Shown here piece by piece: positions 1 to 53,837 of a stretch of DNA of 53,837 nucleotides. Below the pieces are notes generated by a model. The model did not search any database. It was not told the DNA's origin and worked only from the letters and a program-made list of their open reading frames with translations. This DNA comes from an uncultured Eubacteriales bacterium. GTDB lineage: Bacteria > Acidobacteriota > Aminicenantia > Aminicenantales > Aminicenantaceae. The position numbers and the translations under genes are program-made. How positions within the stretch are numbered: position 1 is the stretch's first letter; the number at the start of each line of letters is the position of its first letter. The stretch spans positions 21,631-75,467 of the forward strand of contig CAYULB010000004.1 in the NCBI GenBank assembly GCA_964445575.1, written 5' to 3'.

Positions 1-2
1 CC

Positions 3-1037
3 TGGGCCCAGGATAATTCAGGGGCCTATTACCTGATGGCTGAAAAGGGAGTGGCTAATATTTATTTCATATCCTTGGATGGAAAAATTGATAAAATCAC
101 CCAGGGAAACCACTATCTCTCAGGCTTATCCATGGCTGAAAACGGACAGATCGCGGCCACCCGCTCCACTTTTTACCGGCCGGGATATCTGGTGACCTTC
201 AGCCTCCAGGAACCGGAAAAAATGCGCGAACTCGTGGATGTCAATCAAGATGTGCTGGAGGATGTTAAGCTGGGAGAAGCGGAAGAGATGTGGTTCAAAT
301 CCCCGGATAATCTGAATCTTCAGGGATGGCTCATCAAGCCCGCTGAATTCCAAGAGGGCAAAAAATATCCCATGCTTCTCTGGATCCACGGAGGTCCCTG
401 GGCCATGTATTCCGTGCGGTTCAACTGGGCCTGGCAGAACTTTGCAGCTAATGGATACGCTGTTTTGTACATGAATCCCAGAGGAAGCACAGGCTACGGA
501 CAGGACTTTGTGAACGGCATTCACTATTCCTACCCTGGAAAAGACTTAGATGACCTGATGGCTGGAGTGGATAAAGCCATCTCCAAAGGCTTTATCGACG
601 AAGACAATCTTTTTGTGTGCGGCGGAAGCGGCGGAGGCGTTTTAACAGCCTGGATCGTAGGCCATACCGACCGGTTCACAGCAGCTGTTTCCATGCGCCC
701 GGTCATTAACTGGCACTCCTTTGTGGGCACCACTGACGGAGCTTCCTGGTACCGGCAGTTTAAAAAATACCCCTGGGAAGACCCCATGGAATATGCGGTC
801 CGCTCACCACTTCACTATGTAGAAAATGTCACAACACCCACCATGGTCATGACCGGGGAGGCAGACTTAAGGACTCCCATTTCCCAGAGTGAAGAATACT
901 ACAGAGCACTCAAAATGCTCAAAAAAGACACACTTTTGGTGCGGATGCCCGATGAGTATCATGGCTGGAGGCGGCCTTCCCACAGACTTCTGCAGCAGCT
1001 TTACTTGATGAGTTGGTTTGAAAAATACAAAAAATAA
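3..1037 (+). CDS. S9 family (prolyl oligopeptidase / dipeptidyl aminopeptidase) serine peptidase, 5' end outside the window
   Basis: HGGP, NPRGSTGYG, nucleophile motif GGSGGG, D(LRTP) and EYHG triad motifs. The frame is open from base 3, so ATG 36 is probably internal. Confidence 0.9.
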   Translation, partial: WAQDNSGAYYLMAEKGVANIYFISLDGKIDKITQGNHYLSGLSMAENGQIAATRSTFYRPGYLVTFSLQEPEKMRELVDVNQDVLEDVKLGEAEEMWFKSPDNLNLQGWLIKPAEFQEGKKYPMLLWIHGGPWAMYSVRFNWAWQNFAANGYAVLYMNPRGSTGYGQDFVNGIHYSYPGKDLDDLMAGVDKAISKGFIDEDNLFVCGGSGGGVLTAWIVGHTDRFTAAVSMRPVINWHSFVGTTDGASWYRQFKKYPWEDPMEYAVRSPLHYVENVTTPTMVMTGEADLRTPISQSEEYYRALKMLKKDTLLVRMPDEYHGWRRPSHRLLQQLYLMSWFEKYKK

Positions 1038-2215
1038 TGCCGCCCAGAGAAAATTCCTGTGATGTTCTCATCATAGGGGGCGGAATCATCGGATGCGCGG
1101 CCGCTTATTTTTTGTTAAGCGCTGAGCCAAATCTCAAAGTCTGCATTGTTGAAAAAGACCTGACTTATTCTCAGGCATCCACCCCTCTTTCCCTGGCTAA
1201 TGTGCGCATCCAGTTCAGCTTGAAGCAGAATATTGAAATTTCACAGTACACCCATGAATTTATAAAGGATTTCCCTGAAAAAATGGCAGTCAAAGGTGAA
1301 AAGCCTGACCTCTGCTTCCGCCGCGAAGGAAATCTCTTTCTCATAGACTCCAAAAACAAAGACAGCGCGCTCAAAGACCTGAAGCTTCAAAAAGAGATGG
1401 ACTGCCGGGTGGACTGGCTGGAAGCGCAAGAGATTGAATCCAAGTTTCCTCATTATTCAGCTCAAAACACAGAAGGGGGCACCTGGAGCCCTAATGACGG
1501 GTATCTGGATCCTCATTCATTCCTGAATGGGTTCAAGCAAAAAGCCTGTTCTCTGGGTGCTCAGCTAATCGAGGATCGAGCTGTCAAACTCCTTAAGAAT
1601 AAAAAAAGGATCCAGGGGGCCCGACTCCATTCCGGACAGACCATCTTCTCTCTATGTGTGATCAATGCCACAGGCGCCTGGGCTGCGGAATTAGCTCGAA
1701 CCGCTTCCGTCTCTCTTCCCATCAAACCCGTCAAACGCCAGGTCTTTGCGCTGGATCCTGCGGAAAAATCCCCATCCCCTCTTCCTTTGACCATACTCCC
1801 TTCAGGCCTTTATTTCCGTACTGAAACCGGAGACAAAATCCTGGCAGGACGATCCTTTGCTGATGACCCGGAAGGCATTGATTTTTCCTGGGACCCGGAG
1901 GTGTTTAGAGAAAGGCTTTGGCCGGAACTTGCGGAATTTGTGCCCTCCTTTGACCGGCTGAGGATCGAGCGGGGCTGGGCAGGGCTTTATGCGGTCAACA
2001 CCCTGGATGAAAACGCTGTTTTGGGAGAATGGCCGGAACTCAAAGGATTTTTCCTGGCCAATGGATTCTCCGGACACGGCCTGCAGCAGGCACCGGCTGT
2101 GGGCCGTTACATCGCAGAACTCATTTTGGGGAAAGACCCGGCGCTAGACCTGTCCATCTTCAGCCCCCAGCGCATCCTGGAATCCCAGCCCATCCTTGAG
2201 TCCGCCATCATCTAA
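1037..2215 (+). CDS. FAD-dependent oxidoreductase, DAO/glycine oxidase/sarcosine oxidase-like
   Basis: N-terminal GGGIIG Rossmann motif, VINATGAWA, WAGLY, C-terminal GFSGHGLQQAP; overlaps the upstream stop by 1 nt. Confidence 0.85.
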   Translation: MPPRENSCDVLIIGGGIIGCAAAYFLLSAEPNLKVCIVEKDLTYSQASTPLSLANVRIQFSLKQNIEISQYTHEFIKDFPEKMAVKGEKPDLCFRREGNLFLIDSKNKDSALKDLKLQKEMDCRVDWLEAQEIESKFPHYSAQNTEGGTWSPNDGYLDPHSFLNGFKQKACSLGAQLIEDRAVKLLKNKKRIQGARLHSGQTIFSLCVINATGAWAAELARTASVSLPIKPVKRQVFALDPAEKSPSPLPLTILPSGLYFRTETGDKILAGRSFADDPEGIDFSWDPEVFRERLWPELAEFVPSFDRLRIERGWAGLYAVNTLDENAVLGEWPELKGFFLANGFSGHGLQQAPAVGRYIAELILGKDPALDLSIFSPQRILESQPILESAII

Positions 2216-2273
2216 AAACAGTGCCGTCTTACCCGTTTACCCTATTTTTTCATCCCAATCTTAATCCAAATAT

Positions 2274-2313
2274 CGTTGAATATTTCACAACAATTGTTGT
2301 ACAAAATACAACA
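2274..2313. promoter_or_regulatory. Tandem palindromic operator-like sites
   Basis: CGTTGAA-N5-CACAACA (2274-2292) and perfect TGTTGTA-N5-TACAACA (2295-2313), 21-bp period. Confidence 0.45.
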
Positions 2314-2553
2314 AAATAATTTCCTACTCAGATTGGCTTCAGATACAGTCATCTTTACCTTTCCAAAAATAAATAAATGCCCAAATCACTTATTATTCTC
2401 ACCTATCCATTATTGATAAATTTCAGTCTGTTCAAAAATCAGCTCATCATTTTTTTTACATCAGATAATGGTAAAATATATTTATGAATTGGGAAGATAC
2501 GTTTATGAACATCATTTATCGATTCCTGATTTCTCGGATATTTTACTCTGGTC

Positions 2554-2621
2554 TTGACAATTCATCAGAAAAATATATATTATATTTCTATAACTTGCCA
2601 ATAATGGTAGGAAATAGAAAT
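2554..2621 (+). promoter_or_regulatory. Putative sigma70 promoter and autoregulatory inverted repeat of the abiE operon
   Basis: TTGACA at 2554-2559 with TATATT/TATTAT 16-18 nt downstream. Inverted repeat 2584-2600 / 2605-2621 (13 of 17 matching) runs into the start codon. Confidence 0.55.
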
Positions 2622-3261
2622 GATTTATGGAGAATTGATAGATCTCTTCGGAGACAGACCGTTTTTTGAAAGTGATGAAGTCCACATCCTCTTCAAAGAA
2701 CCCCGGGGACAAATAGAAGCACGCCTCTCACGTTGGGTGAGTAAGGGAAAACTGCTGAAACTCCGAAACAAGAAATACCTTCTTCCCGAAAGATATCGAA
2801 AGACTGAACCTAATCCTGGCTATATCTCTAATTTTTTATACAGGCCATCTTACGTCAGTTTAAGAACAGCTCTTGATATTTACGGATTTATTCCCGAATC
2901 AACCTATCTGTACGAAGCTATCACTCCAAAGAAAACAGCTGTCTGGAAAACACCTATAGGTATTTTCACGTATCATTCCTTAAGAAGGGAGAGGTTCTGG
3001 GGATACACCTTGTATCCGGAAACAAGAAGCACTCATTCCCAGGAAAATTTCATGCTGGCAGAACCAGAAAAGGTTTTTCTTGACCTTTTTTATCTCATCA
3101 AAGGAGAATGGACTGAGGAGAGAATTGTGGAGATGAGGTTCCAAAATCTGGAGAAAGTCAAAAGAGCAAAACTTCTTGATTACTCAAGGCGTTTCAACAG
3201 CCCTAAAGCAAACAGAGGGATCCATCGGTTCATAAGGATTCACAAAGAGGAAATAGAATGA
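2620..3261 (+). CDS. Type IV toxin-antitoxin antitoxin, AbiEi-like
   Basis: N-terminal wHTH-like LSRWVSKGKLLKLR, PSYVSLRTAL..YGFIPE, AEPEKVFLD; 4-nt overlap with the AbiEii-like gene. Confidence 0.8.
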   Translation: MIYGELIDLFGDRPFFESDEVHILFKEPRGQIEARLSRWVSKGKLLKLRNKKYLLPERYRKTEPNPGYISNFLYRPSYVSLRTALDIYGFIPESTYLYEAITPKKTAVWKTPIGIFTYHSLRRERFWGYTLYPETRSTHSQENFMLAEPEKVFLDLFYLIKGEWTEERIVEMRFQNLEKVKRAKLLDYSRRFNSPKANRGIHRFIRIHKEEIE

Positions 3262-4058
3262 AAGAACAGGCTTTATCCATAGCAGCAGAGGAAAAAGATC
3301 CCCGGCTTTCTCTTAATAAATTAAGAGAATATCTTCATCATGTGATTCTTAGAGAACTGTTTGAACAGAACGTACTTGATGAACTCGTTTTTCACAGGGG
3401 CACAGCCTTAAAAATCCTTTATGATTTGAGAAGGTTTTCAGAAGATTTGTATTTTCACTTAAAAGAGAAGGGCCCTTTTAATTTAAAAAGCATTGCCCAA
3501 AAGATAAAAAAACATTTGGAAATGCAGGGCTATCAGTTGAGTTTAAAAGGAAGCTCTGCAGGTACAGTTCAATCCGTTTTTATCAAATTTGAGAGAATCC
3601 TTGATCAAGCTCATCTTACAAGCCAGAGAAGAGAAAAATTCAGAATAAAAATCGAAGTGGATACGAATCCTCCCCAAGGATTTCGCACAGAATCCTCTTT
3701 AGTGCATAAATACTTGCCGTTCGGGGTTATCCATCATGATAAAACTTCATTCCTTGCAGGAAAATTACATGCTATCCTTCAACGTTCTTATACCAAAGGA
3801 AGGGATTATTATGATCTCTGGTTTTATCTGAGCAAATGGAAGGATATTCTTCCTAATCTTCTATACCTCAATAATGCGCTCAAACAAACAGGTTTTAAAA
3901 GGTCCACTCTCAAAAAAGAAAACTGGAAACAAATCACTGCGGAAAGAATGAAAGAAACGGATTGGGATTATGTGGTAAATGATGTCAAGCCCTTTCTTGA
4001 AAACCAGAATGACATAAAAATTTTCACTAAACAGACTCTCCTAACACTGCTCAGCTAA
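3258..4058 (+). CDS. AbiEii/AbiGii-family nucleotidyltransferase toxin, probably catalytically impaired
   Basis: FHRGTAL..Y..RFSEDLYF (family consensus F-x-GGTAL and RFSEDLDF), IKIEVD, KLHA, KGRDYYDL. Confidence 0.8.
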   Translation: MKEQALSIAAEEKDPRLSLNKLREYLHHVILRELFEQNVLDELVFHRGTALKILYDLRRFSEDLYFHLKEKGPFNLKSIAQKIKKHLEMQGYQLSLKGSSAGTVQSVFIKFERILDQAHLTSQRREKFRIKIEVDTNPPQGFRTESSLVHKYLPFGVIHHDKTSFLAGKLHAILQRSYTKGRDYYDLWFYLSKWKDILPNLLYLNNALKQTGFKRSTLKKENWKQITAERMKETDWDYVVNDVKPFLENQNDIKIFTKQTLLTLLS

Positions 4059-4091
4059 AAGAGGGATATTTCTTTTATCCTCCTTATTTTG

Positions 4092-4250
4092 TTAATAAGG
4101 GATATCACCTTTAACCTCAGTGCTCACGGTAAAAAACTGATAATCTTCATAATGAACCGTGATTTCGGTCCGGTTGTAAAGCCTTCTTTTGTTGTGATAG
4201 TAAGCTTCAATAAGTGAGTACTTATTGGGGAATCTTATGGCTTTAGCTTT
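4092..4250 (-). pseudogene. C-terminal gene fragment of an unidentified protein
   Basis: 53 open codons (KAKAIRFPNKYSLIEAYY...YEDYQFFTVSTEVKGDIPY*) preceded directly by an in-frame TAA, with no start codon. Confidence 0.4.
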
Positions 4251-4301
4251 TTATATAGTTTCCATCTTTGCTATCAAATTATAGCAATCGCAGTACTTAT
4301 A

Positions 4302-4471
4302 TTAATTTGAAATCTTCTCTTCCTCAACCATCTCATACTGATAGACTTTGGCCTCACTGTAATTCAGGAGCAGATGCTGGTTTCCATAGGCCCAGAGGCA
4401 ATCAAAACAAAAGCTTAAAAACAAACAATAAAGATAATAAGAAGGATTTTGTTTCCCTCTTTCATTTTCAT
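4302..4471 (-). pseudogene. Frameshifted remnant of an exported protein
   Basis: GAGGA RBS then MKMKEGNKILLIIFIVCF* whose hydrophobic stretch continues in another frame (SFCFDCLWAYGN...). Confidence 0.35.
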
Positions 4472-4592
4472 TTTTTATCCTCAACATGATACTTGACCAC
4501 ATCCACTGTTCCTTCCTCATTGTATTCTCTAAAGAATAAAGAGTTCTTATGTGTCGCGATAAGCGTTCCTCTCACATTCGGACGTTTGGTTT

Positions 4593-4686
4593 TAAATTGT
4601 AAATTGGGGTTGTAAATTGGGGTCGGGCCCGTGTAAATTGTGTAAATTGGGTATGTAAATTGGTAAATTGGGGTCGGGCCCGGCTA
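4593..4686 (+). repeat. Stutter array of truncated TGTAAATTGGGGTCGGGCCCG units ending in core GGGGTCGGGCCCGGCTA
   Basis: Six or seven units of 5-24 nt read directly; core at 4670-4686 is identical to 53816-53832. Confidence 0.85.
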
Positions 4687-4786
4687 TTTCCTTAAATTAC
4701 AGTAACATAGGTAGAGATTTCCACAATATTAATCCCTAATAAGAGATTCATTATGAGGACAAAATATCCCTCTTATAGATTGATTG

Positions 4787-4816
4787 TTGACCCCTCCTGC
4801 CTGTAATTTGTATAAT
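4787..4816 (+). promoter_or_regulatory. Putative sigma70 promoter
   Basis: TTGACC-N18-TATAAT upstream of an AAGGAG RBS and the small membrane ORF. Confidence 0.4.
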
Positions 4817-4965
4817 GATTTATAAAATGGGGTTAGATAATGTGAGATCAATAAAACAAAATAATGAAACACAATTCAAACCCAAAGGAGAACCGCCCAT
4901 GAAAAAAGCATTATCACCTATCATCAGTAATCCTAATATTCTTCACTTATAGTTAGCCATAGGCG

Positions 4966-5250
4966 ATGGACACCGCTTCTTTTAAGAAAATTTTAATCGG
5001 CATCATTGTCTTTTTGGCAACCTGGTTTGTGAGTGTGATACTCGTCTTTGTGGCTGTTATTGTTATTAGTTTCGCTCTTCGCAATCATCCTTCCATGAAT
5101 CTTGAGATGGGTTGGATAGCTGTGATTATATTGATTCCACCCGTCGCTGGAACAATCCTCTCCATCCCTCTGTCGATTTTTATAATAAAAAAGACAAACA
5201 AAAAGATAGAAACAAAAAAGTTTAGAAATTCGTCCCCAAAGAGAAGTTAA
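4966..5250 (+). CDS. Small hypothetical membrane protein (2 TM helices, basic tail)
   Basis: Two hydrophobic stretches followed by a Lys-rich C-terminus. Confidence 0.5.
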   Translation: MDTASFKKILIGIIVFLATWFVSVILVFVAVIVISFALRNHPSMNLEMGWIAVIILIPPVAGTILSIPLSIFIIKKTNKKIETKKFRNSSPKRS

Positions 5251-5343
5251 AATTCCGACAGGGCCGGGGTATTCCTGAACTGTAGGGTCGGTACCGACGA
5301 TCTGTTAGGTTTTCAATGCCTGCACTCAAAAAAGGTTGAAGCA

Positions 5344-5634
5344 TCACATGCCGTATCTTTTATTGAATATGTCTTGGTTTTTCTGAAAGGAATGGAAAAC
5401 TTCATGAAAGAGCAAATTATAGAAGCTTTCCTCGCTCATGTCTTGGTCAATCATAAAAACAGAGGTTCTGTGACCCTCGTATTCCAAGGAGGTGTTGCTA
5501 AAAAAATCATCCGGTTTTTTTGGTGAATGATACAACACAAATTGGTGTATTTTTTTATCTGTTTTTTGGAAAAGATCCCCAGGGGATGGATGGTTGATAG
5601 AAGTATGAAGATCCAAACCTGCAAAATATCTCAT
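5344..5634 (-). pseudogene. Probable fragment of an HExxH zinc metallopeptidase-like protein
   Basis: LFHEVFHSFQ motif close to the end of a 96-aa ORF, too short for a complete domain. Confidence 0.4.
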
Positions 5635-5727
5635 GCATTACCTTCTTAATTGAATACATGTTGCAATATACTCAGAACTTTGAAGGAAGTCTTTGCCTTC
5701 TAGATGATTATCGGTTTACTTATTCAC

Positions 5728-7461
5728 CTATTTTTTAGAGTAAACCACTTTTCCGCCCACAATGGTGTAGAGAACTTCAGCTTCCAGGATCTCATCTTCA
5801 GGAACTGTCATGATGTCTTTGGACAGCACTGTGATATCCGCCAGCTTACCTGGAGTTAAGGAACCCAGCACATCTTCCTGAAACGAAGCATAAGCCCCAT
5901 TTATAGTGTAGGAGCGCAGGGCCTGTTCCCTGGTCATTCTCTGGTCCGGATAGAAAGTTTCCCCGCTGTTCATCTCGCGGGTCACAGAAGCATGAAAGCA
6001 TGGAATGGGATCCACATCTTCGACCGGCGCATCAGTCCCGTTGCAGATGAGAGCTCCTGTATCCATGAGCTTCTGCCACACATAAGCTCCCTCTTCAGCC
6101 CGCTCTTCACCCAAACGTTTAAACACCCAGGGTCCATCCGATACACAATGAATGGCCTGCATGGATGCGATCACATCCAGCTCTCCAAACCTGGATATGT
6201 CTTGCGCACTCAGATGCTGGGCATGCTCCACCCTCCATCTCAGGTCTTCTTTATCCGGATGAGCTTTAAACGCTTCCTCATAGACATCCAGCACTTCTCG
6301 ATCGGCGCGGTCTCCTATGGCATGGATGTTGAGCTGAAAATCATTCTCAATGGCGATCCGGGCGGTTTCCCTGATGGTCTCCACTGGAGTGGTGTTCAAT
6401 CCGGTGCTGGAGGGAAGGTCTTTATAAGGCTCCAGCAGCCAGGCTCCGTGAGCACCCAAGGCTCCGTCTATGAGCCGCTTGATGGAGCGTACAGTCAGAT
6501 GATGGTCTCCCACACCAAGGAGTCTGTATTCAGCGAGTTTTTCCGGAGTGAGAGCATCGTTTCCTTCTCTGATCATGACATAAAGGCGGATGCCCAGTTT
6601 TCCCTGCTCGGCAAACTCCTTAAAAAGGTCAATGGTGCTGAAAGATGCGCCCGCATCATGAAGGGAGGTGATTCCTTTAGACAGGCATTCTTTATCAGCC
6701 AGCTCCACCACTTTTCTCCGGTTCTCTTCGGTCTGCTCGTCAGTCCTTTGTTCCAGAGACATGTAATAAGCACTCCGTACCAATCCCTGCGCGGTTTCTC
6801 TGAAACTGCCGATGGGGTTTCCTTCCGGATCCCTCACGATCTCCCCTCCCTCAGGGGCTGTGGTCTCTTTTGTCACTCCGGCCAGCTCCATGGCTTTAGC
6901 ATTGACCATACAGGAATGCCCGCTGGCATGGGTGAGCATCACCGGATTATCAGGGCTGACTTCACTCAGAGCATCATGATAAGGGAGCCCGTCCACATTG
7001 GGCTGGGGAGTTTTATCCCATTTTTCCTGATGCCATCCCCGGCCAAGGATCCATTCCCCCGGTTCTGATTCTTCAACTTCCTTTTTCACCATGGAGACGA
7101 TTTCTTCCCAGCTCTCCACATGCATCAGATCCAGAGACATGGCTGCCTGTCCGATGCTGGTGAAATGAGCGTGGCTGTCAATAAAACCAGGAACTGCCAG
7201 CTTTCCATCCAGGTCTATGACCTCCGTGTTTTCTCCGATATAAGCTTCGATCTCCTCCTCACTGCACAAAGCTTTGATTTTCCCATCGCTGACAGCCAGA
7301 GCTGTAACTTCTGGTTTGTCCTCATCCAGGGTTACGATATTTCCGTTTCTCAGCACAAAATCAGCCAGCTCTTCTTTAGGAGCGCATGAGAAAAAAGAAC
7401 CCAACAAACAAAATCCCAAAGCAAAAACGAAAATCTTTAAATAAGACTTTTGAATCATCAC
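5728..7461 (-). CDS. Amidohydrolase 3 family (YtcJ-like), lipoprotein
   Basis: Lipobox FFSC; PGFIDSHAH, HAIGD, EHAQ, GTDAPVE, GKLAD motifs. Confidence 0.9.
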   Translation of the reverse strand: MMIQKSYLKIFVFALGFCLLGSFFSCAPKEELADFVLRNGNIVTLDEDKPEVTALAVSDGKIKALCSEEEIEAYIGENTEVIDLDGKLAVPGFIDSHAHFTSIGQAAMSLDLMHVESWEEIVSMVKKEVEESEPGEWILGRGWHQEKWDKTPQPNVDGLPYHDALSEVSPDNPVMLTHASGHSCMVNAKAMELAGVTKETTAPEGGEIVRDPEGNPIGSFRETAQGLVRSAYYMSLEQRTDEQTEENRRKVVELADKECLSKGITSLHDAGASFSTIDLFKEFAEQGKLGIRLYVMIREGNDALTPEKLAEYRLLGVGDHHLTVRSIKRLIDGALGAHGAWLLEPYKDLPSSTGLNTTPVETIRETARIAIENDFQLNIHAIGDRADREVLDVYEEAFKAHPDKEDLRWRVEHAQHLSAQDISRFGELDVIASMQAIHCVSDGPWVFKRLGEERAEEGAYVWQKLMDTGALICNGTDAPVEDVDPIPCFHASVTREMNSGETFYPDQRMTREQALRSYTINGAYASFQEDVLGSLTPGKLADITVLSKDIMTVPEDEILEAEVLYTIVGGKVVYSKK

Positions 7462-7576
7462 TCAAACTCCTTTCCCCATATTATTAAAATTTTTTGAATC
7501 ATTCTCTGTCCATTCAGTTTAAATAAAAAGCATGAAATTTTAAAGTTTTATTTCATATTTTATTTCATTTTATATC

Positions 7577-7605
7577 TTCACTTTAAAAAATGATTCTGTT
7601 AGAAT
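7577..7605 (+). promoter_or_regulatory. Putative sigma70 promoter for the pilZ-amidase genes
   Basis: TTCACT-N17-TAGAAT with extended -10 TG. Confidence 0.35.
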
Positions 7606-7626
7606 TCACTTCTGGCTTATTTAAAA

Positions 7627-7923
7627 ATGGAAAAAAAGACAGCCCTTAAAAACAGAGACCCGAGAGAAACGCTGCGTGTGGATACGGTACAAAGGGTCAG
7701 TTTTATTACTGATTCTCTGGCCCACGGAGAAGGTTTCTCTCAAAACCTCAGTGAAAAGGGATGCTGTCTTTTTCTGAATCAGGAAATCCCTGAAGGCTCC
7801 TTGATTGAAATCACGTTCGAAAGGCTCGGCCAAAACAATCAGAACGTGAGAATCATCGGGAGAGTCATCTGGCAGAAAGACTATCTGTCCGGGATCAAAT
7901 TCATTCCTGATGCTCGGGGTTAA
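7627..7923 (+). CDS. Stand-alone PilZ domain protein (c-di-GMP receptor)
   Basis: RETLR (RxxxR) and NLSEKG ((D/N)xSxxG) motifs, GRVIW, GIKF. Confidence 0.8.
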   Translation: MEKKTALKNRDPRETLRVDTVQRVSFITDSLAHGEGFSQNLSEKGCCLFLNQEIPEGSLIEITFERLGQNNQNVRIIGRVIWQKDYLSGIKFIPDARG

Positions 7924-7951
7924 CAGAATATTTTTCTATGTATGAATAAAG

Positions 7952-9556
7952 ATGTTTGACCTTTACAGGAAAGCCCAAAAAAAGAATGTATCAAACTTAT
8001 CCTGTCTGACTCTTGTTCTCATTTTGACTCTGCTCCCTTTATTTTTCTTTCATGGATGCAGAGGAAAATCTTATAAAAAGAACCAAAAATTTTATGTTAT
8101 GGAAGCGACCATTGAGGATATTCACAACGCCTATATGTCTGGAGAGCTGACCTGCCTGGAACTGGTTCAGGCCTATTTGGACCGGATCAATAAATACGAT
8201 AAGGATAAAAAACTAAATTCCATTGTGACCATCAACCCCAATGCTTTGACCAGAGCTGCGGAGCTGGACAAAGAGCTTGAGGAAACAAAAAATCTGCGCC
8301 CTCTCCACGGTATACCCGTCATTATTAAAGATAACTACGAAACCCATGACCTTCAGACCACGGCAGGCTCAGAAGCGCTGGAAGGTTTCATTCCCCCTGA
8401 TGATGCCTATCAGGTCAAAGCTCTGCGCGAGGCCGGGGCCATTGTTCTGGCTAAATCAAACATGGCTGAATGGGCGTTCAGTCCTTATGAAACCGTAAGC
8501 TCCATACTGGGGATAACCCGAAATCCCTATGACCTGTCCCGGGTTCCGGCTGGTTCCAGCGGAGGAACCGCTGCGGCTGTGACTGCAAACTTTGGAACAG
8601 TAGGGCTTGGAACGGATACTGGAAATTCCATCCGGGGGCCTTCAGCCCACTGTTGCCTGGTAGGAATCCGCTCCACCATGGGACTGACCAGCAGGGATGG
8701 AATCATTCCCCTTTATTTAAGGAATGACATCGGAGGGCCCATGACTCGGACCGTGGAGGATGCAGCCCGGGTTCTGGACGTGATTTCAGGATATGACCCT
8801 GCAGATCCTATCACAGAACAGAGCAGAGGAAAAATTCCTGAAACCTATCTGGACTTTTTGGATAAAGACGGACTTCAAGGAGCCAGAATCGGGGTGTTCC
8901 GGGTATTGGCTGATCGGGCCTCCTCAGACCCAAAGGTCAAAACTGTTTTTGAAAAAGCGCTCCAGGACATAAAGGGCCAGGGTGCTGAAATCATCGATCC
9001 TTTTGATATTCCTGACTTTGGAAAGCTGACCAAAAACCTGTGGTGCGATACCTTCCGCCACGACCTTAATCAGTATCTGGCTTCACTGGGAGACAAGGCA
9101 CCTTTCAAAAACCTGATAGAAATCTATAATTCCGGAAAGTTTCTCAGGTCTGTCCGTGAAAGAATTGAAAAAGCCCTGGAAGTGCCTTTAACCGGTGAAC
9201 TTCCCTGCAGGGACCTTTATCATGAGCCCCGCAACATTAAGTTTAGAGAAGCTGTGCTCAAGGCCATGGAAGACCAGAATGTAGATGTTTTTGTCTACCC
9301 CACATGGGGCAATCCGCCCCGGAAGCTGGGGGATATGAGAAGCCCGGCTGGAGACAACAGCCAGTTAATCCCTCCCCACACCGGACTTCCCGCCATCACT
9401 GTTCCCATGGGCTACACCTATAAAAAACTCCCCGCCGGGATTCAAATGGTGGGGAAATTATGGGGAGAACCCGAACTCATCAAAACCGCTTATGCCTATG
9501 AACAGGCAACCCAGCACCGGCGGCCTCCTTCCGAGTTCCCGGAAATAAAAAAATAA
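7952..9556 (+). CDS. Amidase signature family protein, probably exported/lipoprotein
   Basis: [27 protein letters not shown] (Ser-cisSer-Lys triad); N-terminal hydrophobic segment ending in GC. Confidence 0.9.
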
Positions 9557-9576
9557 TAAGTATTAAGAGAGCCAAC

Positions 9577-10233
9577 ATGAAAGAAAAATCATTTAACTTC
9601 AGAGCTTTCACTGCCCTGGCCCTATTTTGGTCGTTTATCATAGACGCTTTATCAGGCTTTGTACTTTATACCGTTCCTGCAGGAAGAATCGCTGACTGGA
9701 CAAACTGGACCTTTTTGGGATTCACCAAAGGGGAGTGGGAAACCATCCACACTATTTTTAGTTATGTTTTTCTCATATTTGCTTGCATCCATCTCTGCCA
9801 TAACTGGAAGTCTATCCTTCATTACCTCAAAGGGAAAGTAAGAAAATACTCTAAATCAAGAGGAGAGCTGGTGATTTCTCTGGTGATGGTTATTTTAATT
9901 CTCATCGGAACCATTGCCAGCATCCCTCCCTTCAGTTCTGTTATGGATTTAGGTTCCTTAATAAAAGATTCATGGCCGGAGAACCAAGACCAGCCTTTTC
10001 TGGCCCGGGCTGAAAAACTGTCTTTTGACCGGTTTGTGCAGGAATTAGGATTGGAGCCGGAAAAAGCAGTCAAGTTTTTAGAACAAAAGGGTATACAGGT
10101 TCAAGACCCCAGTGATTCGCTCAATGAAACCGCAGGCCGCAACCGGACCTCCCCATCCCGGATTTACCAACTCCTAAAAGAAATCATCCCTTCTGAAAAA
10201 CAGATCCCTGCGCCCCAGCTCCTCCTCCACTAA
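9577..10233 (+). CDS. DUF4405-like membrane protein (possible heme binder)
   Basis: Three TM helices, SGFVLY, conserved-looking WETIH and HLCHNW His motifs. Confidence 0.65.
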   Translation: MKEKSFNFRAFTALALFWSFIIDALSGFVLYTVPAGRIADWTNWTFLGFTKGEWETIHTIFSYVFLIFACIHLCHNWKSILHYLKGKVRKYSKSRGELVISLVMVILILIGTIASIPPFSSVMDLGSLIKDSWPENQDQPFLARAEKLSFDRFVQELGLEPEKAVKFLEQKGIQVQDPSDSLNETAGRNRTSPSRIYQLLKEIIPSEKQIPAPQLLLH

Positions 10234-10312
10234 TTTAATAACCGTCCCCAATTCAATTGACATAACATTAAAAATGAATTAAGTTTCCTTTCTGGAGCCA
10301 AAAAAAAGACAA

Positions 10313-11644
10313 ATGAAAATCAACATCCAAATCAAAAAAAGCAGAAGAAAGAAAAACTCGCCCTATTTTATCCTGTATGTGATTTTTCTTCTGGCTGCCT
10401 ATTTTTTGCTGGCGTTTATTCCCAAAAACAGCGAGCAAAAACAAGCCCAAGTGAGTCCCACCATTGATGAGCTGACTCAGCCGGCAGTGGAAAAGCCCCC
10501 TCCCTTAGAGGAACAGAAAATAACCATCAAAAGAGGACAGTCCTTATCAGATATTCTTAGGGAGCATGGATTCACACCCCTTGAGATCCACAACCTTAAA
10601 CAGGACGTGGAACCCGTTTATGACTTAGCCAAAATCAAAGCCGGCCATGAACTTCGTCTTTATTACCAAGATCAGGGACCTTTGAAGTTTATTGAGTATG
10701 ATATAGATAATGAAAAATACCTCCAGATAAGAAAAAACAACGGTTCTTTTGAGGGGGAAATCATCTTTTTTCCTATTGAAACAAAAACAAAACAAATGTG
10801 GGGAGTTATCAACCAGAACCTTATCCAAGCTGTGAATGATGCGGGAGAACAAGATTATCTGGCTATTGCCCTGGCAGACATATTTGCCTGGGATATAGAT
10901 TTTTATGCTGACATCAGAAAAAATGACTCTTTTAAGCTAATTTTTGAAAAAAAATATCTGGATGGAAAATTCATCGGCTATGGAAATATACTTGTAGCCC
11001 AATTCACAAATCAAGGGAAAACATTTCAGGCTTTCCGCTTCATCTATCCAGACACAAACGACTGGGATTATTTTGACCCGGAAGGAAAGTCTTTGAGAAA
11101 GGAATTCCTCAAATCTCCCATAAATGGAGCCCGGATAACCTCCCGGTTCAGCTACAGCCGGCTTCATCCTGTATGGAAAGTGTACCGGCCTCACTACGGA
11201 GTGGACTACGGAGCTCCTCCGGGAACTCCTGTCCAATCCACAGCTGACGGCACCGTGACCTTTACCGGAGCAAATGGAGAGGCAGGCCGCATGGTTAAAA
11301 TCCGTCATAAAAACTTCTACGAAACCATGTACCTTCATCTTCGGAGCTACGCCAGAGGAATCAGAAAAGGAGCCCGGGTTACCAGCGGACAAATCATTGG
11401 GTATGTGGGTTCTTCAGGCACCTCAACCGGCCCCCATCTGGACTACCGGATCAAATATCACGGCACATACATCAATCCCCTGGCCCATAAATTCAAACCA
11501 GTGGCGCCTCTAAGGGAAGAATTCCTGGACCAGTTTAAAGAAGTAGTGGAAAGCTACCGGTTTTCTATGGACGCTCCCCTCTATGTTTTCTTAGGGTTCA
11601 GAGGTTCTTCTTTGCCTGCTTCCTACACAGCCTCTACCCGATAA
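10313..11644 (+). CDS. M23 family peptidoglycan endopeptidase (MepM/OapA-like)
   Basis: N-terminal TM anchor, LysM-like IKRGQSLSDIL, HYGVDYGAP, STGPHLDY. Confidence 0.9.
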   Translation: MKINIQIKKSRRKKNSPYFILYVIFLLAAYFLLAFIPKNSEQKQAQVSPTIDELTQPAVEKPPPLEEQKITIKRGQSLSDILREHGFTPLEIHNLKQDVEPVYDLAKIKAGHELRLYYQDQGPLKFIEYDIDNEKYLQIRKNNGSFEGEIIFFPIETKTKQMWGVINQNLIQAVNDAGEQDYLAIALADIFAWDIDFYADIRKNDSFKLIFEKKYLDGKFIGYGNILVAQFTNQGKTFQAFRFIYPDTNDWDYFDPEGKSLRKEFLKSPINGARITSRFSYSRLHPVWKVYRPHYGVDYGAPPGTPVQSTADGTVTFTGANGEAGRMVKIRHKNFYETMYLHLRSYARGIRKGARVTSGQIIGYVGSSGTSTGPHLDYRIKYHGTYINPLAHKFKPVAPLREEFLDQFKEVVESYRFSMDAPLYVFLGFRGSSLPASYTASTR

Positions 11645-11684
11645 GCTCAGAATTTCGATCCTGTCTCCTATTTATCCTATTCTT

Positions 11685-12245
11685 CTATTTCTTCTTTTTT
11701 CCCGTGCTTCGGGAACTGCTCCGGCTGCTGGTTCGCGAGACAGAACTTGACCCGGTGGACCGAACACTCCGTACTCGTGAAGAACTCACCCGACTTACTC
11801 TGCTAGTGCTCGTACTCTTGGTAGAACTGATCCTCCGGCTTCCTTTAGAAAGAGAGGAAACGGCTTTTCTATCCACATAAAGGATTTTACGTCCAGAATC
11901 CGCTGCTGTCCTGGGGCTCTGCAGCTGGTCTTTGGTGACCACACTTCTTCCGCTGACATAACGACTGGGATAATAATGATAGTACATACCATAATAGGGA
12001 TAGTACCAACCATAATAGTAATTGTAGAAACTATAATACCAGAAAGGATTCCACCAGCTTAATCCCATCCAATAAAAAGAAGGATACCAGAAGACATCAT
12101 AATAATCATAATAATATGGATAATAATCATAGGACTCAACAGTCCTCACTCTGGGCCCTGGGGTGCGGTATCTTTCCTCTATGACAATACAGCCTGAAAT
12201 GAGAATGATGAGTGGGATGATAATCATAAGTTTTTTCATTTTCAT
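11685..12245 (-). CDS. Hypothetical lipoprotein with Tyr/Trp-rich core and Ser/Arg-rich tail
   Basis: Lipobox ISGC, GAGGAG RBS, low-complexity composition. Confidence 0.7.
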   Translation of the reverse strand: MKMKKLMIIIPLIILISGCIVIEERYRTPGPRVRTVESYDYYPYYYDYYDVFWYPSFYWMGLSWWNPFWYYSFYNYYYGWYYPYYGMYYHYYPSRYVSGRSVVTKDQLQSPRTAADSGRKILYVDRKAVSSLSKGSRRISSTKSTSTSRVSRVSSSRVRSVRSTGSSSVSRTSSRSSSRSTGKKKK

Positions 12246-12271
12246 CTTATTTTCTCCTCATCCATATAAAG

Positions 12272-12287
12272 AGCAAATTCCATGCCA
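12272..12287 (-). promoter_or_regulatory. Sigma54 (-24/-12) promoter
   Basis: Minus strand TGGCATGGAATTTGCT, exact GG-N10-GC spacing, about 26 nt upstream of the lipoprotein start. Confidence 0.7.
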
Positions 12288-12327
12288 TATTATAACAGAG
12301 AGAGCGTAAAAATGCACCTCTAAAAAG

Positions 12328-12364
12328 TGTCCTCTTTTAGTAACATCTGTATAAAATAGGCACA
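12328..12364. promoter_or_regulatory. Putative tandem enhancer (bEBP) sites
   Basis: TGT-N12-ACA (12328-12345) and TGT-N11-ACA (12348-12364) upstream of the sigma54 promoter. Confidence 0.4.
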
Positions 12365-12462
12365 GTTGAATTTTTGTTTGAAAAAAAATACAATAAATGT
12401 ATAAATAAACATGGACCTGGAATATTCTCATAAATCAATCAGGTCAGCATAAGGAGGAAAAA

Positions 12463-13563
12463 ATGAAAATAACCCTCAGTGTTCTCAAAGCAGACGTGGG
12501 AAGTATTGGAGGCCATATCACTCCCAGCAAAGCTTTGATCAAAGAAGTCAAAAACTTTATAAAATCAGAAGGAAAAGGCCTAATTATTGATTCTTACATA
12601 GGCTACACAGGGGATGATATCGCCATCTTGTGCTCCCATACAAGAGGGACATCTGATGAAAAAATTCACAAACTTGCTTGGGATGCTTTTTCTGCCGGAA
12701 CTGAAGAGGCCAAAAGCGAAGGTCTTTACGGTGCCGGACAGGACCTGTTAAAAGACGCCTTCAGTGGAAACATCAAAGGAGCTGGACCTGCCGTGGCTGA
12801 AATTGAATTTGAAGAAAGACCCAATGAGCCGTTTATATTTTTTGCCGCGGACAAGACAGACCCAGGAGCCTATAATCTTCCTTTTTACTTGAGTTTTTCA
12901 GACCCTATGTACAATGCAGGACTGATGCTGAGCCCAAAAATGAACAAAGGTTTTGCTTTCCAGATCATTGATGTGGAATATTCGGAAAAGGATAAAATCA
13001 TTGACCTGAATTCTCCAGAAGACATCTATGACATGGCAGCACTCTTGAGAGACGGAGAAAGATATGTGATTGAAGGCATTTTTTCACGGAACACAGGAAA
13101 CCAAGCAGTTGCCATCTCCACAACCCGGCTTCACAACATTGCCGGAACTTACACTGGAAAAGATGACCCTGTGGCATTGGTGCGTGTTCAGGGAGAATTT
13201 CCAGCCACAGGAGAAATCCTGGCCCCTTTTGAAATCGGCCATCTGGTAGCGGGTTTCATGCGGGGAAGCCACAACGGACCTTTAATGCCCTGCAAGCTGA
13301 ACTCTACTATATCCTATTTTGACGGCCCTCCCATTGTGACAGGAGCTGCCTTCTGTGTCAAAGAAGGAAAATTCACAGAACCTGCTGATGTTTTTGACCA
13401 TCCGTTCTGGGACAATGTCCGCAGGAAAGTATCTGAAAAAGCTTCTGAGATCAGACGGCAGGGATTTTTCGGAGCAGCCATGCTTGGTTACTCCGAACTT
13501 GAGTACGGCGGTATTGTGGAAAGGCTTAAAAAATTGGAAGAGAAATTCGAATACAAAGACTAG
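12463..13563 (+). CDS. fbp: Fructose-1,6-bisphosphate aldolase/phosphatase (class V FBPase)
   Basis: KADVGSIGGH, GDDI, LYGAGQDLL, DKTDPGA, YTGKDDP Schiff-base loop, MRGSHNGP, LEY; AAGGAGG RBS. Confidence 0.93.
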   Translation: MKITLSVLKADVGSIGGHITPSKALIKEVKNFIKSEGKGLIIDSYIGYTGDDIAILCSHTRGTSDEKIHKLAWDAFSAGTEEAKSEGLYGAGQDLLKDAFSGNIKGAGPAVAEIEFEERPNEPFIFFAADKTDPGAYNLPFYLSFSDPMYNAGLMLSPKMNKGFAFQIIDVEYSEKDKIIDLNSPEDIYDMAALLRDGERYVIEGIFSRNTGNQAVAISTTRLHNIAGTYTGKDDPVALVRVQGEFPATGEILAPFEIGHLVAGFMRGSHNGPLMPCKLNSTISYFDGPPIVTGAAFCVKEGKFTEPADVFDHPFWDNVRRKVSEKASEIRRQGFFGAAMLGYSELEYGGIVERLKKLEEKFEYKD

Positions 13564-13617
13564 CAAAAAATCCACTGCGGACAACCGGTTCTAAAACCAA
13601 TCTGAAGGGAAAAAAGA

Positions 13618-14046
13618 ATGAATGAGTACAGAAATCCTATACCTACCGTGGATATCATCATTGAGATTAAAAAAAACAACCAGCCAGGGATTGTGCTTAT
13701 CAAACGAAAAAATCCCCCCTACGGCTGGGCTCTTCCAGGAGGTTTTGTTGACTACGGAGAATCACTGGAACAGGCATCCGTGCGCGAAGCCAAAGAAGAA
13801 ACGTCTCTAAATGTGACCCTGAAGTACCAAATGCACACTTATTCTGATCCAAAAAGAGACCCTCGAATGCACACTGTTTCAACCGTTTACGTAGCCCGGG
13901 CCCAAGGAATTCCCAAAGCACGCGATGATGCCAAGGAAATCGGAATATTCACCAAGGAAGAAATCAATTTCCCTTTGGCATTTGATCACAAACAGATATT
14001 GTCTGATTATTTCAATCAGAGAAAAGACTATTATCCTAACGGATAA
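13618..14046 (+). CDS. NUDIX hydrolase (ADP-ribose pyrophosphatase-like)
   Basis: Nudix box [22 protein letters not shown]; RDPR and LAFDH motifs. Confidence 0.9.
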
Positions 14047-14066
14047 AAGAGAAATGGATATCATAC

Positions 14067-14315
14067 ATGAAAAATAAAACAAAAAATAAATTCCGGGATT
14101 TAAAGTTAGTTAAAATCAAATCTGTGCAGGGACCGGTCGAAGCAGAGGTCATAAAAAGCTTTCTTCAAAGCTATGGAATCACAACCATTTTAAAAGGACT
14201 GGTGGTTCAGTCTGTCCATGCCTTCTCAGCAGACGGGCTTGGGAAAATCACCATAATGGTTGACGAAAAAGATTATGAAAAAGCCAAATCCCTTCTCCAG
14301 GAAAGAAAAACCTAG
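14067..14315 (+). CDS. DUF2007-like small protein
   Basis: EAEVIKSFLQSYGI ... IMVDEKDYEKAKSLL pattern. Confidence 0.7.
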   Translation: MKNKTKNKFRDLKLVKIKSVQGPVEAEVIKSFLQSYGITTILKGLVVQSVHAFSADGLGKITIMVDEKDYEKAKSLLQERKT

Positions 14316-14400
14316 CCCCTCTCCCCTGATCATTCTTATTAACAAAAAAATTATTCACCTTTTTTTCTTTCATCATTTACTGCTTTTTCATGAATATCAT

Positions 14401-14454
14401 CCTGGCACATTCACGAGTCGAGGCTGCTGCATAAATATTTCATGAATGGCCAGG
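14401..14454. repeat. Repeat module A, short form (TIR-bounded, MITE-like)
   Basis: CCTGGCACATTCAC...ATGAATGGCCAGG; homologous to both ends of 52142-52399 and to 31992-32044. Confidence 0.75.
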
Positions 14455-14460
14455 ATGCCT

Positions 14461-14550
14461 ACGGACGGGGGAGTCACACAGCCTCAGAGAAAAACGAAGA
14501 AGAATGACGTTAAAAATCTGAAGGAAGCACAAACCACACTCAGATTTCAG
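14461..14550. repeat. Repeat module B
   Basis: About 80% identical by eye to 52409-52499; internal IR AAATCTGA/TCAGATTT. Confidence 0.8.
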
Positions 14551-14583
14551 CTTCAAAAAGTATGAATTATTTCCTTTTTTTCC

Positions 14584-14612
14584 TTGACATTGCCTGTTTT
14601 CTGGATTATATT
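14584..14612 (+). promoter_or_regulatory. dcw operon sigma70 promoter
   Basis: TTGACA-N17-TATATT. Confidence 0.75.
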
Positions 14613-14620
14613 TTAGAAAA

Positions 14621-14650
14621 ACGGGACAAAACGGGACAAAGTGGGAAATT
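14621..14650 (+). promoter_or_regulatory. MraZ operator (10-bp periodic direct repeats)
   Basis: ACGGGACAAA ACGGGACAAA GTGGGAAATT directly at the mraZ start. Confidence 0.75.
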
Positions 14651-15108
14651 ATTTAATAGGAAGTTACACGGTTCGCTTCGACAGAAGTGGTAGAATAAAA
14701 ATACCTGCGAAATTTCAGGAAACCATCCTGGAAAAGTATGGAAAGGAAGTCTTTATTACCTCTCTCACGGATCAATCGGTCCAAATCTACCCTCTCTCCC
14801 GATGGGAAAAATTGACCGGACTTGCTGATAAAGGGCTCCTGCAGTTAAAACCCCAAGTCAGAAGTTTCATGCTCCGGGTCAATCTCAAAGGCTCCCATTA
14901 CGAAATCGATTCTAAGGGGAGAGTCCTTATAAGTCAAGCCCTTAAAAAAAAGGCAAACCTGGGAGACGAAGTGGAAGTAATAGGGCTCAATGACCATTTG
15001 GAAATCTGGAACAAACAGGCATTGGAGGAAATGATTGAACAAAACCCCTTGACTGACGAGGACTTCAACCAGATATCAGAATTAAAATTCGAGGAAGATA
15101 AAAAATGA
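14641..15108 (+). CDS. mraZ: Division/cell wall cluster transcriptional repressor MraZ
   Basis: Two DxxGR motifs (DRSGRI, DSKGRV), HLEIWN; first gene of the dcw cluster. Confidence 0.93.
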   Translation: MGNYLIGSYTVRFDRSGRIKIPAKFQETILEKYGKEVFITSLTDQSVQIYPLSRWEKLTGLADKGLLQLKPQVRSFMLRVNLKGSHYEIDSKGRVLISQALKKKANLGDEVEVIGLNDHLEIWNKQALEEMIEQNPLTDEDFNQISELKFEEDKK

Positions 15109-16001
15109 GCACCCAAGCTCATATTCCGGTCCTCCTTGAAGAAGTGATGTCCTACCTGGACATAAAGAGAAAAGGAGATTATCTGGACTGCACCATAGGC
15201 CTGGGAGGACATTCTGCTGAGATTCTCAAGCGTAATAAAGATGCCAGAATAATCGGGTTTGATATAGATGAAAAATCCCTCATGGAAGCAAAAGAGAATC
15301 TCAAGCCCTTTGGTGACCGATTGACCCTGTATCATTCTGACTTCAGGTACATACCCGAATTAAAAATTGACTTTTCATCTGTTCGAGGAGTCCTCTTAGA
15401 CCTGGGTATTTCTTCCTTCCAGCTCGATGATCCCAAAAGAGGGTTCAGCTTTAATAAAGAAGGACCTCTAGACATGCGCATGGACCTGCGCAACAAGACC
15501 ACAGCCTCAAAAATAATCAACAAGGGCTCTGAAAAAAAGCTTGCCCAGATTTTTTGGGAATATGGAGAGCTGAGACAGGCTAAAGTTTTAGCCAAAGAAA
15601 TATATTCCAGGAGAAAAAACCAGAAAATAACCACCACTTCCCAGCTTCTCAAACTGACCGAAGAAATATGTAGGTGGAGACCTCAAAAAGGAAAAACCCA
15701 CCCTGCTGCCAGGGTGTTCCAGGCTCTTCGTATCGAGGTGAACCAGGAATTAAAAAGTCTGAATAAGTTTCTGGAAAAAATTATCAAGCAAACCCCCCCG
15801 GAATCCCGTACTGCAGTTATTTCTTTTCACTCCCTGGAGGACAGGATCGTCAAACACACCATGAAAAAATTGGCTTTCTCAAAAAAAGAGCCTCCTCAAA
15901 TAATTATATTGACAAAAAAACCTGTTACTCCAACCAAAAAAGAGATTGAAAGGAATTTCAGAGCCAGGTCTGCAAAATTAAGGGTTTCAAGGAATACTTA
16001 A
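15105..16001 (+). CDS. rsmH: 16S rRNA m4C1402 methyltransferase
   Basis: HIPVLLEE, DCTIGLGGHS, DLGISSFQLD, FQALRIEVNQE, ISFHSLEDR. Confidence 0.96.
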   Translation: MSTQAHIPVLLEEVMSYLDIKRKGDYLDCTIGLGGHSAEILKRNKDARIIGFDIDEKSLMEAKENLKPFGDRLTLYHSDFRYIPELKIDFSSVRGVLLDLGISSFQLDDPKRGFSFNKEGPLDMRMDLRNKTTASKIINKGSEKKLAQIFWEYGELRQAKVLAKEIYSRRKNQKITTTSQLLKLTEEICRWRPQKGKTHPAARVFQALRIEVNQELKSLNKFLEKIIKQTPPESRTAVISFHSLEDRIVKHTMKKLAFSKKEPPQIIILTKKPVTPTKKEIERNFRARSAKLRVSRNT

Positions 16002-16312
16002 TGGTAAGAAAAAAACTTAAAAAAGAAACAGTTGCCCGGACTGCTGCCTTCGTTCTGATGATAATCCTTATTTTGACTTTTTATATCTGGCGGCAGGCTG
16101 AATCAGTCAAGATCGGGTACTCCATAAGAGATCTGGAAGAAAAAGTGATTGCACTTCAGAAAGAAGTGGAAACTCTGGAAGCAGAAAAGACCTCCTTTCT
16201 CTCTCTCGAAAGGGTAGAAAAAAAAGCAAAACAGAAATTAGGACTGAAAGAACCCGAAGAGAAGCAGTTGATATATGAAGATTTTGGAGAGTCTAACAAC
16301 CAAGACCAATGA
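16001..16312 (+). CDS. ftsL: Cell division protein FtsL
   Basis: Single TM plus coiled coil, between rsmH and ftsI. Confidence 0.8.
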   Translation: MVRKKLKKETVARTAAFVLMIILILTFYIWRQAESVKIGYSIRDLEEKVIALQKEVETLEAEKTSFLSLERVEKKAKQKLGLKEPEEKQLIYEDFGESNNQDQ

Positions 16313-18060
16313 GTGCAAATGCAGCCAAGAAAACAAGAAGAAGAACTCTGTTCATAGTGTTTTTATTTCTGCTCTGGACAGGTGTGATCGGATATCGTCT
16401 GGTTCAACTCCAGGTGGTCCATCATAATGATTTTAAGACTCAGGTCGAAAGACAAAACCAAAATAAAGACGAAATCTTCCCCCAGAGAGGAACCATTTTT
16501 GACAGGAACGGAAATATTTTGGCCTGCAGTGTCCCCAGAGCATCTGTCTTTTACTCAACCGTAGAAGGTGAATCTCTTGAAATCCAGTTCCAAAGAATTG
16601 ACCAGCTTAAAAAAATTCTGGGCATATCCTGGGAGAAAGTCAGGAATATCAAATCTCAGATAAAAATGGATGACCCATTCATTTACATTAAAAGAAAAAT
16701 CGAACCGGAAGAGGAGGACAAGCTCAAAGAACTGGATTTCAAAGGAATCCACATGATCGAGGAAAGCAAGCGTTTTTATCCTCATGGAAATCTTGCTTCT
16801 CATGTGATCGGCAGAGTGGACTTTTCAGAAAAGGGAATAAGCGGTGTCGAGGTCAAATTCGACTCTGTCTTAAGAGGAGAAAAGGGAATCAAGCTGAACT
16901 ACAGAGATGCCAGGAGAAAGGAATACAGCTTTCAAATTTTAAAGCAAGCGGTTCCCGGCGAAGACATTATTCTCAGCATAGACGAAACCATCCAGTACAC
17001 AGCTGCCGAAAGCCTTAAAAGAGCGGTTCAAGAATCCAGAGCAGCCTGGGGCACTATCATTGTTTCCCATCCCCGCTCAGGAGAAATACTGGCTATGTCC
17101 AGCATTCCAGAAAATGACCTGAACAAACCCCTGACCGATATTCGTTCTCTTTACTCAAACAAAGCCATCCATCACGTGTTTGACCCTGGTTCTACCTTTA
17201 AAATCGTTACCTTCACGGCCGCTATTGACTCACATAAAATTCCTTACTCAGAAACTTTTGACTGCAGCAAAGGTTATATCAGAGTGGTTAACAAGACATT
17301 CCATGACCATCACAGGTATGACCTGCTTTCATTCCCAGAAGTGATCATTTATTCATCCAATGTAGGGACCATACAAATAGGCCAGATGGTGGGAGAAGAG
17401 CTTTTTTATGAGAAAATCAAATCTTTTGGATTCGGGAAAAAAACAGGGATTGAGCTTCCTGCAGAACAAAACGGAATTCTTCATCCCCCAGAAAATTGGA
17501 GCCGGCTTTCTTTGGCTTCCCTTTCCATAGGATATGAGATCTCAGTGACCGCGATTCAGCTCCTCAATGCCATGAATATCATTGTCAATCACGGAATTCA
17601 AATCCCTTTTACCATTTTAAAAAAAGAAAGCAATTCCCGTTTTGAGCATTCAGAAGAGGATAAAATACCGGTCCGGGTGATATCGGAAAGCACAGCCCTC
17701 CAAATAAAGGAAATGCTGAAAAGAGTGGTCAATGAAGGCACAGGAAGAGAAGCTCAGCTCAAGGGACATCAAGCGGCTGGAAAAACAGGCACAGCCCAAA
17801 AAATCGACCCCAAGACCCGCGGCTACACTTCTCAGGCTCACACTTCTGTATTCATGGGATTTGTCCCTGCTGATAATCCCGTCATCTCCATTGTCGTGGT
17901 GATCGACGACCCGAAAGGAGCTTATTATGGAGGCCAGGTTTCAGCTCCGGTATTTAGAGAAGTCGCCATAAAAGTGCTCCGTTATCTGGGAATCCCTCCA
18001 GAAACCGAGTACTCAAGGCCAATCATAACAGCCCAGAAAGCGAGCTCAGGAACAACATGA
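16309..18060 (+). CDS. ftsI: Class B penicillin-binding protein FtsI/PBP3
   Basis: RGTIFDRNG, RFYPHG, STFK (SxxK), SSN, KTGTAQ. Confidence 0.92.
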   Translation: MSANAAKKTRRRTLFIVFLFLLWTGVIGYRLVQLQVVHHNDFKTQVERQNQNKDEIFPQRGTIFDRNGNILACSVPRASVFYSTVEGESLEIQFQRIDQLKKILGISWEKVRNIKSQIKMDDPFIYIKRKIEPEEEDKLKELDFKGIHMIEESKRFYPHGNLASHVIGRVDFSEKGISGVEVKFDSVLRGEKGIKLNYRDARRKEYSFQILKQAVPGEDIILSIDETIQYTAAESLKRAVQESRAAWGTIIVSHPRSGEILAMSSIPENDLNKPLTDIRSLYSNKAIHHVFDPGSTFKIVTFTAAIDSHKIPYSETFDCSKGYIRVVNKTFHDHHRYDLLSFPEVIIYSSNVGTIQIGQMVGEELFYEKIKSFGFGKKTGIELPAEQNGILHPPENWSRLSLASLSIGYEISVTAIQLLNAMNIIVNHGIQIPFTILKKESNSRFEHSEEDKIPVRVISESTALQIKEMLKRVVNEGTGREAQLKGHQAAGKTGTAQKIDPKTRGYTSQAHTSVFMGFVPADNPVISIVVVIDDPKGAYYGGQVSAPVFREVAIKVLRYLGIPPETEYSRPIITAQKASSGTT

Positions 18061-19526
18061 ATATTAAAGAACTTACCAACAACGTTCGCGGACTGAAGAT
18101 AAGAGGTGCTGTGGAAGAGGAAATCACAGGAATATCTTACTCCTCTCACAAAATCAGACCTGGGTTCTTGTTTGCCGCTCTTAAGGGAGAAAAACACGAC
18201 GGTTTCCATTTCATTCCAGAAGCCCTTGAAAAGGGAGCTGCAGCTGTGATGTGTGAAAGGAAAAAGCCAGAAGGATTCACCAAAACCTGGATAAAGGCAG
18301 ATGACGCCAGGCTTGCTTTGGCTCTGGTATCCGCTGAATTTTTCAATCATCCCTCAAAGAAAATGAAAATGGTTGGAATAACCGGCACCAAAGGAAAAAC
18401 CACTGCCACTTATTTATTGGAGAAAATTTTAGAGAAAAACGGAAACTCAGCCGGAGTCATCGGAAGCATTTCCTACAGGGGTCCCGAGTTTGTTGTCCCG
18501 GCTCAAAGAACCACTCCAGAAGCTCCTGACACAGACGCTCTTCTCCAAAAAATGCTGGAACAGGGAGCCACTCATTGTGTCATGGAAGTCTCATCACATT
18601 CCATTGAAATGAAAAGAATAAACGGGATTGATTTTGATGTCACTGCTTTCACCAATCTAAGCGGGGAGCATTTAGACTTTCATAAGTCTCTTGAAAACTA
18701 CTTCAACACCAAAAAAAAGCTGTTCCTAACCGCTGAAAACAGCCGTCCTGTTATAAACTCGGACAGTGTCTGGGGAAGGAAACTTGTTTCAGAGTTATCA
18801 AATAAATGTGTAACCTTTGGGTTTAATAAAAATGCAGATGTTTTCCCCCTCCAATTCAGATTTACTTCCAAAGGCATAACTGCCCGCATCCAGTTTCCTA
18901 AAGGAAAAACCGATCTGTCCTCCCCTCTTCTTGGAAAACCAAATCTATACAACATCCTCACAGCTGTGGCTTCGGCCCTGGCAATGGATATACCCCTGGC
19001 AGCAATCAAAGAAGGAATCGCTTCTTTGGAAAGTGTGCCAGGTCGGTTTGAGAGGATACCCAATGAGCTGGGCCTCAATCTTTTTGTGGACTATGCTCAC
19101 ACAGATGAAGCCCTAAAAAATCTCTTGGAAACGGCCAGAGAAATAAGCACCAGCAGAATTATACTGGTGTTTGGAGCTGGAGGAGACCGGGACAAGTCCA
19201 AAAGGCATCGAATGGGAAAAATCGCAGGAAAACTGGCTGACTGGGCCATCATTACTTCAGACAACCCGCGGTCTGAAAACCCTCTGGAGATTATTGCAAG
19301 CATTGAAAAAGGAATTAAAAAAACAGGGAAAAATAAATATGAAATCTTTCCCGACAGAAGAAAGGCCATTGAAAAAGCAGTTTCTATTGGGAATAAAGGA
19401 GATTATATTCTCATTGCGGGAAAAGGGCATGAGAAGTATCAGATCATAAAAGACAGGGTCATTCCGTTTGACGACGTAAAAGTGGCCCAGGATTCTGTAA
19501 AGAAAATAAAAGAGCAGAAGAAATGA
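18057..19526 (+). CDS. murE: UDP-MurNAc-L-Ala-D-Glu:meso-DAP ligase
   Basis: GITGTKGKTT, MEVSSH, DYAHT, DNPR (meso-DAP specificity), AGKGHE. Confidence 0.95.
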   Translation: MNIKELTNNVRGLKIRGAVEEEITGISYSSHKIRPGFLFAALKGEKHDGFHFIPEALEKGAAAVMCERKKPEGFTKTWIKADDARLALALVSAEFFNHPSKKMKMVGITGTKGKTTATYLLEKILEKNGNSAGVIGSISYRGPEFVVPAQRTTPEAPDTDALLQKMLEQGATHCVMEVSSHSIEMKRINGIDFDVTAFTNLSGEHLDFHKSLENYFNTKKKLFLTAENSRPVINSDSVWGRKLVSELSNKCVTFGFNKNADVFPLQFRFTSKGITARIQFPKGKTDLSSPLLGKPNLYNILTAVASALAMDIPLAAIKEGIASLESVPGRFERIPNELGLNLFVDYAHTDEALKNLLETAREISTSRIILVFGAGGDRDKSKRHRMGKIAGKLADWAIITSDNPRSENPLEIIASIEKGIKKTGKNKYEIFPDRRKAIEKAVSIGNKGDYILIAGKGHEKYQIIKDRVIPFDDVKVAQDSVKKIKEQKK

Positions 19527-20905
19527 TCAAATTAAGACTGAGCGAGCTGGCTGAGAAAATGAATGGAAAAATAATTCAGGGATATCCTTCCTCTGTGTTT
19601 AAAGACTACTGCATTGACTCCAGAAAAGCCAAAAAAGGAAGCCTGTTTTTTGCGCTTGAAGACAAAAGAGACGGCCATGATTTTATTTCTGACGCTGTTA
19701 AAAACGGGGCCAAAGGAGCCGTGGTCTCCAAACAAGTTCCTCTAGTAGATGACAAAACCGCTTGTATAAAAGTCCCTCACACATTGAAAGCACTCCAGAG
19801 GCTTGCACATCAAGTCCTTTTAGAACATCCTGTGAAAGTGATTGGAATCACAGGAAGCACGGGCAAAACCACCACCAAAGAATTTGCAGCCGCTTTTCTC
19901 CAGAAGACATGCCGTCTCCTCAAATCACAGGGAAATTATAACAATCACATAGGTCTTCCCCTCTCGCTTTTGAATCTGGGCCAAAATCATGATACAGCGG
20001 TACTGGAATATGGAATGAGCCATGCAGGAGAAATCAGAGAATTGACCTCTATTGCTCGTCCGGACATTGCCGTTATCTGCAATGTCCATCCTGTGCACAT
20101 GGAATTCTTCAAAAGCATTCATGAGATCACAGAAGCCAAAAAAGAAATACTTGACGGAATGAACCCTGATGGGACAGCTATTTTAAATGGAGACCAGCCC
20201 TTTGTCTTGAGCATGGTCAAAGGACTTACAAAAAAGCCGGTCCTTTTTGGGCTGACAGAAAAATGTGATGTAAGAGCTAACAATATTCATATCCATTCTT
20301 TAGAAAAGATGTCTTTTGATTTTTCCTACAGAGGCCATAACGCCAGAACTTCTATCCCTTTCTCCAATAGAGGGTACCTCTATAATTTTCTGGCTGCCGC
20401 AAGCATTGCTTCGGTATTTTCTGTTCCTTTTAAAGAAATCTTAAAAAAAGGAAGAAAACTCAAACCCTTTGTGAACAGAGGCGAGGTGCTTTCTCTAGAA
20501 AATAATATTAAAGTGATAAACGACTCCTACAATTCCAACCCGGCTGCGCTGGAAGAAGCCCTTAAAAGCCTTTCCGCTCAAAAAGGAGGAAGAAAAATTG
20601 CGGTGCTCGGCGATATGCTGGAACTGGGAGAAAGACAAATAGCCTATCACACGGCTGCTGGGAAATCTGTAGCTGAAAACCATATTGACCTGCTGATAAC
20701 CATCGGCTCTCATGCAAAATACATTGCTGAAGGCGCAGCACTATCCGGAATGCCCTCTCAAAACATCATTTCTTTTGAACAGTCTGAAGAAGCTGCCCAA
20801 AAAGTCCCGGAACTTCTGAAAAAAAATGACTTTATATTAGTCAAAGGGTCCAGAGGAGTCAAAACTGAAAAGGTTATCAAGGCTTTGAAAAGGAAAGGAA
20901 AATAA
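19523..20905 (+). CDS. murF: UDP-MurNAc-tripeptide:D-Ala-D-Ala ligase
   Basis: GITGSTGKTTTKE, NNHIGLP, DSYNSNP, LGDMLELG, KGSRG. Confidence 0.95.
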   Translation: MIKLRLSELAEKMNGKIIQGYPSSVFKDYCIDSRKAKKGSLFFALEDKRDGHDFISDAVKNGAKGAVVSKQVPLVDDKTACIKVPHTLKALQRLAHQVLLEHPVKVIGITGSTGKTTTKEFAAAFLQKTCRLLKSQGNYNNHIGLPLSLLNLGQNHDTAVLEYGMSHAGEIRELTSIARPDIAVICNVHPVHMEFFKSIHEITEAKKEILDGMNPDGTAILNGDQPFVLSMVKGLTKKPVLFGLTEKCDVRANNIHIHSLEKMSFDFSYRGHNARTSIPFSNRGYLYNFLAAASIASVFSVPFKEILKKGRKLKPFVNRGEVLSLENNIKVINDSYNSNPAALEEALKSLSAQKGGRKIAVLGDMLELGERQIAYHTAAGKSVAENHIDLLITIGSHAKYIAEGAALSGMPSQNIISFEQSEEAAQKVPELLKKNDFILVKGSRGVKTEKVIKALKRKGK

Positions 20906-20906
20906 A

Positions 20907-21995
20907 GTGCTTTATTTGATCCTGGTTCCCATCAAAAAATACTTCATATTTTTCAATGTATTTCGCTACATCACAGTCAGAACAGCTTTGAGCGGGATAA
21001 CCGCTCTCCTCATCACCCTGATTGTCGCCCCATGGCTGATAAAACTCATGAGAAAACATCAGTACGGCGAATCCATAAGAGATGTAGGCCCCAAGACCCA
21101 TTTCACAAAAAAAGGGACCCCTTCTATGGGAGGCATCCTGATCATTGGAGCCACCGCTGTCTCTACCCTGTTATGGGGAGACCTTGGCAATTTATATATC
21201 TGGCTTGGTATGGCGACCATGCTTTTATTCGGCGCTCTGGGATTATGGGATGATTATCTTCAAATCAGAAAAGCCAAGCCTAAGGGACTGATAGCAAGAC
21301 ACAAAATCATATTCCAGACCTTATTTGCCGCGGCTATTGCTGTGGTGCTTTTTTACATGGGTCTTAAAGGTGATTTCAACCTTCATCTCACCTTCCCCTT
21401 TTTCAAGGAGTGGGCTCCTTACCTGGGGATGTTTTATATACCATGGATCATGTTTATTATGGTCAGTTCATCCAACGCAGTGAATCTTGCAGATGGACTT
21501 GACGGACTTGCCATAGGGCTGACCCTGATCAGTGCCTCCTCTTTCACCGCTCTTTCTTACATAGCAGGACACGCTCTCTGGTCCCAGTACCTGAATATAC
21601 TTCCTGTCCCCCCGGCTGCAGAGCTCACCATTCTACTGGGATCTTTATCCGGATCCTGTCTGGGATTCCTGTGGTACAACTGTCACCCGGCAGAAATCTT
21701 TATGGGCGATGCTGGTTCTCTGTCTCTAGGCGCCACTATAGGAATCATAGCCATAATGATCAAACAGGAATTTCTGCTTTTTATGGTGGCCGGCGTATTT
21801 GTTCTGGAAGCCCTTTCTGTAGTGATACAGGTAGGGTATTTTAAAATCACAGGAGGAAAAAGGGTTTTCAAGATGACCCCCCTGCACCATCATTTTGAAC
21901 TTTTGGGGTGGTCGGAACAAAAAATCGTGGTCAGGTTTTGGATAGCAGGGATTATATTCGCCCTTTTCAGCCTGACAACACTGAAACTAAGATAA
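20907..21995 (+). CDS. mraY: Phospho-N-acetylmuramoyl-pentapeptide transferase
   Basis: KKGTPSMGG, DDY, NAVNLADGLDGL, FMGDAGS, PLHHHFE. Confidence 0.97.
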   Translation: MLYLILVPIKKYFIFFNVFRYITVRTALSGITALLITLIVAPWLIKLMRKHQYGESIRDVGPKTHFTKKGTPSMGGILIIGATAVSTLLWGDLGNLYIWLGMATMLLFGALGLWDDYLQIRKAKPKGLIARHKIIFQTLFAAAIAVVLFYMGLKGDFNLHLTFPFFKEWAPYLGMFYIPWIMFIMVSSSNAVNLADGLDGLAIGLTLISASSFTALSYIAGHALWSQYLNILPVPPAAELTILLGSLSGSCLGFLWYNCHPAEIFMGDAGSLSLGATIGIIAIMIKQEFLLFMVAGVFVLEALSVVIQVGYFKITGGKRVFKMTPLHHHFELLGWSEQKIVVRFWIAGIIFALFSLTTLKLR

Positions 21996-21996
21996 A

Positions 21997-23367
21997 ATGG
22001 ACCTCAGAGGCAAAAAAGTTCTGGTAGTCGGTTTTGGCAGGACAGGGAAAGCTGTGTGCGACTTTCTCCTTCAGGACACTCCTCTGAGCATAAAAGTAAC
22101 GGATTCAAAAAAAAGCCCGGAACTGATTAAGGAAAGCAAACCTTATCAGAAAAAAGGGATTGAATTTGAAATCGGAGGTCACCATGTTCAATCATTCCTG
22201 GAGGCAGACCTGGTTATATTAAGTCCCGGCGTTCCCCCCATTCCGCCTATTGCAGAAGCCCTCCGCAGGGGAGTGAAAACAATATCTGAAATAGAGCTCG
22301 CTTTTCACTTCTTAAAAGGGAAAATCATAGGCATCACAGGTTCAAACGGAAAATCCACCGTAGCCTCCCTGGTCCACAGCATACTCCAAGAGGGAGGCTT
22401 GAAATCCCGTCTGGCTGGAAACATTGGAACTCCCTTGATCCGCTTTGCCCTCAACAGTTCTGAAGAGGATATTTATGTGACAGAGCTTTCAAGCTTTCAG
22501 CTTGAATACATTGAAAGCTTTTCTCCTGATGTCTCGGTCATCCTCAATATAACTCCAGACCATCTAAACTGGCATGAAACCTTCTCATCCTATCTTAACG
22601 CAAAAATCAAGCTATTGAAAAATCAGAAAAAAAATCAAACCACAATCCTAAACAGAGACGACCCCAATGTCTGGCCAGCAAGAAAACAGGGGCCAAAAAA
22701 CATACTGGCTTTCAGCATAAAAAACAGAGTGCGCCGCGGATGCTTCCTTCAAGGGGATTGGATTGTGCTTAAACATAAGACAGAGCAGAAAGTTATGGAT
22801 ACAGGGGAAATCCCTTTAAAAGGAATTCACAATCAAGAAAACGTGATGGCTTCAATTCTAGCAGGGTACGTGCTTCAAGTTCCTGTGGATAAAATCAGAA
22901 AAACCATCAGAAACTTCCAGGCCCTGGAGCACCGCCTTGAAAAAGTGCTCTCCCTTAAAGGAGTAGATTTTTATAACGACTCCAAAGCCACCAACATTGA
23001 CGCAGCGCTCAAGTCGATCATGAGTTTTGATAAGAAAATAATCCTGATTTTAGGAGGAAGGGACAAAGGAGGGGATTTCAGCCGCCTCAAAAAGGAGATT
23101 AAAAAACGGGTTAAAAAAATAATTGTACTGGGGGAAGCCAGGGAAAAAATCATAAAGAGCCTGGGTCATGACACAGAGATTAAAAAAGCCGAATCCTTAA
23201 AACAAGCTGTGGAATGGGGCTATGAGAATTCAAATCCAGGAGACACTGTGCTTTTAGCTCCGGCTTGCACCAGTTTTGATATGTTCGAGAATTTTGAGCA
23301 TAGAGGAAAGGTTTTTAAACAGGAAGTCAAAAAACTTTCAAAAAAAACAAACAAGGCAGATAATTAA
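21997..23367 (+). CDS. murD: UDP-MurNAc-L-Ala:D-Glu ligase
   Basis: SPGV, GITGSNGKST, ELSSFQL, NDSKATN, APACTSFD. Confidence 0.96.
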   Translation: MDLRGKKVLVVGFGRTGKAVCDFLLQDTPLSIKVTDSKKSPELIKESKPYQKKGIEFEIGGHHVQSFLEADLVILSPGVPPIPPIAEALRRGVKTISEIELAFHFLKGKIIGITGSNGKSTVASLVHSILQEGGLKSRLAGNIGTPLIRFALNSSEEDIYVTELSSFQLEYIESFSPDVSVILNITPDHLNWHETFSSYLNAKIKLLKNQKKNQTTILNRDDPNVWPARKQGPKNILAFSIKNRVRRGCFLQGDWIVLKHKTEQKVMDTGEIPLKGIHNQENVMASILAGYVLQVPVDKIRKTIRNFQALEHRLEKVLSLKGVDFYNDSKATNIDAALKSIMSFDKKIILILGGRDKGGDFSRLKKEIKKRVKKIIVLGEAREKIIKSLGHDTEIKKAESLKQAVEWGYENSNPGDTVLLAPACTSFDMFENFEHRGKVFKQEVKKLSKKTNKADN

Positions 23368-23369
23368 AA

Positions 23370-24479
23370 ATGGAAGCATTCAAACGGTTCGGTTTTGACA
23401 AACCATTGTTCCTCACCACACTCATCCTGGTTGCTTTTGGCCTGATCATGGTGTTCAGTTCATCTGCGGTCCAATCCAATGAAAATTTCGGTCATCCTTT
23501 CTACTATCTGATAAACCAGTCTATAGGAGCTGTGATTGGCATTATCCTGATCCTGATCATTGTTTCCATGAAACCTACTTTTTATCAGAATGTTTTGTTC
23601 ATATATGGACTGCTGATTATTACTTTAGTCCTTCTGGCAATATGTTTTGTCATGCCTGAAGTGAATGCAACCAACCGGTCCATCCATCTCCTGAACCTCA
23701 GATTCCAGCCATCCTCACTGGCAAAGCTCAGCCTCATCTTGTTTTTAGCTTCCTATCTGAGCAGAAAGCAGGACAAGCTACATCAAATAAAGTCTCTTAT
23801 CATTCCCGCTGCGGTAATGTTTATTTTTATCTTACTGATAATAAAGGAACCGGATTACAGCACCTCGCTTTTTATCTTCATGGTCGGATCCATCATGCTT
23901 TTCATAGGAGGCATAAGAATAGACAAACTCTTTTTAGTGGGACTCCTCTCTCTCGTGCTTTTTGCGTTTTATCTGTTCCAGGCAAGCTACCGGATCGAAC
24001 GGTGGAATTCATATCTTTCTCCATCCAATGACCTTCTGGGGAGCGGTTTCCATGCCTACCAGTCCAAACTGGCCGTGGGTTCAGGAGGGGTTATGGGAGT
24101 CAGCATTGCCCAGAGCACACAAAAGCTTTTCTTCCTGCCCTGCGCTCATACTGACTACATCTACGCCATCATAGGAGAAGAACTGGGAATGATAGGAACC
24201 GTGACCGTGCTTCTGCTTTTTGGAATCATATTATGGAGGGGTTTGCTGATATCCAGAAGAGCTCCCGATCAATTCTCCCGTCTTCTGGCTGCAGGCCTTT
24301 CCATTGCCCTTTTTACTCAGGCTATGCTCAATATAAACATTGTGCTGGGACTTCTCCCAGCAACCGGATTGACTCTTCCGTTTATAAGCTATGGAAGGTC
24401 TTCTCTTCTCTATGTTCTGGTGAGTATTGGAATCCTGCTTCATATTTCACAAAGAAAAAAGGCACACAAGACAAAATGA
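23370..24479 (+). CDS. ftsW: SEDS peptidoglycan polymerase FtsW
   Basis: FQPS, EPD, HTDYI..IIGEELG, TGLTLPFISYG; between murD and murG. Confidence 0.93.
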   Translation: MEAFKRFGFDKPLFLTTLILVAFGLIMVFSSSAVQSNENFGHPFYYLINQSIGAVIGIILILIIVSMKPTFYQNVLFIYGLLIITLVLLAICFVMPEVNATNRSIHLLNLRFQPSSLAKLSLILFLASYLSRKQDKLHQIKSLIIPAAVMFIFILLIIKEPDYSTSLFIFMVGSIMLFIGGIRIDKLFLVGLLSLVLFAFYLFQASYRIERWNSYLSPSNDLLGSGFHAYQSKLAVGSGGVMGVSIAQSTQKLFFLPCAHTDYIYAIIGEELGMIGTVTVLLLFGIILWRGLLISRRAPDQFSRLLAAGLSIALFTQAMLNINIVLGLLPATGLTLPFISYGRSSLLYVLVSIGILLHISQRKKAHKTK

Positions 24480-25570
24480 GAGAAAAGAGAGTGATAATTT
24501 CTGGAGGCGGGACCGCAGGTCACATCTATCCAGCGCTGGCAGTGGGCAAAAAACTCATCCAGAAAAGCTTTAAAATCACTTTTATAGGGACTACCCGAAA
24601 ATTAGAACAATCTCTAATGGAACACTACCAAGCGGATTTCATTCCTTTAAAAATAAAAGGCCTTAAAGGAAAAGGCCTCTCAGCAATCAAGTCGATCCTT
24701 ATTCTCCCCTCTTCCTTTGTCAAATCTCTACTCATCATCATCAAGAAAAAACCAGCACTGGTTATCGGAATGGGAGGTTACAGTTCAGGTCCGGTGGTGC
24801 TGCTGTCTTCATTACTGGGGATCCCATCCCTGATAATGGAACAAAATCTCCGTCCTGGTTTAACCAATAGACTGCTGATCCCCTTTGTTCAAAAAGCTGT
24901 GGTTTCTTTTGAAAAGTCCCTTCCGGAATTCAAAGGGAAAGGCGAGCTGCTGGGAAACCCGGTCCGAGAACACTTCTACTCTTTAAAGCCCAAAAAAAGA
25001 GATGAATATCTCACAGTGCTCATATTTGGGGGGAGTCAGGGCTCCCATTTCCTAAATACAAAAGTCATCCAAAGCCTCCCCTTGTTGAGAGAAGATAAAG
25101 ACTCGCTTCGGCTCTTCCATCAAACTGGGGAAAAAGACTTGAGTTGGGTCAGAGAAAACTACCAGAAAAAAAATTTGGATAAAGCTGTGGTATCCGACTA
25201 CTTTTTTGATATCTACAAATATTTCGAAAAATCAGACTTAATTGTTTGCAGGGCCGGGGCGACCACCATAGCCGAGCTTATTGCATCCCAGAAACCCTCC
25301 ATCTTAGTTCCCTTTTCCCAGTCTGCAGAAAACCATCAGCTTTTAAATGCCAGGGAATTAGAACGAATACAGGGTGCGGAGGTGATTCTGGAAAAAGATT
25401 TTACTCCTGCTCGGTTTTCATCTAAAATCAGAGATTTTATTGAAAATAAACATAAACTTGATCAGATGGAGAAGAATTTAAAAAAACTAAAAGCAGGAAA
25501 CCCGGCTGAAAAAATCGCTGACCTCTGTGTGAAACTGACAGAAAAAAAACAAAAGGAGGAAATAAATTGA
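24476..25570 (+). CDS. murG: Lipid II GlcNAc transferase MurG
   Basis: GGGTAGHIYP, GGYSS, GNPVR, GGSQG, RAGATT. Start moved to ATG 24476, which overlaps the ftsW stop. Confidence 0.95.
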   Translation: MREKRVIISGGGTAGHIYPALAVGKKLIQKSFKITFIGTTRKLEQSLMEHYQADFIPLKIKGLKGKGLSAIKSILILPSSFVKSLLIIIKKKPALVIGMGGYSSGPVVLLSSLLGIPSLIMEQNLRPGLTNRLLIPFVQKAVVSFEKSLPEFKGKGELLGNPVREHFYSLKPKKRDEYLTVLIFGGSQGSHFLNTKVIQSLPLLREDKDSLRLFHQTGEKDLSWVRENYQKKNLDKAVVSDYFFDIYKYFEKSDLIVCRAGATTIAELIASQKPSILVPFSQSAENHQLLNARELERIQGAEVILEKDFTPARFSSKIRDFIENKHKLDQMEKNLKKLKAGNPAEKIADLCVKLTEKKQKEEIN

Positions 25571-26955
25571 TCAAACGCACCAACCGGAAGCTGAAGCATA
25601 TCCACATGGTCGGAATCGGAGGCACTGGAATGAGCGGAATTGCTGAGATCCTTCTCAACCTGGGTTACAAAGTATCCGGCTCAGACTTGGTCTCTCAGGA
25701 ATCAACCAGACGTCTCACTAAGTTAGGAGCTGATATCCACATCGGGCACAAACCAGGGCGAGTGGAGGGAGCTGATGTCGTGGTGATTTCCTCAGCTGTC
25801 AAGCAGGACAATATAGAAGTCCAAGAAGCGGAAAAGTTAAAAATACCGGTTATCCCAAGAGCAGAGATGCTGGCAGAGCTCATGCGTTTAAAAAACAGCA
25901 TTGCCGTGACCGGCTCTCACGGTAAAACATCCACCACTTCAATGATCGCCCAGGTCTTGGAAAAAGGAGATTACGACCCCACCATAATAGTGGGAGGGCG
26001 CCTGAACACAGTGGGAGCGCATGCCAAACTGGGAGAGGGGGAGTTCATCGTGGCTGAAGCAGATGAAAGCGACCGCTCTTTTCTTTATCTGTCTCCGTAT
26101 ATAGCTGTGCTCACAAACCTGGATGAAGAGCACCTGGACCAGTACCATACAGTTGATGAAATAAAAAAGACCTTTATAAACTTTGCCAATAAAGTCCCCT
26201 TTTACTGCCCGATAATCCTGTGCCTTGACGATTCAAACCTCCAGAGCTTGATCCCTGACCTTGAGAGAAAGATCATCACCTATGGCTCTTCGGCTCAAGC
26301 AGACATCTATGCAGCAGACCAGGAATTCAGACATTTCTCAAGCACCTCCACCCTTTTTCATAAAAACAAGAAGTTGGGTCAGCTCAAACTGAATGTCCCT
26401 GGGGTCCACAGCATTTATAATGCCATGGCAGCCGTAGCTGTGGGGCTTGATCTGAATATGCCAGTTCCTGATATTCTGGATGCCCTCGAAAACTACAAGG
26501 GAATCGGAAGGCGCTTTGAGCTGAGAAAGACAGTTAACGACATCATGGTTATCGAAGACTACGCCCATCACCCCACAGAAATCATAAAGACCCTGGAAGC
26601 AGCCAAAAGAGGATGGAATCGAAGAACAGTAGCTGTTTTTCAGCCTCACCGGTATTCCCGTTTATCTCTTCTCATGAAAAAATTCGCCACTTCGTTCAAT
26701 CAGGCAGATGTCCTTATCATCACTGAAATCTATCCAGCCGGAGAAAATCCGATTCCAGATATATCTGGAGAAAAGCTTTACCAGGAAATACAAAAGTATG
26801 GACATAAAAATATCCATTTTGAACCTGAACTCAAAAAAATTTCAGAGCTGGTTTCAGAACTGGCGCTACCTGAGGATATGATACTGGTCCTGGGAGCAGG
26901 CAGCATTTCTGAAACCATACCCGGCATTATAAAAAAATTGAAAGGCAAAAAATAA
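25567..26955 (+). CDS. murC: UDP-MurNAc:L-Ala ligase
   Basis: GIGGTGMSGIA, GSHGKTSTT, EADESD, DYAHHPTE, FQPHRYSR. Confidence 0.96.
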   Translation: MIKRTNRKLKHIHMVGIGGTGMSGIAEILLNLGYKVSGSDLVSQESTRRLTKLGADIHIGHKPGRVEGADVVVISSAVKQDNIEVQEAEKLKIPVIPRAEMLAELMRLKNSIAVTGSHGKTSTTSMIAQVLEKGDYDPTIIVGGRLNTVGAHAKLGEGEFIVAEADESDRSFLYLSPYIAVLTNLDEEHLDQYHTVDEIKKTFINFANKVPFYCPIILCLDDSNLQSLIPDLERKIITYGSSAQADIYAADQEFRHFSSTSTLFHKNKKLGQLKLNVPGVHSIYNAMAAVAVGLDLNMPVPDILDALENYKGIGRRFELRKTVNDIMVIEDYAHHPTEIIKTLEAAKRGWNRRTVAVFQPHRYSRLSLLMKKFATSFNQADVLIITEIYPAGENPIPDISGEKLYQEIQKYGHKNIHFEPELKKISELVSELALPEDMILVLGAGSISETIPGIIKKLKGKK

Positions 26956-26956
26956 C

Positions 26957-27823
26957 ATGGCTGTTAACCTGAATCCGCCGCTCAAACAGAAGCTGAACCC
27001 TTTTTTATCCCCCCCCTACTTCCGCAGAAAAGAAGAAGACGTTAAATCAAATCGAATCAAGAGAAAAGTCAAGCTCAGACCCAAGCACATTATCATCAGC
27101 TTTCTGCTCATCAGCGGCTTATTCCTGTTGATACAGCAGGCCTATCTGTTCCTTATCACATGGGAGAAGCTGAAAGCAGACCAGGTTGGAATCAAATGTC
27201 CCAAACCTGAGCTGGAAAAAACAATTCAGAACTATTTCATGGAGAAAAATTTAGGAAACCTTTTGCTTCTGGATATAAAAAGAGTTCAGGAAACCATCAA
27301 ATCCCATGCCTGGGTCAAAGATGTTCACATCAAAAAGAAATTCCCTTCCACTCTGAGCATAGAAGTTGTGCCAAGAGTCCCCCTTGCTGTGATAAAGACA
27401 GAACAATATTATCTTATTGACAGAGATGGAATTCTGATTCAATCCATTGACCCTTCTGAAACAAAGGGGCTTCCTGTTATCATCGAAGACAACGACTTTG
27501 AGTCTGGATTCATGGACAAATTCGAACTGGCCGTAAAATGCCTCGATGACCTCTCTCCAGAACAAAAAAAAGGGGTAGAAAAGATAGACCTTTCCAAACA
27601 CAAGTGTGTCTCCATCAAGCTTGACCAAATTTCTCCCTGGCTTATTTTGGGAGACAGCCGGTTTTCAGAAAGAATCCAGGACTACACAGACAAACGGTCT
27701 TATTTTGCCAAATTCGGAGAATTGGAAAGCATAAACATAAGATATGAAGGCCGGTACATACTGACCCCGAGTAAAAAAGGATTTGATAGCCAATTATACA
27801 CCACAGGGAAGGAGGAAAGCTGA
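26957..27823 (+). CDS. ftsQ: Cell division protein FtsQ/DivIB
   Basis: TM plus POTRA-like WVKDVHIKKKFPSTLSIEV; directly upstream of ftsA. Confidence 0.85.
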   Translation: MAVNLNPPLKQKLNPFLSPPYFRRKEEDVKSNRIKRKVKLRPKHIIISFLLISGLFLLIQQAYLFLITWEKLKADQVGIKCPKPELEKTIQNYFMEKNLGNLLLLDIKRVQETIKSHAWVKDVHIKKKFPSTLSIEVVPRVPLAVIKTEQYYLIDRDGILIQSIDPSETKGLPVIIEDNDFESGFMDKFELAVKCLDDLSPEQKKGVEKIDLSKHKCVSIKLDQISPWLILGDSRFSERIQDYTDKRSYFAKFGELESINIRYEGRYILTPSKKGFDSQLYTTGKEES

Positions 27824-29046
27824 TGCCTAAAAACGGATATATTGTGGGGATTGACGTGGGGACAAAAAAAATAACAGCCCTCATCGGAGAAGTCACAGAG
27901 GAGAAAAAAATAGAAATCATCGGCATAGGAACAGCAAATTCAAGAGGGCTGAGAAAGGGAGTGGTGGTCAACCTTGATGCAACGGTAGAGGCCATAAAAA
28001 AGGCCCAGGAAGAAGCAGAGCTTATGGCCGGCTTTGAGATAGACCAAGCTTACATCGGAATCTCAGGAGCACATATAAAAAGTTTTAACAGCCGAGGTGT
28101 GATTGCTGTGTCTGGAAAAAACAGAGAAATCACTCGGGAAGATATAAGACGAGTCATTGAGCAGTCCAAAGCAGTCTCTATTCCCCCTGACAGAGAGATC
28201 ATTCACATCATCCCTCAGGAATATGTGGTGGATGAGCAAGACGGAATCAAATATCCCTTAGGAATGAGCGGGATAAAGCTGGAAGTCAATGTCCACATAG
28301 TCACAGGAGCCATCACTTCAGTGCAAAACCTTAAGACCTGCATATCCCGAACCGGCATCGGGATAGAACAGATCGTTTTGAACCAAATCGCGACCAGCCA
28401 ATCTGTTCTCACCCATGATGAGATGGAGCTGGGAGTGGGATTGATAGACATCGGAGGCGGAACCACGGAAATAGCTATTTTTGAAAGAGGAAGTCTCTGG
28501 TACACTTCAGTCATTCCTATTGGTGGAGATAACTTTACCAATGATATTGCTGTGGGTCTCCGAACTCCCATTCCAGAGGCAGAAAAAATAAAGAAAAAAT
28601 TCGGCTGCGTGTCCAGCCCTCTGGTAGATGAACAGGACACTATTGAAGTCCCTTCTGTGGGCAGGGCCAAAAAAGCCAGAGTGCTTTCCAGGCAGCTTCT
28701 TGCTGAAATCATACAACCGAGAGCTGAAGAAATATTTCGTCTGGTTGACAATGACATCAAAAGAATGGGTTATGAAAAATCACTGAATTCTGGCATTGTG
28801 CTCACTGGAGGAACTTCTCTTCTGGAAGGTCTTGAAGAAATCGCAGAAGGTGTGTTTGACCTTCCCGTAAGACACGGAGATCCCGGAGGAGCCGGAGGAC
28901 TGGTGGACAGAGTCAGCACTCCGGATTATTCCACCTCCGTGGGTCTCTTGCTCTACGGATTCAATAAATGGAAGGAAAAAGGATTTCCTAAAGATAAAAA
29001 GAAAGGCTTCTGGGTCAAACTTAAAGATTGGCTCAAGGAAGCATAG
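27823..29046 (+). CDS. ftsA: Cell division protein FtsA
   Basis: GIDVGTKKI, GLRKGVVVN, DIGGGTT, LTGG, C-terminal amphipathic helix. Confidence 0.97.
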   Translation: MPKNGYIVGIDVGTKKITALIGEVTEEKKIEIIGIGTANSRGLRKGVVVNLDATVEAIKKAQEEAELMAGFEIDQAYIGISGAHIKSFNSRGVIAVSGKNREITREDIRRVIEQSKAVSIPPDREIIHIIPQEYVVDEQDGIKYPLGMSGIKLEVNVHIVTGAITSVQNLKTCISRTGIGIEQIVLNQIATSQSVLTHDEMELGVGLIDIGGGTTEIAIFERGSLWYTSVIPIGGDNFTNDIAVGLRTPIPEAEKIKKKFGCVSSPLVDEQDTIEVPSVGRAKKARVLSRQLLAEIIQPRAEEIFRLVDNDIKRMGYEKSLNSGIVLTGGTSLLEGLEEIAEGVFDLPVRHGDPGGAGGLVDRVSTPDYSTSVGLLLYGFNKWKEKGFPKDKKKGFWVKLKDWLKEA

Positions 29047-29055
29047 GAGGTAAAA

Positions 29056-30276
29056 ATGAGTGAGGAACAAAAAAACAAACTAAAATTTCATCTGGTTGAT
29101 GAAAGCACTGGAGCAAAAATCAGGGTCATTGGAATAGGTGGAGGCGGCGGAAATGCCGTAAACCGCATGATAGAATCCCAGATTGATGGGGTGGAATTCA
29201 TTGCGGTTAACACCGACCTTCAAGCCTTAAACAGCAACAAATCCAGAACCAAGGTCCAAATAGGAAACAAACTGACCAAGGGACTGGGTTCTGGAGGCCG
29301 TCCTGACATTGGCCGGGAAGCATCTATGGAAGATACTGAAAAGCTGATTGAGCTCCTGGAAGGTGCAGATATGGTTTTTCTAACCGCTGGCCTGGGAGGA
29401 GGTACAGGCACAGGAGCTACCCCGGTCCTGGCTAACCTTGCTTCAGAAATGGATGTCCTGGCCATAGCTATTGTCACGCTTCCTTTTAATTTTGAAGGAA
29501 AAATCAGAGCAAACCAAGCTGATGAAGGATTGGAAGAATTAAGGTCAGCGGTAGATACTGTAATTTCAATCCCCAATGAGCGGCTTCTGGAAACAGTTAA
29601 TTTAGATACATCCATGCAGGAAGCTTTTAAAATGGCTGACGACATCCTTCGGCAGGCAGTGCAAGGGATTTCAGATTTGATCACCAAACCTGGATTGATA
29701 AACCTTGATTTTGCAGATGTCAAATCCATTATGAAAGGCATGGGCATGGCCTTTATGGGCACTGGGATGGCATCCGGAGAAAACAGAGCCTTGGATGCCG
29801 CTCAGAAAGCCATTTCCTCTCCCCTGTTGGTAGATACATCAATCTCCGGAGCTCAGGGAGTGCTCATCAACATCACAGGAGGCAAGGATATCCGCTTACA
29901 CGAAGTTTCCAAAGCATCTGAATTGATTCACCAAAAAGCCCATCCCGATGCCAACATTATTTTCGGAACTGTCATTGATAGTTCCATGAAAGAAACCGTC
30001 AAGGTCACAGTCATTGCCACAGGATTTGACGAACAGGAAGAGCAGGACCAAATCACGCCCCAGGAACTGATCTCTCATCCCTCTAAACAAACTCCTCCCC
30101 CTTTTGAAGTTCCTGAAGAAACCCCTCCCTACGTGTTCAAACCAAGAGGAAACCGGGTTATTGATGAAACTCCTAAAACCAGCTGGGAAAAAAGATGGGA
30201 TTCCTTTGATACTCCTTCCTTTATTCGAAAAAATAAAGAGAGGTCTGCAGGAAAATCCTCTCATGATATCAGCTGA
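29056..30276 (+). CDS. ftsZ: Cell division protein FtsZ
   Basis: [24 protein letters not shown]-terminal FDTPSFIRK. Confidence 0.98.
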
Positions 30277-31534
30277 CTTAATCATTTCCGGATGTGATCA
30301 GCTCCTCACATGCAGGGGGTCTGCGCCCAAAAGAAAAGACCGTCTGCAGGAGTTGGGAGTGATCGAGAAAGGCTGTATAGCCTCCAGAAACGGAAATATT
30401 GTCTTTGTCGGCTCAGAAAATGAATTAAACAATAAAGTCTGCAAAGCCCCGGGATGCCTTACCCTAGAGGGAAGAGGAATGACCTGCCTTCCTGGACTTG
30501 TGGACTCCCATACCCACCTTCCTTTTGCCGGAAGCCGAGAGCAAGAGTTCCTTCTCCGGCTCAAAGGCGCTACCTATCTTGATCTTGCGGAAAGAGGCAT
30601 GGGCATACAGAGCACAGTGGATAAAACTCGAAAAGCATCCCTTCAGGAGATTGTTTCTCTGTGCCGGAAAAGACTGGACACCATGCTCCTTCACGGCACC
30701 ACCACAGTGGAGGCCAAAAGCGGGTATGGACTCAACTTAAAAGACGAGATAAAACAGCTGGAAGCCTTAAAAGAAGCTGACAAAGCACATCCGGTTGATA
30801 TCATCTCTACCTTTATGGGAGCTCATGAAGTTCCCAGGGAATATAAGGACAAAAAGCAGGAATACATAAAACTCCTCACTCAAAAAATTATTCCTATTGT
30901 GAAAAAGAAAAACCTGGCCGAATTTTTTGATGTGTTCTGTGAACAGGGGGTTTTCTCCTTAGCAGAGTCAAAAACTCTAATCCATGCCGGGAAAAAAGCA
31001 GGTTTCAAAATTAAAATCCACGCTGATGAATTTTCATCTCTGGGGGGCGCTCAACTGGCTGCTGAGGAAAAGGCCGTGTCTGCTGAACATCTTATCGCCA
31101 TAAACAAACAAGGCATTCAAAAGCTTTCCAAAGCCTCGACAGCAGCCGTTCTGCTCCCAGGTGTCCCGTTCTTTCTTATGCAGAATAAAAGGGCGCCCGC
31201 CCGGAGTCTTATTGATTCAGGTGCAGCCGTTGCCCTGGCCACAGACTTTAATCCAGGAAGTTCCATGACAGAATCCCTCTTCTTTATCATGCAGCTCGGT
31301 GTTTACACCATGAATATGAGTGTGGAAGAATCTATAAATGCGGTCACCCTGAATGCAGCTTATGCCGTGGACCGTCATAAACAGCTGGGAAGCCTGGAAC
31401 AGGGTAAAAAGATGGATGTGATTCTCTGCGACGCTCCTAATTATCCCTTTCTGGTGTATCATTTTGGAGTCAATCCGGTTAAACACGTCATTAAAAACGG
31501 AAAACTGGTGGTGAAAAACGGAATCCTCCTTTAA
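30263..31534 (+). CDS. hutI: Imidazolonepropionase
   Basis: [34 protein letters not shown]. Start moved to ATG 30263. Confidence 0.92.
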
Positions 31535-31583
31535 AGAGCCCACAAAAAATCAAAAAAACCTTACCCAAAAAGAAATTCCTCCC

Positions 31584-31920
31584 TCATTCCGTCTCTGTCT
31601 TATCAATCAAATGCTGAACTTCTGCAGCAGCCAGTTTCCCCAGTCTGACACACACTTTCGAACTTGTGCCAGGGGTTCTGATATTTTCGCATTTTAAGGG
31701 AGCCTGGGACTGCCACCCCTTCCAGTATTCATCAACGGCCCTGCTGCATAATTTTTTAACTTCCTTCCTCTCTCCTTTTTTCTCTCCAAACGCAAACCCC
31801 AATCCCATAATTCCTCCAGTAAGAAGCCCGCACAGGTCCTTTTTTCCCATTCCCCCTCCAAAACCGCATGCAGCCCACACAAGTTCCTCCCTCAGTTCTC
31901 CCATTTCATTATAAAAAATT
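31584..31920 (-). pseudogene. C_GCAxxG_C_C family redox protein, apparently 5'-truncated
   Basis: GFGGGMG..DLCGLLTGG plus two downstream Cys. The predicted N-terminus (above ~31920) is repeat module B rather than coding sequence. Confidence 0.55.
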
Positions 31921-31969
31921 AAAAAATGAAGAAGAACGGCCATAAAAATCTGAAGTAAGCACAAACCAC
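31921..31969. repeat. Repeat module B, partial copy
   Basis: AAAAATGAAGAAGAACGGC..AAAAATCTGAAG..AGCACAAACCAC matches the 14.5 kb and 52.4 kb copies. Confidence 0.75.
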
Positions 31970-31991
31970 AATCCTTAGCTCCCCACGAAAT

Positions 31992-32044
31992 CCAGGTCCT
32001 TCACAAGCCGAAGCTGTGGCATACCTATAATAGGAATGGTCAGG
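31992..32044. repeat. Repeat module A, diverged short form
   Basis: CCAGGTCCTTCACAAGCCGAAGCTGTGGCATACCTAT...GAATGGTCAGG aligns with 14401-14454. Confidence 0.6.
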
Positions 32045-32045
32045 G

Positions 32046-33569
32046 TTATTTGAAATACTTATCCCACATCCTGTACTGGACCGCCTCAGATATATGAGCT
32101 GAATTCAATTCACCGGCTCCTTCTAAATCCGCAATGGTCCGGGCCACTTTAAGGACTCTATTATAGGCTCTAGCGCTGAATCCAAGTTTGTCCACTGCCA
32201 TGTGCAGGAGCTCTTCTCCATCTTTATCCGGCTTACAGAATCTTTTTACCTCCTTAACTCCCATTTCAGCGTTGCAAAAAATCTTTTGGCCTTTGAAGCG
32301 CTGGATCTGCCTTTCTCTAGCAAGGACCACCCTCTTGCTTATGGTTTCAGAAGGCTCCCCCTCCTCCCCTGAAGAGATCTCCTTATAATCCACTTTAGGC
32401 ACTTCTAAATAAATGTCTATCCGATCGAGAAGAGGCCCTGAAATTTTGGAATAATATCTGTTCCTCTGACCTTCTGTGCATTCATATTCTGAATGGGGAT
32501 AAGAGCCGTAGGTATCCTCAAGGGGATTCATAGAAGCCACCAGCATAAAGGAAGAAGGGTAAGTCACTGTCATAGAAGCTCTGGATATGGTCACTTTTCC
32601 GTCTTCCATGGGCTGCCGGAGACTTTCCAGAGCCTTTTTACTGAACTCCGGCAGCTCGTCCAAAAACAGCACTCCATGGTGTGCTAAACTCACATCTCCG
32701 GGCTTGGGGATCACTCCTCCGCCTATCAAACCCGCATCTGAAGTGGTGTGGTGAGGAGAGCGAAACGGTCTGTAAACCACAGCTCCCCTATCCCCTAACA
32801 GCCCCGAAACACTGTAAATCTGTGTCGTCTCAAGTATCTCATCAAATGTCATGGGAGGCATGATAGTGGGCAGCCGCCTTGCCATCATAGTTTTTCCAGC
32901 TCCGGGCGGCCCGATCATCAGGACATTGTGCCCTCCGGCCGCAGCCACTTCCAGAGCCCGCTTGCCGTGCTGCTGGCCTTTGATGTCCCTGAAATCCACG
33001 TTCAGCTCTTCTCTTTTGAGCAGGTCCTCCAGGCTCAAACAGGAAGGCTTGATTTCTTCGCTTTGATTGAGAAGGCAGATCACTTCTGAAATATCACTCA
33101 ATGCATAGATGTCGATCTCTTTTACCAATGCGGCTTCTTTCTCATTGGTCTTGGGTATGACAATGCCCTTGAAATTTTTCTTCTTTGCCAGCACCGCCGC
33201 AGGCAGGATTCCAGGGACTGGCTTGAGTCTTCCGTCAAGGGCCAGCTCACCTGAAAACAGAAAATTCTTAAGACTGTCACTGGGAAAAGCTTCTTGATGA
33301 GCCAGCAGCCCCAGAGAAATGGGAAGGTCAAAAGCAGAACCTTCTTTTTTTCTGTCAGCCGGCGCAAGATTGATCATGATTTTCCGCCTGTTGATAGGAA
33401 AACCACAGTTTTTAAGGGCGGTCTTCACTCTCTCGCTGCTCTCCCTGACCGTTTTATCCGGAAGCCCTACCATCACGAAATTCGGCACCCCAAAAGCAAT
33501 GTCCACTTCCACCTCTACCAAATAAGCTTCCACTCCGTAAAGAGCTGCTCCCGCGATTTTATACAGCAT
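32046..33569 (-). CDS. comM: YifB/ComM Mg-chelatase-like AAA+ ATPase
   Basis: VGLPD..VRES.ERV, NLAPAD.KKEG..FDLP, GPPGAGKT, FRSPHH, LFLDELPEF, SGPLLDRID. Confidence 0.93.
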   Translation of the reverse strand: MLYKIAGAALYGVEAYLVEVEVDIAFGVPNFVMVGLPDKTVRESSERVKTALKNCGFPINRRKIMINLAPADRKKEGSAFDLPISLGLLAHQEAFPSDSLKNFLFSGELALDGRLKPVPGILPAAVLAKKKNFKGIVIPKTNEKEAALVKEIDIYALSDISEVICLLNQSEEIKPSCLSLEDLLKREELNVDFRDIKGQQHGKRALEVAAAGGHNVLMIGPPGAGKTMMARRLPTIMPPMTFDEILETTQIYSVSGLLGDRGAVVYRPFRSPHHTTSDAGLIGGGVIPKPGDVSLAHHGVLFLDELPEFSKKALESLRQPMEDGKVTISRASMTVTYPSSFMLVASMNPLEDTYGSYPHSEYECTEGQRNRYYSKISGPLLDRIDIYLEVPKVDYKEISSGEEGEPSETISKRVVLARERQIQRFKGQKIFCNAEMGVKEVKRFCKPDKDGEELLHMAVDKLGFSARAYNRVLKVARTIADLEGAGELNSAHISEAVQYRMWDKYFK

Positions 33570-33644
33570 GGCCTTCTAATCACAAGACGTAATCCGATGT
33601 TATTTTTATCAATGAATGGGAGGGAAAATTTTTAATAAGGGATT

Positions 33645-34445
33645 CTACTTTTTAATAAATTCTCTCGCCAGCTTTTTTATTTCATCCTCAATATCCACTT
33701 GAGACTTGAATTTTATTTTGGTCATCCTTATCTGGGTATCCTTCTTCTTACCCGCAAACTCAATCTCATCTTTTGCTTTTTCTCTCTCTTTTCTGGCTTT
33801 CTCAATAGCTTCTTTTCTTTTTTCTTGTTCTTCTTTTTCCGGTTCCTTTTTTTCTCCGAATATTTTCTCTCTAACCACGGCCACGGTTAGTTTGGCGATT
33901 TCTTTAAGAGTCTCAAAGACCCCCACTCCATCTATAGCAGAAGATTCAATATAAGGAAGGTTTAAAGGATTGAGAAGACTGTTGAATGTCTCTGTAGGAA
34001 TGAGATTATCAAGGTCTCTTTTGTTGTATTGAAAAACCAAAGGAAAGAAATTCAGATCCACATTATAATCCACCAGGTTTTTCCTCAGTCCATCAAAATT
34101 TTCCAGATTGGCATCAAGCAGAGGGACCTGTGAATCAGCCACAAATACGACTCCATCCGCACCTTTAAGCACACTCTTTCGGGAGGCTTCGTAAAAAACC
34201 TGTCCGGGAACAGTCATAAGCTGAAAATGGATGCGAAAATCATGAATAAGTCCTGCTTTTATGGGAAGAAGGTCAAAGAAAATAGTCCTTTCCACAGGTG
34301 TTTCCAGACACAACAAATCACCTCTGGATTCAGGGTCCATCTTGCTGTAGATAAACCTCAGATTTGTGGTCTTCCCGCTCAATCCAGGCCCGTAATAGAC
34401 TATTTTTATGGCAATATTTTTGGTGGAATAATTAACAAACGCCAT
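33645..34445 (-). CDS. mglA: MglA-family small GTPase with charged C-terminal extension
   Basis: KIVYYGPGLSGKTTNL, RTIFFD, TVPGQVFY, GADGVVFVADSQ, NKRD. Confidence 0.85.
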   Translation of the reverse strand: MAFVNYSTKNIAIKIVYYGPGLSGKTTNLRFIYSKMDPESRGDLLCLETPVERTIFFDLLPIKAGLIHDFRIHFQLMTVPGQVFYEASRKSVLKGADGVVFVADSQVPLLDANLENFDGLRKNLVDYNVDLNFFPLVFQYNKRDLDNLIPTETFNSLLNPLNLPYIESSAIDGVGVFETLKEIAKLTVAVVREKIFGEKKEPEKEEQEKRKEAIEKARKEREKAKDEIEFAGKKKDTQIRMTKIKFKSQVDIEDEIKKLAREFIKK

Positions 34446-34479
34446 GTTCCCTAATTTCTTCTAAATTTTTACACAAACC

Positions 34480-35703
34480 TCAGTGAGTGTCAAACCCTAA
34501 AAACTGAAAGGCCTTCTTGTATTTATCCAGCACTTTGCTCCAGGAATAATTTTCCTCTACATATTTCCGTCCGTTTTCACTCATAAGGCTCCTCAATTTC
34601 TGGTCTTCAAGAAAAAGGTCAGCCCCAGCTTCAAACTCTTTATAATCAGAATACCACAATCCTCCATTGCTTTTCACACAGTGGTCTTTGAGGGGTTCTG
34701 TCCTCTCCTGAACCAGAATAGGAGTGCCGCAGGCCAGAGATTCCAGGGCTGCCATACACAGACTTTCCAGACGGGATGGATGAACAGTAAAAGCAGCCGC
34801 CTGCATGGCTGCATTTTTATCCTCGAGGCGCACAAATCCAAGGGAGCGTATCTTCGGGTGTTCAGGAAGTTCCATCAAGAGTTTCCCAATCAACACCAGC
34901 TCCAATTCCGGTCGTTTCCAGGAGTAGCGCTCAAAATAATCGATCAAATCCTGACATCCTTTTCCTTTTTCAATCCGCCCTGCATAGAGAATAAAAGGTT
35001 GACTCACCTGGTACTTTCGCTGAAACGCCTCCTTATCCGAAGGAGGGGGGATATCAATGCCCACTCCCACAATATCCTGATACTTTCCCTTGAAATCAAA
35101 ATTCCGGTGAAGCATCCTTTTCTCTGATTCTGTATTGAATATGAAGGCATCCGGCTGAGTGAAAACCTCTCTCATGATATTAAGATGGAGAGGCGGTTCA
35201 TCATGAGCTGTGGGCACCAGGACCTTGGGCCTGGTTATGCTCTTAAGACCCCAGTAAGTGTTATAATAAAGGTATGTAAAAAAAATAAACACATCGAATT
35301 TATGCTCTTCTTTTTTTAAAGCATGGATCAAGTCCGGACAATAAGGCCCCTGTCTCTCCATCCACTGGAGTTCCTGCTCCGAAGAATGTTCATGGGAAAA
35401 TATCCAATCCGAATATTGATTAAAGGCATGGATATCCCTTTGCTTCCTGACTTTAAAACGTTTTATGCTCACCCCGCTCAGTTCAGAAGTACCTTCAGGA
35501 TATTCATGTTTCCAGGTGATGTAATCCACTGCTGTGGTGGTGAAAACAGTACACTCAAATCCTTCTTCAGTCAGTTTTTCAGCAATCTGCCTGCAGTGGA
35601 ATTCAGACCCTCCCATGACTTCTTTTCCATATCTCTGAACCACAAAAGCGACCTTTATGTTATTTTTTTTTGAAAACATCTCACCAGCCTTTTTATGAAA
35701 CAA
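34480..35703 (-). CDS. GT4 family glycosyltransferase
   Basis: GRIEKGKG, ESLCMAALE (EX7E), YSW. Confidence 0.88.
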   Translation of the reverse strand: MFHKKAGEMFSKKNNIKVAFVVQRYGKEVMGGSEFHCRQIAEKLTEEGFECTVFTTTAVDYITWKHEYPEGTSELSGVSIKRFKVRKQRDIHAFNQYSDWIFSHEHSSEQELQWMERQGPYCPDLIHALKKEEHKFDVFIFFTYLYYNTYWGLKSITRPKVLVPTAHDEPPLHLNIMREVFTQPDAFIFNTESEKRMLHRNFDFKGKYQDIVGVGIDIPPPSDKEAFQRKYQVSQPFILYAGRIEKGKGCQDLIDYFERYSWKRPELELVLIGKLLMELPEHPKIRSLGFVRLEDKNAAMQAAAFTVHPSRLESLCMAALESLACGTPILVQERTEPLKDHCVKSNGGLWYSDYKEFEAGADLFLEDQKLRSLMSENGRKYVEENYSWSKVLDKYKKAFQFLGFDTH

Positions 35704-36760
35704 GGCCCTTAATATGCTCCAGTAATTTTTCCTGAGTCTGGAGTGATTTAAACTCCTCCAGCCTTTTCCTTTGGCCCTGGATGACTTTTTCTCTCAAAGC
35801 TTTATCCTCTGCGGTCTTGTGTATCAATTCCCCCAGCATCCTGAAGTCTTTTCGGTTTACCAGAACTCCTGCTTTGCCAAGAGTATAGGGAACTGCTGTG
35901 CAGTTATAAGCAATGACCGGAAGGTCAAACACCAGACTCTCTATAAAGGGAAGGCCAAACCCTTCGTGCTCGCTTAAGGAAAGAAACACATCCGAAGCCC
36001 TGTACAATGCAAACATTTCTGAATCCGGAATATGACCTGTGAAAACCACTTCATCTGGTTGAATAAAGAATTCATCCACAAATTTGATTAGGACTTGATA
36101 ATATTGAGGAAGGGAGGAAGTCTTTCCAATGATGATCAGTCTTACCAAAGGAGAGATAAATTTCTTGTAATACTGCACCACTCTTATCATGTCTTCAATT
36201 TTTTTATTGGGAACAATCCTTCCCACAAACAGAATGTTGGTCCTTTCATCACGGTACAAGTCGTGCACAAATTGATTTAGGGGCTTCCTGTATTTTTCAA
36301 AATCAATGAATAAGGGAAACACTTCTGTTCGTTTGAACCCAAAACTCTCAAGCTCCTGCCTGTTGTATTCGGAATCAGCCAGAGCAAGATGAGTGTGTCC
36401 AGCCAGACAAGCCACTTCCTCCCGGCCAATACGCGTGATCCTTTCCATTTCCTCACTGAAATCCTTAAAAAACTCCGGGGGGGTTATATTGTGATAAATG
36501 AGGGCTTTTTTCCCAGGAATTTCCTTAAATGCTTGGGTCATGGGTGAGGGCAGCGCAAAATGAAAGAGAGTGATGTCCTTTTTATCCGGCGCAGGGAACT
36601 TGGAAAAAAGTTCGGATTCGCTTTCCAGACCCGGATCCCTTTCAAGACAGTAAATGTTTGATTGGAATCCCTTGGATCTTAGAAATCTTTTGAGATGGCT
36701 GGCAGTATCTCCAATGGCATCTCCTCTGTGAAAACTGGGCACCCATTGATTCACTCTCAT
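35693..36760 (-). CDS. GT4 family glycosyltransferase
   Basis: GDAI, YHNITP, VGRIVPNK, SEHEGFGLPFIE. Confidence 0.88.
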   Translation of the reverse strand: MRVNQWVPSFHRGDAIGDTASHLKRFLRSKGFQSNIYCLERDPGLESESELFSKFPAPDKKDITLFHFALPSPMTQAFKEIPGKKALIYHNITPPEFFKDFSEEMERITRIGREEVACLAGHTHLALADSEYNRQELESFGFKRTEVFPLFIDFEKYRKPLNQFVHDLYRDERTNILFVGRIVPNKKIEDMIRVVQYYKKFISPLVRLIIIGKTSSLPQYYQVLIKFVDEFFIQPDEVVFTGHIPDSEMFALYRASDVFLSLSEHEGFGLPFIESLVFDLPVIAYNCTAVPYTLGKAGVLVNRKDFRMLGELIHKTAEDKALREKVIQGQRKRLEEFKSLQTQEKLLEHIKGLVS

Positions 36761-37830
36761 GACATGACCTCTCGAATATGCTGGATTAAAATCTGGCTCA
36801 CATTCTCCCTTTGGTATTTCTCCAGAGCTTTATTTTGAGAATCAATCAACTTTTCTCTAAATTCCCGGTCTTGTTGAATCCTGTCTATAAGCGCAGCCGT
36901 AAGAAGCGGGTCTTTCCTCTTTATCAGCATGCCTCCTTTATTCATGGTCTCTTTCACTGCCCCGGCTTCATACGCCGCTACAGGAATCTGATTGTAAAAA
37001 GCTTCAATAAGCGGAACCCCAAAGCCTTCATGTTCACTCATGCTTAAATAAACGTCTCCTGTCTTGAAATAAGCTGCCAGTTCAGAAAAGTCCACATGCC
37101 CGGTCAAATAAACATGCTCCAGGTCCAGTCTTTTTATCAATCTTTGAAGTCCGCTAAAGTATTTTTCCATACCCCTGTGATCTCCTACCAGAAAAAGCTG
37201 AGATTGGGGATTGAAATATTTCTGGTAAAAATAAAAGACCTTGATCACATCTTCAAATTTTTTATGAGGAGCCACCCGGCTTACAAACAAAAGAGTGGTC
37301 TTTTTGCTGTCCACTATCTCTCGGGTTATTGGGTCTCCTTCCTGGTCGAATTTAGATAAATCCAGAAGAATAGGGAGCACTCCGGTTCTTTTATAGCCTG
37401 CCTCCTCCAGTTCTCTGCGGTTGTACTCTGAATCTCCTAAAGCAAGGTCCACCCTGTCAGCAAAAAGCTTGAGTTCAAGACGCCCTTTATAACATTCCTT
37501 TGCCAGTATCCGGTGATAATCTATAAAAAAACGATAGGGAGTGATATTGTGATAAATCATGACTTTCTTATCCGGGATTCGAAAAAACATCTTTGAAACA
37601 GGTGAACCAATGGAAAAATGAAATATGACTATGTTTTTCTTTGAGCTGACCGCTGGGTATTCCCTGAAGTCCCGGGCATACTTTGCGGTCCGGCTGTCAT
37701 AATATTTAATGAATATTTCTGAATCAAATCCATGCTTTCTGAGAGCCTTGCGTATTTCCAGCATTTCATCCGAGATAGCATCTCCATATGTCAAGGATGT
37801 GGCAAATTGATGGACTTCCACTTCTGACAT
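36757..37830 (-). CDS. GT4 family glycosyltransferase (paralog of the adjacent gene)
   Basis: GDAI, YHNITP, SRVAPHK, SEHEGFGVPLIE. Confidence 0.88.
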   Translation of the reverse strand: MSEVEVHQFATSLTYGDAISDEMLEIRKALRKHGFDSEIFIKYYDSRTAKYARDFREYPAVSSKKNIVIFHFSIGSPVSKMFFRIPDKKVMIYHNITPYRFFIDYHRILAKECYKGRLELKLFADRVDLALGDSEYNRRELEEAGYKRTGVLPILLDLSKFDQEGDPITREIVDSKKTTLLFVSRVAPHKKFEDVIKVFYFYQKYFNPQSQLFLVGDHRGMEKYFSGLQRLIKRLDLEHVYLTGHVDFSELAAYFKTGDVYLSMSEHEGFGVPLIEAFYNQIPVAAYEAGAVKETMNKGGMLIKRKDPLLTAALIDRIQQDREFREKLIDSQNKALEKYQRENVSQILIQHIREVMS

Positions 37831-37846
37831 TCTTTAACTCAACTTT

Positions 37847-38305
37847 TCACTTGAAAACATGCTTTTCCAACGCTCTTTCTCTTTTTCTGAAGTTCTCAAA
37901 GTCCTTCTCTAAAATACTGAGTTTTACTCTCAGGTCCTCCAGCTCGATTTTGAGTTTAGTCAGCTCCACCACAATGTTATGACAGAGGCCGTACAGGAGC
38001 TTGATATACTCTTTTTTCCTCTCATCACCCTCCTCCTGTTCCAGTCGGTTCAAACGGTCATAGGTTTCAGCCGTTAAATCCTGATAAGACTCAAAGATCA
38101 GGGCCTTTATAAACGGCCGGAAAGGCCTTGCTGATTTGATCAAGATGTTTTTAATGAAAGATTTCATAGTGCTCCCTTTTTCTTTTTCAGAGACCAGAGC
38201 ATCTTTTTGTGGAGAGGAAGTCTTAGGCCGGGATGTCTTCTCTTTGATCTGCCTCATGATATCATTGACATCCACACTGCTGTAATCGATTTTGATTTTC
38301 TTCAT
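37847..38305 (-). CDS. Hypothetical coiled-coil protein
   Basis: Heptad-rich C-terminus; co-oriented and tightly packed with the GT4 genes. Confidence 0.65.
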   Translation of the reverse strand: MKKIKIDYSSVDVNDIMRQIKEKTSRPKTSSPQKDALVSEKEKGSTMKSFIKNILIKSARPFRPFIKALIFESYQDLTAETYDRLNRLEQEEGDERKKEYIKLLYGLCHNIVVELTKLKIELEDLRVKLSILEKDFENFRKRERALEKHVFK

Positions 38306-38526
38306 TATTTTTTGGGCTTAAACATCATATCTTCCCAGACACCCATGACATCCTTTATGCCCAGATTAGGTTCCAGCTTCATTTCTTGGATCTCTCTGAT
38401 TTCTTTTTCTGAAATCACTCCCTTTCTTTTTTTCTCAGCCAGTTTTTTCTCTATTTCCTGGATCAGTTTTTTATTCTCTTCCTGGGTCAAAGACCTAATC
38501 TCCAAAAAATCTATTTCATCTCCCAT
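38305..38526 (-). CDS. Small hypothetical charged helical protein
   Basis: AGGAG RBS; 1-nt overlap with the next gene. Confidence 0.6.
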   Translation of the reverse strand: MGDEIDFLEIRSLTQEENKKLIQEIEKKLAEKKRKGVISEKEIREIQEMKLEPNLGIKDVMGVWEDMMFKPKK

Positions 38527-38650
38527 ATTTTTGACTCCTTCCCAGCATTTTAATCAATTTGAGTTATCAATTCAATTTGTTCTTTCTCCCGCCCGAGGTT
38601 TGCATTATAATACCATATCTACTTCCAATTTTCTTTTAAAGGCTGAAACC

Positions 38651-39130
38651 ATGAAAATGAACATCAGGAATAAAGTCAGGATCGGAGTCATCGGAGGAGC
38701 CAATCCCTCTTCTGAGTTCCGGGAAACCGCTTATAAATTGGGGAGGGCCATTGCTGAAAAAAATGCGGTTTTGGTATGCGGAGGTTTGAGCGGAGTGATG
38801 GAAGCAGCTGCCAAAGGAAACAAAGAGGCCGGGGGCATCAGCATTGGGATACTTCCGGGAAACTCCACTAAAGACGCCAACCCCTATATTGATGTCTCCA
38901 TTGCCACAGGCATGGGTTACTCCCGGAATTCATTGGTAGTGATGAATTCAGACGTACTCATCGCCGTAGACGGACAGTACGGCACTCTCTCTGAAATCGC
39001 CTTTGGATTCATTCAGGATAAAAGAGTCATCGGACTGGGGACCTGGGATATAAAAGGAATCATCAAAACTGATTCACCTGAACAAGCCGTGGACCTGGCT
39101 CTCAAGCCTTACTTTCCATTGGTCCGCTGA
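38651..39130 (+). CDS. TIGR00725-like LOG/Rossmann-fold protein
   Basis: IGVIGG, CGGLSGVMEA, GILPG, RN, GQYGTLSEI. Start moved to ATG 38651. Confidence 0.85.
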   Translation: MKMNIRNKVRIGVIGGANPSSEFRETAYKLGRAIAEKNAVLVCGGLSGVMEAAAKGNKEAGGISIGILPGNSTKDANPYIDVSIATGMGYSRNSLVVMNSDVLIAVDGQYGTLSEIAFGFIQDKRVIGLGTWDIKGIIKTDSPEQAVDLALKPYFPLVR

Positions 39131-39140
39131 AACCAAAAAA

Positions 39141-39872
39141 ATGAAAAATTATAAGATAACGGTCTGTTATGACGGCACTGACTATCACGGCTGGCAGATC
39201 CAGCCCCGGAAAAAGACCATTCAGGGCCTTCTTGAAAAGGCACTCTATCATTTCAAATCACAGAGAATCACTGTAACAGGAGCCGGGAGAACAGATGCGG
39301 GAGTTCATGCAGCCGCCCAGGTGGCCCATTTTAAAGCTGACCTGAATTATCCAGAAGATGAGCTTCAGCGGGCCCTAAACGGGAATCTTCCTCCAGATAT
39401 TCGGGTCACTAAGGTAGAAACCGCAGATAGGGATTTCCACTCCAGAAAGCACGCCAAATCAAAAATATACCAGTACCGGATATTCAATGCTCCGGATATC
39501 ACTCCCTTTCAAATCAGATATGTTCTGTACCATCCAGGTCCTCTGGATTTAAAAAAGATGCAGGAGGCGGCTTTTTTGTTCAAAAGAAAAGATGACTTCA
39601 CTTCCTTTTCTTCCAACAGGCTTCTCAATCCGGTAAAAAAAGTCATGCATTCACAATTCATAAGAAAAGGGAAAGAGCTTATCTATACTGTAGAAGCTGA
39701 CGGGTTTCTGAAATACATGGCAAGAACCATGACAGGAGCACTCATTGCTGTGGGCGAAGGAAAGATAGCTCCTCCTCAAATTGACACCTTATTTAAAGAA
39801 AATAAACGCGATCCTCTCATCCCCACAGCCCCTGCCAAAGGTCTCTGTCTTATCAAAGTTAAATATTCTTGA
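39141..39872 (+). CDS. truA: tRNA pseudouridine(38-40) synthase
   Basis: YDGTDYHGWQ, GRTDAGVHA, TAPAKGL. Confidence 0.95.
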   Translation: MKNYKITVCYDGTDYHGWQIQPRKKTIQGLLEKALYHFKSQRITVTGAGRTDAGVHAAAQVAHFKADLNYPEDELQRALNGNLPPDIRVTKVETADRDFHSRKHAKSKIYQYRIFNAPDITPFQIRYVLYHPGPLDLKKMQEAAFLFKRKDDFTSFSSNRLLNPVKKVMHSQFIRKGKELIYTVEADGFLKYMARTMTGALIAVGEGKIAPPQIDTLFKENKRDPLIPTAPAKGLCLIKVKYS

Positions 39873-40287
39873 TCATCACCACCGCGTCTTCTCTGGGATT
39901 GCTGTAGTAATCTTTTCTGATTCCTGCTTCTTTGAATTCAAATTTTTTATACAAAAAGCGGGCAGAATTATTAGACTCTCTGACTTCTAAAACAACCAAC
40001 CGGGCTCCTCTTTGCTTCACAATCCTCAGCATCCTGCTCAGGACCGAGCTTCCCAGTCCTTTCCTTCTGAAATCCGGATGAAGCGCAAAGTTGCTGATCT
40101 GGACTTCCTCCCCGATCTGCCAGAAAATAATGTATCCCACCACACTCTGGGTTTCAGGGTGTATGATTACATAGGGGAAAGAAATATCATAATTTTCAAT
40201 CTCCCCTTCAAAGGAAGCCCTGTGCCAGGGATTTGCAAAAGATTTCTTTTCTATCTCCATGACCCTGGGAAGGTCCTCCTGGTTCAT
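39859..40287 (-). CDS. rimI: Ribosomal protein alanine N-acetyltransferase
   Basis: GNAT motifs RRKGLG, LEVRESN, RKDYY..PREDA; follows tsaB. Confidence 0.9.
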   Translation of the reverse strand: MNQEDLPRVMEIEKKSFANPWHRASFEGEIENYDISFPYVIIHPETQSVVGYIIFWQIGEEVQISNFALHPDFRRKGLGSSVLSRMLRIVKQRGARLVVLEVRESNNSARFLYKKFEFKEAGIRKDYYSNPREDAVVMIKNI

Positions 40288-40327
40288 TCTGCGAAGATAA
40301 GGGGAACACCGGGAAGATAAGGGCTTG

Positions 40328-41008
40328 TTAATGATTTTTCTCCGCCTGCGATTTTCTTAAATATAAAGGTTTTAATTCTCTGAAATCAAGACCTTTTTTT
40401 TCTTTTAAAATCCTGCTTCCCAAAACCCCCACTTCATAAGCTGTGAACAAACTTCGTGAAGAAAACCTGGCTTTGTCTTTAAAATACTGGAATATCTTTT
40501 TTTTATAAGCTTGAGACCCGCTTCCAATAAAATGAATAAACCGGTTGGAAGGAAGCTGGGATAAAAACACATCTGGAGAAGTGCAGCCTTGAGAAATGAT
40601 TTCTTTCATTTCTCCTCCCTCCTTCTCATACAGGGCTGCATAGATTTCCCCTTTTTTAGCATCTATGAGGGGACAGAGCAGCTTATGGTAAGGACTTTTT
40701 ATCTTTAAGGCCAGAGCCTGCAGAGTGGAAACAGGAGCCACAGGTTTTTTTGTCACATAAGCAAAAGATTTGATAGTGCTCATCCCGATTCTTATTCCAG
40801 TGAAAGAACCCGGGCCCACGGCCAGTGCAAAGCCGTCGATATCCTGGAGCTTCAGTCCTTTAAACCGGAGCATCAGGTCCACTGCAGGAAGAAGTCTTTC
40901 TGAATGAGTGAGAGAAGAAACTGAATTGACTTCTGCAATCAGCACTTCATCCTTCAGCAGAGCTGCAGAACCGGCAAAGGAAGTGGTGTCTAAGGAAAGG
41001 ATGAACAT
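40328..41008 (-). CDS. tsaB: t6A biosynthesis protein TsaB
   Basis: LSLDTT, HSERL, GPGSFTGIRIG, DAKKGEIY, PLYLR. Confidence 0.95.
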   Translation of the reverse strand: MFILSLDTTSFAGSAALLKDEVLIAEVNSVSSLTHSERLLPAVDLMLRFKGLKLQDIDGFALAVGPGSFTGIRIGMSTIKSFAYVTKKPVAPVSTLQALALKIKSPYHKLLCPLIDAKKGEIYAALYEKEGGEMKEIISQGCTSPDVFLSQLPSNRFIHFIGSGSQAYKKKIFQYFKDKARFSSRSLFTAYEVGVLGSRILKEKKGLDFRELKPLYLRKSQAEKNH

Positions 41009-41011
41009 TTT

Positions 41012-41557
41012 TCAGCTTCCTTTCTGTTTTTTGCCAAAAGCAAATAATCCCCCGGCCTGATAAATTTCTCTCTGAACCGGACTCATAGGCTCCAGTCCAA
41101 AGTCCTGATTTTGTGAGAGATTTTTTGCCTTCCCGCTCTTCAGGTTAACCTCTGCTTTATCTCCGGTATTGAGAATTCCTTTTCCGGCCAGCTCCTCGAT
41201 TCCAGAATATTTTAAAACCGGAAAACCTGAATTCACTGCATTCCTGAAATATATGGCACCGAAGGAGTGAGCCATGATCAGGCTTATTTTCAGGGCAGCA
41301 AAGCAGTCCACAGCCTGCTGTCTGGATGAGCCGGCACCAAAATTTCTTCCCGCCACCAGCATATCCCCTGGCTTGGCTTTGGATGAGAAATCCTTCCATC
41401 CCTCCAGGTTTCCCAAAGCATACCGGCCCATCTCTGAAACCTCAGTTATATGAAGATAAGCGTTGTGATAGATCTGATCGGTATCAATATCTTCAATCAG
41501 CTTCCCGCTCTCATCTTTTAACACCCACAATCTTCCTCGAAAAACAAATTCACTCAT
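41012..41557 (-). CDS. LeuD/HacB-type dehydratase small subunit (pair 2)
   Basis: DIDTDQI, AGRNFGAGSSRQQA, IYFRNAVNSG, AGGL. Confidence 0.85.
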   Translation of the reverse strand: MSEFVFRGRLWVLKDESGKLIEDIDTDQIYHNAYLHITEVSEMGRYALGNLEGWKDFSSKAKPGDMLVAGRNFGAGSSRQQAVDCFAALKISLIMAHSFGAIYFRNAVNSGFPVLKYSGIEELAGKGILNTGDKAEVNLKSGKAKNLSQNQDFGLEPMSPVQREIYQAGGLFAFGKKQKGS

Positions 41558-42808
41558 CTATAGATCCTCCGGACCGGCAATCCTTCCCAGCACACAGGAG
41601 GCGGCCACCACCTGAGGACTCGCCAGATAATTTTTTCCTTTTCCCTGTTTTCCAGCAAAGTTTCGGTTTCCTGTGCTGATCTGGGTTTCCCCTTTCCCGG
41701 TTAATCCTATATGGCCTTCAGCACACCCCCCACATCCAGGATTGCTGACCACAGCTCCGCTTTCAAAAAGCAGGTCTAAAATCCCTTGTTTTAAAATCTC
41801 GGAATACACTTTCCGGGTAGCAGGAACTATTTTTAATACCACTTCTTGCTTGACCTTTCTCCCTCTGAGCACCTCAGCCGCAGCTCTCAAATCCTCGGTG
41901 CGGCCGTTGGTGCAGGAACCAATAAATCCTGAATCAATCCGGACATTCCTTAAGTCCTTGACATCTTTGACATTGGTAGGCTGAAAAGGAACTGCTGCTT
42001 TAGGGGTGAGTTCAGATACATCGATTTCAATCACTTCCGAATACTGAGCTTTCTCATCCGCCTGAACAGGCACGTACTTTATCCCGGCTAACGATTCCAT
42101 CTCTTTTAAAAATCCCTGGTTCACCTCAGGAATAAAACCAATGATACCAGCCATCTCAGTCACCATGCTGCACAGGGTTATGCGGCCTGACAAGGAAAGG
42201 GTTCTGACCGGTTCCCCGTAGAATTCTATGGCTTTGAGGGCGGCGGCTCGAGTCCCCAGCTTACTGAGGATGAATAAAGTCAAATCCTTGGCTGAGGCAG
42301 ACGGTTTGACCTTTCCTTTTAGAATAACTTTGACAGTCTCAGGGACTTCAAACCAGGTCCTGCCGGTTTTAAAGGCAAAGGTGATGTCCACATCTCCCAT
42401 ACCCTGGCCAAAACTCCCCACCGCCCCCAGTATATTCAAGTGGCTGTCCGTGCCCACCACTGTGCTCCCCGGAACTGCATGACCCTTTTCTATGAGAACA
42501 TGAGAGCCGATTCCCTCATCCACATCATACACCCTGATTCCTTTTTTCCGGGCAAACTCACGGCATATCTGCTGATTATCCGCATATTTTATAGAACAGG
42601 CAGGCACCGAGAGGTCAAAGGTAAAAAATGTCTTATTGCTGTCCTCAACCGGTTCATCTCCATATTCTCGCTGAAAATTCTTCACCACATTGGGACCGCC
42701 GAAATCCCGGGCTGAGCGCACATCCAGAGTCATCCATACTATGCGTCCTGGCCGGACCTGCTGCTGGGTGTGGCCGCGGATGATTTTTTCAATAACCGTC
42801 AAATTCAT
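41558..42808 (-). CDS. LeuC/HacA-type aconitase-family large subunit (pair 2)
   Basis: GTDSH, GSCTNGR, PGCGGC, STGNRNFAG, LASP. Confidence 0.88.
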   Translation of the reverse strand: MNLTVIEKIIRGHTQQQVRPGRIVWMTLDVRSARDFGGPNVVKNFQREYGDEPVEDSNKTFFTFDLSVPACSIKYADNQQICREFARKKGIRVYDVDEGIGSHVLIEKGHAVPGSTVVGTDSHLNILGAVGSFGQGMGDVDITFAFKTGRTWFEVPETVKVILKGKVKPSASAKDLTLFILSKLGTRAAALKAIEFYGEPVRTLSLSGRITLCSMVTEMAGIIGFIPEVNQGFLKEMESLAGIKYVPVQADEKAQYSEVIEIDVSELTPKAAVPFQPTNVKDVKDLRNVRIDSGFIGSCTNGRTEDLRAAAEVLRGRKVKQEVVLKIVPATRKVYSEILKQGILDLLFESGAVVSNPGCGGCAEGHIGLTGKGETQISTGNRNFAGKQGKGKNYLASPQVVAASCVLGRIAGPEDL

Positions 42809-43010
42809 TTTATCTGGCCTCTTTTATCTTCCCAATCCTACCATAAAAAACAGTCCCGTGATACCCGTTCACCTATTTTTTTTCTATTCTTTTTTCTCTT
42901 GTCTTTCCTTCAATGCTCCATATGTTTTTACTTCTTAAATATGGATTCAAGAATGGATATTATCTCTTTTCTTTGCCATAATAAAGAATAAAAAAAGCAG
43001 ATTCTTTACA

Positions 43011-43589
43011 ATGAAACCGCTGTCCCCAACTGATTATGAACTCGTACAACAGGTAGCCCAAAAAGACCTTCAGGCTTTTCAGAAATTGGTCCATCGCTAC
43101 AAGCGTATGGTAACCAATGTTTGCTTACGCCTTACTGGAGACAGGGAGAATGCCGAGGATGTAGCTCAGGAAGTATTTTTTAGGATCTATCAGAAAGCCA
43201 AGACTTTTCACGGCAGAAGCAAACCATCAACATGGATTTATCAGATTGCTGTAAACTGTTCTCTCAATTATCTGAGAAAGCAAAAAAAGTCTAATCCCGA
43301 AAAATCTCCTTTTGCTTTCCCAGAGGACCCGCATAAAGTCCCGGCGCCCCCTCATATTTCTCCAGATAAAGCTCTGGAACATAAAGAGGATAGGCAGCTG
43401 ATCCAAAAAGCTCTTGACTCACTCCCCTTAAAACAGAGAACAGCTTTTATTCTTCATCACTGGGAGGGTCTTTCTTATCAGGAAATTGCTGATATTCTTA
43501 AATCATCACTTCCTGCTGTGGAATCCAGAATTCACCGTGCAAAGCGCTCTTTAAAGGATGCGCTCCTTTTTATGGTGAAAAAAAAATAA
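43011..43589 (+). CDS. ECF RNA polymerase sigma factor
   Basis: AEDVAQEVF, STWIYQIAVN (region 2); LSYQEIADIL..VESRIHRA (region 4). Confidence 0.93.
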   Translation: MKPLSPTDYELVQQVAQKDLQAFQKLVHRYKRMVTNVCLRLTGDRENAEDVAQEVFFRIYQKAKTFHGRSKPSTWIYQIAVNCSLNYLRKQKKSNPEKSPFAFPEDPHKVPAPPHISPDKALEHKEDRQLIQKALDSLPLKQRTAFILHHWEGLSYQEIADILKSSLPAVESRIHRAKRSLKDALLFMVKKK

Positions 43590-43595
43590 ATCAAA

Positions 43596-43624
43596 CGCAA
43601 GTTTTTTTGAATACTTGTGTCTAA
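43596..43624 (+). promoter_or_regulatory. Possible ECF-dependent promoter before the anti-sigma gene
   Basis: CGCAAG-N16-TGTCTAA in the 56-nt intergenic gap; bipartite ECF-like appearance only. Confidence 0.3.
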
Positions 43625-43645
43625 TCAAATGGAGAGGAAATTAAA

Positions 43646-44125
43646 ATGAAAAACAGGAAGCTTTGCCGGCAGGTCAAAATCCACCTGCCGGATATTGTGG
43701 AACCATCGTCCGATTTGCCTCAAAAAGAGTTCCTTCTATCTCATGTCAAATCCTGTCCCGACTGTCTTAACCTGGTTAATGAATTTTCAAGGTTATGGAG
43801 ACAGCTTGAATCCCCCCCTGAGATAGAACCTTCTCCAGACTTCTCTCAAAGAGCCGTTAAAATGATTGAAGAACATGAAGCCACAAAATTTCGCCCAGGA
43901 ACCGTTTTGACAAGATTAAGACCTTTACTCAAGGCTCTTCCTGCTGCGGCACTCATTGTCTTGGCTGGACTGATCGGTAACTTCCTGGGAGGGGGAGATA
44001 CTGAAATAAAGAAAGACTTCTCTCGGGAATTTGTGACTGAATACTTCAATAATCTTGATGAGATCCCTTCGGGTTCTTTTGCTGACGCCTATCTTTATTT
44101 AGACCAAGGAAAAAGGAGGAATTGA
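43646..44125 (+). CDS. Zinc-binding (ZAS) transmembrane anti-sigma factor
   Basis: HVKSCPDC (HxxxCxxC), one TM helix, downstream of the ECF sigma. Confidence 0.85.
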   Translation: MKNRKLCRQVKIHLPDIVEPSSDLPQKEFLLSHVKSCPDCLNLVNEFSRLWRQLESPPEIEPSPDFSQRAVKMIEEHEATKFRPGTVLTRLRPLLKALPAAALIVLAGLIGNFLGGGDTEIKKDFSREFVTEYFNNLDEIPSGSFADAYLYLDQGKRRN

Positions 44126-44682
44126 AAGTGAAAGCAAAAAATAAACTCATGACTTACGGGCTTGTTTTCCTGATTGCTGTTAACATAACCGCTCTTTTGA
44201 CCTTGGCTTATAACCGGCTGTACATCCAAGAAAAGCAGCCTCCAGAAGCAGACCCTGCCCGCGCAGTAGAGGCTGTAAAAAAAGAACTCCAGCTCACTCC
44301 TCAGCAGACTCACAAAATGATCGACACGCGCAACTCCTATCAAGAACAAATCCAACCTGAGATGCTGAAAATTCAGGAAAAAAAGAGAATTCTTTTTGAG
44401 GAAATAACGAAAGATAACCCGGACCTAGCCCTCATCAACAGTTACATCGATGAAATAAGCCATCTTCAAGCCGAGATACAAAAAAAGGCAGTAAAGAATC
44501 TTCTCAAGGAAAAGTCCATTCTCAACAAGAACCAGCAGAAGCATTATTTCTCTCTATGCGAACAGCATGTCTGCGGACAAGGAAAGGGGCTGTCTCATTC
44601 CCATGGAAAATCTTCTCCAGAAAAAGAGAAGATGGAAAACAAAGAAAGCCCCACATGTTTCAATAAAATCTTAGATCATTAA
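44122..44682 (+). CDS. Spy/CpxP-like periplasmic (heavy-metal sensor type) protein
   Basis: N-terminal TM anchor, LQLTPQQ and ILNKNQQ LTxxQ-type motifs. Confidence 0.75.
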   Translation: MKVKAKNKLMTYGLVFLIAVNITALLTLAYNRLYIQEKQPPEADPARAVEAVKKELQLTPQQTHKMIDTRNSYQEQIQPEMLKIQEKKRILFEEITKDNPDLALINSYIDEISHLQAEIQKKAVKNLLKEKSILNKNQQKHYFSLCEQHVCGQGKGLSHSHGKSSPEKEKMENKESPTCFNKILDH

Positions 44683-44706
44683 AGAAAATTATTAGGGAGG
44701 TCAAAA

Positions 44707-45246
44707 ATGAAAAATGTTAGATTGTTTATCCTAGGAATACTGGTGCTATCACTGGCGGCTTCTATGCCTCTTATGTCTCAAAAGGCTTCTGAAAAACCCA
44801 TGATGCATCAGAAAATGACTCAAGAAATGTCATGCCAAAACCAGCTGAACCTGACTGAAGAACAGCAGGAAAAAATCCAGAAAATGAAGCTTCAGCATCA
44901 AAAAGAAATGCTCGCCCTCCAAACAGAACTCAAGACCAAAAAACTGGACCTTCGCGCACTCAAAACAGAAAAAGCTGATTCAGCTACGATCAATGCGAAG
45001 ATCGACGAGATTGCTGAGGCTCAGGCAGCCATCCAGAAAAAAGCCTTTGCTCACCACATGGAAATAAGAAACATCCTGACAGATGAACAGAAGGAAATCT
45101 TTGATAAAATGCCTCACTCTTGCGGAATGACCCTAGGGGTCGGTTTCATGAGTCATGGACACGGTTCCAGCTGCAGGAGTCACTCCCATTCTGGAATGCA
45201 CAACACTCAAGGAATGAAGCATTCAGGCACAGCCCACAAGAAGTGA
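44707..45246 (+). CDS. Spy/CpxP/ZraP-like periplasmic protein with His/Met-rich termini
   Basis: Signal peptide, LNLTEEQ and ILTDEQ motifs, HGHG..HSH..H tail. Confidence 0.8.
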   Translation: MKNVRLFILGILVLSLAASMPLMSQKASEKPMMHQKMTQEMSCQNQLNLTEEQQEKIQKMKLQHQKEMLALQTELKTKKLDLRALKTEKADSATINAKIDEIAEAQAAIQKKAFAHHMEIRNILTDEQKEIFDKMPHSCGMTLGVGFMSHGHGSSCRSHSHSGMHNTQGMKHSGTAHKK

Positions 45247-45312
45247 GTTTGCTGAATTATTAGAGATCATTAAAGCCTGGATTTTAAAAAAGGCCCCTTT
45301 TCCTTTATTTGG

Positions 45313-46428
45313 CTACAGCTTCTCTGCCACTGCCTGGGCGACATCTAAAGTAGAAGAGATGCCGCCCAGGTCATAGGCTCTCACTTTCCCTTCACGGATC
45401 ACTTCGGCCACAGCTTTCTCCAACCTGGCTGCTTTTTCATCCTCGCCCAGCCAATCAAACATCATTTTTACAGCCAAAAGCATGGCCGTGGGATTCACTC
45501 TATACATGCCAGTGTATTTAGGAGCTGAGCCATGGGTAGGTTCAAACACAGCATAGTCATCGCCTATATTTCCACTGCAGGCAAATCCAAGACCGCCCAC
45601 TAACTGCGCAGAAAGGTCAGAAATAATATCTCCGAACAGATTCTCTGCCACCAGAACCGAATAATCTTGAGGATTTTTCACCAGCCACATAGCCATAGCA
45701 TCCACATTGGTCTCCCAAAACTCCACATCAGAATATTCCTTAGCGATTTTTCGTGCGATATCCAGGATAAAACCACCAGTCTCTCTTAAAACATTGGGTT
45801 TTTCCACTATAGTCACAGACTTTCTTTTGTTTTCTCTGGCATAGTCAAAAGCTTTTCTCACAATCCGGGTGCAGGCTTTTCGAGTCATGATGCGGGTGGA
45901 CACTGCCATATCATCATTGGGTACATCCATAAATTTTTTCATTTTGGGATGGATAGAAAAGGCATTTTTTATTTCTTCGGGAATGGGATGCCATTCCACC
46001 CCAGCATACATTCCCTCGGTATTTTCACGAAAAATAACCAGATCAATGTCATCGCGGTAGTTTAAGGGATTTCCGGGATAAGCCTTGCAGGGCCTTAAAT
46101 TGGTAAAAAGGTCAAACTCCTGCCTCAGCCGGACAATCGGGCTGAAATAGACAAATCCCTTTCCTTTTAATGAAGGATCCAGTTCTTTGTCTGCATCCTC
46201 TTTGGGTTTGGAAGTGATGGCCCCAAAAAGACAGGCGTCTGTGTCTTTTAAAAGTTTAACGGTCCTCTCCGGAAGAGGATTTCCTTCTCTGCACCAGAAC
46301 TCCCACCCAATATCCCCTTCCACATATTCTGCATCAAACTCGATTTTTTTCAGCACTATCATGGCTGCTTCCATCACATCTTTTCCTACTCCGTCACCGG
46401 GAAGCACTGCGATTTTATATTTGGCCAT
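45313..46428 (-). CDS. Isocitrate/isopropylmalate/homoisocitrate dehydrogenase family protein
   Basis: LPGDGVG, NLRP, RENTEGMY, ENLFGDIISD, FEPTHGSAP; AGGAGG RBS. Confidence 0.92.
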   Translation of the reverse strand: MAKYKIAVLPGDGVGKDVMEAAMIVLKKIEFDAEYVEGDIGWEFWCREGNPLPERTVKLLKDTDACLFGAITSKPKEDADKELDPSLKGKGFVYFSPIVRLRQEFDLFTNLRPCKAYPGNPLNYRDDIDLVIFRENTEGMYAGVEWHPIPEEIKNAFSIHPKMKKFMDVPNDDMAVSTRIMTRKACTRIVRKAFDYARENKRKSVTIVEKPNVLRETGGFILDIARKIAKEYSDVEFWETNVDAMAMWLVKNPQDYSVLVAENLFGDIISDLSAQLVGGLGFACSGNIGDDYAVFEPTHGSAPKYTGMYRVNPTAMLLAVKMMFDWLGEDEKAARLEKAVAEVIREGKVRAYDLGGISSTLDVAQAVAEKL

Positions 46429-46459
46429 AGCCTCCTCCTTTTTTTGACATAACTTTTAT

Positions 46460-46508
46460 CATTCGCCATTTACCATTCACAATTTACCATTTCTCATTCA
46501 CAATTTAC
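46460..46508. repeat. Degenerate heptamer tandem repeat (7 units)
   Basis: CATTCGC CATTTAC CATTCAC AATTTAC CATTTCT CATTCAC AATTTAC. Confidence 0.75.
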
Positions 46509-47005
46509 TGTTTGCTTTTTTCTTTTAACTCATTTTTTGTATAAGGTATCAGTCCTCCGGCATCCAGGATCCTCTTTACAGAATCGGGAAGAGGTTGGAA
46601 GGAAATTCTCCCGCTCCTTGTGATAATCTCATTTTTTCCCCAGTCAATCCCTGCTTCCTCTCCCTTTTTCAATGTATCGGCTGCTTTTTCTGAAATAACC
46701 ACCGGAAGACCCTGGTTGATAGCATTTCTGAAAAATATCCGGGCAAATGATTTGGCTATCACTGCCTGAACACCAGCGTATTTGAGACAGGATGCAGCCT
46801 GCTCCCTCGAACTTCCGCAGCCAAAATTCTTCCCCGCCACAATCACATCCCCTGGCTTGACCTGAGAAGCAAACTCAGGGTCTAAATCCTCCAGGGCATG
46901 CGAGGCCATCTCCTCTTCATCCATGGGCGTGTAAGTATATTTCCCAGGAAAGATCACATCTGTATTAATGTCATTCCCGTATTTCCATACTTTTCCTTTT
47001 TTCAT
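46505..47005 (-). CDS. LeuD/HacB-type dehydratase small subunit (pair 1)
   Basis: [36 protein letters not shown]. Confidence 0.9.
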
Positions 47006-48261
47006 AAGTACTTCCTCGGGTCACATATTTTTCCTTCTAAAGCAGAAGCCGCTACTGTGGCTGGTGAAGCCAGAAAAATCTCTGAATCACGGCTGCCCAT
47101 CCTTCCTCTGAAGTTCCGGTTGGCTGTGCTTAACGCCCTTTCCCCTGGAGCCAGGATTCCCTGGTGAGCTCCCAGGCAGGGACCGCACCCTGGATTTAAA
47201 ATAACACAACCGGCTTCAACAAGAACTTCAATCACCCCCTGCTTCAAGGCTTTGAGGTACTCCTTCCTGGAGGCAGGAACCACCAGCACTCTGACCCCAG
47301 AAGCCACTTTTTTTCCTTTTAAAATAAAGGCCGCGGCTTTGAGGTCCTCCAGTCTTCCGTTGGTGCAGGTGCCTATAAGCCCTTGGTTGAATGTAAGACC
47401 CTCCGCTTCTTGAATAGGCTTAACATTATCCACGGTATGAGGGCAGGCCACCTGAGGTTCGATTCGGGAAAGGTCATATGAGAGCACAGCCTCATAATCG
47501 GCATCTTTATCTGAGTAAACAGGACTTATACTCTCCTCAGTTATGGATTTCAGATATTCCAGCACTGCTTTATCCGGCAAGAAATATCCGTTTTTAGCCC
47601 CCATCTCTGCGGCCATATTACAGAGCACAAACCGAGAAGAAGCACTGAACTTCAAAGCTCCCGCACCAGTAAACTCAACAGCTTTGTAATTTGCTCTGTC
47701 TGCCCCGTGGTCCCCTATGACCTTTAATATCACATCTTTGGGATAAGCTCCGGTCTTTAACTCTCCTTTAAAATCAATCTTTATGGTCTCAGGCACCCGA
47801 AGCCAGATCTCATCTGTAGCCCACACGCTGGCTGCTTCTGTCCTTCCAATACCCGCAGAAAACGCTCCCAGCGAACCATAGCTGGTGGTGTGCGAATCTG
47901 ATCCCACCACCAGTTTTCCAGGCAAAGCAAATCCCTGCTCCGTGAACACCTGATGGCAGATACCGTTATTGATATCAAAGAAATGGACGATTCCCTGCTC
48001 TGTGACAAATTCCCTTATTTCCTTGTGATTCTGGGCATACTTTTCTGAAGAAGCAGGTGTGACGTGGTCCAGAACAATCACGATTTTTTCAGGAGCTCTG
48101 ATTCTGCTCACTCCAAACTGCCTGAACTTTTTGATAATGGCCGCGGAATTGTCATGAGAAAGCACATAATCCGGCGAAACAATGACTATATCGCCGGCCC
48201 GCACATCTCTTCCGCTTTTTAAGGACAGCAGTTTTTCAGAAAAAGTCTTTCCCGTTTTCAT
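47002..48261 (-). CDS. LeuC/HacA-type aconitase-family large subunit (pair 1)
   Basis: DH, GICHQ, GSDSHT, GTCTNGR, PGCGPCLG, NRNFRGRMG. Confidence 0.92.
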   Translation of the reverse strand: MKTGKTFSEKLLSLKSGRDVRAGDIVIVSPDYVLSHDNSAAIIKKFRQFGVSRIRAPEKIVIVLDHVTPASSEKYAQNHKEIREFVTEQGIVHFFDINNGICHQVFTEQGFALPGKLVVGSDSHTTSYGSLGAFSAGIGRTEAASVWATDEIWLRVPETIKIDFKGELKTGAYPKDVILKVIGDHGADRANYKAVEFTGAGALKFSASSRFVLCNMAAEMGAKNGYFLPDKAVLEYLKSITEESISPVYSDKDADYEAVLSYDLSRIEPQVACPHTVDNVKPIQEAEGLTFNQGLIGTCTNGRLEDLKAAAFILKGKKVASGVRVLVVPASRKEYLKALKQGVIEVLVEAGCVILNPGCGPCLGAHQGILAPGERALSTANRNFRGRMGSRDSEIFLASPATVAASALEGKICDPRKYL

Positions 48262-48273
48262 GGATTATCCCCG

Positions 48274-48807
48274 CTAAATCTTTAAACTCTCAAAATTGAC
48301 AAAGTCCGCATGATTCACGATCACAGCCTCCACTGTTTTCCTGGCCCCATCCCCTTCCTTGGAATGGGCTGCAATGATATGAAGCACTTTATCCGGCACA
48401 TCAAACCTGCTGGCAAAAGCAGCCCCGGAGATGGGATGCCGCAGAAGCTCTCCTTCCCTGCTTTTAACAAACTTTCCCTCTTTTTTTTTATACTCAAAAA
48501 GTTTTCCCACATCATGGAGAAGAGCACCCGAGAGGAGAACATCTTTATCTATCGAGATGTGCTCTTTGTATTTTTCTAAAAGCACATCCGCAATCCTTAT
48601 GGAGCAAAGAGTGACCGTCCGAGTATGTTTGATGATATTCACAGGTGTGTTTTCTATCAAAAGAGTAAACGGCATCTCTTCCAGGTCTTCAGCTTCCCAT
48701 TTTCCCTTTTCCATGGCTTTGCGCCAGACTTCAATAGTGGTCTCCCTGAGCTTTTTGTCCTGGATCATTTGAAATTCCGGCATCAAAGACAGCAGTTTTT
48801 TGGCCAT
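48274..48807 (-). CDS. HD-domain metal-dependent phosphohydrolase
   Basis: H...LLHDVGK...RH...AH...HAD motif order. Confidence 0.85.
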   Translation of the reverse strand: MAKKLLSLMPEFQMIQDKKLRETTIEVWRKAMEKGKWEAEDLEEMPFTLLIENTPVNIIKHTRTVTLCSIRIADVLLEKYKEHISIDKDVLLSGALLHDVGKLFEYKKKEGKFVKSREGELLRHPISGAAFASRFDVPDKVLHIIAAHSKEGDGARKTVEAVIVNHADFVNFESLKI

Positions 48808-49584
48808 TTAAATTTTCCTTTCAGAGGGCCCGTCATATTCAAAGTCTTTGGGATGAATCTTTCTCATGGGTCTCATCCGGCTCTTCTCCTCATGGACGTG
48901 AGCTACCAGCCCGGCAATACGCGATATGATAAAAAAAGCATTCCCGATCTCTGGCGGGAAATCCAAATCGCACAAAAGCGCAGCCATTGCTCCATCCACA
49001 TTTATGGGGAGAGGCTTGCCTATGACTTTTTTCAAACCTTTCTCAACGGCCAGGGCTGTCGTGACATATTCTCCAGCTAATCCCAATTCCCGGGCAAGTT
49101 CAAACAGCCTTTGGGTCCGGGGATCTTTTTGGTGAAGACGGTGTCCAAAACCAGAAGCCCTCTCTTTTCTCTGCTTCATCTCATTTAAAACCTTTGACAC
49201 CGTCTCCCCTAACGACTCTCCGCTTTCTTTCATCTTTTGCTTTATATGGATGAACAGGTTCATCCCCTCTTCAATAGCGCCTCCATGATACCTGGAAATC
49301 GCCAGCACTCCTGCAGCTACTGCTGAATTCAGTTCAGCTCCTGTGGAAGCCACGGTCCTGGCAGTAAGCACAGAGGGAGGACTGGCCCCATGATCTACGG
49401 AAGAGACCAGAATAGCATCCATCAGTTTTCCCTCCTCTGAAGAAGGCATCTCTCCCTTTAACACCAAATAAATAGCCTGAGAAAAAGTAATCTTTCCCAT
49501 TAACTGATCCACAGGATATCCTCTGACCTTAACCTTATTGGGTTCAACTTCAGATATCCCTGTTTTCCAGTGAATCTCACTCAT
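48808..49584 (-). CDS. Citryl-CoA lyase (short citrate-synthase-fold protein)
   Basis: 258 aa; DHGASPPS, HGGA, GFGHRLH..DPR, INVDG. Confidence 0.85.
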   Translation of the reverse strand: MSEIHWKTGISEVEPNKVKVRGYPVDQLMGKITFSQAIYLVLKGEMPSSEEGKLMDAILVSSVDHGASPPSVLTARTVASTGAELNSAVAAGVLAISRYHGGAIEEGMNLFIHIKQKMKESGESLGETVSKVLNEMKQRKERASGFGHRLHQKDPRTQRLFELARELGLAGEYVTTALAVEKGLKKVIGKPLPINVDGAMAALLCDLDFPPEIGNAFFIISRIAGLVAHVHEEKSRMRPMRKIHPKDFEYDGPSERKI

Positions 49585-50492
49585 TTGTTTTTCCCCCTTT
49601 CTTTGAGTAACTGCCCGGCCTTTTTGGGTATGTCAGAAATGGCATCCACCACAAAAACTCCAGCCTGTTTCAGCATCGTGACTTTAGACTCATGAGAGCC
49701 GCGGGAACCTTCCACAATAGCTCCCGCATGAGAGAACCGAGTCCCTGACTTAGCCGCTTTGCCGCCAATGTAAGCCACCACAGGTTTTTTGACACGTCCG
49801 GAGGAAACCAAATCCGCCACTCTTTCTTCTTGAGTGGTTCCGATCTCACCAAACATCACCATCAATTCAGTCTGGTCATCCTCTTCAAAAAGAACCATCA
49901 CTTCAGGGTGAGACAGTCCCACCACAGCATCCCCTCCCACATGAATGATGGTGCTCTGTCCCAAACCAGCTCTGGTCAGATAATAGGAAATGGCTGAAGT
50001 CATGCCCCCGCTTCGGGAGCTCACTCCAACAGAACCTAGCTTAAACCATTCCCGGGCACTTTCTGCTCTTCCTCCGATCATGCCCAGAACCGCTTTCCCC
50101 GGACTTACGAGACCCAGAGTATTAGGCCCCACAAACCGGACTCCCTTATGCTTTGAAAAGCGGGCTATCTCCAGAACATCATTGATGGGCACCCGGTCCG
50201 GAATAAGAACCACCAGCTTCACTCCTGCATCAATGGCTTCCAGAGCTGCATCTTTCACCAGAAAAGCCGGCACAAAAACAACACTGACATCCAATGGCCC
50301 GCATTCTTCCCAGGCCTCTCTTACAGAATCAAACACCGGCACTCCATAGACCTCCTGTCCTCCCTTTCCAGGAGTCACGCCTGCTTTGACCTGGGTCCCA
50401 TAGTCTTTCATCAACCGGGTCCTCACCATTCCCTCACGTCCGGTGATTCCCTGGACCAGGACCTTTGATTTTTCATTAACCAATATGGACAT
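49581..50492 (-). CDS. Succinyl/citryl-CoA synthetase-type alpha (CoA-binding) subunit
   Basis: VQGITGREG, GVTPGKGG, GPNT.G, SRSGG, GEIG, phospho-His motif FSHAGA. Confidence 0.88.
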   Translation of the reverse strand: MSILVNEKSKVLVQGITGREGMVRTRLMKDYGTQVKAGVTPGKGGQEVYGVPVFDSVREAWEECGPLDVSVVFVPAFLVKDAALEAIDAGVKLVVLIPDRVPINDVLEIARFSKHKGVRFVGPNTLGLVSPGKAVLGMIGGRAESAREWFKLGSVGVSSRSGGMTSAISYYLTRAGLGQSTIIHVGGDAVVGLSHPEVMVLFEEDDQTELMVMFGEIGTTQEERVADLVSSGRVKKPVVAYIGGKAAKSGTRFSHAGAIVEGSRGSHESKVTMLKQAGVFVVDAISDIPKKAGQLLKERGKNK

Positions 50493-50494
50493 AT

Positions 50495-52069
50495 TTATTC
50501 TTCACTCTGTTTTTTTTTGTTTTTTATGACTTTTTCTCTATACTCTTTTAATCCCTCAATGGGAAGATGGATATAAACAGCATCCTGCTCATGAAATTTG
50601 CAGAAAATCTCGCAGGCAAGACATTCCGTACATTTTCCCTTCGCAGCATCTTCTCTGGAGATGGAAAGAACCGGCTTTCCCTGTTCAATCTTCAATATAT
50701 TCTGAGAGCAGGCCTCAATGCATCCTTTAGAATCGCATTCTTGACATTTTTCATGATGGATAAAGATTTCTCCGGTGGGCGTTTTAAAAGAATAAGCAAA
50801 GTCTTTAACCTCTGGCTCTTTAATAGGCCTTACTTTGTGGGGAAGAAATTGGCTTTCTGCGATCAATTTCTTCATCCTTTCAGCACAGAACTCGGGTTCA
50901 TCATCCCTTCCATAGGCCTCCACTCTGCCGGGAATATCTTTGAGATAAGTATGAAGGATCTCAATCGCTTTTTCTTCAAAATTGCCCCCCAGACGCAGAA
51001 CAGCCGGCACCTCTATGCGCTCTTCCTCAAAAGCTTTGGTCAGTCCTCTGGCTGAATGAAACTGCTCCTGGCTGGCCACACCAGAGCCTGAGGCAAAATA
51101 GCCTTTGATGTGGGGCTGGGATAAAATGACTTTGGCCGCCCGGTAGACCTTGGAAGCCGAAGGATTCCCGCTGGTATCACAGTAGTTAGCCAGCTTAAAC
51201 CCCCGGTCCAGCACTGCATCCATGGACATCATGCTTCCGCCGCCTCCGGCGCCGTTGAATCCAATAGCATTTTCCTTTTCTTCCATTTCATCCAGCATTT
51301 GGAAAAAGTAAAAAGTGCCCCGGTGGTCGTTTTTTTCTACCAGATAGGCTATCTTTTCCAGCTCTGTAGGCGGCCGGTCAAATTCACGGGCCACCTCGAT
51401 TCCTAAATCCGGATGACGGAACACCGCATAATCGTCCACCACAAAATGGCAGTCTGCCGCATACACACCCCCATCGCGAGCCAGCACCAGAGGATTCATC
51501 TCCGCAGACCGGGCATCATATCTCTGGGATACTTTGTAAAATTTGGCAAGAGTCTGGGAGAGCCGGATAAGAGTTTTCCCGGAAATCCCTGTCCGGCGAA
51601 TCAAGTCCCTGGCTTCAAACTCCCGGAATCCACTCACCACATCCACATAAGCCTTTGCGATTTTATCCGGATGCTTTTTTGCAACCTCCTCAATACCTGT
51701 TCCTCCCATGGTGCTGAAGACTATGACCGGACATTTTTCTGCATCATCGATCACCAATCCAGCAAAATATTCAGACTGGATGTCAATCTTCTTTTCTACC
51801 AGGACCTTCTCTACACACAGATTGTTTATTCTGATTCCCAGCATTTCCTGCGCTGCCTTAAATGCTTCTTCAGGAGAATCAGCGAATTTTATCCCGCCTT
51901 TCTCAGCCCTGCCAGTAGCCCATACCTGGGCTTTAAGCACCACGGATTTCTCAAGCTTTCGGGCTGCCTCTGCTGCTTCTTCAGGAGAAGACACTACCTG
52001 TCCTTCTGGAATAGAGATCCCTTCCTGTTTGAGGAGTTTTTTGCTTTGATATTCAAATAATCTGGCCAT
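50495..52069 (-). CDS. Succinyl/citryl-CoA synthetase-type beta (ATP-grasp) subunit with C-terminal 4Fe-4S domain
   Basis: LFEYQSK, KAQV..GR..KGGI, EMNPL, GAGGG; C-terminal CQECDSKGCIEAC and CTECLACEIFC. Confidence 0.85.
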   Translation of the reverse strand: MARLFEYQSKKLLKQEGISIPEGQVVSSPEEAAEAARKLEKSVVLKAQVWATGRAEKGGIKFADSPEEAFKAAQEMLGIRINNLCVEKVLVEKKIDIQSEYFAGLVIDDAEKCPVIVFSTMGGTGIEEVAKKHPDKIAKAYVDVVSGFREFEARDLIRRTGISGKTLIRLSQTLAKFYKVSQRYDARSAEMNPLVLARDGGVYAADCHFVVDDYAVFRHPDLGIEVAREFDRPPTELEKIAYLVEKNDHRGTFYFFQMLDEMEEKENAIGFNGAGGGGSMMSMDAVLDRGFKLANYCDTSGNPSASKVYRAAKVILSQPHIKGYFASGSGVASQEQFHSARGLTKAFEEERIEVPAVLRLGGNFEEKAIEILHTYLKDIPGRVEAYGRDDEPEFCAERMKKLIAESQFLPHKVRPIKEPEVKDFAYSFKTPTGEIFIHHEKCQECDSKGCIEACSQNILKIEQGKPVLSISREDAAKGKCTECLACEIFCKFHEQDAVYIHLPIEGLKEYREKVIKNKKKQSEE

Positions 52070-52141
52070 TTTCTGAATTAATAGTTTAACAAAAAACCGG
52101 GGACGGTTCTATTTTTTTCTTCAAAAGAAAAAATCTTTTAA

Positions 52142-52399
52142 CCTGGGCTATTCACGAGTCGAGGTTGCGGCAGATGCGAGGCGCCAGGGCATGAAGTCGT
52201 GGTCCTTCACTACGAATGCCCTGCAACGAAGCAGATGCTGTGAGATCGGCTCGCCGGGAAGGGAAAATAGGTATGCATTATAATAATAATCTATAACAGG
52301 AACTATCCTCATATGTTGTGAGATGAGTATTCCATGGTAAAGAGCATGGGTTATGATAGATATGTAGGGTGCTGCATACCTATTTTATGAATGGCCAGG
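52142..52399. mobile_element. MITE-like element, module A long form (258 bp)
   Basis: Imperfect TIRs CCTGGGCTATTCA / TGAATGGCCAGG; internal IRs CAGGGCAT/ATGCCCTG and AAAATAGGTATGCA/TGCATACCTATTTT; non-coding. Confidence 0.6.
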
Positions 52400-52408
52400 G
52401 TCTGACCC

Positions 52409-52499
52409 ACGGACGGGGGGAGTTACGCAGGCGCCGAGAAAAATGAAGAAGAACGGCGTTAAAAATCTGAAGGGAGCACAAGCCATATCTGAATTTCAT
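52409..52499. repeat. Repeat module B
   Basis: Homologous to 14461-14550 and 31921-31969. Confidence 0.8.
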
Positions 52500-52525
52500 C
52501 GCCATTTTTTTAGGACCAGATCAGA

Positions 52526-53719
52526 TTATTTGTTTTTGATGGAGAACCGGTAAGACTTTTTCTCCTCACAGAATCTCTTTAAAAACTCAAGCTCTTCTTC
52601 CACCCAATCCCGGCTCTTAAGGATATTTTTAAGTGAATAAACATCCACCGCACACACCTCATCCCATCTCCCCATTTCCTTTAACGCCGCTTCCAGCTCT
52701 TCTCTCTGTTTTGTGTTTTTCCCGGGAAACAAAGCATCTGTGTATTCACTGACCGAGACTTTTTTCTCAGAACCAAAAACAGTGGAGACCCCCTCTCTCT
52801 CACAAAAAGAAAGCAGGGCTTCCTCCATCTTTTGAAGCTTCTCTTGAGCTTCTTTCTGCTTTTCTTTAAGCTCTTCCTTTATGCGAACATATTCATCCAC
52901 CAGCTTTACTCCCGGGTCATCAAGATACTCATTCTCATCTTTCTCTTTAAGTCCTGCTTCATGCTTCCACTCCGGGCAAATCGTCCTATAGGAACACCAG
53001 TCACAAAGCGCAGAAACTCTGGGGGGGAAATCCTCCTCCTCCTCAATCATTTTGATCTCTTCAATGACCTCTTTTCTCAGCTCTTCAAGCTCCTCATTCG
53101 TCCGGAACGATTCCATCTCCATGTCAAAATTAAGAAAATGCCACACCAGACGGGCTTTTTTAAAGTCTTTAAACTGCTCTTGGACCCATAAGGAATAAAG
53201 GGCAAGCTGCCGGTCTTTATCCAGCTTTTCCTGTTCCATCAAAGAACCACCGGTTTTGTAGTCATGCACTTCATAAAAGCCGTTACCCCGGTACATAAGT
53301 CGGTCTATTCTTATGTGAAACAAATATTTTCCCTCTTTATCAAGGGGCAGAAAACTTTTAGTCTCAAGCCCGATGACACGGCCCTCATCAAAGGGAAAAT
53401 GCCGTTGGTAATAATCTGAAAGCTGTCTCTCCCCCATTCTGCGGTAATTTTCTTCTGTGTAGTCATCCTTGATAACCACCACACTGTCTCCCCATTTCTC
53501 ATGCCAGATTTGTTTGAAGTAGGCTAAAAGTTCATCTAGAGTTAGGAGCTTCTCATGCAGTTTATCCCGGTAAAGCTTTTCCAAAGCCTCATGTACCCGG
53601 GAACCAAGAAAAGCTTCCACTGTCTCAGCTTCTGGTTTGATTCTGTCAATGTAAGCATACTTGTACTGAAGCGGACAGGTCTCATAGGTTCCAATTCTTG
53701 ATATGCTGAAAGCTGACAT
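52526..53719 (-). CDS. PD-(D/E)XK nuclease, Cas4/AddB/RecB-like, with iron-sulfur staple and C-terminal helical extension
   Basis: S.S....Y..CP, G..VH..LE, IDRL, DYKTG, QLALY, CDWCSYRTICP. ATG at 53719 (TTG 53728 is an alternative). Confidence 0.85.
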   Translation of the reverse strand: MSAFSISRIGTYETCPLQYKYAYIDRIKPEAETVEAFLGSRVHEALEKLYRDKLHEKLLTLDELLAYFKQIWHEKWGDSVVVIKDDYTEENYRRMGERQLSDYYQRHFPFDEGRVIGLETKSFLPLDKEGKYLFHIRIDRLMYRGNGFYEVHDYKTGGSLMEQEKLDKDRQLALYSLWVQEQFKDFKKARLVWHFLNFDMEMESFRTNEELEELRKEVIEEIKMIEEEEDFPPRVSALCDWCSYRTICPEWKHEAGLKEKDENEYLDDPGVKLVDEYVRIKEELKEKQKEAQEKLQKMEEALLSFCEREGVSTVFGSEKKVSVSEYTDALFPGKNTKQREELEAALKEMGRWDEVCAVDVYSLKNILKSRDWVEEELEFLKRFCEEKKSYRFSIKNK

Positions 53720-53761
53720 TTTAAACAATCCTTATTGAAACATTTGATTTATCCTTCTCCC

Positions 53762-53832
53762 GGCCTGGCCTCCGCCTCCGGGGTCGCCTCCGGCCGCCTC
53801 CCTCGGGCCGCCTCCGGGGTCGGGCCCGGCTA
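53762..53832 (+). repeat. Stutter array of truncated GCCGCCTCCGGGGTC units ending in core GGGGTCGGGCCCGGCTA
   Basis: Units read directly; core 53816-53832 identical to 4670-4686. Confidence 0.85.
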
Positions 53833-53837
53833 ATTCT

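Follow-up and report, generated by a model that had tools for sequence, protein, structure and literature searches.

Variably truncated junction copies at the outer tips of a TIRtron repeat: a possible footprint of its tyrosine transposase

How does a bacterial chromosome come to carry, directly in front of a short conserved sequence, a row of copies of one junction that are each cut at a different point? The question is raised by positions 4593–4669 (+ strand) of the window, the 53,837-nt stretch of DNA that we analysed, which corresponds to C4:21631–75467 of its source genome (G000, 2.43 Mb). On direct reading, the junction between a flank and the tip of an element is present in this array in five or more copies, truncated to varying extents. 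Each unit consists of a suffix of the flank (..TGTAAATT) followed by 1, 3, 4–5 or 13 nt of the element tip. The units are TGTAAATTGGGGT (4598–4610), TGTAAATTGGGGTCGGGCCCG (4611–4631), TGTAAATTG (4632–4640), TGTAAATTGGG (4641–4651) and TATGTAAATTG (4652–4662); GTAAATT (4663–4669) then leads into a 17-nt core at 4670–4686. Letter for letter, these are the units that the first-pass annotation had listed. The longest truncated tip copy in the array, GGGGTCGGGCCCG, has 13 nt (4619–4631, + strand) with one mismatch to the 14-nt core pattern, and after it the sequence restarts in the flank. The last duplication has a period of 8 and extends 2 nt into the tip.

The earlier claim that an identical core with a different flank recurs 49 kb away was borne out, and the second copy has a stutter of its own. 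This tip occupies 53816–53832 (+ strand) of an element that is cut off at the window's last base, 53837, by an assembly gap; its junction is also present beyond the gap, at G000:C4:75581–75597. The second array, at 53761–53815 (+ strand), was delimited by direct reading and by Tandem Repeats Finder (rows 53772–53818 and 53787–53815). Its flank ends in CCTCC, to which 7, 2 or 0 core nt are joined (CCTCC+GGGGTCG, CCTCC+GG), and an internal core fragment is also present; 6-mers of the local junction cover 34 of the 60 upstream nt. Tandem Repeats Finder gave overlapping periods of 13, 9, 8 and 21 for the first array and of 12 and 14 for the second. Because these periods are unequal and overlap in both arrays, there is no fixed period, in agreement with the view that the arrays are not fixed-period slippage repeats. 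The 14-nt core, allowing two mismatches, was found three times in the window against 0.14 expected, and none of 100 shuffles contained three.

The first array is real and stable across four samples. Logan contigs of four runs covered 4508–4853 or more with 0 differences and 0 gaps. These runs represent four samples of one microbial-mat study, one of them possibly the source of the DNA, and the comparison concerns contigs rather than raw reads, a level at which rare length variants are invisible. Because the array is identical in four independently assembled runs, it is not an artefact of this assembly, a concern that had been voiced from the start.

The core, GGGGTCGGGCCCGGCTA, is the outer tip (GGGG[T/A]CGGGCCCGG..) of a dispersed repeat of about 100 nt. 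For the genus, a consensus built on 108 distinct copies reads GGGGACGGGCCCGG..AT..TCAATAA..TAAC..TTTTCCACAG..CCCTG..TTTTTGGGGCCAAAA, and all core copies share about 100 nt downstream of the core. Positions 4670–4772 (+ strand) hold a diverged full-length copy, as judged by the alignment of copies, with an approximate inner boundary; it carries a ATTTCCACA box at 4717–4725 and a T/A-run motif near 4751–4765. Of 180 tips, 127 carry a T(4–7)-N(6–8)-A(4–7) motif at +75 to +79. At one orthologous locus the element is present in G008 and absent from G000 and G002, and thus the filled and empty sites indicate a unit of about 105–115 nt. With up to two mismatches, the 17-mer occurred 17 times in G000 (10 forward, 7 reverse) versus 0 for the reversed control, and a looser core scan of this genome yielded about 20 loci after copies repeated across N gaps were merged. 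The element copies cluster in shared orientation, with 10 of 12 on the plus strand of G005:C10 and 7 of 7 on the minus strand of G003:C44. Many lie directly after the stop codons of upstream genes, and many core copies are found where a contig ends or at an N gap, on either side of which the junction is repeated.

The palindrome CGGGCCCG, to which the first-pass annotation had drawn attention, is present in the core. However, it is specific to this lineage and not a conserved feature, because the tips of relatives read GGGGTCGGACC or GGGGTCGGGCCA. In the consensus of the 108 copies the palindrome at the tip is only 8 nt long, and there is no GTAG head. The tip was scored as terminator-like (a 5-pair stem with a T-rich tail). 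An Rfam search of four loci with E up to 1 returned only one chance snoRNA match, which lies elsewhere.

Three other readings of the core were dropped. Two identical 17-mers 49 kb apart could be taken for the attachment sites of a prophage, but the core is found at about 20 loci and in either orientation, and the DNA between the two window copies holds ordinary genes. A DnaA box was considered for TTTTCCACA at about +48 in the Aminicenantes subfamily, which fits TTWTNCACA; only 4 of 137 tips of other lineages do so, and the C-terminus of the transposase described below has no Bac_DnaA_C match. The GGGG...TAAG of the tip presumably resembles the inverted repeats of the Tn3 family, and no Tn3-type gene is involved.

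It had been proposed that an enzyme of the HUH/RAYT type acts on the core in trans, and that no such enzyme is encoded in the window. The statement on the window is correct: in a genome-wide profile search the sole Y1_Tnp gene of G000 lies outside it. This gene, an ORF of 252 amino acids at G000:C4:76338–77093(−), lies about 0.9 kb beyond the last base of the window, with an assembly gap between. Two inverted tips that face outward flank it, at C4:76275(+) and C4:77294(−), and thus a look for HUH/Y1 genes next to core copies, as had been suggested, finds one between two inverted cores. The protein matches Pfam Y1_Tnp (PF01797) with an E-value of 8.5e-11 (42.5 bits, cut-off 23), and 31 of 31 homologues match this family too. 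Its best NCBIfam match is REP_Tyr_transpos (NF047646; E 1e-20) at 74.1 bits, just under the cut-off of 80, and the same family is the best NCBIfam match for all 31 homologues.

The HUH motif (H60-I-H62) and Tyr121 (YIDLNMVRAG) align with HMH and YIYINPVKHG of E. coli TnpA_REP (4ER8), although the similarity to solved structures is weak (for 4ER8, the single sequence gave E 0.15 and the profile 0.21). In the 31 homologues H62 and Y121 are invariant and H60 is nearly so (at least 90%). A C-terminal extension of about 100 residues has conserved R192, W196 and G203. Residues 150–252 gave no Pfam match to Bac_DnaA_C, HTH_23 or HTH_28 at E up to 10, and at E up to 0.1 none of the 31 homologues showed such a match, or a helix-turn-helix family, in its C-terminal 100 residues. 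The record titles of the closest relatives carry the name Candidatus Aminicenantes.

The unit of gene and inverted tips is a TIRtron, a kind of element that has already been described, and the dispersed element of about 100 nt is its non-autonomous repeat. Di Nocera, De Gregorio and Rocco (2013; PMC3733652) have introduced the TIR-associated tyrosine transposases (TIRYTs), for which the text of their paper gives a RAYT-like gene between terminal inverted repeats (TIRs), a near-constant distance to the ORF and the tip motif GGGGWSAS. The same text allows for moderately abundant dispersed TIR families, distinguishes an Acidobacteria group and names Stenotrophomonas maltophilia K279a, Koribacter versatilis and Terriglobus saanensis among the carriers of TIRYT loci. 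In the text of Quentin et al. (2018; PMC6006769), TIRYT is equated with TnpA_Y1 subclass 2.1. The earlier description of an undescribed DNA-level system is therefore not supported for this unit, which the texts of both papers know as TIRtron/TIRYT. The likeness extends to the RAYT-like Y1 HUH gene, flanking TIRs at a similar distance and the GGGGWS start given in the text of PMC3733652, and here the TIR copies are dispersed as well (about 20 loci in G000; 13–30 core matches in four congeners). The tips studied here read GGGG[T/A]CGG and fit GGGGWSAS at 7 of 8 positions, position 7 being G and not A; this motif is the one in the paper's text, and the published TIR sequences stand in a figure. 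According to the text on subclass 2.1, its members have C-terminal similarity to Bac_DnaA_C, HTH_23 or HTH_28, whereas none of these was detected here.

Across 41 related genomes, core copies and close orthologues of the gene co-occur. With a threshold of at least 67% identity, an orthologue was found in 7 of the 41, namely G000, G002 (partial), G003, G004, G005, G008 and G021, and these have 17, 1, 30, 19, 26, 13 and 7 core matches, respectively. The partial orthologue of G002 is at a contig end and adjoins the sole core of that genome, and the orthologous genes of G005 and G004 are likewise bracketed by inverted cores. Among the remaining 34 genomes, 25 have no core at all. Six genomes of the same order have one match each, in GC-rich sequence and without the downstream box, which we took as chance, and a single real copy is present in each of G001 and G010. 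The exception is G009 (87% complete), in which 6 tips were seen, several with stutter, and the search for an orthologue found none; a contig that is missing, or an activity now past, would account for this.

We then turned to more distant relatives, for which one genome per species was scanned and the best 80 of 258 protein relatives were kept. Homologues at 46–55% identity come from Desulfobacterota, Gammaproteobacteria, Nitrospirota, Acidobacteriota and others (phyla per record titles). Their genes are flanked by inverted tips, GGGG[T/A]CGG[G/A]CC, about 100–120 nt from the ORF. Among inverted pairs of at least 12 nt, most left tips lie about 100–120 nt before the start codon (1370–1400, where the ORF starts at 1501), and the right tips mostly end near 2320, the ORFs ending at about 2140–2300. 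In these other phyla 41 of 150 tips have the junction 7-mer again in the upstream flank, versus 4 of 150 in the mirrored inner control. Striking arrays were seen at L166, L190, L210, L151 and L175, and in the first three of them stutter can be found at both tips of one TIRtron. Two records that are titled as cultured isolates, Desulfospira joergensenii DSM 10085 (L207) and Granulosicoccus sp. 3-233 (L215), also show stutter, as does an assembly with 2.5-Mb contigs.

Outer stutter is a property general to this transposase family, and surrounds homologous genes in Desulfobacterota, Gammaproteobacteria and Nitrospirota. The enzyme is linked to the core because inverted cores flank its gene, because the two co-occur, and because homologous genes have the same tips and the same stutter. 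Of the earlier proposal of an enzyme acting in trans, the association with the core thus stands, and that the enzyme also makes the stutter is what we infer.

The frequency of the stutter was measured with an exact test, which counts a tandem duplication of at least 2 full copies with a period of 7–90 whose periodic region spans the outer junction. Such duplications were found at 56 of 260 tips. When the test point was shifted by −60, −40, +25, +40 and +60 nt, the counts were 2, 6, 8, 4 and 2 of 260; given these values, a share of the 56 events is expected as background. In G000 the test was positive for 6 of 15 family tips versus 0 of 1349 other GGGG[TA]C sites, and further controls gave 0 of 137 for GGGG[TA]CG, 8 of 2698 for WWWGGGG and 9 of 3000 for random positions.

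A coverage score, defined as the share of the 60 nt upstream that is covered by 6-mers of the local junction, was also calculated in G000. It placed 10 of 34 pattern matches at or above the 99th percentile of 5000 random positions, and all ten are family copies; of the chance matches (two mismatches, no downstream box), 0 of 17 were at the 99th percentile. In six related Aminicenantes genomes an exact junction 7-mer occurred within 100 nt upstream in 26 of 100 copies, counting those with the downstream box and a readable flank, and the other 74 had no such recurrence. The same architecture is present in at least 7 related genomes. The stutter is on the outer side only, as predicted for the 5' side of the core, the inner and offset controls being far lower. 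The first-pass annotation had also asked whether other core copies stutter, and about a quarter of the Aminicenantes copies and 56 of the 260 tips do.

The anatomy of the 56 duplications was examined at both ends. Their periods range from 7 to 31 nt and are most often 8. Inside the tip, the breakpoints are concentrated in the G-run and after GGGGWCG: 8, 16 and 10 cases fall 1, 2 and 3 nt into the tip (34 of 56), 11 fall at 4–6 nt and 8 at 7 nt, none falls at 8–12 nt, and one case each was seen at 13, 15 and 25 nt. There are also longer duplications, which take in as much as about 50 nt of the element (G000:C2, L127, L071, L050). For the outer breakpoint, the restart points were inspected by eye and showed no evident sequence preference. 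In 32 of 56 cases the joint had no microhomology; 10 joints had 1 nt of it, 7 had 2 nt and the other 7 had more, a distribution close to that expected of random joining. Among the breaks after GGGGWCG (7 nt), 6 of 8 had no microhomology.

The units are templated from the local junction. In units that reach tip position 6, the variant at position 5 was the local A/T in 39 cases, the alternative in 1 and another base in 4. The first array also contains nested duplications of earlier units (period 21 at 4632–4672). The last 9 nt of the flank are A/T-rich, with C at most 7% versus 21% in the background. There is no fixed flank tetranucleotide; the commonest, TTAG, was found in 7 of 59 low-stutter flanks.

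HUH enzymes of the Y1 type cut single-stranded DNA, form a bond to the 5' phosphate and leave a 3'-OH. We suggest that the stutter may be a by-product scar of repeated transposase action at the TIRtron tip, left by nicking, extension and resealing; on the comparisons above, we consider the chances for and against this to be about equal. The enzyme would nick the strand that ends ...CCG[A/T]CCCC-3' a few nt inside the tip, either within the C-run or 7 nt in. Its tyrosine would stay linked to the 5' side, that is, to a few tip bases and the flank, and the element would keep a free 3'-OH. A host polymerase would extend this 3'-OH outward by about 5–20 nt and displace the enzyme-linked strand. The extended 3'-OH would then attack the phosphotyrosine link, and the strand would be resealed. 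One strand would have gained an extra segment, made up of the outermost j nt of the tip and the adjoining i nt of the flank, which would become fixed as a tandem duplication when the DNA is next replicated. Repeated rounds with varying i and j would give variably truncated junction copies on the outer side only.

A nick inside the tip, outward extension and free resealing would together lead to duplication of the outer side only and to copying of the local variant. The same three conditions would lead to clustered inner and free outer breakpoints, with no need for microhomology. For TnpA_REP, a 5'-phosphotyrosine link and a 3'-OH are described in the text of PMC8266576, where any added 3'-OH oligonucleotide resolves the link in vitro. 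For the tandem amplification of BIMEs, the text of Ton-Hoang et al. (2012; PMC3333891) contains a model in which the DNA is cleaved, primed, extended by the host polymerase and rejoined by attack on the Tyr-5'P. The same text states that neither the mechanism nor the frequency of the reaction in vivo is known.

Nicking and resealing is argued for by the association of enzyme and tips and by the breakpoint anatomy, and several observations weigh against it. G009 has stuttered tips without a detected orthologue, and most tips are without an exact junction-spanning duplication. The protein is just under the NCBIfam cut-off (74.1 vs 80), and the contigs of the four samples show no length variation. 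The breakpoints at 1–3 nt fall in the G-run, where a stalled polymerase also stops. Finally, known RAYTs cleave CT or CA by GTAG-foot hairpins, and none is visible here.

The main rival, which we regard as unlikely, is slippage at a roadblock. The enzyme bound to the tip, another protein or a small structure would stall a fork that arrives from outside; the nascent strand would stop a few nt into the tip, realign upstream and recopy the junction, without any covalent chemistry. The decay of the inner breakpoints and their sharp stop after 7 nt (34 of 56 at 1–3 nt, none at 8–12) are as expected for a fixed block. However, slippage needs pairing of the 3' end, and of the 56 most recent duplications 32 have 0 nt of microhomology and 10 only 1 nt. 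In favour of slippage, AAATTG is already present twice in the native flank in the window. The counts of 0 of 1349 and 0 of 137 at the G-run control sites mean that the sequence alone is not prone to slippage. The shared orientation of clustered copies, taken relative to fork direction, could explain the one-sidedness; against this, both tips of one TIRtron, which meet opposite fork directions, can stutter (L166, L190, L210).

The timing of the stutter was studied by comparing orthologous loci with the same element subtype across species. In G003 (L051) the transposase gene has a right tip free of stutter, and in G004 (L050) this tip has two units, one of which holds 13 nt of the tip. Similarly, there is none at L094 and a complex array at L119, and none at L038 and L078 versus one unit at L115. 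In three orthologous groups (A, with three same-subtype members counted, B and C) no member has stutter. The 5–30 nt that adjoin the tip vary between species, whereas the more distant flank and the element align. Because stutter thus varies among orthologous tips that share a subtype, the units were added after insertion and in a lineage-specific manner. The constant length of the array in the contigs of the four samples means that the process is slow or not active at present.

These comparisons make it improbable that the stutter is a scar of the insertion itself, produced by untidy gap repair or by repeated insertion and excision at the same A/T-rich target. Both tips of the transposase gene are among the same-subtype orthologous tips that differ between species. 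Moreover, the units copy the resident tip variant (39 to 1), and the nested duplications of earlier units at 4632–4672 (period 21) speak against such a scar as well. In its favour, the A/T-rich and C-poor last 9 nt of the flanks point to target choice, and the presence, at one locus, of a different subtype at the same site in another species (L131 vs L028, L107 and L118) suggests that sites are reused.

We consider it very improbable that the arrays serve a selected function, as iteron-like binding sites, terminators, regulatory spacers or telomere-like sequences. Each locus has unit sequences of its own, since these are copied from the local flank; the units are irregular in number and in length, and orthologous sites are often without stutter. 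All loci are internal and without an RNA family match, and the terminator-like tip, together with the many copies right after upstream stop codons, is what such a function has in its favour. The name "telomere-like" in the first-pass annotation was accordingly abandoned, as the loci are internal and the units copy each local flank. An artefact of assembly or chance is next to excluded: assemblers do struggle at these loci, because copies lie at contig ends and N gaps with repeated junctions, but the four per-run assemblies had 0 differences, the architecture recurs in at least 7 related genomes, in cultured-isolate records and in the 2.5-Mb-contig assembly, and shuffles and control offsets were far lower.

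Among known systems, REPtrons also combine a single-copy domesticated Y1 enzyme with inverted flanking copies of a dispersed repeat, and the chemistry proposed for REPtrons and BIMEs is the same in the text of Ton-Hoang et al. (PMC3333891), which also reports that BIME copy number differs between strains. There, however, whole REP/BIME units of tens of nt are bounded by CT or CA cleavage sites, whereas here 1–7 nt of tip (rarely up to about 50) and 5–20 nt of unique flank are copied, with a free outer breakpoint. REPs are imperfect palindromes of 20–40 nt with a GTAG head, in contrast to a unit of about 100 nt without a GTAG-tagged hairpin. Our protein shares with RAYT/TnpA_REP the Y1_Tnp domain, the HUH motif and tyrosine, and a single copy with inverted flanking repeats; it differs in its score for NF047646 (74.1 against the cut-off of 80).

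IS200/IS605 elements use an enzyme of the same superfamily, and the likeness includes the polarity of the right end. At the right end of IS608 the 3'-OH is on the element and the tyrosine is on the flank. IS200/IS605 elements are multi-copy and devoid of TIRs, and their insertion, on the 3' side of a fixed tetra- or pentanucleotide, produces no duplications, whereas here a single gene copy, TIRs, a target that is only A/T-rich and junction duplications were found. Microsatellites formed by slipped strands and telomeric repeats are similar in their short head-to-tail copies. In contrast, the arrays here have no fixed period or unit, take their content from the local junction, mostly show no microhomology and are internal. 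Telomerase-type repeats have a fixed unit at a replicon end and are templated externally, whereas the present ones are internal and local (39 vs 1).

The passages on TIRtrons in the running text of PMC3733652 and PMC6006769 make no mention of stutter at the junction. In full-text searches of the literature on RAYT, REPIN, TIRYT, HUH/Y1 and REPtron, which covered running text, we found no report of it. Within the literature searched, the stutter therefore appears to be an undescribed and widespread signature of these tips.

The stutter is most simply read as the footprint of a tyrosine transposase, whose part in it we infer from sequence, so that this simplest reading could equally prove right or wrong. 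For domesticated transposases of the RAYT type, the cellular role and the multiplication of the repeats are still open questions. If the stutter is an enzyme footprint, hundreds of natural events would be recorded in genomes with breakpoints at base level, cleavage sites and strand would be predicted in a testable form, and the junction of tip and flank would be usable as a simple reporter. More tentatively, with the balance somewhat against it, TIRYT and RAYT-like enzymes may be "scribblers" that nick and reseal in vivo, each abortive cycle writing a templated junction duplication without microhomology. If so, the arrays would be a cumulative record of activity that maps cleavage positions in vivo, in the terminal C-run and 7 nt in. 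They would also be the first genomic evidence for the chemistry of cleaving, priming and rejoining that has only been proposed for REP/BIME amplification, and a mutational signature, specific to the enzyme and so far unrecognised, that is shared by several bacterial phyla.

The tips also have practical consequences. They break short-read assemblies, many copies being at contig ends or gaps, and they make the adjoining 5–30 nt hypervariable between species, often right after stop codons.

The roughly 100-nt dispersed repeat whose outer end (the tip) carries the 17-nt core contains two conserved internal motifs. The first is a TTTTCCACA(G) box at about +48 of the element consensus, which is strongly conserved in the Aminicenantes subfamily and matches the consensus for a DnaA box, TTWTNCACA. 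At 4717–4725, in the window's own copy, the box reads ATTTCCACA. In other lineages the box occurred in just 4 of 137 tips, and Pfam detected no DnaA-like domain in the transposase protein. The second motif is a T-run followed by 6–8 variable G/C-rich bases and an A-run. Across phyla, 127 of 180 tips have it at a constant spacing (element +75 to +95; window about 4751–4765). Its arms are invariant, and it may form a small hairpin or mark a site of DNA bending.

The Y1_Tnp transposase gene, which lies a short way past the window's right end, is flanked by an inner tip pair of its own. In the region G000:C4:75446-78937 of the source genome, G000 (locus L018, 1–3540), an outer inverted tip pair (75582+ and 78936−) encloses a 3.3-kb segment that holds this gene and its inner tips together with genes for a 4HBT thioesterase, a UvdE UV-endonuclease and a DUF6506 protein. 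Such nesting could result from the capture of neighbouring genes.

Contig C3 of G000 has, at about 48889 (+), a second-family tip (GGGGTCGCACCG..) with its own stutter, that is, a short tandem duplication of the flank/tip junction (GGTAATTAGGGGG TAATTAG). This tip is similar to those flanking transposase paralogues elsewhere in the Aminicenantes (L164), although no second Y1_Tnp gene was found in G000, and it may be an orphan repeat.

The assembly is fragmented by the tip-bearing repeats. Runs of N coincide exactly with element tips at window 53833–53837 continuing into G000:C4:75468-75580, and also in contigs C8, C20, C75 and C94; the junction sequence before each of these gaps recurs after it. 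Tips also form the start or end of several contigs. At the first stutter array, high-depth contigs from two sequencing runs (X3 and X4) match window 4327–5000 perfectly and diverge leftwards of 4327; thus, a related strain has the array with a different upstream sequence.

Immediately left of this array lies an AbiEii-type nucleotidyltransferase toxin gene (3258–4058; Pfam E-value 1.8 × 10−19). The overlapping upstream ORF (2620–3261) had no Pfam match and may encode its antitoxin partner. The second array is abutted by a PD-(D/E)XK nuclease gene with a Cas4-like region (52526–53728, minus strand; Pfam E-values 1.3 × 10−37 and 4.8 × 10−9), near which no CRISPR array was noticed.

Element copies are clustered in two related genomes. 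G005:C10:33005-70260 contains 12 copies within 37 kb, 10 of them on one strand, and in G003:C44:36-20852 all seven copies within 21 kb lie on a single strand. This arrangement hints at local spread, or at a bias relative to the direction of replication.

Follow-up and report, generated by a model that had tools for sequence, protein, structure and literature searches.

A widely conserved, uncharacterised operon of an uncultured Aminicenantes bacterium combines a split ATP-citrate-lyase-like enzyme with lysine-pathway-type enzymes

Which tricarboxylic acid is handled by a gene cluster that joins the parts of a two-step citrate-cleaving system to aconitase-type hydratases and a beta-decarboxylating dehydrogenase? 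The locus that raises this question is located in a window of 53,837 nucleotides, i.e. the whole stretch of DNA that was analysed. An earlier note had proposed that CoA ligase, lyase, isomerase and dehydrogenase form one module for the extension or shortening of 2-oxoacids, a general scheme that fits all family assignments as well as the cross-phylum conservation reported here. The note had left the substrate open and implied no autotrophy, which we consider appropriate.

Gene content and conservation of the operon

The seven co-oriented genes described before were confirmed as seven minus-strand ORFs (Table 1), the first six of which overlap or lie at most 12 nt apart (junctions of +2, −4, 0, +12, −4 and +76 nt, the last one preceding the dehydrogenase gene). 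The earlier note had missed a second LeuCD-type pair (LeuC2/LeuD2) and a plus-strand block, which separates the dehydrogenase gene from hydratase 2 in the window genome. LeuC2 directly follows the dehydrogenase gene in the related loci L003, L004 and L005, and because of this position in relatives LeuC2/LeuD2 are assigned to the operon unit, which comprises nine genes in all; the inserted block is outside the pathway. Both hydratase pairs are located on one contig, about 3 kb apart, in the same three loci and in nine out of ten further genomes of the same family.

Table 1 Features of the operon and its surroundings, numbered from the first nucleotide of the window.
Feature	Position	Strand	Size	Description
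beta	50495..52069	-	524 aa	SucC-like large subunit, ADP-forming acyl-CoA synthetase, CcsA-like acid-site domain (predicted) and C-terminal extension
ferredoxin-like domain of beta	50555..50767	-	~residues 435-505	motifs CxxCx4Cx3C and CxxCxxCx3C
alpha	49581..50492	-	303 aa	SucD-like small subunit
lyase	48808..49584	-	258 aa	citryl-CoA-lyase family, truncated citrate-synthase fold
HD protein	48274..48807	-	177 aa	HD domain
LeuC1	47002..48261	-	419 aa	large subunit of hydratase 1, homoaconitase-type
LeuD1	46505..47005	-	166 aa	small subunit of hydratase 1, specificity loop as in lysine-operon small subunits
dehydrogenase	45313..46428	-	371 aa	beta-decarboxylating, homoisocitrate-dehydrogenase-like, distinct clade
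inserted block	43011..45246	+		four genes: ECF sigma factor and three unknown ORFs
LeuC2	41558..42808	-		large subunit of hydratase 2, PRK00402
LeuD2	41012..41557	-		small subunit of hydratase 2, loop DTDQIYHNAYLHIT

For the comparison of gene order, 35 loci were collected with the lyase as query. The order beta-alpha-lyase-HD-hydratase-dehydrogenase was found in nine of these (L003, L004, L005, L010-L013, L019 and L025), and the HD gene is located directly behind the lyase gene in 18; loci without the full order mostly represent breaks at contig ends or other sub-types. The operon core is kept in Aminicenantes, Planctomycetota, Zixibacteria and one unclassified bacterium. Co-occurrence in other genomes, which the earlier idea of a common pathway implies, is thus found across phyla, and the gene arrangement is beyond chance.

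Lyase and HD protein

The lyase passes the cut-off of the citryl-CoA lyase model NF004869 (280.9 bits, cut-off 212) and matches Ccl of Hydrogenobacter thermophilus (6hxp) over the full length with 200.8 bits. Its motifs DH, HGGA, GHR..DPR, NVD and SRIAG align with citrate synthases, and we take the conserved positions to be the catalytic and oxaloacetate/citrate-binding residues of these enzymes. We know of no enzyme with a citrate-synthase fold that uses 2-oxoglutarate. The lyase therefore looks like a citrate enzyme, its best curated names being citryl-CoA lyase, and these features would suit a citrate pathway, in which a citryl-CoA synthetase, a citryl-CoA lyase, a two-part aconitase of the LeuCD type and an isocitrate dehydrogenase (IDH) interconvert acetyl-CoA plus oxaloacetate and 2-oxoglutarate. 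Such a pathway, which we regard as a tentative possibility, could run reductively (citrate cleavage, e.g. for glutamate breakdown or as a branch of the reductive TCA cycle) or oxidatively with a gain of ATP.

The HD protein contains an HD domain (53.3 bits, cut-off 22) with the invariant residues H61, D99, K102, H124, H143, H148, H166 and D168, while H98 is replaced by alanine in the Planctomycetota rows. The fold search on its AF2 model (pLDDT 87.5) gave the YhaM HD domain as best match (E 1e-5, TM 0.68) and assigned no specific subfamily.

CoA ligase and its ferredoxin-like domain

In profile searches, beta matched ATP-grasp_2 (191.7 bits) and Citrate_bind (31.7 bits, cut-off 26.8), the latter being in line with a citrate pathway, and alpha matched CoA_binding (86.8 bits) as well as Ligase_CoA. 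Both subunits stay below the cut-offs of the succinyl-CoA synthetase models (beta 261 bits against SucC models, cut-off 375; alpha 304 bits against SucD models, cut-off 336). Nevertheless, beta is more similar to SucC of Thermus/archaea (260 bits) than to Hydrogenobacter CcsA (137 bits), and the best solved relatives of alpha are archaeal succinyl-CoA synthetase alpha subunits (290 bits, compared with 165 bits for CcsB). Of the earlier assignment to the citryl-CoA synthetase/lyase type, the lyase part thus stands by similarity, since its nearest relative is Hydrogenobacter Ccl, whereas alpha and beta are nearer to Thermus/archaeal SucCD than to CcsAB. This resemblance is what speaks for an ordinary succinyl-CoA synthetase adjoining unrelated leucine-type genes by chance, an explanation that was already disfavoured and is highly improbable: canonical SucCD on contig C11 pass their cut-offs (571 and 463 bits), the gene order is kept across phyla, Chloroflexota encode alpha and lyase as one fused protein, and the Ligase_CoA match of true SucC, which scores 105 bits in the canonical SucC, is absent from beta in the profile search.

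The acid-site domain of beta contains GGGGS and GNP motifs, which are common to H. thermophilus CcsA and absent from succinyl-CoA synthetases, and which argue for an acid site that is CcsA-like rather than SucC-like. From this putative acid site and the alpha-lyase fusion in Chloroflexota it would follow that ligase and lyase share one acyl-CoA, which counts in favour of a homocitrate module, the CcsA-like motifs being in line with citrate as well. The Chloroflexota fusions, which lack dedicated hydratase or dehydrogenase genes nearby, have the architecture of ATP-citrate lyase (AclB/AclA-type subunits) and thereby favour citrate. The operon holds the same three modules as ATP-citrate lyase, including the proposed 'type II' enzyme (PMC5459899). 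However, the modules are split in the window genome, score low against solved ATP-citrate lyase chains (beta 100.7, alpha 121.4, lyase ~70 bits) and include an extra ferredoxin-like domain on beta. In section 17 of PMC5459899, related genes from Planctomycetes are positioned between CCS/CCL of Aquificae and type II ATP-citrate lyase and interpreted as citrate cleavage, which is likewise in line with a citrate pathway.

In H. thermophilus, CcsAB and Ccl (PDB 6HXQ, 6HXP) are likewise encoded by three separate genes, two for the SucC-like and SucD-like subunits and one for a truncated lyase with a citrate-synthase fold. In contrast to this system, the operon adds the HD protein, homoaconitase-type hydratases and a non-IDH dehydrogenase, its hosts are not known autotrophs and its substrate is probably not citrate; furthermore, the 429-residue chain of CcsA has no room for the ferredoxin-like domain of beta.

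This eight-cysteine C-terminal domain had also been missed before. It resembles two-cluster [4Fe-4S] bacterial ferredoxins in the dicluster spacing of its two cysteine motifs and in weak Fer4-family matches, but stays below the Pfam gathering scores (best match Fer4_9, 21.9 bits, cut-off 27), and differs in its first motif, CxxCx4Cx3C, and in its fusion to a CoA-ligase subunit. Homologs of beta with 519-532 aa occur in Aminicenantes and Acidobacteriota, and 120 representative clusters were found for the ferredoxin-like domain at E ≤ 0.001. All eight cysteines are kept in the three Aminicenantes rows, in L005 and in all five Chloroflexota rows, just one to three are left in each of the five Planctomycetota rows, and beta of locus L030 lacks the domain. 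Because the cysteines are lost in Planctomycetota, a regulatory or structural role appears more likely than a catalytic one.

Hydratases and dehydrogenase

Hydratase 1 belongs to the aconitase family (Aconitase and Aconitase_C), and its homoaconitase-type identity had been overlooked in the earlier note. LeuC1 passes hacA_fam (545.9 bits, cut-off 385.7). With the HacA proteins that two Chloroflexota genomes encode in LysZ/LysK-linked operons it shares 51-52% identity, compared with 47% for the LeuC of a leucine operon and 38% for LeuC2; in a tree of 19 large subunits it groups with lysine-operon HacA (support 84/86). LeuD1 shares 56-57% identity with its small-subunit counterparts from these two Chloroflexota operons, the specificity loop being the same. 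Both operons also contain genes for [LysW]-aminoadipate kinase, which scores 370.8 bits (cut-off 223), and for homocitrate synthase, which scores 440.9 bits against TIGR02146 (cut-off 413.55). Among context-defined relatives, LeuC1/LeuD1 thus most resemble the homoaconitase subunits of LysZ/LysK-linked lysine operons, which favours homocitrate. The split hydratase of the window stays below the cut-off of the homoaconitase equivalog TIGR00139 (322 bits, cut-off 530), which counts against homocitrate as substrate. However, Planctomycetota and L005 contain a fused hydratase of 655-699 aa in the same cluster slot, and all three fused forms tested pass this model (726-865 bits), which suggests a second homoaconitase-type lineage at this position and speaks against citrate.

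LeuC2 passes PRK00402 (429 bits, cut-off 385) and forms its own clade in the large-subunit tree (100/100), and the LeuD2 loop (YLHIT) is unlike the loops of three solved small subunits with which it was aligned. In fungi and Thermus, the isomerisation of homocitrate needs two aconitase-family enzymes, whereas one aconitase-type enzyme normally covers both half-reactions for citrate. The conservation of two hydratases would match the former and argues against the latter.

The dehydrogenase (Iso_dh, 298.4 bits) fails every homoisocitrate-dehydrogenase cut-off, and its best curated model is the homoisocitrate dehydrogenase AksF2 (355.6 bits, cut-off 540). Its best solved relative is an NAD-IDH (240 bits, compared with 237.7 bits for Thermus homoisocitrate dehydrogenase), and the segment around the catalytic tyrosine is IDH-like; it is thus no clear homoisocitrate dehydrogenase. 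Equally, it does not appear to be of the IDH type: it lacks the asparagine of the S-x-N motif of IDH, and a tree of 21 rows separates seven S-x-N IDH-type proteins, including the IDH of its own genome, from the rest with 100/100 support, the cluster dehydrogenase being among the rest. It is 41% identical to lysine-operon dehydrogenases, and the Y-F-S-P-I-V of its recognition segment is similar to the Y-[AS]-S-P-V-[VL] of dehydrogenases adjoining LysX/LysZ/LysK, S-P-[IV] being common to both, but it represents a separate clade with two insertions. The motif VYFSPIV(R/K)LRQ and an insertion of ~13 aa are kept in ten of ten cluster dehydrogenases.

Since the window's hydratases and dehydrogenase fail all specific equivalog cut-offs, another or a broader substrate range has to be considered, i.e. 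some other tricarboxylate or dicarboxylate with a 2-hydroxy group, or repeated rounds along a series that leads from 2-oxoglutarate via 2-oxoadipate to 2-oxo-dicarboxylates of greater length, as in the synthesis of coenzyme B by methanogens. Hydratase 2 would then be needed for another round or another substrate. The AksF2 model, which is of the methanogen type, the deviating LeuD2 loop and a GNAT acetyltransferase as an added cluster member in Planctomycetota are in favour of this rather unlikely alternative. On the other hand, the arginine-bearing citrate-synthase motifs of the lyase argue for a dicarboxylic 2-oxoacid. Leucine/isoleucine synthesis is unlikely, since IlvC, IlvD and LeuA were not found in the window genome and in one relative leuA, leuC and leuB form a set of their own in addition to the cluster. 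2-Methylcitrate is chemically excluded, because the tertiary alcohol of 2-methylisocitrate cannot be oxidised.

Genome context

The earlier note had raised the absence of citrate synthase, AcnA/B and canonical IDH as a point to check; this was not borne out, as citrate synthase, AcnB, IDH and SucCD are all present in the window genome. An AcnB-size aconitase was found in ten of ten further genomes of the same family and full-length citrate synthase in 16 of 18 cluster-bearing genomes. A citrate pathway would thus be redundant in the window genome and nearly all relatives examined, and the canonical branch from citrate to 2-oxoglutarate beside the operon favours homocitrate. The same applies to the window genome (92.55% complete) in that no LeuA/HMGL-family synthase was found there. 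A further argument comes from genome G005, which contains LysX, LysZ, LysK and a LysY-like gene (LysA and DapF were not found): its sole HMGL-like gene is an HMG-CoA lyase and, besides AcnA and IDH, its aconitase-family and Iso_dh genes are solely those of the cluster. G005 therefore seems to depend on the cluster for the corresponding step.

Other genomic findings point to citrate. In the related genome G380 (= G001, 92% complete), AcnA/B and IDH were not found besides the cluster enzymes, which fits a citrate role, and the window genome encodes PFOR and carries two more alpha genes for 2-oxoacid:ferredoxin oxidoreductase as well as two FrdA/SdhA-like genes. An ATP-forming use of ATP-citrate lyase reportedly has a precedent in work by Moller et al. 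from 1987 (cited in PMC9768450), going by its title.

No link of the operon to lysine genes was found, either in Planctomycetota, where the lyase is present in 1 of 26 genomes with true LysX versus 1 of 20 without, or in the cluster-bearing families of the window's class (LysA in 6/13 genomes of f1, 3/3 of f3, 5/6 of f5 and 4/5 of f6). LysW/X/Z/Y/J/K genes are absent from the vicinity of the operon, and LysA and LysX were not found in the window genome; therefore, no sink or source of 2-oxoadipate was identified here, which counts against homocitrate and is in line with a different or broader substrate range. Moreover, Chloroflexota genomes with lysine operons hold the beta and alpha-lyase pair elsewhere (L015 in G010, L018 in G013). 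Since these operons include homocitrate synthase, the pair is no replacement for it there.

Proposed role of the operon

Weighing these observations, we put the probability at roughly one in two that the operon represents an ATP-coupled homocitrate/2-oxoadipate module, which would be to homocitrate what the two-step citrate-cleaving system is to citrate. The substrate, the four activities and the direction are inferred from what was observed, namely the gene content and its conservation, the family memberships and the closest relatives. A close counterpart would be the alpha-aminoadipate lysine pathway in its first half, with homocitrate synthase, homoaconitase and homoisocitrate dehydrogenase, which is encoded in the LysZ/LysK-linked operons L070, L071 and L049, but with CoA ligase and lyase in place of the LeuA-family homocitrate synthase. 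The lyase would interconvert acetyl-CoA plus 2-oxoglutarate and homocitryl-CoA, and the SucCD-like alpha/beta pair homocitryl-CoA, ADP and phosphate and homocitrate, CoA and ATP. Hydratase 2 and hydratase 1 may convert homocitrate via cis-homoaconitate to homoisocitrate, and the dehydrogenase would interconvert homoisocitrate and 2-oxoadipate plus CO2.

Because the CoA-ligase step would be ATP-coupled and near equilibrium, such a module could accomplish what is beyond a LeuA-type homocitrate synthase. In the condensing direction, homocitrate would be made and the thioester energy kept as ATP; in reverse, 2-oxoadipate would be turned into acetyl-CoA and 2-oxoglutarate, in the same way that ATP-citrate lyase runs the reaction of citrate synthase backwards. 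The operon thus probably connects acetyl-CoA and 2-oxoglutarate with 2-oxoadipate by a route that has not been described in print.

Organization and conservation of the operon

The earlier note had described seven co-oriented genes, the first six of which overlap or lie at most 12 nt apart, and an ORF listing bears this out: all seven ORFs are located on the minus strand, and the successive junctions measure +2, −4, 0, +12, −4 and finally +76 nt. Gene families were assigned with Pfam and NCBIfam profiles and are compiled in the table together with the positions of further features. A second LeuCD-type pair, which is absent from the earlier note, is encoded on the same strand, and a block of plus-strand genes sits between this pair and the dehydrogenase gene. 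In the Aminicenantes loci L003 and L004 and in L005, a locus of an unclassified bacterium, the second pair directly follows the dehydrogenase gene, and in nine of ten additional members of the family a distance of about 3 kb separates one pair from the other on a single contig. Since the pairs adjoin in relatives, which do not carry the block at that place, we conclude that the genes constitute a nine-gene operon, which is split in the window's genus by what looks like an insertion. Neither the window nor nine related loci yielded a riboswitch or other RNA leader that reached the gathering score, and a scan for promoters and terminators yielded counts at chance level. The stretch is contained in four DNA sequencing runs from one microbial-mat study, which may be where it comes from, and no RNA run containing it was listed. 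Just upstream of the operon, a PD-(D/E)XK/Cas4-like nuclease is encoded.

Features of the window and of related loci. Positions without a locus or contig name refer to the window; scores are given with the profile cut-off in brackets.
Feature	Position	Strand	Length	Remarks
Operon, seven ORFs	45313-52069	−
SucC-like beta subunit		−	524 aa	ATP-grasp_2; Citrate_bind 31.7 bits (26.8); SucC models below cut-off
SucD-like alpha subunit		−	303 aa	SucD models below cut-off
Citryl-CoA-lyase-family protein		−	258 aa	NF004869 280.9 bits (212)
HD protein		−	177 aa	HD domain
LeuC-type large subunit (LeuC1)		−	419 aa	hacA_fam 545.9 bits (385.7)
LeuD-type small subunit (LeuD1)		−	166 aa	Aconitase_C
Iso_dh-family dehydrogenase		−	371 aa	best model AksF2 homoisocitrate dehydrogenase, 355.6 bits (540), below cut-off
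Second LeuCD-type pair (LeuC2/LeuD2)	41012-42808	−
Plus-strand block	43011-45246	+	192, 159, 186, 179 aa	the 192-aa ORF is an ECF-type sigma factor; no family match for the other three
PD-(D/E)XK/Cas4-like nuclease	52526-53728	−	400 aa	PDDEXK_1 130.6 bits
Methylmalonyl-CoA mutase large subunit	L001:1960-3615			contig C11 of the window's genome (G000)
Tandem ORFs	L040:6581-9245		443 aa each	contig C16 of G000; no NCBIfam match
ORFs in a Chloroflexota lysine operon	L070:5840-6953, 8339-8809		210, 155, 156 aa	no NCBIfam match
Chloroflexota transporter neighbourhoods	L017:2229-7330; L018:2248-7504; L023:1924-7666
GNAT (Acetyltransf_3) gene, Planctomycetota	L010:2488-3051; L012:10127-10678; L013:10775-11320
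Lyase-like stretches, family f2	G392:C34:27904-28578; G437:C4:23477-24154; G432:C1:186879-187538			inside open frames of 813-971 aa

Conservation of the cluster had been named in the earlier note as a point to be examined, and the gene order indeed recurs across phyla. Using the lyase as query, we retrieved 35 loci, to which the window proteins were then aligned by tblastn. The full order beta-alpha-lyase-HD-hydratase-dehydrogenase is present in nine of them, which belong to the Aminicenantes (L003, L004), the unclassified bacterium (L005) and Planctomycetota/Phycisphaerae (L010-L013, L019, L025), and eight more loci, including a Zixibacteria contig (L033), show the same order up to the contig ends. 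The HD gene directly follows the lyase gene in 18 of the 35 loci. Five Chloroflexota loci (L015-L018, L023) carry only beta and an alpha-lyase fusion of 563-588 aa. In three of these, the genes are located after a sugar-type ABC transporter (SBP_bac_1, permeases), accompanied by one or two ADP-ribosylglycohydrolase-family proteins; this catabolic-looking context may hint at the natural source of the substrate. A GNAT gene lies between the lyase and HD genes in three Planctomycetota loci. Beta homologs carry the taxonomic labels Aminicenantes or Acidobacteriota.

Within the window's class, we surveyed 121 genomes with a completeness of at least 85%, and 38 of them encode a lyase ortholog with an identity of at least 57%. 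By family, the lyase was found in f1 (12/13), f3 (3/3), f4 (2/2), f5 (6/6), f6 (5/5), f10 (3/3) and f11 (6/6), and it was not found in the sampled genomes of f7 (0/6), f8 (0/47), f9 (0/4) and f12 (0/1). Only three matches with 37% identity occurred among the 24 genomes of f2, a family in which the operon is otherwise missing; the long frames that contain them may encode a fused ATP-citrate-lyase-like protein of another type.

The HD protein matches the HD profile with 53.3 bits (cut-off 22), and an invariant His/Asp set is apparent among the aligned cluster HD proteins; in the Planctomycetota proteins the His of the HD doublet is replaced by Ala. Its predicted structure (pLDDT 87.5) matches generic HD folds only, with the HD domain of YhaM as the best hit (E 1e-5). 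A sequence comparison with solved structures gave a best E value of 0.076 and the Atlas returned unnamed HD clusters. Profile match, fold and invariant residues place the protein in the HD superfamily of metal-dependent phosphohydrolases, and these searches pointed to no specific subfamily or substrate.

A ligase-lyase pair distinct from succinyl-CoA synthetase

The lyase passes a second curated cut-off (NF004866, 263.7 bits, cut-off 245) in addition to NF004869, and Hydrogenobacter Ccl (6hxp_A) aligns with it over its full length (200.8 bits, residues 5-257). Its motifs DHG, HGGA, GHR..DPR, NVD and SRIAG(L)VAH align with the citrate synthases of P. furiosus and other organisms and show no variation among the 12 cluster lyases compared; we take them to represent the catalytic His/His/Asp and the substrate-binding His/Arg of citrate synthases. 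Judged by sequence, the keto acid of the lyase may be either oxaloacetate or 2-oxoglutarate.

For alpha and beta, SucCD rather than CcsAB is the nearer relative. Among solved chains, beta scores 260.3 bits with Thermus succinyl-CoA synthetase (3ufx_B) and 136.7 bits with CcsA (6hxq_B), and alpha scores 289.6 bits with an archaeal succinyl-CoA synthetase (2yv2_A) and 164.6 bits with CcsB (6hxq_A). This whole-chain similarity places the pair outside the Aquificae CcsAB branch. It could also mean that an ordinary succinyl-CoA synthetase lies in this gene neighbourhood by chance, which we consider highly improbable. With 261.5 bits, beta falls short of the curated cut-off for SucC (375.55), as does alpha with 303.9 bits of that for SucD (353.2), and a separate SucCD elsewhere in the genome passes its own (571 and 463 bits). 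Beta gives no match to Ligase_CoA at E ≤ 0.001, versus 105.2 bits in the SucC encoded on contig C11, which argues that the pair is not the housekeeping enzyme. In addition, the acid-binding domain of beta displays GGGGS and GNP motifs in common with CcsA, where succinyl-CoA synthetases instead have GAGLAM and GGGA. The alpha and lyase genes overlap by 4 nt and occur in the same order in at least 20 loci, and alpha is fused to the lyase in all three Chloroflexota proteins scanned.

The likeness of lyase and ligase to citrate enzymes, together with this fusion, favours citrate as the substrate of the whole module, and to our knowledge no citrate-synthase-fold enzyme uses 2-oxoglutarate.

The ferredoxin-like domain of beta

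The C-terminal stretch of about 90 residues of beta, which is likewise absent from the earlier note, holds the motifs CxxCx4Cx3C and CxxCxxCx3C, and its matches to Fer4 profiles are weak and remain below the gathering score (best Fer4_9, 21.9 bits, cut-off 27). All eight cysteines are kept in nine of 14 aligned relatives, namely in three Aminicenantes rows, L005 and five Chloroflexota rows, and the five Planctomycetota rows retain the domain with one to three cysteines left. A distant beta form of 381 aa (L030) does not possess the domain. From this we conclude that catalysis cannot depend on iron-sulfur clusters of this domain, and a regulatory (redox or oxygen) or structural role of the domain appears more likely. 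Used alone as a query, the domain matched 120 representative clusters at E ≤ 0.001; some of the matches are the C-terminus of proteins of 470-541 aa, and many are proteins or fragments of 75-115 aa. A complex prediction of the domain with the lyase gave no support for docking.

Hydratases and dehydrogenase resemble lysine-pathway enzymes

LeuC1 passes the TIGR01343 subfamily (hacA_fam in the table) and remains below the cut-offs of HacA_Meth (457 bits, cut-off 550) and of the homoaconitase equivalog TIGR00139 (322 bits, cut-off 530). Its closest context-defined relatives and those of LeuD1 are the subunits encoded in two Chloroflexota lysine operons, L070 and L071 (51-52% identity for the large and 56-57% for the small subunit). 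These operons also encode a [LysW]-aminoadipate kinase (370.8 bits, cut-off 223), a homocitrate synthase (TIGR02146, 440.9 bits, cut-off 413.55) and a LysJ-type transaminase, and L071 additionally a LysK homolog. In L070, three ORFs are found between the homocitrate synthase gene and the homoaconitase subunit genes. A 12-residue stretch in the loop of LeuD1 is identical to that of the L070/L071 small subunits. From work on the Methanocaldococcus enzymes we assume that this loop sets the specificity of LeuD-type proteins; in three small subunits of known structure the loop is a different one (YLVYT, YLRTT, YNLTK).

The Planctomycetota and L005 encode the hydratase as a single fusion of 655-699 aa, and the fused proteins of L005, L012 and L013 pass TIGR00139 with 865, 727 and 754 bits. 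In a tree of 19 large subunits, the LeuC1 group of Aminicenantes and Zixibacteria is joined to HacA of the Chloroflexota lysine operons (84/86), and the fused type (100/100) and LeuC2 (100/100) each constitute a separate clade, with the deeper order not resolved. Thus two different homoaconitase-type lineages occupy the same slot of the operon, which would point to a homoaconitate-type substrate and is the strongest single argument for it.

Common to the dehydrogenases of the cluster (10/10) are the motifs GAITSKP and VYFSPIV(R/K)LRQ as well as roughly 13 inserted residues. In all ten, the Ser of the S-x-N motif of solved isocitrate dehydrogenases (IDHs) is kept and the Asn is replaced by Ile; this motif, Ser113/Asn115 in E. 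coli, presumably binds the gamma-carboxylate. Arg85 of Thermus homoisocitrate dehydrogenase, which we take to be a functional residue, aligns with Val. The genome's own IDH on contig C11 has S-C-N. The best IDH model, PRK08997, reaches 295.6 bits and fails its cut-off of 510. A tree of 21 rows is split (100/100) into seven S-x-N proteins, including this genome's IDH, and the rest, which comprises the cluster clade (100/100), LeuB-type proteins and lysine-operon dehydrogenases. The closest non-cluster relatives are the dehydrogenases of L070 and L071 (41% identity). In the recognition segment, the cluster enzymes have S-P-[IV]-V where those adjacent to LysX, LysZ or LysK genes have S-P-V-[VL] (YASPVVALRR in L049, Y[AS]SPVLGMRK in L070 and L071).

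Homoisocitrate dehydrogenase (HICDH) cut-offs were failed as well (AksF2_Meth, see table; AksF_Meth 304.7 bits, cut-off 500; LEU3_arch 331.5 bits, cut-off 409.8). Among solved structures, an NAD-IDH scores highest (240 bits, versus 237.7 bits for Thermus HICDH), and the catalytic-Tyr segment FRENTEGMYAGVEW and the insertion that follows are IDH-like. All three observations speak against homoisocitrate as substrate.

Host genome and relation to lysine synthesis

The earlier note had considered that the genome might lack citrate synthase, AcnA/B and canonical IDH, which is not so. A profile search of the assembly (2.43 Mb, 104 contigs, 92.55% complete) located all of them elsewhere: citrate (Si)-synthase (689 bits), AcnB (1323 bits) and the S-C-N-bearing IDH, besides malate dehydrogenase and a fumarase subunit. 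The cluster is therefore not the only citrate branch, and a citrate-specific module would be redundant here. AcnB is likewise present in all ten further genomes of the family, and citrate synthase in 16 of 18 cluster genomes. Genome G001 (G380 in the class survey; 92% complete) fits citrate better, since it has no other aconitase or IDH genes. Taking both sides together, we regard a citrate module as a rather unlikely explanation. Besides PFOR, the genome contains two additional alpha genes of 2-oxoacid:ferredoxin oxidoreductases and a further two genes of the FrdA/SdhA-like type. A methylmalonyl-CoA mutase gene adjoins the AcnB-IDH-MDH-fumarase-SucCD cluster, which suggests a succinate-propionate route.

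In the same incomplete assembly, the HMGL/LeuA family (PF00682) gave no matches, and IlvC (beyond 29-bit Rossmann matches), IlvD, LysA and LysX were not found; DapF is present in two copies. It is likely that this organism has to import its branched-chain amino acids and lysine. Since LeuA, IlvC and IlvD were not found, the cluster appears not to be part of a leucine pathway. A role in leucine or isoleucine synthesis, with the ligase-lyase pair in place of LeuA, was rejected on these grounds and because G001 carries separate leuA, leuC and leuB genes in addition to the cluster and because the arginine motifs of the lyase are kept.

Saccharopine-type lysine genes proved uninformative, as Sacchrp_dh-like genes occur in 11 of 11 genomes and lie beside heat-shock genes in the window's genome. 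The latter also contains two tandem ORFs, at least one of them with a saccharopine-dehydrogenase-type NADP domain, which are flanked by an AmmeMemoRadiSam-B gene and cysS and lie close to one of the DapF genes, the second copy.

Support for a lysine role comes from the Phycisphaeraceae genome G005, in which the cluster is complete. It encodes LysX (315 bits, cut-off 276), LysZ (407 bits, cut-off 223), LysK (412 bits, cut-off 363) and an ArgC/LysY-like gene, and neither LysA (114 bits only) nor DapF was found in it. Its single HMGL-like gene is an HMG-CoA lyase, and its other aconitase-family and Iso_dh genes are only AcnA-size and IDH-like, which leaves the cluster as the only candidate found for 2-oxoadipate synthesis in this genome. 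Broader surveys did not bear this out. Across 301 Planctomycetota genomes, a true LysX is present in 26, of which one (G005) has the lyase, versus one of 20 LysX-negative genomes. LysA occurs in many cluster-bearing families of the window's class and, with 437-446 bits, in four cluster-bearing Planctomycetota genomes, and the Chloroflexota genomes G010 and G013 contain both a homocitrate synthase and the ligase-lyase pair. From these surveys we conclude that the operon does not simply serve lysine synthesis; an obligatory role of this kind is unsupported.

A putative homocitrate/2-oxoadipate module

Taken together, we assign a probability of about one half to the operon being a homocitrate/2-oxoadipate module, a reading based on sequence comparison. 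It draws on the occurrence of two homoaconitase-type lineages and the identity of the specificity loop, on a non-IDH dehydrogenase with a lysine-operon-like recognition segment, on the conserved need for two hydratases, on the redundancy that a citrate module would have and on the gap in G005. Slightly more tentatively, the ligase-lyase pair could be a homocitryl-CoA synthetase and a homocitryl-CoA lyase, i.e. the homocitrate counterpart of ATP-citrate lyase, and the aminoadipate pathway would thereby become reversible in its first half. In anaerobes, 2-oxoadipate, for example from lysine breakdown, could then be converted to acetyl-CoA and 2-oxoglutarate by carboxylating it reductively and cleaving the product at the expense of ATP. 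In principle the ligase can work both ways, and in the opposite direction 2-oxoadipate could be built with the thioester bond saved as ATP, which would fit G005 with its LysW pathway and no homocitrate synthase. A precedent for ATP-forming use of ATP-citrate lyase was reportedly described by Moller et al. in 1987 (cited in PMC9768450), to judge by the title. Another or a broader substrate than homocitrate or citrate appears improbable.

In the literature searched, which covered sources other than subscription journals, we found no description of the operon or of the fused ferredoxin-like domain, and no paper on 'homocitryl-CoA'. The trio itself is already recorded in Planctomycetes: section 17 of PMC5459899 places related genes between the Aquificae CCS/CCL and type II ACL, interprets them as reductive-TCA genes and also records fused forms.

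The evidence says that the enzymes constitute a separate uncharacterised family, which is usually encoded with lysine-pathway-type enzymes, bears an iron-sulfur-type domain on beta in most lineages and exists beside normal citrate synthase, aconitase and IDH. Counts of citrate-cleavage or reductive-TCA genes may consequently be in error in the case of Aminicenantes, Phycisphaerae, Zixibacteria and Anaerolineae. Should the module indeed act on homocitrate, two new enzyme activities and a reversible, ATP-coupled step of 2-oxoacid extension would be added to known metabolism, and a gap would be filled in at least one predicted lysine pathway. Since the operon is near-universal in seven of the 12 families sampled from the window's class, it represents a major unknown of abundant sediment bacteria.

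Follow-up and report, generated by a model that had tools for sequence, protein, structure and literature searches.

The closest described relatives of the locus analyzed here are the TIRtrons. The text of Di Nocera et al. 2013 (PMC3733652) gives the name TIRYT to RAYT-like genes that lie between TIRs and calls the resulting units TIRtrons. Many of these TIRs share the sequence GGGGWSAS, some of them form dispersed families, and the group found in Acidobacteria is described there as sharply defined. The text of Quentin et al. 2018 (PMC6006769) equates TIRYT with subclass 2.1 of the TnpAY1 proteins (group 1 of Bertels). According to this text, proteins of subclass 2.1 have a median length of 238 aa, a conserved C-terminal extension and the motifs NHVH, W[EQ] and YIELNP, they go without REP, and the catalytic tyrosine motif of class 2 is Y---NP. 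The same text mentions DnaA-C-like C-termini in some subclass 2.1 transposases (subgroup 2.1.2) and a GGGG tip that is unlike a DnaA box. How repeats are disseminated by enzymes of the RAYT/TnpAREP type is still treated as an open question in the text of a further article (PMC8266576). Here, we describe a dispersed repeat of about 110 nt that, judged by its sequence, is a new TIRtron-type family, with solo copies scattered in the intergenic DNA of an Aminicenantes-type genome and its close relatives. The Aminicenantes are neighbours of the Acidobacteria, where a distinct TIRYT group has been described.

The window, by which we mean the whole stretch of DNA that was analyzed (53,837 nt), corresponds to positions 21631-75467 of contig C4 (87,351 nt) of genome G000, an assembly of 2.43 Mb in 104 contigs that is 92.55% complete. 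A long co-directional run of open reading frames (14641-31534, + strand), which from the ORF layout alone has the look of a cell-division/cell-wall cluster, suggests that the window is core chromosome and not an island. The last part of the window, positions 53762-53837, reads ggcctggcctccgcctccggggtcgcctccggccgcctccctcgggccgcctccGGGGTCGGGCCCGGCTAattct and agrees with the units that the sequence-only reading had listed. It begins with a stutter array on the + strand (53762..53815), in which pieces of the local flank (..CTCC / GCCTCC) are joined to tip prefixes (GGGGTC, GG, ..TCGGGCC). Directly 3' of the array lies an intact outer tip, the earlier 'core', as an exact match to GGGGTCGGGCCCGGCTA (53816..53832, +), followed by the first 5 nt of the element body (ATTCT, 53833..53837, +) and a gap of 100 N. 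TRF reports a period of 12 for 53772-53818 and of 14 for 53787-53815 (93% matches), and the junction test detects two earlier pseudo-junctions upstream of this copy, at -36 (8 nt of flank and 7 nt of tip) and at -24 (7 nt of flank and 2 nt of tip). The neighbour outside the element is a gene for a Cas4-like PD-(D/E)XK nuclease (52526..53722, -; Pfam PDDEXK_1 1.2e-37, Cas_Cas4 4.7e-09), the start codon of which is 41 nt from the array.

The 17-mer GGGGTCGGGCCCGGCTA is found exactly at 4670-4686 and 53816-53832 and with 2 mismatches at 4619-4635. These 3 matches in the window compare with an expectation of 0.02, and 3 matches were reached in none of 100 shuffles. The 21-mers at 4670-4690 and 53816-53836 are identical at 20 of 21 positions, with one position differing. 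The observation at the window end is confirmed as real and statistically solid. At the first site a sister stutter array (4588..4669, +) is built from a flank of its own, (T)GTAAATT, and tip prefixes of 2 to 13 nt; it contains four pseudo-junctions and, according to TRF, a perfect repeat at 4597-4623 (period 13, 2.1 copies, 100%). The array leads into a sister copy of the element (4670..4775, +, with an approximate right boundary), which consists of the tip, an A/T-rich spacer with a CAGTAACATA block and then ATTTCCACA. The sequence TGTAATTTG, located some 130 nt downstream of the copy at 4670, is one mismatch away from the flank unit of this copy, and the other copies have no counterpart to it. 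Just upstream of the sister array a gene pair is located (2620-4058, +); the second gene encodes an AbiEii nucleotidyltransferase toxin (Pfam 1.8e-19), and the pair is probably a toxin-antitoxin module of the AbiE type.

A search of G000 for the core with up to 3 mismatches returned 28 matches, and an alignment of their right-hand sides shows that the core, which had been taken for a free-standing unit of 17-21 nt, is the outer tip (the first 14-17 nt) of the intergenic element of about 110 nt. The consensus starts with GGGG[A/T]CGGGCCCGG[C/G]nA and about 12 A/T-rich nt; the inner part holds a ATCAATAAG-like block, then TTTTCCACAG and, after about 35 nt, T5-GGGSCC-A5. In the alignment of 51 copies the tip is the most conserved block; it contains the 8-nt palindrome CGGGCCCG and a possible mini-hairpin of 3 bp. 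Every copy carries TTTTCCACA (in some copies TTATCCACA) about 46 nt inside the tip, for instance at window positions 4717-4725 and at C4:75627-75635. Just before it stands a ATCAATAAG(T/A)TAA block, which we take to resemble an IHF site. The TTTTCCACA block itself fits the DnaA-box consensus TT[AT]TNCACA quoted in the text of PMC6006769; as a putative docking site it might position the enzyme or recruit replication proteins. The T5-GGGSCC-A5 box, about 95 nt into the element (e.g. in the L044, L045 and L046 copies), is close to a palindrome. Some copies have a complementary stretch before it, with G-T pairs on the + strand only (L017), a feature that is inconsistent among copies. Rfam gave no match at E <= 1 for five loci with copies, and folding of the 51 copies as single-stranded DNA gave no signal over shuffled sequences on either strand (mean z -0.36 on + and -0.31 on -). 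The element thus lacks a hairpin of the REP type, a point against its recognition by an enzyme with a RAYT fold.

G000 holds about 17 copies of the element (18 hits of the exact pattern, including a spurious one). Within the family 11 of 96 genomes have the exact pattern, and within the genus 6 of 8; a single genome contains as many as 27 copies. The reversed pattern, used as a control, is found in none of the genomes. Among 301 sampled genomes of the phylum, the pattern is confined to G000 and G039, both of the same family. On G082:C10 and G085:C44 the copies form clusters with a common orientation, and many of them begin immediately behind a stop codon. In the stretches G082:C10:33006-70259 and G085:C44:1743-20851 (L044-L046) co-oriented copies follow each other every 1-7 kb; 10 of 12 copies are on the + strand in one of these runs, and all 6 scanned in L046 are on the - strand in the other. 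An integron-like cassette array was considered for these runs and ruled out: ordinary, diverse chromosomal genes in both orientations lie between the copies and no integrase was seen, and hence the element is an interspersed intergenic repeat and not a cassette system. In a comparison of copy strand with the direction of replication, the G-rich strand lies on the G-rich side in 17 of 23 copies, a count in which the clustered copies are not independent, and the window's own copies are placed the opposite way. Target-site duplications were not found at the copies compared. We also rejected a flank mobilized together with the element, as pairs of copies with similar bodies share 2.78 of 8 flank positions and unlike pairs 2.88 of 8; one pair of copies on C20 shares the flank TCTTAT. 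A MITE was discarded as well, since the two ends of solo copies are unlike each other (the GGGG tip and the T5-GGGSCC-A5 box) and no direct repeat is shared on both sides. Inverted ends are a property of the transposase unit as a whole and not of the solo copies.

The transposase gene of this unit lies 0.87 kb beyond the window end (C4:76338-77093, -) and is single-copy in G000 (1 match). It encodes a Y1/HUH protein of 252 aa (P0001) that matches Pfam Y1_Tnp (8.5e-11) and reaches 74.1 bits (1e-20) with the NCBIfam equivalog NF047646 for REP-associated tyrosine transposases, which is below the cut-off of 80. The HUH motif is NHIH at residues 59-62, where N59, H60 and H62 are invariant in 47 homologues, and the W motif is WE (Y99-W100-E101). 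In the tyrosine motif YIDLNM, residues Y121, N125 and M126 are the same in all 47 aligned members, so that proline is replaced by methionine throughout the clade. The homologues are annotated solely as 'transposase', and several are from Candidatus Aminicenantes. An AF2 model (pLDDT 89.1, pTM 0.87) matches E. coli TnpArep (4er8_A) with a Foldseek E value of 3e-07 and with Z 14.9, an rmsd of 2.6 Å and 156 of 165 residues, the next match being at 7.5; the enzyme is thus predicted by the model to have the TnpAREP fold. A C-terminus resembling DnaA domain IV (Bac_DnaA_C) was detected by Pfam neither in the C-terminal 117 aa nor in the 47 homologues, and it was absent among the structural matches, which barely covered residues 203-252.

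Two inverted copies of the element with their tips pointing outward flank the transposase gene in G000, G082 and G084, and in L049 and L050 these inverted repeats are 41 and 33 nt long. G079 and G085 show one flanking copy each, with a contig end close by. Orthologues of at least 67% identity occur, besides G000, only in G079, G080, G082, G084, G085 and G039, and these genomes hold 18, 2, 26, 18, 27 and 8 exact-pattern copies, respectively. Two further genomes of the same genus, G078 and G081, have best matches of 52% and 49% identity and 0 copies. An exception that counts against the link between enzyme and repeat is G058, which is 87% complete and has 5 element copies and no transposase match. 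The four closest orthologues (on G082:C21, G084:C38, G085:C68 and G079:C102) contain one TAA within the aligned range 1-250, and homologues of 248 aa exist. Other clades of this family of Y1 proteins of about 250 aa (49-56% identity) have inverted repeats of their own with different tips. Such repeats were found in L056, L066, L067, L073 and L077; the tips read CTGCCTTGGCTGG in L067 (G042), CAGCTTGGCTGCAGC in L077 (G081), TGGGGACGGGCCACA in L056/L058/L060 and GGGGACGGACC in L073 (G078). This bacterial family thus harbours several TIRtron lineages side by side.

Measured against what the two articles on TIRYT state in their text, the locus resembles a TIRtron in many respects. A RAYT-like Y1 gene (about 240-260 aa in the published units, 252 aa here) is placed between TIRs instead of hairpin REPs, and the TIR is in addition a moderately abundant dispersed family with single, paired or clustered copies. 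The motifs are shared as well, with NH[IV]H at the HuH site, WE as W motif and YI-LN as Y motif, and the gene is single-copy here. The published tips and the present one both start with GGGGW[C/G]; over the whole motif, GGGGWCGG agrees with the published GGGGWSAS at 7 of 8 positions, position 7 being G and not A. There are other differences as well. The Y motif ends in NM and not in the published NP, and apart from this exchange the transposase fits subclass 2.1. The TIR here also carries the conserved TTTTCCACA block and the T5-GGGSCC-A5 box. Finally, reiterated units of flank and tip at the boundary of the TIR are not described in the text of PMC3733652 or PMC6006769.

The REPtrons of E. coli, Pseudomonas and Stenotrophomonas, in which REP or REPIN sequences are combined with a RAYT, are the next system to compare. 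Here, too, a single-copy Y1/HUH enzyme with a domesticated appearance is located between inverted copies of a repeat, the repeat is spread over intergenic regions, in many cases directly behind stop codons, and the enzyme clade and the repeat family co-occur; the best structural match of the model is also a TnpArep. However, the element has neither a GC-rich hairpin nor a conserved GTAG tag, its copies are mostly single and not doublets, and it is about 110 nt long compared to 20-40 nt for a REP. A REP was rejected given the folding z values, a tip that offers nothing beyond the 8-nt palindrome, and a TAG before the GGGG in just 8 of 51 copies. Elements of the IS200/IS605 family are present in many identical copies and encode a TnpA of about 150 aa. 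They carry subterminal hairpins on one strand and lack inverted repeats, and their left end abuts a fixed target of 4-5 nt. With members of this family such as IS608 and ISDra2 the locus shares the catalytic Y1 HUH fold (Foldseek about 1e-4), the lack of target-site duplications and, presumably, a single-strand cleavage chemistry that leaves a 3'-OH on the flank. An IS200/IS605 element was nevertheless rejected, because the locus has no hairpins and one gene copy, positions -3 to -1 are only biased (T in 31 and A in 27 of 51) and not a fixed target, and the IS200 model gives the transposase 18.7 bits, far below the 74.1 bits of the REP-associated model.

Across the copies, the stutter is shown to be a stack of nested tandem duplications, each of which spans the junction between flank and tip. 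Each duplication comprises 4-14 nt of local flank and mostly 2-7 nt, occasionally 13 nt or more, of the tip. Particularly clean are a perfect 21-nt duplication in L043 (14 nt of flank and 7 nt of tip), the perfect 13-nt duplication at window positions 4597-4623 and a 31-nt duplication in L050. A pseudo-junction was scored when at least 4 nt of the flank end together with at least 2 nt of the tip recurred within 80 nt upstream, and a point 160 nt downstream served as control. Pseudo-junctions are present in 17 of 51 non-redundant copies and at 3 of the 51 controls, and the positive copies come from several species; the set excludes copies that adjoin N or a contig end and so lack flanks, among them the one at the window end. 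The 8-mer at the junction recurs upstream in 13/51 copies and 0/51 controls, the flank 6-mer in 25/51 and 3/51. Pseudo-junctions were also scored at 10 of 17 outer boundaries of 8 transposase units, compared to 3 of 17 controls. The 34 copies that have no pseudo-junction count against the mechanism that we propose below. Stutter is seen as well at the tips of other Y1 clades, which are of unrelated sequence (GGGGACGGACC, CAGCTTGGCTGCAGC), and consequently the rule belongs to the transposase-repeat system and not to the GGGG sequence. The sequence-only reading had proposed that the two arrays of the window arose independently by the same rule. This idea gains support from the composition of the arrays, each of which combines its own local flank with prefixes of the shared core, from the excess of pseudo-junctions over controls and from the behaviour of the other tips. 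No description of such a junction stutter was found in the text of articles on RAYT/REPIN, REP-associated tyrosine transposases and TIRYT, and the literature search returned no paper that combines a Y1 transposase with template switching.

The 100 N after the window end are a scaffold gap inside C4. Past this gap the last 35 nt of the window appear again and are followed by the element body (..TTTTTCCACAG.., C4:75598 onward) and a 4HBT thioesterase gene. The window therefore ends at a scaffold gap, neither at an arbitrary cut in unique sequence nor at a contig end, and what had been read as a contig break 5 nt after the core is a gap with overlapping ends of 35 nt that a contig from one sequencing run (X3, see below) closes directly. 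Overlapping ends were found at 20 of the 26 N-gaps of G000, 13 of them with an overlap of exactly 55 nt and 7 others of 8-41 nt. The 55-nt overlaps look like the k-mer of the assembler, and many scaffold gaps of G000 are probably closable overlaps. Of 15 copies in G000, 9 are no more than 200 nt away from a gap or contig end, a zone that makes up about 2% of the genome. This placement, together with a length polymorphism in public contigs exactly at this point, bears out the earlier expectation of a break at a multicopy or variable element. At G000:C2:110319-110393 a tandem duplication of 58 nt comprises the whole tip and 41 nt of the body; a purine-rich stutter lies next to it, and the contig ends 22 nt away. 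This case shows that duplications can extend far into the element.

The window-end stretch is contained in four public runs (X1-X4) from one microbial-mat study, which is possibly the source of the assembly, so that the runs are not independent of it. In X3 a single contig of 10 kb (depth 111) contains the array with 0 differing letters, extends by kilobases to either side and connects positions 595 and 731 of the compared stretch directly across the gap. Accordingly, the 35 nt on both sides of the gap are one and the same, and the gap is spurious in X3. In X1 and X2 the flanking contigs end inside the array, and a unitig of 63 nt (...GGCTAATTCT + GGG + TCGGGCCGCCTCCGGGG...) represents an allele with one further 38-nt unit, made of GGG and the 35-nt unit. 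Its depth is 96.8 beside about 165 in X1 and 6.8 beside about 7 in X2. In X4 no contig bridges the two sides of the gap; a minor unitig of this run has an additional junction duplication of about 32 nt in the following array, which sits at the tip of the repeat belonging to the transposase itself. The window-end array is shown to be polymorphic and is still variable in natural populations, and the assembly breaks at this point because the array is variable.

Our preferred reading, which we regard as reasonably probable, is that a solo copy of a TIRtron TIR has its outer boundary at the array and that the stutter is made by repeated nicking by the Y1 enzyme. The link between transposase and stutter we infer from their co-location and co-occurrence. 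In the proposed mechanism, single-stranded DNA would be nicked again and again by the Y1 enzyme, either at the tip or slightly outside it. As is usual for HUH enzymes, the flank would then carry a 3'-OH, and the enzyme would stay on the 5' end. A short abortive synthesis into the tip, or breakage of a fork at the nick, might come next, and the DNA might then be re-primed or re-joined at a point some bases further back in the flank. Every round would add one partial unit of flank and tip, at both outer tips of the transposase unit and at solo copies alike. According to the text of PMC8266576, TnpAREP cleaves single-stranded DNA near its repeat at no fixed distance, and the 3'-OH left by HUH enzymes can prime replication; nick-primed repeated rounds are raised there as a possibility for TnpAREP. 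The borders of the duplications have no dinucleotide in common, which counts against a clean enzyme-only route; a common C|T cleavage dinucleotide fits L050 and was rejected, as it fits neither L043 nor window positions 4597-4623. Short filler letters (GGG, TA, C) stand at the joints, and a polymerase or end-joining step fits these better than a clean re-ligation by the HUH enzyme. In rolling-circle HUH initiators (the Rep proteins of plasmids and ssDNA viruses, and relaxases) the 3'-OH at the nick primes a synthesis that regenerates the nick site and permits repeated rounds. For the enzyme described here they can serve as a mechanistic analogy only, with weak matches to Rep-domain folds (Z 4-6).

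The main rival is generic replication slippage or fork stalling at the GC-rich palindrome CGGGCCCG in AT-rich DNA, without any role of the transposase. The palindrome and the possible mini-hairpin of the tip would suit such an origin, and so would the low complexity of the arrays and the 1-3 nt of microhomology that are possible at some joints, such as CTA in L050. However, stutter also occurs at outer tips of related units that have neither GGGG nor GGGCCC, for example CAGCTTGGCTGCAGC in L077, and it is confined to the outer side, the controls 160-200 nt away giving 3/51 and 3/17. Moreover, no arrays are seen in the alignment at the second GC box (T5-GGGSCC-A5), and microhomology is lacking at the borders of clean duplications, for example the 21-nt duplication in L043. 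We therefore consider slippage unlikely as the source of the stutter.

Alternatively, the stutter could have been made once, by messy joining of the element end to its target at insertion, and merely inherited later. Sites that have not received the element do exist. In G078 and G080 there is no element upstream of the nuclease gene; a spacer of about 40 AT-rich nt, homologous to window positions 53721-53761, is followed by divergence. This spacer, which is accompanied by neither element nor array, indicates that both represent an insertion in the G000 lineage, possibly one that displaced the promoter of the nuclease gene, as the sequence-only reading had assumed. Each array also uses the flank of its own target, and many arrays are degenerate, as old events would be. 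An origin at insertion alone is difficult to combine with the variation within a single study, in which samples differ by the 38-nt unit in the window-end array and by the unit of about 32 nt in the neighbouring one. Perfect and hence recent duplications beside decayed ones in the same array point to successive events. For these reasons we judge it quite improbable that the stutter dates from insertion only.

A selected contingency locus, in which the length of the array would tune the flanking genes by promoter spacing (the PD-(D/E)XK nuclease gene in this case), is suggested by the position of a hypervariable array between divergent genes. A scan for promoters gave nothing usable: no sigma-70-like site was found on the minus strand of 53300-53837, a negative that proves nothing in this phylum. 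The sequence units are irregular, unlike those of phase-variable repeats, and arrays are found beside genes of every kind, in either orientation and often just after stop codons, all of which makes selection for this purpose very unlikely. That the array is an artefact of assembly or of low-quality end sequence, as its position at a scaffold gap and the overlapping gap ends typical of a k-mer assembler could suggest, is hardly credible in view of the separately built X3 contig that reproduces it with kilobases on both sides and of equivalent arrays inside long contigs from assemblies of other species.

Returning to repeated nicking by the Y1 enzyme as the reading that we prefer, the finding has practical and biological consequences. 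The tips of the element are hot spots of assembly breakage in MAGs of Aminicenantes, the resulting gaps are often closable, and the arrays could serve as strain markers. The descriptions of TIRYT-type units that we found in the literature are by sequence only, and a reproducible and still-active scar at the outer boundary of the repeat throughout the clade provides an assayable phenotype, the gain of a flank and tip unit, as well as a precise place to look for the cleavage site. As a tentative possibility, to which we lend limited confidence, the stutter may be the natural and cumulative footprint that a HUH enzyme of the RAYT/TIRYT class leaves on its resident repeats, each unit corresponding to one round of nicking at the outer tip, short nick-primed synthesis and re-joining. 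If this is true, it would be the first in vivo read-out of the place and the strand at which such 'domesticated' transposases cut, and it would hint at a replicative, rolling-circle-like spread of the repeats and not at a cut-and-paste mechanism.
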